Below, piece by piece: positions 1 through 36,268 of a stretch of 36,268 nt of DNA. The stretch is taken from the NCBI RefSeq assembly GCF_001194135.2, contig NC_068985.1, forward strand, positions 75,260,886 through 75,297,153, in the 5' to 3' direction. Made by a program: the position numbers and the translations under genes. This DNA is from Octopus bimaculoides (taxonomy: Eukaryota). Under the pieces are notes generated by a model. The model was not told the DNA's origin, made no database searches, and saw nothing but the letters and a program-made list of their open reading frames with translations. Within the stretch, counting starts at the first letter, position 1; each line of letters starts with the position of its first letter.

Positions 1-68
1 CATAAGAAGATTACGAGTTTACATTATTTACATTTGACGGATATTTGTCCTCGTCTTGTTTGTTGTTA

Positions 69-109
69 ACACATTTCGGCTGATATACCCTCCAGCCTTC
101 ATCGGGTGT
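69..109 (-). ncRNA. Degenerate minimal hammerhead ribozyme motif
   Basis: Minus strand reads ACAC-CCGAUGA-A-GGCUG-gagggtatat-CAGCC-GAAAU-GUGU. Stems I and II are intact, but the core has CCGAUGA instead of CUGAUGA and lacks 3 nt of the AACGUU seen in the other copy. Confidence 0.7.
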
Positions 110-165
110 CTTGAGGAATTTTCGAACTTGGGTTCTTATTCCTAAGGTATTTCTCGATGTTGTTG

Positions 166-167
166 TA

Positions 168-243
<76 letters not shown>

Positions 244-245
244 CC

Positions 246-296
<51 letters not shown>
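166..296. repeat. (ATT)n microsatellite interrupted by caggccagt
   Basis: Direct reading; source of the poly-Ile ORF 111-317. Confidence 0.97.
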
Positions 297-300
<4 letters not shown>

Positions 301-359
301 CCAATACTTGGAGTTAGTATTGCGAAATTTTGGAGTTAGAATTGCGAAATTTTGGGAGC

Positions 360-1200
360 GTTCATTCATACTGGTTTCTTTAATGTTCAGCCATTCAATC
401 ATTTGTTTTTTAGATCATGAAGTTCTGTTGGGTCAATTTCTGTGTGACTTTCGTCATCTATTTGATTTTCGTCTGCCTTAGTGTTTAATGTTGGTTCAGA
501 GAGCTTTTCACTTTGCTTATCAGTTACATTAAATCTTTCAATCATGAATATTGCATTTTCATCAGACCTGGGTTTATCTATAATTATTTCCGCTGTAGTA
601 TCTCTTTTAGCTGCAACTTTGTTCTTTTTATCCCTTACTGATTGTTTAATTTGATCAATCTCTAATTTAGTTAGTAATTCCTTTTTCATAATGTGTCTTC
701 TGACTTTGGCAAGTTTGTTACAGTCTATGTAGAGTCTTACTTTAAGGTGTACAAACCTACTTTAAGTAGTTTTGTACAGTATTAGATTTATTTGTAGGGA
801 AATAAATGGCATGATAGAAGGCCTTAAGAACTTCTTTATTATCTCCTCTAGTCCATTTTCATTGTTTTTCAAGTGGTTATTTGATAACGAGCATGGCTGG
901 CTATTGTTGGAAAATATTCGGGTTGTGGGGTACTTCCAGCTCCTGTGTTTCGGGAAGATTCGAACCAGTAGCTGATTTTTCGTATCCAACCTGGTTTATC
1001 ATTCGAATATGCGGTCCTTGGTGATCCGGTTTGTATTTTGCTTTGTTATCATTGAGGCATAACGAGCTTCGACGTTGAAATTAGGGGACGGATCTGTCTA
1101 CTTAGGGTTAAGTTTTTGAGACAACAGTGCCTCCGAGTTCTCTGAATGAAAAGATTGCTCGTAACGTAGCTTCTTAAGGCTAACAGATCTGTATTCATCT
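360..1200 (-). mobile_element. R4/Dong-clade non-LTR retrotransposon, 5'/N-terminal fragment (copy F), decayed
   Basis: Minus frames give KWTRGDNKEVLKAFYHAIYFP (~800-860) and NKLAKVRRHIMKKELLTKLEIDQIK (~660-720). These match the N-terminus of copy A (TREEYIEAIYAYYYALG; NKLANGRRDIFRNKRLT). No RT is present. Boundaries approximate. Confidence 0.7.
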
Positions 1201-1249
1201 GTATTTTTTTGTTCCCTGATAGATTTATCTCCGGGCATATTTTTTGTGT

Positions 1250-2520
1250 TATTTTTAAACTTATGAACTGTCACTCTGTGTTAGTTCGAAAAACAAAATG
1301 TTGCTTTATTTTCTATTTGTTGCTTGTTTTTTTTGCTTCGTTTATGATGTTTTTCATATGCGTGTATGTGAGTCCTGTAAATGTCACGTAGTTGTGTAAA
1401 CATTGGGATGTATGTGTAGTCCTATGGGTATTAAATTATATGTATCAGTGTGTACTTACGTGAAGCTGGGACGTTTTTTCTAAATTTGTCATGAAATATA
1501 TATTAGTAGGGATTACATAATTAAAGGGAATGTCACACCAGACTACATCATCATTCTTAGAGATCCTATATTTATTAAAGTGGATTTTATCAGTCCTTCT
1601 ATTACTTCACAAACTCTCCATTTGATTATTAATTACGGTCTCATTATCAATATTTATGTTATCATTAGAACAGGCTTCTTTCAACTCAATCACATCCTTA
1701 CTATTATTATACATGGTAGATATTTGACTGTCTTTAGATTCTATTTTATTATTGTTATATATATTCTTCTTTATTTTAATGTGAATGTAACAGGAAATTC
1801 CAGTAGGTCTCTCTGCTCGACTAGATTAACTATTTTTATTCTTTTCCCTTCGATTTCCTTTACCGTGTCTAGTTAGCATTAGACCTACCGAATTAAGGAC
1901 AGTAATTCCTGATTGTATCTTGCTTTAGATAGAGCAGTGTTATAGCAGAAGGAGCATGTGTTAAATATACCCCTATTAGCTGATAATTGCGTAATTCGCA
2001 TCGAAATTCCTTTTACTACTGAATTTAATACATTGGGGGAAGATTAGATTTGTTCATATACCTCCGAGTAACTTCATCTGGTTTTCTACCGGGGTAATAT
2101 AAACTAGAGTTTATAGCTAGAGATAGTATGTAAGAAGATACTGCGTTCGTACCACAATCGAAGATTTTTTCTGCATTCTTTCTATGACGTTTTTACTATT
2201 ACTAGGTACAATGAATAAATCATCATCTCTATAAAGACCACCCTGAAGTCCAGGGATTTCACTAAGACATTTTAAGAGATATGCACCAACCAAATCAGTA
2301 ACCTGGACGGAGTCACTCGAACCCGTAGGAATATTAAAATTATTATGGGTGTCACACCTCATTCATAACGTACCTTCAAATTCTATGATAATTTTCCTAG
2401 CTAGAAAAATAATGCCTATTTTGTCCCTGGTTATAAGAGAGAGAAGCTTTTGGCCAAAATCAGGAACTTATTTCGGAGAATAGGGAGATTGTAAATTAAT
2501 GACTGTTGATATCAAACAAT
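1250..2520 (-). mobile_element. Penelope-like element RT/thumb/linker remnant (copy G, LYRDD type)
   Basis: ORF 2117-2362 contains NNFNIPTGSSDSVQVTDLVGAYLL...GGLYRDDDL (RT motifs 4-5). Further matches: RKPDEVTRRYMNKSNLPPNVLNSVVKGISMRI (thumb, ~1990-2090) and DDVVWCDIPFNYVIPTNI (linker, ~1500-1555). No GIY-YIG seen. Confidence 0.75.
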
Positions 2521-2810
2521 ATAAGTGTTATGTTTGCTAGTACTGATATACAATGTGCTAAAAAATAGTTTAACCTTTATATTGGAAATCTATATTTTCG
2601 TTTGCAATAGGAGAGCGGTGTATTTGAAATTGATGTAATGTATTCATTGATCGATTAAATGCAGCCGCTTGAAACGGCCGTAATGCATGAATACCTGGAC
2701 TTACTTGTTACTTATTTACGTTTTATTCACCTAACTACGAGCTGTACGGGCTATACTGAACTGGCTTTGTTCCTGAAATTAAGTACTTCACTCGTTTGAA
2801 TCAAAATCAT

Positions 2811-2815
<5 letters not shown>

Positions 2816-2884
<69 letters not shown>

Positions 2885-2960
2885 CGTGTGTGTGTATGTG
2901 CGTGCGTTTGTGTGTGTGTTTGTGTGGTTGTGTGTGTGTATGTGTGTGTGTATTGTGTGT
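2816..2960. repeat. (GT)n microsatellite
   Basis: Direct reading. Confidence 0.97.
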
Positions 2961-3457
2961 ATAACTTGCGAGATTCCACACAGTTTCATTCACACGGTAT
3001 AGTTTAGATTGGAGCCCTGATAGGGAACACTTTTTCAATATACATAGATCACGACATGAACAAGAATCCTCTTTGTTGCAAAAAGAACTTCTTAAATACA
3101 GTTAAACCTGCACTTATATTATATTTATAATAATCTATTTATATACGTAAAACATATCTATATGCATTGAGTGCCTATAAAAGAAATGTCAACCATCTCT
3201 CCTTCATGAAAAATTCATAGTCGCTAAATAAATTATTTTACTTGCGATACATGGCCTTTTACCTTCAGAATGTTTTCATCGTCAAGCGGAAGATCTCACA
3301 TTTTTACTGGAAATGTCGAGATGAATAAGAGATATTATTCAACAAACATGTTAGTAGTACATCCAACAATATTCTATGACGACATGACATTTATAGTAAT
3401 GGAACATGTGTGTGTGCACCCACGCGCGTGTATAGACATGCGCATACACATAATTCA

Positions 3458-3562
3458 TATATATATATATATATATATTTATTTATTTAGATAGATAGAT
3501 AGATAGATACGTACATACATACATAGATTCTCTGTGTGCGCGCGCCTGCNNNNNNNNNNATG

Positions 3563-3620
<58 letters not shown>
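3458..3620. repeat. (AT)n / (ATAG)n compound microsatellite spanning a 10-N gap (3550-3559)
   Basis: Direct reading. Confidence 0.93.
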
Positions 3621-3622
<2 letters not shown>

Positions 3623-6054
3623 CTTTCTGTATGTGCGTGTGTGTGTGAATGAGTGCTTGCCACATTAAAATATGCTATGTTTTGTATCAGAACATGATGT
3701 TTTTTTTTCTAATGGTCCGCTGGCTTACATTGATGGTATACTCAAAATTATAAAGGAGTCTCATCCTTAGATGCAATAACAATAATGATGTAGGTGATCA
3801 TGTAGATAGAAGAACAACTGTAGCAGTAATTCCATGAGGCAGGAGTAGGAGATGGGGAGGAGGTGGTGGAGTACTGGATGAGATGGAGCAGGTGGAGGAA
3901 AACTTGCGGAAAAACGGAAAGCAGAGTTTGATTGAAAGGAGAATGATTAAGTAATGCAAGAGTAATTTATTTTGTACTGCCATACTTCCGTCAATGTTAT
4001 TTTATGGCAAAGTAAAAACACAAATTAATTTGAATAAATTCAAACGATCAAATGAAGAGGTTAGTTAATCAAAAAGTTACAGGAAAATTATGCAAAAAGA
4101 CGTTTATCGCATTAAAAAAAACTTCTTAGACTTCATTATCAAAGCATAGATTAACTGTGATTAGAAAAATGTAGAACAACAAGAGAGATGAGAAACATTT
4201 CATTTGAGAATGAAAAGAGATTTCTTATAAAATAACAAAAAAATAAATGGGGAAAAAAATAAACAGAGATGACTACTGAATGGAAATTTCTAGTAAGGTG
4301 ATCACTGCAACATTTATTGGGTAAACAAAGAAATTTTAATTAATCAAAATTATGCCGCTAGTGACATGAAGAATCTCTTTGTACTTTAGTAATTTTAGTT
4401 TAAAAAAGGACGAGATGATAATCTCGAAATCATTTGTAATTATGATTTATTAAATATAGAAATGTTATGTTCTCGAAATTTATGTATTAGCTTAATATAA
4501 GTTTGATTAAGTTTTCTGCAGTGCAGAAGAGAGGTTTTAATAAAAGCCCAACACATTCTGGACAATGAAATGCTTGCTTTGCATTCTATTTCGACAGTCG
4601 TTAACTTTAGACTTTACCTTATCAAGCATAGATGATATAACGGTTGGAAATATTAGTCTCATATTCTCCAAGTTTATGTAAAAATTAAAGTGGTGAAAAG
4701 TGTATTGCAGTATTGTTGGTATTATAGGAAAGCGAGCAGGACTAAAGTTTGCAGCGAGATTGGACTCTTTTAAACGAACACAAAAGTATGAAAATGTGTC
4801 ACATTGCTTACTCGTTGAAAAAAATAAACCTTCACTTCCGAAAGAGGATCAATGAGACAAAAGCTACATTCTTTTTCAGTTCTGTCATTGCGATTCGTCA
4901 AAACTGTTTATATACAGCTATATTAATCTGAAGAAAAGTACGTGTGTGTGTGTGTGTGTGTACTTGTGTGTCTGTGTACTTGTTTGTGTTGTGTGTGTGT
5001 ACTTCTCTCTGTGTGTGCATGTGTGCTTACGTATGTATACATAAATGATGCATGTCTATATATATATGTGTGCATGTATGTATATTTGTAGGCAGGCAGG
5101 CAGGCAGGCAGTCAGACAGGCATGTTTTTATTTACAGGAAGAGAATAAAAAAGAAAAATAGATAGATAGTCCGGTCGATAAATGCTCAGACAGATTAACA
5201 TTTATATGATTTATGTTGTTTCATATGTAACGTGATTCATACCCTATACACTGCCTTCAAGCTGCGCGCTAGATTAGACACATTGTATTATCGCTTTTAT
5301 TTCTCTTATATCTACTTTCGAATTTTGTCGATATTGCTTTTTGGTCTTTGACGTGGAAAACATAAATATCAGTAGTATATTTAATCAATTATAAAACGCT
5401 CCTAAACAAATTTCATTCCATGTATCGCTAAGAAGAGGAAATAATTATTTAATATTAGATGAGAACGGATATAACTAAATATGTCTAGATTAACAGAGAC
5501 GAATAACGTTTTGGTAGTCACATGTTCCTTGATATTTCAATTCATCGTAACCATTGAAATTATATACTATACATAGTTCCTGTTTGACTGGTGTAATTAT
5601 TATATGTTTATGTAAAGGAATGCTGCATTTTCAATATTTTGCATTGTTATTATCTCTGAAATATGAAGATCCAGATATCCAGATTCTAAATAGCAGAAAT
5701 AATGCTAAGTACAATTTCCATATAATATATGATATTTGGTAAAGTTGTTTTCTCCCGTTTATTAATTCTACCATCAAAAATATAGGTTCGTAAATGCTTC
5801 TTGGAATATGCAACGCTAAAATGACACTCGCTTGTTAAATAAACGATACTACTTGAATACGTTTAATGTTATACGTTTCAAACACTTGGCACAACTGTCT
5901 TTGATCATCAAATAACATTTCTGTCGGCACGCTGCTTATTTACTCCTTTGCCAAAGCCAATATTTCAAACTATAGCAACTATTCCAGAATAATGATTACC
6001 CTCAAAATAAAACTGTAGAACACTATCTGTCGTCTGTATATTCCAATATAATTT

Positions 6055-6235
6055 TGCTCAAGTTACAAACGTCCACTCCGGTATAGCGGTATAGTTAGTT
6101 AGACAAGTAAAGACACGACTATCTATCGCCAACTACCCGACTGACACTCCTAGACTACTTACGTCACAGTATTTGTAACGACTAATATGTACCATTATGC
6201 AGGAGTGTTCCATTATTATTATTATCTCCATAACA
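6055..6235 (-). repeat. 3' LTR of Gypsy element
   Basis: Direct repeat of 9076-9254 (about 12 mismatches in a ~110-nt core, counted by eye). Begins TGTTATGG on minus, immediately after the purine tract AAGGGAAGA. Confidence 0.88.
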
Positions 6236-6244
6236 TCTTCCCTT
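6236..6244 (-). promoter_or_regulatory. Polypurine tract (PPT)
   Basis: AAGGGAAGA directly abuts the TG of the 3' LTR. Confidence 0.7.
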
Positions 6245-6734
6245 ATAATTTTTTTCCTTTGAGAGTGTACTGTGTAATTTTTCTTAATAACAATAATTTT
6301 TACATTGACCCACCTCCATTTTTGATTGTTTTTTATCTTCTTAATACAGTGACAAATTTGATAATTTTTCGTTTGGCATCCATTTCCAGGAACTCCGTAC
6401 ATTTTCTTTTTCTTTCGCTTTTGCGTCTGGGTTCAATTATTTGTAGTGGCGTTGGTAGTTGAAAAGTATCATCTATCAATTCCATTGGTTCATCCATTCC
6501 CTTGGATTCTCTCTCAACGAATCTTTGTTTAGTTGGTTCATGTGTCCCTTGTATACCCCTTTTCTTCATTTTACTACGAATAGCATTTTTCTACACGTTT
6601 GGTAATTACACCATCTTCCTAGCTTGGTTGGCTTTTCTTATATGCCTGAATACCTTTTCACCAATTTTGAAATATCGTGCTGTATTATCCATTGCAATTT
6701 TTCTTTTCTGACCAGGTAGTAATTTGTGGAAAAC

Positions 6735-7187
6735 TTATATTATTTTCCTCGCAAAAATCAACTCCGCTGGTGTCATATCTGCAGGTGTGTCTGGATTTGT
6801 TTTCGCAGGGTATACCCTTAAGAATTGTTGTAAAGCTACCTCATTCGTAACTTCTTTATTGGACTTTCTTCGGGATCTCTTCAACGTATCGACATTGCGT
6901 TCTGTTTGTCCGTTAGATCTGGAATGGGATGGCACCGTAGTTAGATGTTCTACAGCGAAAATCTCACAAAACGTTTTAATCTCAAAAGACATATTGCGTT
7001 CCATTGCCAGACATTATCGCGTCTGGGACATCAAATCTCACTAACAGCTCATGCAGAAAATGTGTCCCAGTTGAGGAGGTGGGCTGTTTACACCTACAAA
7101 TTTCTGGTCATTTAGAGACACTATCTACTATCACTAGTATGAACCGTTTAAGGGATTAGCGAAATCGATGTGTTGTCACGACCACGG
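6735..7187 (-). pseudogene. Gypsy integrase core remnant
   Basis: PWS*QHIDFANPLNGS...RFDVPDAIMSGNGTQ and HSRSNGQTERNVDTLK...TPAELIFARK; contains stops and frameshifts. Confidence 0.88.
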
Positions 7188-7199
7188 AACATCTATTCT

Positions 7200-7596
7200 T
7201 CCCCAAATTTAAATAAGCCATGGATAATAAGAGTGAGCATTCTTCTACTCGGATTTTTAAATATGCCTCCGAGAGGTCTAATTTTGGGAAGAATTTCCAT
7301 CCATTCAATTTTTCGAACGTATCCTCAGAACTCGGCAATAGGTAGTTATGTAAGATTAAGCAATCTTTCAACCCAGTTGAAAAATCTGCACAAACTCTTA
7401 ACTTATAATTCTTCTTTTCTGAATGGTCCGCCTTCTCGATTATTCCTAGGTTTTCACGTCTTTCAAGTTCCTTAATTATCTGTTTCAATGCCGCGAATGG
7501 TACATTCCGTTTTGGCTTAAATACAGGTGTTGCACTTTGTTTTACTACAATTTTTGTCTGTTTTCGTGCAGCAAACCACTTCATCCTAGAAAACAT
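7200..7596 (-). pseudogene. Gypsy RT N-terminal part (motifs 1-3 only)
   Basis: PVFKPKRNVPFA...LRVCADFSTGLKD...KLDLSEAYLKI, ending at GLFKFG. Confidence 0.9.
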
Positions 7597-7741
7597 CTGG
7601 AAATAAATGTTATATTTTTCGTTTCAATCCCTCAGCTCCATTCAAACCTTCGACTGACCCGACAATATTCTCATACAAAATATTTATGGACGTATTCCAC
7701 AATTTGAACAGATCTATCCACTCAGTGCCGAATAGATTAAC

Positions 7742-8017
7742 TTAATCTTTTAACACATATACGTTTGGCGTTCTCATTTGGTCACGAAATGTCACATTAC
7801 ACACTAATTCACCTACAACAAACAAACTTATCCCCGTAACACCGTGTGTTGCTTTTGTAGATTTACTTAATTTTGGCTTACCGATATACTTCCAACTTTC
7901 TTCATTCACAATGTTAATATCACTGCCAGTATCTAACTGCATTTTTACTCTTATATTTTCAATTTTCACATTTATGAATTTCCTCTCTGTCACATTATCA
8001 TTTTCTGTCGACGACAT
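7742..8017 (-). pseudogene. Gypsy aspartic protease remnant
   Basis: VKMQLDTGSDINIV retropepsin motif. Confidence 0.9.
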
Positions 8018-8069
8018 CTTGTTTTCTCTTTTTTCTTTCTTCCAACGCTTTGTTATCTTGGTTTTACAG

Positions 8070-8991
8070 TGCGCTTTTACGTGTCCAATTTTTCCACAGC
8101 GGAAACATTCCGCTTTCGTAAATGTGCAGCTTTCTCTCAGATGTAGACCTCCGCATGCGTTTGTTTCCTGATTCTAATCCTGTTTGTACTGTATTTTAGT
8201 ACACACTTAATTTTTATTCTGCCTGTTTCGCACTTGGTTCGTTTAGGAGAAATCTCTGTGTTCAATTTTCTCTGTGTCGTGTTTTACATATTCTTTCACA
8301 CTCTTCTGACACTTGTTGTAAGGTTTCAGCTTGGTTTGGTTCCAGCTTAGTGAGAATCCTTGTTCTTCTGCGTCTTTTTCTGCAGTTAGTCTCTTCGTAA
8401 ATATCAGGCACTTGAACATATCTTGCGTTAATCCATCCAGTTTGAGTTTTTCACATTCTCTGCTAACTCTACTAGCATATGTGATGTAGTCCCCCTCGTT
8501 GTTCTTTTGTAGGTTTAAACATTTCCAGCTTGTATTGAATAACGTGTTTTTTCTCCATAAAAATTTTAAACAATATATCTATTTTATTTTCAATGTTTAT
8601 GTCAGAAGGTTTCTTCGGAAGTACGCAATAGCACTCCTGCTGCCAGTTTTCTTAGGATTAGACGTATTTTCATATTGTCGTACCAATATTTCCATTCTTT
8701 ATTGAGGATCTATTCGTATCATCTGTAGTACGCCTGGTTCATACTTATATTCCGATATTGAGGTTACAACATAATCTGGCGAGAACATCTTTTCAGCATT
8801 TGTTTTGACAACTTACTATTCATTAATTTCAGCATTTGTTGCTGCTGTAATATTAATTGTTCTTGCTGTTGTTGTCCTTGCAGTTGTTGATGCTGCTGTT
8901 TTTGCAACTCGAGCAAGCCGGCCAAAACTTCTTTCATGATTTTACGTTTTTGTATACCGTAAAATTCGCACAATAAACGTTTGAGTTTCAT
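8070..8991 (-). pseudogene. Gypsy gag remnant with CCHC zinc knuckle
   Basis: CFRCGKIGHVKAHC (CX2CX4HX4C) at ~8075-8115, Gln-rich N-terminus, FSPDYVVTSISEYKYEP and LPKKPSD segments. Confidence 0.82.
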
Positions 8992-9075
8992 AACTCCTTG
9001 TGTTTGTTTAATCCGCGTGAGATTGTTAATTCATCGTGAGTTTGTTAGTTCCTCGACTCATCTATTGTAATCCAA

Positions 9076-9254
9076 TGTCGAAGTGCTATAATGTCCTTCT
9101 CCGGTATAGCAGTATAGTTAGTTTGATAAGTAAAGACACGACTATGTATTGCCGACTACCCGACTGACATTCCGCGACTCCCTACGTCACAGTATGTGTA
9201 ACGACTAATGTCACGTGGGAGGTGTGTTACATTATTATTATTATCCCCATGGCA
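9076..9254 (-). repeat. 5' LTR of Gypsy element
   Basis: Matches 6055-6235; TG...CA ends (minus strand TGCCATGG...TTCGACA). Confidence 0.88.
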
Positions 9255-10255
9255 TCATCCATTAAGGTCATTCAATTAGAAGTTTAGAGATTCGTATTTT
9301 AACAGCATCTGTAAGAAATGTGTGGTTCAGAACCATCATACTAAGGCGAAATTGAAGGTTGTCAAACTACGAGCCCAAATGCATGATGGGTCGTATCACA
9401 TGAATCTCGCCTGCCCAATCATAACGATAATAATTTTGTTCTGGCTTGCTTTGGGATAATGTTCTAACTAGTTTCTTCAATTATTTCATGAATTATACGG
9501 AATTATTTTGTTTACTTAAACTTAATTGTAATTAAGTAAATGATACCTGCGGAAAGAAAATAGACCCAATCAAGGAGCCAATTTAATCAGGAAACCATTT
9601 TGGAGTAGCTGGATCTGCTGGAAAAAACAGTCAATTTTCAATCTACCCCTCACCCTTAATTAAAGAAAAACATATTGGTCAATGTAGCTTCTAATAAAAA
9701 ACAGAAATAAGGGAATACATCTCTTACCATTGGTGTTTCCAAGCATGGCTGACTTGGAGATATATCAATACATACTCGTGAATAATTTTACTGGAGAATG
9801 TCAATGGCGAATTTCACAGCACTACGTGAAAATAGAGATTTAATTTGCCATGAATAAGAGCACATAAACTGTCACAAGTCTCACTTTTTTCAAATCACTT
9901 TCTTCTATATTTTATACTTTCCAACCGGTCTAATTCACAACGTGAAAAGTTCATTCGTCCCTTGTGTTTTATATTCTTACCACTTAATTTTTCGATCTGT
10001 CTCTTCTCTCTAAAAAATCGTTAAATGCGTAAAAGTTCAGTATAGAGTAGCCAAGAACTTTTTCAGCCATCTAATGCAAGTAATGTTATTTTAACTTATA
10101 ACAACTTATTCAAAAAGTACCCAAAATGTAGAAACGTTCGCTCAATATATTGTGCACTCTACTTTAATATCGCAGATTTCACTGGATTACACATATTTCA
10201 TTAAATTGCCAACGTTATGCCTAAATCAGAAACTACTATTATTATTGTTATGTTG

Positions 10256-10573
10256 TTTTTTTTCTTCTTTCTTCTAATTTTCTTCCATTTCTCGCCGAGT
10301 CTTTTCCGTACACCTAGGGCAGAGAAACTCGTTGTATGCATTCCCAGTTTACACACGCAAATTCACAGGTAAAACATGTATTTAAGAAAAAAAAATTCAT
10401 GAATGAATGTTGTTTTCAGTGATAATGCTCTTCTCAGTACATGAGTCGTTCCAGTTAACACGATTTTTTGCACTTCCTGTAGGGATGGTAAGCCTGGTAT
10501 CATTTACAAATAGGTTTCAGTACCTTTTTTTATCATTCCTAGAGACCCTACAATCACTGGTATGGTAGTCACC

Positions 10574-10574
<1 letters not shown>
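10256..10574 (-). mobile_element. R4/Dong copy Z: extreme 3' end, heavily 5'-truncated
   Basis: VTTIPVIVGSLGMIKKGTETYL*MIPGLPSLQEVQKIVLTGTTHVLRRALS, the RLE C-terminal segment shared with copies A, B, C and E, then a 3' UTR and short AAT-like tail. Confidence 0.82.
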
Positions 10575-10637
<63 letters not shown>

Positions 10638-10698
10638 CATTCTTATTATTATTAGGCTTTGTGCCTATAGTAGAATGGGTTATTATTATCATTATTAT
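10575..10698. repeat. (ATT)n tract containing a SINE-3'-end-like motif (10658-10675)
   Basis: Direct reading. Confidence 0.92.
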
Positions 10699-13451
10699 AG
10701 ACGTCACTCAGTATACAGTATCGTTAGGTTGTTGACTGAAGATATTGTGTCACAAGCTTCACAGACGGACAGTACTTTACGCAATGTGCGTTCATTTCCA
10801 AGTAACGCCGACTTTTGCAATAGATCTAGATTGTAGGGTTTTTCTAAAGTTTTCTGATGATATTTCAGATTGGGTGTTATTGAACCCAATGCTCCGTTGA
10901 CAACAGAGATAAAATTTGTTTGACTCCTGTAGGTGCCACATCCCAGCGATCTCATGTCTCAGGTCTCCATATTCATCAATCTTTTCTCTTATTTTCATGA
11001 TGATATGTTTATCTGACACTGCTACGTCAATTATTAGGCACTCTTGTTTGTCCCACCTAAAGGTGCTATGTTACCATGCCTATCAAGTAGTCAGTCCCAG
11101 AGGATTTTTGCCTTCCCCATTTCGCCCATTACTTTTTCCGGTGTATGTTGGTACGAAGCACCCGTAACATCATGTTCATACTTACGGCATAGTAGCCAGT
11201 TAGAATTTGGGGGCTACCTTGTTGTGTCTAGGCTTGTACTTTTTCTACACAAGATTTTCACAGGCACTAACAATGTGAGTCACGCTTTCGACTCTCTTCC
11301 CATACATTCTGCAGAGGTCCGTTGCACTTGTGTGGTATATATTCTTTTTCACTGAGTTGGTATTTAATGCCTGGTCCTGGGCAGCGATGATTAGGCTTTC
11401 AGTATTCTTTTTTAGGTCGACCTTGTTAAGCCACCTCCCTGGTGCTTCCTAGTCTTTTAATTTGTTGACTTCATGGTTGAACTGACCATGTAATTTCAAT
11501 CGGAGTAGGGTTTCTTCGCTGTCGCTGGCTGTTCATGATCGGAATTCATGAGCACTCTCAAGTCCATTTTTATAAAATCCTTCTGAATTAACAGCATACT
11601 GTAGCAGGTCTTGTTTGCTGTTTACTAAATATTCTACCATGCTTCTTCCATTGTTGATGCACTCCTGTACGCTAATCGGTCCATGTGCACCTTTACCGCT
11701 CTTCATGTAGAGCCTGTGTATATTCGCCTTAGGGCACCATACACTGTCATTGTCTTTCGAGTTGTGCGATCAAGTTGGTTAATCTCCGCTTGTGTTCATT
11801 TAAGGATAAGTGAACTATAGCAGACTAGAGCAACGGCTCATATGTTGATGGCAGTCACAAGGTTCCTTAAGTTGAGTTTTGAATTCAAGAGAAGTTTAAG
11901 TCGCTCGAAATATGCAGTGATGACCTTATCTTTCATTTCTTTATGCAAGTTATTATCCAGCTCCAAGATCTGAAGGTACTTGTACCCATCATCATCCGGA
12001 TCTTCCATTCTCTCCCCGTTTGGCAATCCTATGTCCCTACAATTCACTCTTTTTCCCCGCTTGAACGTAAGCACCGCACACTTTGAAATACCGAATTCCC
12101 TCCCTTGAATGTAAACAGCTTATTTTGATTGTAAAATTTGTTCCTCTTCTCAAATCCTCGTATTCTTTGAGCTTTCGCTTGGACTCTTTGTTGCAGTGTT
12201 TCTTTTGTTGAAAGAAGTTCTTCTCTTGGTGAGAATCTATGTTTCCTTTTCATCTTTCTTCCTTTTCTGGTTTTTACATTGTTTCCACAGATTTGTTCAT
12301 TTAATATTGATATTTCATCTCTCATTATTTCAATCTCTTTTTCAATTTTACTTTTCCAATTTGGAATTCTTCCCAGGTTTGTATTTCTTTGTTTTTTCAC
12401 AGGCATACAACAGGTTTGAATTGTCTTACCAGCTGCATATATAATTTCATTTAATTCAGTGAGATCTGGATTTAGTTCGTGTATAATTTCCTTTGTTACA
12501 TAGTTTACAATTTTAATTTGTTTTCTATTTTGGATTGTATTTGAGAGCTTTTGAAGTGGCGTGGCTTACTCAGCTTATTCAGGATTTTCTGCTTCAGATC
12601 TATTATAGACTCTCTTATGTTTTTAGTAAATGTGTTGTCTTCAAATATTGTTTCTTTACCACTTTCTTCGATATCTTTATCAAGCTCATTACAATTTATT
12701 TCTTCAGATGTTTGCGTGTTCTGGTCACATGACAATTTTTCAATTGAGACTCGTGGAGAGTTTCTCTCTTCGTCTGGTTCTTCATTTCTTTTCTGTCTTA
12801 TATTTAAGTAATTTTCCTCTGCGTGCTTGATCGCGGTTATTTCACTACATGTGAGTCTTTTATTTCTGAAGATGTCCCTTCTACCATTTGCTAACTTGTT
12901 GTCTTGATTTTGTGTTCTCCATATTTGATAAGAGTGTGCGCTGTGTTTCTCTTCGGGTGGCCTGCCTAATGCATAGTAATAGGCATATATTGCTTCTATA
13001 TACTCTTCTCGGGTTCATTTGATCCTCTAATATTTTTCTCTCTTGAAGGGTTTGAGTTCGAGCAGTTCCCGTTCAAGTAACCATCCAGGTTCGTATTCAG
13101 AGACGAGTCTGTGCCAGTGGATGACTTCTCGACCCGAAGCTGGCTCTCTCATGGGAGACGCGCTTTCAGATTAACCATAGGACAAGCGATTTGGTGTACT
13201 ATTGTACCTTTTGGTTTCGTTCGTAAGACGTATTTGTGCTACACTAAAATGATTACTATTGAGCTCTATATTGTGGAAGATGTAGAGACGGTTGATGTCG
13301 ATGCCACTACTATCGACTCCACCATTAATACCGTTACACTCACTTTAACGTTGCTATTACAACATTGCTCAAAGTTAGTTACCACCAATAGTGCCTTGAT
13401 GTGTATGCTTTTGGCTAACCTTTGTAGCCATGGCGACAGTATAACCATTAG
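10699..13451 (-). mobile_element. R4/Dong copy A: both ends present, RT core deleted
   Basis: N-terminal domain with IPNWKSKIEKEIE...LQQRVQAKAQRIRGFEKRNKFYNQNKLF, joined to EFGISKCAVL and GYKYLQILE (RT 6-7), then thumb, ZnF/RLE remnants and the C-terminal VVNGALG...LLQKSALLGNERTLRKVL. Confidence 0.88.
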
Positions 13452-13480
13452 TTTGTGCCTTTAGAAGAAAAGATTATTTC

Positions 13481-13482
<2 letters not shown>

Positions 13483-13558
<76 letters not shown>

Positions 13559-13587
13559 CATTATTATTATCATTATTATTATTATTA

Positions 13588-13648
<61 letters not shown>
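13483..13648. repeat. (ATT)n microsatellite between Dong copies A and B
   Basis: Direct reading. Confidence 0.97.
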
Positions 13649-13650
<2 letters not shown>

Positions 13651-15495
13651 GTTTGACTTTTGCTTTGTATTTGTACAAGTTGGCTCTAAGTCTCACCCAG
13701 AGTCCTCAAGAGAAAAGTTAGAAGTTCATTTTGATGTTATGAATATGGTGTCATATATTTGATTTTGTACATAGTGTTGTTCTTGAGAATGTATTAGAAA
13801 ACAAGAAAATTATAAGTTTGTTTTAAAATTTGAGATTAAACAAACTATTTTACGTAAGACATGAGCAATTCCCATGCGCACTATTTGAAGTTCTGTCATT
13901 TTGGGGTTTCCTGGTATCTGAGATAGGTAGCAATCAGCCCCGTTTGCTATCATTCTTAGGGCACCTATGACAATAGGTATTGTTTTAGTCTTCAGATTCC
14001 ACATTTTGCCAATTTTTATTTCAAGATCTTTATACTTGCTCAGGTCTTGACAGATACATTTATGTCGATTGGGACAGTCATATCAATGAGGTGGCATGAT
14101 TTTTGTCTGGAGTCTTTCAATATGATGTCTGGCCTATTTGCATCTGTCTTTCTGTCAGTTTGAATGGTGAAGTTCCAGAGGAGTGAGATGAGATTATTTT
14201 CAATCACTCTTGGTGGTTAGTGTTCCCACCAGTTTTTTTATCATGAGGAAGGTACATGATTTTCCAAATTACCCAGTGAATATATTGTACTGCTCTGTCA
14301 AGCTTCTTGAGATACTCTGTAGGTGCAAGAAGACTCCACATGGAGACGAAAAGGTCAATGGTTTCATTTTTTTGTTGGTATACATGACATGTGGGGAACC
14401 TGCCGTTCTTTAATATGTTGGCGTGGTAGTTTCTTGTAGGCAGGTATTGATCATGGGCTGCTATGATAAACCCATCTGCTTCTGATTTTAATCTAGAAGA
14501 CACTAACCATTAATGGGTTAGGGCTTGGTCAACATCGGCACTATTAGCTCTCTTTGCGTATTTTCCATTGAGAGGTTTTTCTTGCCATTTATCAGTAAGA
14601 ATATCTAAGGTAGCAATTTTAGCATGGGTTTTGATATGCTTAGCTTTTTCTGTGCTTGTTTCTAGTACGTCTAATTCTGGAATTTGTTCTATTTGGAATT
14701 CACTTAGATATTTCTTTGCCTGTTTATTTACTGAGAATGATGCTTTCTTGTTTTCATGATTTAAGGCAAATTTCAACATCCAGTCCTCAGAGTTTTTCAG
14801 GTAGGTGTCTATCTCAATTGTGGCAATCTTCATTGTTAATTCCAGTTGAAAAAGTCCAGGGCCACCCTCTTTTCTTAGGACGTAAAGTCGTTCTGTATCT
14901 GCCTTAGGATGGTGCATTCTATGCATCGTCAACAATTTTCGTATTTTTCTGTCAAGATTACATATTTCAGTAATTGACCAGTTAATAATATTGAAACTGC
15001 AAGTCATGTCCGACATGGTTAAATTATCGATCGCTTCGATCCTGATTCTTGCATTCAGCTCTGTCTTGAGTATTGCCCTTACCCTGCAATAACATTCTCT
15101 TCTAATCCTTTCCCTCATCACTGAATGTTTGATTCCGTTCCCTTCAAATATCCCTAGGCATTTGTAGCTCTCTGCTGGTTCTAACTCCTTTATGACATCG
15201 TGCTGGTCAAGATGAACATTGGATGTTTCTGTCATTTTTCCTTTCATAAAGGTAAATTTTGCACATTTATCCAGGCCAAATTGCATCCTGATATCATCAC
15301 TGAATTGTTTAACTATCGCTAGTAAGCCCTTGAGTGTTGGTAATTTTTTTTTTTTTTTTTTTGTAAACTGCTTTAAATCATCCATGTAAATGAGATGATT
15401 TATATTTTTATCAAATATTTTATAGCCGTACTGTGCATCATTGAGCCATTTTGAGAGAGGTATTAAGCTGTTCAAAGTCAGTGTGATTATCCATG
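13649..15495 (-). mobile_element. R4/Dong copy B: 5'-truncated within RT, with RT 5-7, thumb, degenerate ZnF, RLE and 3' UTR
   Basis: ORF 14510-15475 contains INHLIYMDDLK, MQFGLDKCAK and YKCLGIFE. Downstream: EADGFIIAAHDQYLPTRNY, RPDIILKD...IDMTVP and TIPIVIGAL. Confidence 0.92.
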
Positions 15496-15596
15496 AGTAT
15501 TATTATCATTATTACCATTATCATTATTATTATCATTATTATTGCTGCTGTTCTTGTTGTTGTTATTATTACTTATGGTTTCTTATCATTATAATT
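15496..15596. repeat. Degenerate (ATT/ATC/TTG)n spacer between copies B and C
   Basis: Direct reading. Confidence 0.85.
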
Positions 15597-16575
15597 TTAT
15601 TTCAGCTGCCTTATTATCGAGCATCCTCTTGAGGCCAAGAGTAACAAGGGCACCTTTGTTTTGCTATGCATGCTAAAATTATCTTCACATTTATTCCACT
15701 TTAGGTAGAGAGAGCTTTCCATAGTATATGGGCTGTTGGAGTTACCAGGGAGTTGCTTAATATACCTCTCAGCTCCCTTCTTTATAATTCTCAACGCACC
15801 AATTACTACTTTTATTACCGTAGTACTAGGTTTCCACATTTTTGTGATTTCAATTTGCAGATCGTTATAATGAGGAAGCTTTTCGTATTCTTTTCTTGGA
15901 ACATTTTGATCTTCTCTGACAGACATATCTATTAACAGAACAGACAGGTTCCTCTATTGTAGTCCTTCATCACACTGTCCGGTCGATTGAAGTCAATTTT
16001 TCTGTCTGTTTCTATTGGGAAGTTCCAGAAGATCGTGAGACCTCGCCATTTACTACATCCTCTGGATGGTCCCTGTACCACTTATCTTTGGATTTAATTT
16101 TGTAGTATTAACAAGCATTCCAGTGGATGTACTGCCCTAGTCTGTTATGTATTATAAGTAACTCCCTTTCAGCGAGGACTGGGCAGCCAGAAACAACATG
16201 ATCAATTATCGGTGTAAATTTTCCGCAAATTCTGCACGAGTGGTCAGATACGTCTTTACGTGATAGATTCTGGAAGGTAAGCTGTGTTCTTGTGCTGCAA
16301 TAACAAAACCTTCTAGTTCTTTATTCAGACATATCCCTTGTAGCCATTGGTGTGTTAGATTTTGCTCAATATATGGCTTGGAGAGGTGGTTAGGGTATTT
16401 TCCTTGCAGGAGTTTGGCTTTCCAGTTGTCTTTGATATTAATCATGCAAGCTTTCTTTGCTTTTTGTTTGAGGTTTCTGCATCAGTGATCGGTTTTTCAC
16501 TATTTAGATCTCGTTGGTCTTTCTGATTATTAATTTCTAAATCAGGAGAAGCAATGTTAGGTCTGTCTGTATTTG
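15597..16575 (-). mobile_element. R4/Dong copy C: linker-ZnF-RLE fragment
   Basis: WKAKLLQGKY...LEGFVIAAQEHSL, ETDRKIDFNRPD, and KEYEKLPHYNDLQIEITKMWK...VVIGAL. Confidence 0.85.
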
Positions 16576-16579
16576 GGTC

Positions 16580-17355
16580 CTTTTGATCACAACTTCTTAA
16601 CTTCCCAAATTAATCTGTCCTGTCTCTCGACTTTTCTTCCTTCTTTATTGCATACCTTGTCAGCTGGACATGCTATATCTATGATCCATTATAGTCTGTT
16701 TTCTTTCTCAATTAAGACTATGTCCTGTTTCCTATTCTCTATCTCATGGTCGCACTGAATCACAAACTCCCATAGTATCTTTCATTTCTATTTCCGACGA
16801 TGCCTTCAGGTTTGTAGTCGAACCAAATTTTTGATCTGTCAAGTCCATACTTGTTGCAAAGTGTCCAATGAACAAGCCTGGCTATATTGTCGTGGCGTCT
16901 CTTATATTCCTTCTGGGCTATTGGGATACATTGGCTGGTAATATGTCATAATGTTTCACCGTTTTGTCCAGAGATTCTGCACTTATCACTTTCTGTTGTG
17001 TTGTCTATTCTGTATTTTATGTAGTTTGTTCGTAGTGCTTGCTCTTGGGCAGCACAGATTAGAGCCTCTGTTTCCGGTTTTAAATCATCCACAGCCATCT
17101 TTTTTCTCTGTCTATCTTATCTTCAACATCCCTATGAAATTGATTAAGCATTCTTTTCTTTACCCACCTATTTTCAGTTTCATTCGTTTTCAATTTCTTA
17201 TATAGTGCTTTATCTTTGCAATCTTTCATCCTACACAAGCCTGACCTTCTTACTTCTAATAATAGCGGTTCTGTAGCATTTTTACATACTATACTATGTT
17301 GTTTACTTCTGCTGTAATGCTGTGTTGTTATCAAATAAGTCCTCTCCCCTCTCTT
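16580..17355 (-). mobile_element. R4/Dong copy D: thumb-ZnF-RLE fragment lacking its 3' end
   Basis: KPETEALICAAQEQALRTNYIKYRID, EYKRRHDNIARLVHWTLC, and IQCDHEIENRKQDIVLIEK...IIDIACP. Ends abruptly at EVKKL. Confidence 0.87.
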
Positions 17356-17356
17356 T

Positions 17357-17435
17357 TATTATTATTATTATTATTATTATTGTTGTTGTTGTTGTTGTTG
17401 TTGATATCATCATTATAGTTATTATTATTATTATT
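17357..17435. repeat. (ATT)n/(GTT)n spacer between copies D and E
   Basis: Direct reading. Confidence 0.92.
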
Positions 17436-17817
17436 TTCATATACGCACAACAGATTCGACTGTTGGAAATGAAAGAATGCTAACATCGGGCTACAGCAAA
17501 GAACGTTAGATGCTAAGAACCCTCCTAGGTATCCGAGGTGTCCTTAATAACACTGTTTTTTGCTGCAGCTGTACAAACTCGGTTTTATGCCTATTTCTTC
17601 TATGCATTTGTTCAGATCTTTCGGAATAGTTCTCAATGCACCTGTAACTACTGGGATACATTTTACCCGCACTTTCCATAGTCTCATTAATTCTGTGTCT
17701 AGGTCCTGGTACTTTGCTATTTTTTCTTTACCTCTCACATTAATTTTTTGGGGGGACTGTAAAATCAATTATTTGGCACTTTCCATTCTGTTTATCTACT
17801 ACTACTACTACTACTAT

Positions 17818-17883
<66 letters not shown>

Positions 17884-17890
17884 CACCACC

Positions 17891-17942
<52 letters not shown>

Positions 17943-18345
17943 AATCCGGACTTCTAGCTTCTATTAATCTGTTGGTCTGAATTTTAAGTCGCACAACATC
18001 TTGTATTTCGTACTTTCTAGTACTTTACTACTTTATTAGGTTCATGTTCATACCATTTATTAGTATGTGAAAATCCTAGCTTTATACATAACTTTCAGTG
18101 CATTACTCTCCCTAGGTTACTATATGAGTAACACTTCCTTCTTTTGATTTGCATAACCTACATTGGGAATCTACATGGTTTTGTCTATCTTGGCTTTCAT
18201 ACAAATAGTCCTCAATACTTGATCTTATGCTGCTACTAACAAACTTTTTGCCTCTCGCTTCAGCCTTATTTTCTGTAACCATAACCATGTCTCACTACTA
18301 TTATTCCTCGCAACTTCTCTTGCCAGTCAGATAATCTTACTTATT
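17436..18345 (-). mobile_element. R4/Dong copy E: ZnF-RLE-3' UTR, 5'-truncated
   Basis: ETWLWLQK...AKSLLVAA*DQVLRT, then IQTNRLIEARSPDL(V)n-DKQNGKCQIIDFTVP and KEKIAKYQDL...IPVVTGAL. Confidence 0.87.
17797..17940. repeat. (TAC)n-(CAC)n-(TAC)n microsatellite, 144 bp, inside the RLE motif of copy E
   Basis: Flanked in frame on the minus strand by SPDL and DKQNG. Confidence 0.95.
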
Positions 18346-18364
18346 TTTTCTGATTTTTAACTCA

Positions 18365-18377
18365 TTATTATTATTAT

Positions 18378-18440
<63 letters not shown>
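18365..18440. repeat. (ATT)n-(TAG)n microsatellite at the 5' boundary of the Dong array
   Basis: Direct reading. Confidence 0.93.
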
Positions 18441-19659
18441 GTGTTTGATTTGAGGATTTGAAAATTAAGATGAATGTACGGAAAAGTGATTTACGGTATT
18501 TATACTGCCTCTTTATATTGCGAGTTCAACTTGCTATAATTACATGCTATTGCTCAGGTTTTGTTGTCACTATTAGTGTTGTGATGTTGTAATGCTAGAA
18601 ATTGTGATCATATCTTGGTTTGCAGATCATGATGTATCATAATCTGCACTACTATCTCAATCCAATTTTCTTTTCGAATTTCTGTTTCAAATTCTATTTA
18701 AAATTTCTAGCTCTGTCATGTTTCCCCAGCAAAAGTTTAATTGTGCTGGAACGTCATGATGTTTTACCCTTATCACTCTTCATTCTATGTAAATGGATAT
18801 TAGGTAAAGTTTTTCACTTCTACATGGTTATAGAGAGTGCTTCTGCGCTAAAATCTGTGATTAAAATTTTATTAGTTTACAACCATATTGATTCGCTCGT
18901 GTGATAACGTCTGTCTAGCTACAAATGCGTTTCAATCATTTTTCAGCTGGTTCTAGAAAGCTGCTGTGTCAGTTTATATTACTGTTGTTGTAGTATTTGC
19001 TATTGCTATTTTTCTTCATTTCTTGAGTGGTAGCAGTGGCTACTTTGCTACTTGTACAATTTGTTGCTACTGGGAAACTCATGGTGCAATGATTTTACTC
19101 ACTTCTGCCGGTGTTCTTGTTGAGGACAATGGCGGATCCACTACTGCAATCTGCTACCCTATTTGACAAGTCATTGCTGCTATTATTGTTTTTGTTGCTC
19201 TTGTTGGCTTCATTGCTGCTGTTGTTTTTAGCGTTTGATGATTTTGTTGTTAACGTTATTGTTTTTGCTACTTTTGTGACTGATGCTACTGTTGTGATTG
19301 ATGTTACTATTAGTATTTATGGTTATGATATTGCTACGGCTGCGATCCTGTGGAGGTGCTGACCTTAAATTTCAAAGTCACTTTTTACTTTTATTTTCCT
19401 CTCTTGCTACCCAGACAGTAGCGATGAAGTGTTAAAGATATTAATGAAACTTTTGTTTTGGTTGAAAAATTATATTTGCCTAAAATTTCCAGTGGGGCAG
19501 TGAGAGAGAAAAGCACACACTCCCTAAAAGAACTTGTCAGACAGACAAGATAAAACATTGTAAGTAAAATATACAGTCCACTGAAAAGTAAAACAAAACA
19601 TTGACTTACGGAGGTGTTGAAGCAATGAACAACAACGACAATAACAATAAAAACATTTT

Positions 19660-19830
19660 AGTCTAATTTAGACACAAGGACAGCAGCTTTAAAGAGAGAG
19701 ATTTAGCGGATACCGCTGACTCCAGTAATAAATTGGTGCATAATTTTATCAGGCCCTGAGAAATGAAATAATTTGAAATACCAAAGTAGTATTAGAAGCT
19801 ATGCAGCAAGATATTTTGCTCACCAGGTGA
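19660..19830 (-). mobile_element. Degenerate SINE remnant
   Basis: Minus strand has a tttcatttctcagggcctgataaaattatgcacc core resembling the core of the neighbouring plus copy, and a ttgtgtctaaattaga-type 3' end followed by TTG/ATT repeats. Confidence 0.5.
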
Positions 19831-19832
19831 AG

Positions 19833-20000
19833 CAGTGGCCCAGTTGAGCATCAGAAGAAAATGCTTTGAGATATTTAGTTAGGAATTTTCGTCTTATTGA
19901 ATTCTAATGTAGGTCAACTTTGCCTTTCATTCATGTAAATTCAGTAAAGTGAGTACCAGTATAGTTACGATCAAGAATAGTAGTCCTTGATCTCTTTTCG
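19833..20000 (+). mobile_element. Degenerate tRNA-derived SINE (Deu/Nin-domain-like core)
   Basis: A-box-like tggcccagttg, then ggtcaactttgcctttcattc...gagtaccagt, which resembles the Deu/Nin SINE core as recalled from known families. Confidence 0.55.
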
Positions 20001-20984
20001 CTTTGAAAGTCTAATGGGAGTTGCACAGATGAAGATGCTGTTCGCTTTCTATTTAAATTGATTGTTATGTATCGGAACACTTACTTTGTTTGAGTTTTGG
20101 GCAAAACATCGAGAGAAATATTTATTATTGTTAGGTCGCTTTTCTTTTCTTAATTTTGCCTATCGTTACATTAGTGATGATAAGAACATATCAGGAGATT
20201 GGTGGATAACTGATCACGAAGAATTGCATGTATTTTTTCATATGTGTTGTAAGAAAAATTACATGTTACCAGATACTAATAATTTTATCATTTTCTGGTT
20301 ATCATTAAACTGAAGATATATACGGATATAGTTTAAGGTGTTTTGTTGATTATATCGATCTCACGACATTCCTATGTCTTATTTCATCGATCTCCAAATA
20401 CATGAAATGGTAAATGACCAGTTGTTTAAAGGAGTAACTTGGTCTGGCATATCTACTGTGAATGAGAGGCTTTAGGAACTAGACTACATCAAGCTTTGGC
20501 CTAAACGTACAACACGCATGACAGAAAGTTATTCATGCGTATCTACATGTGTGTAAGTTTGGTAATTGAATTTGATCATTTCGGTAATTATAACACATCT
20601 AGACTCAGATATATTAATACATTGAAACATAATTTATAAAATGTAACTGCCTATTTCGCTGCATATGAGACTGTGGCAAGATATCTTGATTAAAAGGCCA
20701 TAAATTTTAAAAAAAGTACATCTATTTGCTACAGTAACTCTCATGTAATTCTGAAGGCATCAAACCCAATATAAAAGTCTTCTTATATCATCAAGGAGAG
20801 CTGCTTTAAAGCCATAACACCGGAAAGATTATCTCCAGCTCTTATAAAGCATCGCCACACTTCACTTATATGAATTTTATTTTACGAATAGCTTAGATGA
20901 TGCATCATGATTTGAATCGCTTAAACATACAGTAACTGCAAAATACGTATACATATATTTTTTCATTTGCTTTCTTTCTTCACC

Positions 20985-20985
<1 letters not shown>

Positions 20986-21032
<47 letters not shown>
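20986..21032. repeat. (TCTA)n microsatellite
   Basis: Direct reading. Confidence 0.95.
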
Positions 21033-21033
<1 letters not shown>

Positions 21034-22628
21034 TTATTTGTATGTCTACCTATCTATCATGATAACTATCAAATGAAAAGGATAACACTCATATTTTAAA
21101 AGGAAAGAAATAACTTAGGTTCCGTGTTTTTATTTTGCTTTTCATAAATATCATATACCACGTAAGCAAATTTCCATTCTATTGATTTTGAAACTTTCAA
21201 TGACGATCAATATATCGCCATATGATCTAACTTAAAAAATTTTCAGAATTCATTTCTGCAGTCAATTTGGTGCTTCGGGAAGAAAGCCTGGGAAAGCTGT
21301 TGGTTCAAGACATTACCTGTTTTTCGCCAATATATTTCTTAACACTACTTTTGCCTGCATTGATAATAATTTGATTGATTGATTAACATTGCCATACACG
21401 AATGGCGGATGGAAGGTTCATGGCTGAAGCATATTTGATCCTTATTCTACCTAAGCGACGTTGACTTGGAGCTAAGAAACAGCTAGTCGCTATGTTCAAC
21501 TTCCAACTCTTGTAAGTTTATTGAATGAAGGAAAATACTGTGTTTACCACTAGCATTTAGATTGCTCTGCAAAATATAAGGCTTATTTATTCCCAATATT
21601 TTGAATTAATTATACATTACCTCGTAGCTTCAAGGTTACGATAAGATTGTTTATTTTTAGAACGACATAGCAGGGTAGGTGTTAGAGACTAGGTTTGACC
21701 AGTGTGAACACAAAAGAGGTACCATATTTGAGCAAGATATGGACCGTTTGAATACTAATGAGTTAAATGATAAACAGGTAGATGACCAAAACAATAACCA
21801 ACGGTCTCGTCTGAAGAAGTACGTTTTAAGACACCTAAGCTGTCCAAGGAGCCATGTATTGAATAGTATTTGGATGAACAAAGAGAGGCGACCAGATGTT
21901 AAAGTGGTTGTCAGTCATATCGTTAAATTTATTCTTATTAGATGTAATATCCTGCACAGAAATGTTTGTTACGTTGTACAAGTTCATGTTATTTTACAAT
22001 TTATAGTGTTAAAATATAAACAGGAGTTTATATAGTGTATTTATCATTTTAAAATTAATTAGGGAAAATAGTATGATATTCATGTATATGGTAAAGTTAG
22101 CTTCTGTAGATCAACCCAGAAGAAAGAGACCGATGATCCAAGACAATCCTGTTCTAAGACCAGCGTTTCTTTTTATGAATTTTTAGAACAGCATTATCTA
22201 ATGTGAATCTTACTTTATTTAAGATGGTCGTGAGTGAGTTAATAGAGGTTTGATTCCTATTTCTAGCATCGCTAATGATCACATAAACGTTCATAACTGA
22301 TTCGACAGAAGGTTTCTCTTGTAGTGTATAAAAAAAATTAAAACGCAGATAAATTTCTTTCTTAGTTTTCTCATCATAAAAGAAGAGAAATTCTAGTAAT
22401 CTTGGAAAACAGACAAAAAAAAAGAAATAAAGGAAATAAACTAAGCAGAGAAAAAAACAGTAAGCTGCGATTCAAGCTGATAAATTTGCGACATCAAATC
22501 ATGATCTTAATTTAGATTATATAACTAGATTACTCTCCGTTCGGGTACAGTCTCTTTTCAAGCAGCAGAATTCCATTTTGAAAATACTTAAATATATTAA
22601 AAATGTCTGGGTTTGGAAAATATTTAAA

Positions 22629-23067
22629 NNNNNNNNNNNNNNNNNNNNNNNNNNNNNNNNNNNNNNNNNNNNNNNNNNNNNNNNNNNNNNNNNNNNNNNN
22701 NNNNNNNNNNNNNNNNNNNNNNNNNNNNNNNNNNNNNNNNNNNNNNNNNNNNNNNNNNNNNNNNNNNNNNNNNNNNNNNNNNNNNNNNNNNNNNNNNNNN
22801 NNNNNNNNNNNNNNNNNNNNNNNNNNNNNNNNNNNNNNNNNNNNNNNNNNNNNNNNNNNNNNNNNNNNNNNNNNNNNNNNNNNNNNNNNNNNNNNNNNNN
22901 NNNNNNNNNNNNNNNNNNNNNNNNNNNNNNNNNNNNNNNNNNNNNNNNNNNNNNNNNNNNNNNNNNNNNNNNNNNNNNNNNNNNNNNNNNNNNNNNNNNN
23001 NNNNNNNNNNNNNNNNNNNNNNNNNNNNNNNNNNNNNNNNNNNNNNNNNNNNNNNNNNNNNNNNNNN
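22629..23067. other. Assembly gap (N run) ending in a (GT)n tract
   Basis: N characters. Confidence 0.99.
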
Positions 23068-23124
<57 letters not shown>

Positions 23125-23170
23125 TGTGTGTGTGAGTGTGTGTGTGTGTGTACATGTGTGTATGTGTGTC
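23068..23170. repeat. (GT)n microsatellite
   Basis: Direct reading. Confidence 0.96.
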
Positions 23171-23194
23171 CGTGTGAGTTGGTATGTCCGTGTT

Positions 23195-23355
23195 TCCTAT
23201 TCACTACCAGTGTCGGTTTGTTGATCCCTCTAAATTAGCAGTTTGGCGAGAGCGACCGAAATAATAAGTAGCAGGTTTTAAAACAAATGCACTAGATTCG
23301 ATTTGTCAGACGACATCCTTAAAGGCTGTATCTCAGCATGACTCGAGCAAGTAAA
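23195..23355 (+). mobile_element. SINE remnant, same family as 36006-36215
   Basis: tagcagtttggcgagagcgaccgaaataataagtagcagg...aaaggctgtatctcagcatg aligns loosely with the reverse complement of 36006-36215. Confidence 0.6.
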
Positions 23356-23387
23356 GCACAAACGATATATATATATATGTGTGTATG

Positions 23388-23422
<35 letters not shown>

Positions 23423-23448
23423 ATACGACTGTTACTCTGTCGAAGGTT

Positions 23449-23488
<40 letters not shown>

Positions 23489-23941
23489 TAATAAATCTCA
23501 GGGTAGCAAAAAATTTAGAAATGCTATTTGCTACTAGTGGTATAGCGAGAAGAAAAAACTAGTCAATAGACTATATATTATTCATATAAATACAAACAGT
23601 GTAAATTTAAACACATAACAGAGATGTCCATAATAGGACATCTAACCCGCTACAAGGAGCAGTCAAACTCCAAACTACAATTAGCGATAATTTCGGAAGG
23701 GAATGAAAAATAAAAACTTTTACCATCTATTTCCTGAACCATGGTTTCAAGCTATTTTTAGCTTGGTTTTAAGAATAATATCGCTTTTACTATCCTGAAA
23801 ACCCAGGAGAAGTGATTCTAAATTTAAGAGCAGCAATGAAAATAATACAAATAAATAGATGTAGGAAATTTTCTTGCATTAAAATTTATGGCAATGTTTC
23901 TAGTACCCTAACTACTACTAATGATACTGCATTGCTGTTAT

Positions 23942-23942
<1 letters not shown>

Positions 23943-23972
<30 letters not shown>

Positions 23973-24029
23973 AAGAAGAAGAAGAAGAAGAAGAAGAAGA
24001 AGAAGAAGAAGAAGAAGAAGAAGAAGAAG

Positions 24030-24075
<46 letters not shown>
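23943..24075. repeat. Compound (AAG)n-(AAC)n microsatellite
   Basis: Direct reading. Confidence 0.97.
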
Positions 24076-24076
<1 letters not shown>

Positions 24077-26789
24077 AAGGAGGAAGAGGGACAATATTAG
24101 CAAATCATTTAGTTGCATTAAGTACAGAGGTGTAAAAGAATGATAGTAACATGCTCGTTCATTTTAATTTGAAAGAAAATCATATTCACATTAGTGATAG
24201 TGGGAGAATTATTAATCATAATACGAATAATAGCGTATTTATTGTTAACAGTAGCATAGACAATAAACGCAAACATGAATACGAATAATAGAACTATTGA
24301 TAATGATTGTGATGACAATAAATGCAACGGCAGAGAACACATTGTTTGGCCTTGAATGGTTATCACTTGTGAAATAATGTTGTTTATAAATGCAACTTAC
24401 ATAATGGACAAATTCAACTAAAATACAAACCAGGTTCTTCAATCCAGTTTAAGAGACGCTATTTACTTCTTCCAAATACCAAACGTCTATTTCAGCAAAT
24501 TAAATGCACTGTCCCAAGAACAATAGCATGTCTTACAAGGTTACTTAATCATTCAAACAGGAAGGTCTTGTCAAGTGTGTTGCATACTATGTGATCTCTG
24601 TAACAAAGAATCGATTGAAATGAGGTAAGAGTGACCATCTTTTGAACCGTCAGAGAGACGCCATCATCTTTGCAGTTATTGATGCTTAAAATATTTTTCT
24701 TTTACGATAGATCTATTGCTTTTATTCATATTACATAATTGTTTACGTTTAATTCAATGACATTTGTTTTCATTAACTTTGCTCTATCCCTATTCTCATA
24801 TCTTTGCATTTCTCCAAGCTTAGCTTAATTTAGTTATCTTTATATATAATGGATATTCACGATGCATAGACTTAAACTTTTAATTAAATAATTTACAATC
24901 GTATGAATATCATATTGTCCCATTATTTTCTCTCTGGCCTTCATTCTTTCTAGTGTCAAATTTTCTCCCTTAACTTATTTATCATAAATGATTGAATGCA
25001 TACAAAATACTCTTACAGCAAGATATTTGAATTGATGCTCGCGCCATGGAGAATTTTAGTTGGATTTTCCCTAGTGTCTTCTTTCTTTAATTATTTCTTT
25101 GCTATACGCCCTTACCATATCTCTTTGCTGTGTGACTTTTGATATGCCCAGCCCTTTTGTCGTCGTAACTCGATAGCCGTTTATTATGAATGTTTATCCT
25201 AATTCCCTCGCTGCTCTTACCTTGATTCAACCTTTTTCTTTTCTTTCTCGTTATTATATATCTATCTTATATATCTATCTTTCTCTTACTCCACCCCCTC
25301 ACTTTTAGTAATATGATCTCACTTATACTTCTTAGCCTTTATTATTGCTGTATTACTTATCAAATTTCTCATGTAGGAACCTTCTCGCAATCCTTTATGG
25401 ATGATCAACTTTATATATATATATATACAACTACTACATTTATTCTGTCGATGAAAGGATCAGTTGATGACACGAGCATATTTTAAATTCATTTATTACT
25501 TAATTACATATTCACATTAATTTATTGCATATTTTTGTGTGTATATTACTACATCAATTTATCACCGCATACAAGAAACTATTGTGAAGAGAAACGATGC
25601 TTACTCTTCATTTTTACCAATTGTATTTTCGCTTATGTAAACGCTGGATATCTTTAGGTTTGTGAAGGACTATTAACGATTACCTTCCTTCCTCCTTAAT
25701 TATGTTTATATTATTTGTGTTACTCGTATATTTATAAATGTTTCGGTCATAAATACTAATACATATATATATTATATATTTACTTGTATTTATATATGGA
25801 GGTATACAAGTGCACACAAACAACCACACACAGAAACACACACACTCATACATGTATTTTGGAAGCACTGATGACGGTTTATGGTATTAACGAAACAATC
25901 TCCTCAGGTCATTCATTGAAAATACTGGCGGTGTTATAAAATAGTCTCACTACCAAAATGTTCAAATAGTTAAATTCTTTGTGAATTTTACACTTTTCGC
26001 ATTATCAAATTCTTTCAAAGTTTTGTAGTTTTGGTTATCTCAAATTCTTTTAAAATATGCTGGCTTTTTTGTTTCCATATTTAGTTTATTCATAAGAACG
26101 AACATTAAATCAAAGAAGTCAATTACAATATTAATGGTGTGAAAAATGGTAAGACATAGTAACAGAGATGTAAAAGAAACATAAAATATTTTGAAAACAG
26201 ATTGACGTCAAAGTCTTCAGATTAAAAAGCATGTAAGAGAAAAACAGTATTGTAAAACTTAATAGAATGTTTCAAGTAGAAAGAAAAGAGAAGTTACTGC
26301 TACAAAGGAATGTGAGCGTACTTATAAATTCTATGAGATATAATATATAAACTACTTTGATTTCATGTGGCACCGTAGGCAACCGTCTTCTACAATAGCC
26401 TCCGGCCAACCAATGTAAGTTGGTTTGTTAGAAGGAAAGTGTACATAACCCTTGACATATGTCGCTACGTATGCGAATATGTGTGTATATATGCATATCT
26501 TTGTCTTTCTGTGTGTATACATTCAACGCTTCTACGAAAATTCATGAACTAGGGAAAGTCGTAAATCAACTCAGCACTCACCTAAATTGTTGTTCTTGTT
26601 GTTTATTCTCAGATCACCTTTCATCAAACAGATTTACTGGCTAATGCAATCGAAACATGACGTTCCTATATTTTTAGGGCTATATAAGACTTCGTTATTT
26701 AAAATGTTCTCTCCTTATTTAAGGCAATAAGATATTTTACCCAGTATTGCTGCAGGTAAAGCGACTACACATATTTTTTTTATCCTTAC

Positions 26790-26846
26790 TTCCATTAAAT
26801 GCCAGTTGAGACACATACAGAGGAGACACATACACATCTACGGTAT
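26790..26846 (-). CDS. Candidate 57-nt phase-1/phase-1 host exon (DTVDVYVSPLYVSQLAFNG), unknown gene
   Basis: Acceptor gtttctctcacAG, donor GTAAGG, open frame and length divisible by 3. No homology recognised. Confidence 0.3.
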
Positions 26847-27782
26847 CTGTGAGAGAAACGTTTATTAAGTAGTACTCTGTAAAATTTGTGCTGTCTATCA
26901 TGAAAGAATGAGATAAAATTAGTTTATGGCTGTGAAGGAAAATGTTTCCCTTCATTATAAGATAGGGCTTGAATAGTTAGCGATAAACCAAATAATTGGC
27001 AAGGAAGATTTCTATGTACTTTCTTTATACCAGTGCATATATTTTATATATATCACGAAATTGTTGTAATTGCTGCAGCTTTCGTTGTTATCGCTAATGT
27101 TTTAACTTCCAATCCTTGTTTTGCTCCTATCAAATGTTGTGTTGCTCCCATCAAAGCAAACTAATGAGCAAAAGGCATTTCACCATGACTATCGCGTATT
27201 CTTTTATTTGTGAAACACATTTAATCATGAATTACATTATTCAATGAACGCTTTTTAAAGACAGTTGAATATGATACAAGGGAAATCTCTTTGCTATTTC
27301 TTGTAGTCGAGCAACCAAGTAAGAGTTCACTTCTGGGTGCAATACGTATTAAGTAGCAAGAAGAAAAACAAGGATTGACTGACAGAGGAGAAACAGGAGG
27401 AAGAGGGAGAGGACGAAATGCAGGACAAGGAGGAGGAGGAGGAGGAGGAGGGTCATGGTCATTCATTTTATTTCAGTAATATTACGCCCCACCACAGAAC
27501 CAGCTTTTGAGATTTTCGGATAAGTCACGCAAGCGAACTTCAGCTACCAAATTAGACTACCAAAATTTCTATAGATACATAATACGAGGTTTTTTATTGC
27601 TAATAAAAATTACTTCTACAAACACTAGGTCAGTTTTAAACATAATGAAATATAATCAAATGTTACCCCTGTTCAGACACGCTTTGTGCTCGACTCTAAA
27701 CTATGAAACTTATGAATACAGCAATGAAACAGTAAGATTCTAAGAAACGAGTGCTGACAAATAGTAAGTAAAATATGTTTAC

Positions 27783-27795
27783 AAAGCAGAATAGA
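27783..27795. repeat. Left 13-bp target-site duplication AAAGCAGAATAGA
   Basis: Identical to 30347-30359; both abut the PLE termini. Confidence 0.85.
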
Positions 27796-27856
27796 GTTCT
27801 ATATTTAAGAGATGAGGAATTATGTACATTATTTGTCTTCACCTTGTTTGTTGTTT

Positions 27857-27900
27857 ACACAACGTTTCGACTAATATACCCTCAAGCCTTCATCAGGTGT
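27857..27900 (-). ncRNA. Minimal type I hammerhead ribozyme (dimer-type) in pLTR
   Basis: ACAC-CUGAUGA-A-GGCU-(12-nt loop)-AGUC-GAAACGUU-GUGU: intact core, 4-bp stem I, 4-bp stem II with one G-U pair, and a loopless palindromic AACGUU stem III. Confidence 0.85.
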
Positions 27901-28010
27901 CTTGGGGAAATTTCGAACCTGGATTCTCATTCCTAAGGTATTTTTAGATGTTATTATTATTATTGTTATTCAGGTTATTATTTTAGATGTTATTATTATT
28001 ATTGTTATTC

Positions 28011-28060
28011 GGAATCTTGGGGTTTGTAGCCTGCGCTCTTAACCACTACGCCATATGCCC
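28011..28060 (-). promoter_or_regulatory. tRNA-like head with Pol III A-box at the start of the pLTR
   Basis: GGGCATA-TGGCGTAGTGG-TTAAGAGCG; the A box at 28043-28053 matches TRGCNNAGYGG. No canonical B box follows directly. A partial GGTTCGAAA lies at 27911-27919. Confidence 0.6.
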
Positions 28061-28088
28061 GTGGGCAATTATAGAGTGAATTTAGGGC

Positions 28089-30410
28089 TTATAAATCTAA
28101 TATTTTCCTATCCTGCCTTAATACCGGTTCCCATATGCTATTCATATCTGCACTTGGTCTGCTTAGGTGATTGTTGTGTCCTAGCATATGTGCTGTTTCT
28201 TTTAGCTCTCGTAATTTCCAGTTGTGTTCTATGTCTATAATTTTAACTTCATCCCACAGTGGGAGGGGGTCTCCATTTTTCCATACATGATCAGCTATAC
28301 CCGATTTATCAATATCTCTTCGTGTCACAGATTTGCGATGTTCCTCTACCCTTATTTTGAGGGGGCGGTATCTTTCGCCTTTGTATAACGTACTACAGCT
28401 GCATCGGATATAGTACACGCAGTTTTTGGTCATATTGTCTTCTATTGGTAGTTTTACTCAAAGGAGATATTTGCGAAGTGTTGCATTACTCTTGAATACT
28501 GTCCTGATGTCATATGTGCCGTATATCTTTTGCATCTTTTCGGAGAGGCCTTTCACATAGGGTAGACAGACTGTAGACAGTTTATTTGTTGCATCCCCTC
28601 TTTTCGTCATAATTGGAGTAGATAGTATGTTTTTCGGGTTGTTGTTGCGTAATAGATTGTTAGTGAGCTTGATCATTTCTTCGTGGTGGGTATCACGATC
28701 GCTACTTATATTCTTTTCTCGATGTTTAAGGCACTGAGCGATCCCTCTCTTTACACTGTATGGATGATGAGAATTGAAGTTAAGTTATCGTCCAGTGAAA
28801 GTCGGCCTGCGGTATACGGATGTCCTGAATCCATATTTGATGCATGTTGTTAATACGTCCAGGAATGCTAGATGATTGTCTTTTCACTTTTCTATTGTGA
28901 ATTGTATGGATGGCTTTTTTGAGTTCACATGATCTAGCAGCACTTGGACATCTTGCTGGTGGGGCCAGAGAATAAATGTGTCATCAGCAAATCGCACCCT
29001 CTTCTTGTCGATATATACCAGTGCCCATACTGAAATAAGTAGTTTCTACACAGAAGGTCAACATTTCCATCAAGTTTCTTATTGGTATACTAGTGTGTTC
29101 TTTTAGATGGGTGTATGTCACTAGATTTTCTTGAATCACCGATAGTTAAGACTTTGGTGAACAGACTTATCACATCTAGACTCACCATTTGGTTAGATTC
29201 AATGGAGGTATCCTTGATTAATTCTCTGAAGTGGGTGGAATTTTTCACGTATGATGTTGACTTTCCTGCTAATGGTCTGATTATATCCACAAGGAAACGG
29301 CTCAGTGGATGACATGCTGAACCTCTACAGTTCACTATAGGTCTTAATGGAATACCATCCTTGTGAATCTTAGGGAGACTGTACACGTGTAGTAGCTTAC
29401 TGTAGTGTTGAGTCAGTTGTCTGTACTTTATTGGTGTAAAGTGATCCTTGTTCTTGATCAGGATCAGTGACAACTTCCCCTCTGGTTTCAGTGTTGGGTC
29501 TTTCTTTACTTTGCTGTAGCTACCATCACTTATAAGATTTGTCAATTTTTCCGAGTAGTCAGGCTTCTTCATCACCACTGTAGCATTTCCCTTCTCCGCT
29601 GGAAGTATTATGATGGAATTGTCACTCTGTATTCTTTTGATAGCGAACGTTTCTTACTTAGTGATGCTTGGTTTGGGAAGTTCCGCTTTTTCCAGTACCT
29701 GTCTCACTTTCCACCTTAGTTCATCTCCCAGAGCTTTTGGTATCTTTACAGCTATCTCTTCAATAGGGGCTATTATGTCCAAGTATGGAATGCGCTTGAT
29801 AGTTGTCGCAAAGTTGAGACCTTTGTTTAGTAATGCTTCTTCAGAGCCTTCTAGATGTTGGCTACTTACATTAATTACTGCTTTCGCAGATGGTTGAGGG
29901 ACTTCAGTTTTCACTCCCTGACCTTTGAGTTTCATAAACTTCTTAATCTGGCGTGTCTTCACCATTTCAAATTCGTTCACGTACGATTCTCTTTCTATCA
30001 TCATCTCTGGTTATTTTCCTAAGTAATAAAGATAACGTCTCTTTGATTTCATTATTTAGTTGATGTTTTTTCCAACGGTTGTAATGGATCCTCTCACGGA
30101 CGAGGGCATGTCCTGCCCTTTCCACTACATCTTTAACTTTATATGAATCCACTGGTGTCATATTCAAGCCAGTTGGTATTAGCTTTCAGTCTCTTCATCT
30201 ACACAGTAAAGTTAGATTGTGTGAAAGACGAGTTAGTTTTTGATGCAGTTTCTGTATAAGTCTCCATTGAAGTCTAATGTCGGCTCCATACCGATTAGAT
30301 AATACAGTTCTATATTTAAGACATGAGGAATTATGTACATAATGTAAAAGCAGAATAGATTTTTTGTCGTGAGCAAAAGGGCTAACGTTACTGTTACAAT
30401 TTTTAACCAC
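28089..30410 (-). pseudogene. PLE RT-GIY-YIG polyprotein, frameshifted, missing RT motif 4
   Basis: ORF pieces 30195-30410, 29967-30167, 29654-30004, 29090-29578, 28458-28676 and 28089-28433 are collinear with a PLE polyprotein. Confidence 0.9.
30347..30359. repeat. Right 13-bp target-site duplication AAAGCAGAATAGA
   Basis: Identical to 27783-27795. Confidence 0.85.
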
Positions 30411-31413
30411 AGTGAGAGATAGGAGAAGAAAGAAGAGAGAGAGAGAGAGAGTGAGACAGAGATACAGAGAGACAGATTCACAGAGAGAGAGAGATGGATT
30501 AAATATTTACTCATTGCACTGAATATTTCCAATCTATATATTCAGCATCCTTTCTAATAACGTGCTCTACTAGAACTGTTAACATGTTTCTTCTTAAGAG
30601 TAAAATATTTCCAATTTGTAAAGTTTATGAAAACAACACACTGATGCACCGACGTTATAATATATGGAGTATGTAATAGGGCTTTCCATAATTTGCCTGG
30701 GTATTAGTCACCTTGGAAATAAACTAGACACTTTGGTAGGAGATATATAGATGGACATAAGAGGATATGAGAGAGTATATCTTACATAGTTTATTACAGG
30801 TCCAGATTATAAAGCTTAGAATATATAAAATGTGGATGCTAGATTCAATTTTAGCATGATATCGTTTCATCTATGTGCTACTTCAAAATCGTTTGGAGCG
30901 ATGTATGTTCTCCGAATTAATTTTTTATGCGTAAAATGAATATTCAAACATTTAATTTGTTTACTGAATAAGAAGATTTAGCTTCAAATCTCAGTTTGAT
31001 AAACTAAGGAAACCTTCACATTAATACATCGAACTACTGCAAGCACTCTATAAATGTAATTAACATGCATCACAGCATTAATTCCTGTAATTTACATAAA
31101 TTAATCCCAGAATTATCAGCTAGCAAAATATCATACTTTAAGCAAACTTTGTTGATTGAGGGAGAATATTTAACTTCCACAAATGATGCCAAAATTGATA
31201 TAGTGACGATCACCTAGAGACATGTAAATCTTCTTTGACTGAGCGATAAATGCTGCTGGGCTACTATTATGGTGTGTATCTTATTCTAGCATATCAACGG
31301 TTTGTCTAGACCCAATGTACGAAATTCTCAGAAATTGATAATTTTAGATTTTGGATAATTTTGGATTAAAAATGGGATTCACTAACCATTATAACCACAT
31401 GGTGGCCATTATA

Positions 31414-32665
31414 TTAAGTTGTTAAGAAAGTTCTTCCGGAATTGTTAATTTTGGTTCTAAATGATGTATTGTCAAATTAACTTTCGTTAAATTACTTTCA
31501 CTTTATATATCATTTTAAAGCCCGTTTTCCCCCTATATAATCGTGTTACTCTTTTCCTTTTAGAATATTTTTTTCCGGAACGTTGAATGCAACATGGACA
31601 AAAAGCAAATTCGCTCAATTTTCTTATTCCAGTTCAAGGTAGGCCGAAAAGCTGCTGAAACATCTCGAGATATGAACGATGCGTTTGGCCCAGGAACCAT
31701 TAATGGTAGTTCAAGAAATTTCGTAGCGGTGACGAGAGTCTTGAAGATGATAAGCGTAGTGGTTGGCCATTGGCTGTTGACAAACGATCAACTCAGAGCC
31801 TTAGTGGAAGACAATCCACGCACAACTGTTCGAGAGCTTGCTTCTGAATTAGACCTAACGTTTACGACAATTTCCAACCACTTGAAAGAGAATGGAAAAA
31901 CAAAAATACTTGAGAAATGGGTGCCGCACGAACTCAACAACAACCAAAAAGAAAAAACCGTTTTGAAGTGTCGTCTTCTCTTTTTGTACGCAACAAGACC
32001 GACCCGTTTCTTGACCAAATTGTGACTTGCGATGACAAATGGATTCTTTACACTAACCGGCGACGCTCAGCTCAGTAGTTGGACGAAGCTCCACGGCACT
32101 TCCTGAAGCCAAAGTTGCACCAAAAGAAAATAATGGTGACTGTTTGGTGGTCTGCGGCCGGTCCCATCCATCACAGCTTTTTGGATCCAAGCGAAACCAT
32201 TACGGCGGAGAAGCAAATGGATGAAATGCATAAGAAACTCCAACAACAACAGCCAGCATTGGTCAATAGAAAAGGACCAATTCTTCTCCACGACAACGCT
32301 CGGCTGCACATCGCGCATCTGACTCTGCAGAAGTTGAACGAATTTTGTTACTAAACTCTGCCTCATCCGCCATACTCATCAGACATCTCGCCTACCGACT
32401 ACCATTTTTTCAAGCATCTCGACAACAACTGCCTGCGTGAGGAATGGTTCAAAAACCAAGACGATGCCAAACACGCCTTCAACGTCTTCATCACCACCAG
32501 AACGCATGATTTTTATGTTACTGGCTAAAATAAACTTGTTTCGCGTTGGCAAAAGTGTGTTGATTTTGATAGTGCTTATTTAGATTAATAAAGTTTTGTT
32601 TGAGCCGAGATATGTGCATCAGAATTTAAAGGTTAAAAACCGCAAGGACTTTCTTGACAACCTAA
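31414..32665 (+). mobile_element. Mariner (DD34D) DNA transposon, near full length, Hsmar1/cecropia-like
   Basis: TIRs 31414-31439 and 32640-32665 (22/26 complementary), flanked by TA at 31412-31413 and 32666-32667. Confidence 0.95.
31594..32588 (+). pseudogene. Mariner transposase, multiple frameshifts and stops
   Basis: MDKKQIRSIFLFQFK, KWVPHEL, TCDDKW, KPKLHQKKIMVTVWW, LLHDNAR and YSSDISPTDYHFF. Confidence 0.95.
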
Positions 32666-33315
32666 TATCAGGAGGTATTTTTAAAAAATATTCGTAACCC
32701 CAAATTTCATGCTTTTCTATACAGTTAATTCCACATCCTGTACTTGTTTATATTAATGTCCTAAACTGTCCATCGAAATTGCCTTAAGTAAGTTTGGGTT
32801 GTATGGACGTACAATCTACATCACCATAATATTTAGCCTTAATGTTAAACTGCAGAAAATAAATTATCAAGTTTATACAAAAGAAATATCATATCAGTGT
32901 GCATTTACTTTAGCCGCTGTACTTGATTTTGCCAACTTCTAGGCTTCAAACTAGAGTTTCAGGAAAATATTAGCAGCACAAAAATATGCAAATATTTTAT
33001 CTCCAATCGAAAGAGATTTGTGTTCATCTGTTTTATGTTCAAACAAAATAACAAGTTGTTGCACACTGCATAGAAAAAAAGAAAGAAAGAAAATTTGGTT
33101 TAACTTCTGGTTAACATGACTAAACAGATCGTAAAGTCATCAACAGGAAGAAGCATGTTATAATTGGAACATGTATTCTAAGCTACATAACTTGTCAGTA
33201 ATAGTTGGTTTGGCTGCTAATTAAGTTTTACATGTTCATAACAATACAAATGCGCATAGAAATTGAGAAGTAGTTTGAGACACGAGAATGATTCAATTCT
33301 GCGTAAAGTCAATGC

Positions 33316-33317
<2 letters not shown>

Positions 33318-33375
<58 letters not shown>

Positions 33376-33395
33376 TTTATATATATATATATATG
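33318..33395. repeat. (CA)n-(AT)n microsatellite
   Basis: Direct reading. Confidence 0.95.
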
Positions 33396-33509
33396 AACAA
33401 TTGCAGCGTGGAAGGCGTTTATAATCCATTTAAGAACTCACAAAATTGATTTTGTTCCAGCACACGATCTCAGATCAGGTCACTTGCTATGCAAGTACAT
33501 CTCCGTAAC

Positions 33510-33586
<77 letters not shown>

Positions 33587-33602
33587 TGTCTGTCTATCTG
33601 TC
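33510..33602. repeat. (AT)n-(GT)n microsatellite
   Basis: Direct reading. Confidence 0.95.
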
Positions 33603-34135
33603 TGTATACTCATAGTGAGACGATTCAATTTTTCAGAAAATATTGCCATCCATAAATTCTGTCGATACACTGACGTATGGGAGTTGTCTATATGTGCCTA
33701 TATGTGATATGTTGTCTATATGTGATAAGCTCGTGTGAGAGTATGTATAAATATGTTTATGCGTACGTATGTAAACTTTGGCATGTGGCAAGTATAATTT
33801 TATATATGTATATATAAATGGAAGGATTGGTGGATGGGTAAATTGATGTGTTCGCATACAGAATTCTTTGTGTATGTAGGTTGTGTATACAAAAAACAAA
33901 AAAAATAAAGCAATCAGTAAAAGAGAAAATTGGAATAGGCGTTGAAATAGTTTTTTTTTTATCGTAAATGCTAAGAAATCTTGTTGTTATCCCATTGACA
34001 CATCTTCAAAACTTGAATAAAGAACTAAATGACAGAGAGAAGATTATCATGTCAAATCAAAATTTCAAAAGTCTTAATTGTGTCCAAGTGAAAAAATTAA
34101 TATAATTCATTGTTTACACAATCATATTAACACTT

Positions 34136-34170
<35 letters not shown>

Positions 34171-34319
34171 NNNNNNNNNNNNNNNNNNNNNNNNNNNNNN
34201 NNNNNNNNNNNNNNNNNNNNNNNNNNNNNNNNNNNNNNNNNNNNNNNNNNNNNNNNNNNNNNNNNNNNNNNNNNNNNNNNNNNNNNNNNNNNNNNNNNNN
34301 NNNNNNNNNNNNNNNNNNN
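34171..34319. other. Assembly gap between (CA)n and (AT)n tracts
   Basis: N characters. Confidence 0.99.
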
Positions 34320-34679
34320 ATATATATATATATATAGTAAATATGATTTGCCAACATAACGTGGTAGTACTGATAAGGACGAATGCTACTGCTATTTAGC
34401 CCCAGGAAACATCGTTTCCAGCTTTGTGGCTATACGACACACTATCTATGTGGGAGTGCTGAGCTCCCTGTTCGAAAATATAATGACATTGATAGTATGT
34501 CATATAGCCAGCTAGAAACGACATTTCTTGGGGCAAAAACAACAGTAGCATCGTCCATTTCAGGACATCCACATTATGTTGGCATATAGGTTTTTCTTTA
34601 AAAACCTCTTACTGAATGTTTCTCTTTGAGATATTTCGAAAAAAAATTTATTTCTATATACATACATACATATATATGT

Positions 34680-34701
34680 GTATATATATATATATATAAA
34701 T

Positions 34702-34793
<92 letters not shown>
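34680..34793. repeat. (AT)n-(ATAG)n microsatellite
   Basis: Direct reading. Confidence 0.96.
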
Positions 34794-36005
34794 CACAATT
34801 AAAGGCTACAAACCTCATTCAGGGATAGCAAAATCCTATGAAAGTACTGATTAATTACCTATACAAATAGTATTCGACATTATATTTAATACTCCATTAC
34901 AAAGTAACTATATAAACCGTGGTTTATGTATATATCATTTATGATAATAATAAGATGGGAGGATAGAAAGGTAATTAATAAATTATTGTTAATTAAAATA
35001 TTGACAGCTGTCTCAGTTCAAGCTCTCAGAAAGTTCATTAATTAAATTAAAAAATCATTTGAAATTCGAATCTCTTCAGAGGTAGATAAAGGTATACAAC
35101 CATAGGTGTTTAATTTCTTCCTATTGAGTAAATGAGTGCACACCGTTAACTAATAAAAATATATAGATCAAGAACCTAGAATATATGTACAGCCCTTAGC
35201 AGCGAAGTAAGGTTGTGTACAGTTGTAAAACAATATATTCATCTGGAGTGTTAAGTATAATAAAGCTCAAGTAGATGTAATTGGTAAAAGAAAATGTCAT
35301 ACTATGCTATTATATCGATTATTATTAAATCAATATAAACTTAGTATGTAGAGTTTAATTCAAATGTGTACAGTTACTAATGTATAGTTAAGGTGGAAGA
35401 CATTCAGGCAATAAATTACTTATTAAAAAATCGAAATGGTTCAAAGAACATTTACTCAATATTAGGGTACATAAAAATTATAAATAAAAATAAATAAATT
35501 AAAATAAATAAATCAAAGTAGATAAAATGTGAAAATAGATAGAGAGAAAAAATTAAAAGAATGAATAAAGAATTATAAGTTATTAGCTTACATTCCTTAA
35601 AAATTTATTATTGAGCTAGACTAATAAAAATAAAGAGCTACTGGACAAAATTTAATTTAAAGATTTCTGATATGCAGCGTTCGTATGAAATACCGGAAGT
35701 AAATATGTTAGGTTACGGAAAAATGGTATTTAACATAAATAAATATACAAAGATAGAAAGTAAGGGGAACAAAAATATGCTAATAAAAATGATAAGCGCT
35801 TAAATATGGGTCAATTCAAGATGTTAAATTAAAATTCATTAATAAAAATAAAATAGTTCAATATACAAATAGTTAAATATAAAGCTTCTCAAAACCGGAA
35901 GTAGGTATTCATCTATAGGTTAATGGTTAAATAAAAATGTAGGAATAAATTAATTGAGGGAATACAAAATTTAGGGACACACCAAATGTGTGTGTGTGTG
36001 TGTGT

Positions 36006-36215
36006 CTTTTATCTTTTATATATTTCAGTCATTAGACTGCGGCCATGCTGGGTCACCGCTTTGAAGAACTCTTAGTCGAATGAATTGACTCCTGTAATTA
36101 TTTTATTTAAGCCTGTACCTATTTTGTTGGTTTATGTTTGCCGAAACGCTTAGTTACAGGGATGTAAACATACCAACACCAGTCAGTTTCAAGGGGTGGT
36201 TGGGGCCAAACAAAA
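36006..36215 (-). mobile_element. SINE remnant
   Basis: Reverse complement contains aagcggtgacccagcatggccgcagtctaatgactgaaa followed by an A-rich tail; resembles 23195-23355. Confidence 0.7.
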
Positions 36216-36236
36216 ACACAGATACACACCCATCAA

Positions 36237-36268
<32 letters not shown>

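Follow-up and report, generated by a model that had tools for sequence, protein, structure and literature searches.

A co-oriented stack of divergent Dong-like LINE fragments at a TAA microsatellite in the Octopus bimaculoides genome

Dong elements are LINE retrotransposons with a marked preference for one simple repeat. Their (TAA)n target has been described in insects, molluscs, cnidarians and an ostracod (PMC7998251; PMC3812793). The Dong N-terminus lacks zinc fingers and carries a diverged Myb/SANT-like block (PMC7998251), and an HDV-like self-cleaving ribozyme has been reported at the 5' end (PMC3774820). The HERO clade also includes microsatellite-specific families (PMC4640811). Among APE-type LINEs, microsatellite targets are given for Waldo (ACAY)n, Mino (AC)n, Kibi (TC)n and Koshi (TTC)n (PMC3812793, citing Kojima and Fujiwara 2003, 2004). 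In Bombyx, TRAS and SART interrupt the telomeric (TTAGG)n repeat, mostly as full-length copies (PMC4700185). The Drosophila elements HeT-A, TART and TAHRE form tandem arrays at chromosome ends (PMC11698117). As for the octopus, the supplements of the genome paper name LINE/Dong-R4 matches without giving their sequence. An explicit description of stacked Dong-like copies, such as those presented here, was not found in the searchable literature.

The window, i.e., the whole stretch of 36,268 nucleotides analysed here, contains six minus-strand LINE fragments with reverse transcriptase (RT) and restriction-like endonuclease (RLE) sequence at 10233-18440, named Z, A, B, C, D and E (Table 1). The initial annotation, which was made from the letters alone, had proposed exactly six such pieces. 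All six are significant in tblastn searches with a 560-aa homolog, P0009, which spans the RT C-terminus, the linker, the CCHC motif and the RLE. These matches lie within 10414-18290 on the minus strand, and the plus strand and the rest of the window gave none. The five C-terminal strings quoted earlier (IPVIVGSLG, ISVVNGALG, IPIVIGAL, IKVVIGAL and IPVVTGAL) are all present. The confinement of six pieces to 22% of the window has a p of about 0.003, and the location of the five extra pieces on one strand a p of about 0.03, both being rough, post hoc figures.

Table 1 Features of the stack, listed from upstream to downstream on the element strand (minus strand of the window)
Feature	Position	Strand	Remarks	Lesions	tblastn match to P0009
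(CTA/TAC)20 microsatellite, upstream edge	18380-18440	-	TRF row 18378-18440, 100% matches		
(TAA)5, upstream remnant of target tract	18365-18379	-	adjoins 5' end of piece E		
Piece E, 5'-truncated Dong-like copy	17436-18364	-	linker, CCHC, RLE, C-terminus IPVVTGAL, 3' UTR	6 frameshifts, 2 stops	18267-17509, aa 339-559, E 1e-9 and 5e-5
Degenerate (TAA)n, E tail/D 5' junction	17356-17435	-	CAA and GAT variants; TRF 87% matches		
Piece D, both ends truncated	16590-17355	-	P0009 aa 245-503	2 frameshifts, 2 stops	17083-16590, aa 338-503, E 3e-22
D/C junction zone, 82 bp	16508-16589	-	without microsatellite		
Piece C, 5'-truncated copy	15572-16507	-	P0009 aa 288-543; CCHC CRICGKFTPIIDHVVSGC, NRPD, C-terminus IKVVIGAL, 3' UTR	4 frameshifts, 1 stop	16481-15741, aa 287-535, E 3e-53
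Degenerate TAA tract, C tail/B 5' junction	15498-15571	-	TRF 76-83% matches for 15498-15543		
Piece B, 5'-truncated	13649-15497	-	just upstream of RT YMDD box to C-terminus IPIVIGAL, 3' UTR	2 frameshifts, 2 stops	15484-13837, aa 12-559, E 6e-139
(TAA)55, B tail	13482-13648	-	95% pure; adjoins complete 5' end of A		
Piece A, both ends complete	10699-13481	-	5' UTR present; collinear with full-length L002 element	at least 13	12098-10764, aa 75-559, E 2e-30
Short TAA tail of A	10680-10698	-	TAA TAA TGA TAA TAA TAA		
Non-repeat island, 25 bp	10655-10679	-	CCCATTCTACTATAGGCACAAAGCC, between two TAA tracts		
(TAA)27, 5' junction of Z	10574-10654	-	94% pure		
Piece Z, last 53 codons	10251-10573	-	KVTTIPVIVGSLG..., about 165 bp of 3' UTR	1 stop	10575-10417, aa 507-559, E 6e-15
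Downstream target remnant, 6 units	10233-10250	-	TAA CAA TAA TAA TAG TAG; then unique flank		

The pieces are only distantly related to each other. Their pairwise identity is 26-49% at the amino acid level, and self-blastn found no nucleotide similarity among them beyond microsatellites. A tandem duplication or a satellite is ruled out on these grounds, which bears out the earlier view that the copies are distinct subfamilies. Read along the element strand, four of the five junctions (E/D, C/B, B/A and A/Z, the exception being D/C) contain (TAA)n tracts, matching the (ATT)n-like joins first described, and the stack has such tracts at both outer edges as well. Every 3'-intact piece runs straight into TAA at its end. 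All six pieces carry stops and frameshifts, and all except A are truncated at the 5' end. The truncation points differ from piece to piece, in line with the prediction for target-primed reverse transcription (TPRT). The six copies are all dead now, and the stack is a record of insertions with no function of its own.

The degree of preservation varies along the stack. The least decayed piece is B, with an open stretch of 321 aa; a look-up of this exact protein gave no record, and its best protein homologs are 54-59% identical. Piece A keeps a conserved N-terminal block (...EEYIEAIYAYYYAL...NKLANGRRDIFRNKRLT) and covers reference aa 42-321 and 666-1151. A deletion at about 12105-12112 has removed its RT core (about 344 codons, 1.03 kb) and corresponds to a jump from nt 1384 to nt 2421 of the full-length L002 element; downstream of this deletion, the CCHC motif, the RLE and the C-terminus ISVVNGALG are retained. 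In piece E, a (GTA/GTG)49 expansion at 17796-17942 splits the codons RSPDLVVVVD, and once the internal microsatellite is removed, the piece aligns with P0009 aa 329-559. Piece D has lost its last 56 or so codons, the 3' UTR and the TAA tail. The zone between D and C is probably the 5' linker of C, which is poorly conserved. The 25-bp island next to the tail of A could represent a further, seventh insertion with an extreme 5' truncation. Searched as a shared 3' end, it matched nothing else in the window and nothing in the homolog loci, with 13-mers shared no more often than by chance.

The domain content supports the assignment of the pieces to RLE-type LINEs. Piece B carries the RT domain of this R2 group, with a YMDD box and an RVT_1 match that stays under the gathering score (E 5e-4); its homologs carry PF00078. 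Pieces A, C and E have the motif CxxC...HxxxxC, which is degenerate in B and D, and NRPD(I/S) and (L/I)ID occur in B, C, D and E, the catalytic residues being judged by eye only. No Exo_endo_phos match, the sign of an APE-type endonuclease, was obtained for the full-length homolog or the N-terminal ORFs. This homolog, at L008, has an open frame of 1151 codons, the first 49 or so of which are a read-through of the upstream TAA tract, and matches RVT_1 (E 2.4e-27) and a zf-RVT-like CCHC (E 8e-4). Its alignment with solved R2 proteins runs from RT to RLE with E 1e-31 to 2e-20, is about 700-800 residues long, and spans its residues 308-1109 in the case of 9nl3 and 9dou. The elements are not R2 proper: the window is without rRNA according to Rfam, and the flanks are TAA tracts.

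Within the R2 group, membership of the R4/Dong clade is probable; as in Dong, the elements lie in (TAA)n and keep one polarity. HERO, with its microsatellite-specific families, may be their clade instead. The N-terminal ORFs of four near-full-length homologs gave no zinc-finger or Myb match in Pfam at E<=1. They share with piece A the block ...YYxA...P...Y..W...NKLANxRRDI..KRLT. A 5' ribozyme was sought in piece A (13250-13520) and in the L002 element without an Rfam match at E<=10, and the models may miss such ribozymes.

The same arrangement is found in other animals. Ten independent homolog loci from other genomes, including killifish, shrimp and anemone, were compared, and in nearly all of them the element lies between TAA tracts of its own strand. 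Two loci depart from this: in L007, the copy is 3'-truncated and has (TTA)n after it, read on the strand of the copy, and in L002 the 3' side is without a clear TAA tail. No conserved 3'-terminal motif precedes the tail across 17 elements. Three of the ten loci are themselves co-oriented stacks of divergent lineages (27-50% amino acid identity), with four elements in L008, two in L010 and three in L011. The initial annotation had taken orientation to be fixed relative to the target strand, and had named absence of the orientation bias from other clusters as a refutation of its reading. The bias is present, as the six extra elements in the three stacks all match the focal orientation, and the reading is not refuted on this point. 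Together with the window, 11/11 extra elements are co-oriented with the focal element (p about 0.0005).

Very probably, several old and divergent (TAA)n-specific Dong-like lineages entered one microsatellite independently and repeatedly. The locus would have started as a single (TAA)n tract. By analogy with R2 and Dong biochemistry, the element protein would recognise the TAA/TTA duplex and nick one defined strand, and the nick would prime reverse transcription of the element's RNA. Since the target is strand-asymmetric, every insertion would take the same polarity; with TAA on both sides of each insertion, the locus would still be targetable. Abortive reverse transcription would explain the 5' truncations in Z, B, C, D and E. 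Moreover, imprecise 5' joining may remove upstream target, and D would lack its 3' end and tail at the join with C because such joining can delete target. The outcome, in an order of insertions that we infer, would be a co-oriented, head-to-tail stack. As the D/C junction is without TAA, at least one event needs an added assumption, either target deletion or a later deletion.

An assembly artefact, in which separate Dong/TAA loci were chained at collapsed TAA repeats, is improbable. Mis-joins at TAA would also look co-oriented, given that Dong elements keep one polarity relative to the TAA strand, and TAA tracts make up four of the five junctions. The assembly is fragile at simple repeats, as each of the three N gaps of the window (3550-3559, 22629-23067 and 34171-34319) adjoins a microsatellite, and the perfect TAA runs of at most 63 bp in the stack could reflect collapse. 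However, the interior of the stack is free of N bases, and the D/C junction is unique sequence. Two of the tracts are degenerate with unique interruptions; the other two are also interrupted, again with perfect runs no longer than 63 bp. Furthermore, the matching stacks of L008, L010 and L011 lie on contigs with zero N runs.

A single composite event is less probable still. Template jumping by the R2 reverse transcriptase is established, and one TPRT reaction could have switched from one Dong RNA to the next, or an older stack could have been transcribed by read-through and then retrotransposed. If the switches were made end to end on RNAs with a terminal (UAA)n, head-to-tail copies with TAA joins would be expected, and upstream of the complete 5' end of A, a TAA tract is indeed followed by the 3' end of B. 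Nevertheless, most pieces end internally and not at RNA 5' ends, and five or six very divergent lineages would need to be co-expressed in one cell. Decay is also unequal: B has 0.75 and E 3.76 disabling lesions per 100 codons, a fivefold difference (Fisher p=0.006), and tract purity ranges from 76% to 95% (TRF). The same two observations faintly suggest the successive waves of insertion proposed at the outset.

It is hardly credible that the region simply gathers TEs of every kind, or that unequal exchange brought Dong copies together from TAA tracts of different loci without targeted insertion here. The window is TE-rich (RT-like ORFs at 7156-7596 and 29090-29578, a Mos1-type HTH ORF at 31594-32025, a SINE-like repeat in two copies), but nothing except Dong-like pieces was found between the TAA tracts of the stack, none lies elsewhere in the window, and single copies at nearly all of the ten other loci show the TAA association too. 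No tRNA for the SINE-like repeat was found by ARAGORN or Rfam.

The initial annotation had held that each insertion leaves or extends an AAT tail. The evidence for extension is mixed when the purity of tails is compared with that of the tracts on the 5' side. Piece B is consistent with extension, its tail being long and pure and its 5' tract degenerate, whereas L008 element 1, the most intact there, has the opposite pattern. It is rather doubtful that Dong-like insertion is a net generator of TAA, with fresh RNA-templated or slippage-extended tails and self-propagating co-oriented arrays. If it were, the arrays could add measurably to the AAT microsatellite content of the genome, and promoter-less copies could be expressed via read-through from upstream copies. 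The initial annotation had also suggested that the insertions may drive the AAT load of the genome; in the window, two of the seven AAT tracts lie within copies of the unrelated SINE-like repeat.

The locus looks as one would expect of an element type already known and is not a new kind of system; neither a new mechanism nor a host function is revealed by it. Its value lies in illustrating clearly what a LINE that is strand-asymmetric and repeat-specific does to its site, with a co-oriented stack recording many old lineages that all retained the TAA target. Such stacks are assembly-fragile, and TE annotation may mistake them for tandem duplications or single long elements. Genome-wide, they could be used to gauge whether insertion creates microsatellites or merely uses them.

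Compared to R2 (9nl2, 9nl3, 9dou and 8gh6), the elements have the same domain order of RT, CCHC and RLE, but the similarity is remote and the target is a TAA microsatellite instead of 28S rDNA. Like TRAS and SART, they are target-specific LINEs interrupting a strand-asymmetric simple repeat, and like HeT-A, TART and TAHRE, they form tandem arrays. The telomeric LINEs, however, are APE-type elements at chromosome ends with a proposed role in telomere maintenance, whereas the copies in the window are RLE-type, mostly truncated, located in an interstitial microsatellite and without a sign of host function. Waldo, Mino, Kibi and Koshi likewise use a microsatellite as a safe-harbour target, but belong to another endonuclease class and target other motifs. 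The closest system is Dong itself (Bombyx mori Dong, DongAg and DongBg). The window differs from it in holding only dead fragments of at least five or six lineages. The 5' HDV-like ribozyme reported for Dong was not detected here with Rfam models, which may miss it. In other respects, the two are alike: a single ORF with RT, CCHC and restriction-like endonuclease, an N-terminus without zinc-finger matches in the homologs, a wide metazoan distribution (PMC7998251; PMC3812793), and insertion in (TAA)n with TAA on either side and fixed polarity.

The co-oriented TAA stack is real and well defined, and its architecture recurs. The window is AT-rich (GC about 33%), carries many microsatellites and is eukaryotic in character. 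When 9800-18700 was read in six frames, RT- and endonuclease-like peptides came from the minus strand alone. The longest open stretch (321 aa, 14510-15475, minus strand) gave a weak RVT_1 match. A database search with it at E<=1e-3 returned 321 homologs, of which the closest share 54-59% identity (E down to 8e-99). These include killifish, shrimp, sea anemone and hydrozoan proteins. The killifish protein P0009 (560 aa), which spans the RT C-terminus, linker, CCHC and restriction-like endonuclease (RLE), was used as tblastn query and matched six separate minus-strand fragments (pieces Z and A to E), with no further hit anywhere in the 36 kb. The pieces were placed by frameshift-aware alignment on P0009 and on an open 1151-codon frame from L008, a homologous locus of another genome (see table).

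Coordinates of the stack, numbered along the element (minus) strand, and of other features in the window and in homologous loci
Feature	Position	L008-frame aa	Lesions (frameshifts + stops)/aligned codons	Description
1. (CTA)20, then (TAA)5	18380-18440 (CTA/TAC)
2. Piece E		about 920-1151	8/213	5'-truncated; microsatellite inside
(GTA/GTG)49	17796-17942			within coding sequence of E
3. TAA tract	17356-17435			degenerate
4. Piece D		839-1095	4/242	both ends truncated
5. 82 bp				no repeat
6. Piece C		869-1129	5/255	5'-truncated
7. TAA tract	15498-15571			degenerate
8. Piece B		610-1151	4/535	least decayed
9. (TAA)55	13482-13648
10. Piece A		42-321 and 666-1151	13/705	without RT core
11. TAA tract	10680-10698
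11. Island	10655-10679			25 bp, unique
11. (TAA)27	10574-10654
12. Piece Z		1100-1151	1/51	last 53 codons and 3' UTR
13. TAA remnant	10233-10250			six units; unique flank beyond
SINE-like copy, minus strand	42-300			AAT tract 169-296
SINE-like copy, minus strand	27830-28060			AAT tract 27951-28009
Direct repeats	6076-6245 and 9099-9264			170 bp
ORF, minus strand	7156-7596			between the direct repeats
Three ORFs, minus strand	28089-30004			114, 162, 116 aa
ORF, plus strand	31594-32025			143 aa
N runs	3550-3559, 22629-23067, 34171-34319			beside GATA, GT, AC/AT
L008 TAA tracts	2939-3035, 6489-6544, 6857-7048, 9924-9998			between four plus-strand elements
L008 other LINE	433-1882			same orientation
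L008 inserted RT element	8313-9500			minus strand
L010 tandem duplication	6020-8630			1306 bp, 100% identical
L007 3' cut	11400-11500			then (TTA)n

All six pieces are dead. Five of the six are 5'-truncated, the exception being A. Since A is collinear with L002, a full-length relative from another genome, from near the first bases up to nt 1384 of that relative and resumes at nt 2421, both of its ends are complete and about 1.03 kb of RT core has been lost. Within E, the (GTA/GTG)49 array has expanded from the valine codons of 'RPDLVVVD'. The (CTA/TAC)20 tract, its reverse-complement motif, lies about 440 bp upstream, so inverted microsatellites bracket the first half of E. Tandem duplication was rejected: self-blastn among the pieces shows only microsatellites, and pairwise identity is 26-49% (aa). 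The killifish protein is 36-62% identical to the pieces, which are as distant from each other as from it. The initial annotation, which described six divergent, co-oriented RLE-LINE pieces with TAA-type junctions and took them for distinct subfamilies, holds in all particulars.

TAA lies immediately 3' of each piece whose 3' end survives; among the 5' ends, only that of C does not adjoin TAA. Where C joins, D lacks its last ~56 codons, 3' UTR and tail. The 25-bp island between two TAA tracts has no match in the window or the fetched loci and may be a seventh, almost wholly truncated insertion.

The surroundings (±10 kb) of ten independent homologs were also sampled. Nearly all ten loci, killifish and shrimp included, have the element flanked by TAA tracts of the same strand. 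The exceptions are the 3' end of L002 and the 3'-truncated copy in L007 (Exaiptasia homolog). The latter is cut at the '...TTIPVV' codons and runs on, read on the copy's own strand, into (TTA)n for ~90 bp, a polarity opposite to all other cases. Three of the ten loci are themselves stacks, with four elements in L008, two in L010 and three near-full-length ones in L011, and their members are divergent lineages (27-50% aa identity). All six extra elements there share the orientation of the focal element; once the window's five are added, 11 of 11 are co-oriented (p about 0.0005), and the orientation bias claimed at first reading extends to other clusters. In L008, an unrelated RT element interrupts the third Dong-like copy, and a different LINE (RVT_1 E 4.5e-35, YADD box) starts directly after (AAT)13. 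In L010, a perfect tandem duplication stops exactly at the TAA tract preceding the full-length Dong-like element.

The main rival explanation is a misassembly that joined separate loci at TAA tracts. Simple repeats are where this scaffolded assembly breaks, which bears on the trust in TAA junctions: the N gaps in the window adjoin three other microsatellites, and polarity would survive mis-joins through TAA. Misassembly is countered by the unique D/C junction, by the interruptions within the TAA tracts and by the stacks found elsewhere, in contigs free of N runs (L008, L010 and L011).

The stack is best explained by serial, independent target-primed insertions into a single TAA microsatellite, with an enzymology inferred from work on R2 and Dong. 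A strand-asymmetric target would fix polarity, and abortive reverse transcription would produce the 5' truncations. Each insertion would leave TAA on both sides, so that the locus would remain targetable. Lesions per 100 codons amount to 0.75 in B versus 3.76 in E (p=0.006), and the tracts vary in purity between 76% and 95%. This unequal decay suggests that the pieces may differ in age. An insertion may also lengthen the tract: the tract on the 5' side of B looks old and that on its 3' side is long and pure, but the most intact L008 element has the reverse pattern. Unequal decay and internal truncation points both weigh against a single composite event, whether through template jumping or through read-through RNA. 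Passive accumulation is likewise disfavoured, as nothing but Dong-like pieces lies between the TAA tracts.

The first reading also proposed that such insertions may drive the AAT load of the genome. In the window, the stack accounts for five of the seven AAT-type tracts. The other two lie within two copies of a ~130-150-bp repeat. These copies are 82% identical, and on the minus strand a TAA tract stands immediately before each. Upstream of the tract of the copy at 28060, tRNA-like A-box/B-box motifs are found (GGCGTAGTGGTTAAGAGCGC; GGTTCGAAATTTCC downstream); ARAGORN and Rfam made no tRNA call at the copy. The repeat looks like a tRNA-derived SINE with an internal TAA microsatellite. It is a Dong-independent source of TAA tracts and therefore also of Dong targets. 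Three ORFs adjoin one SINE-like copy. None has a Pfam match at E<=0.01; by eye, the first looks like the GIY-YIG endonuclease found in Penelope-like elements and the second like an RT. The plus-strand ORF, with a Mos1-type transposase HTH (HTH_48, E 1.6e-6), is a mariner-like transposon remnant. Beside the stack, the direct repeats (83% identical, ~3 kb apart) and the ORF between them, which by eye looks like a retroviral-type RT but has no Pfam match, may represent a degraded LTR element.

The L008 frame matches RVT_1 (E 2.4e-27) and carries a CCHC of zf-RVT-like type; an APE domain was not detected. Its first ~49 codons run through the upstream TAA tract and the N-terminal block is missing, so this copy is slightly 5'-truncated. 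A conserved N-terminal block is common to piece A and four near-full-length relatives, whose N-terminal ORFs gave no Pfam zinc-finger or Myb match. A ribozyme has been described at the Dong 5' end (PMC3774820); Rfam detected none of this type at the 5' ends of A and the L002 element. R2 retrotransposon proteins are the sole solved relatives of the L008 frame and align with it from the RT through the endonuclease region (E about 1e-31; R2Bm 2e-20). According to the literature, (TAA)n is the insertion target of Dong elements of insects, molluscs, cnidarians and an ostracod (PMC7998251; PMC3812793, citing Kojima and Fujiwara 2004). Microsatellite specificity also occurs in some HERO families (PMC4640811). 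Given the published Dong target, the pieces are Dong-like, (TAA)n-specific RLE LINEs, which probably belong to the R4 clade rather than to HERO. The N-termini fit the published description of R4/Dong (PMC7998251), and known Dong biology explains the architecture of the stack, whose significance is accordingly modest.
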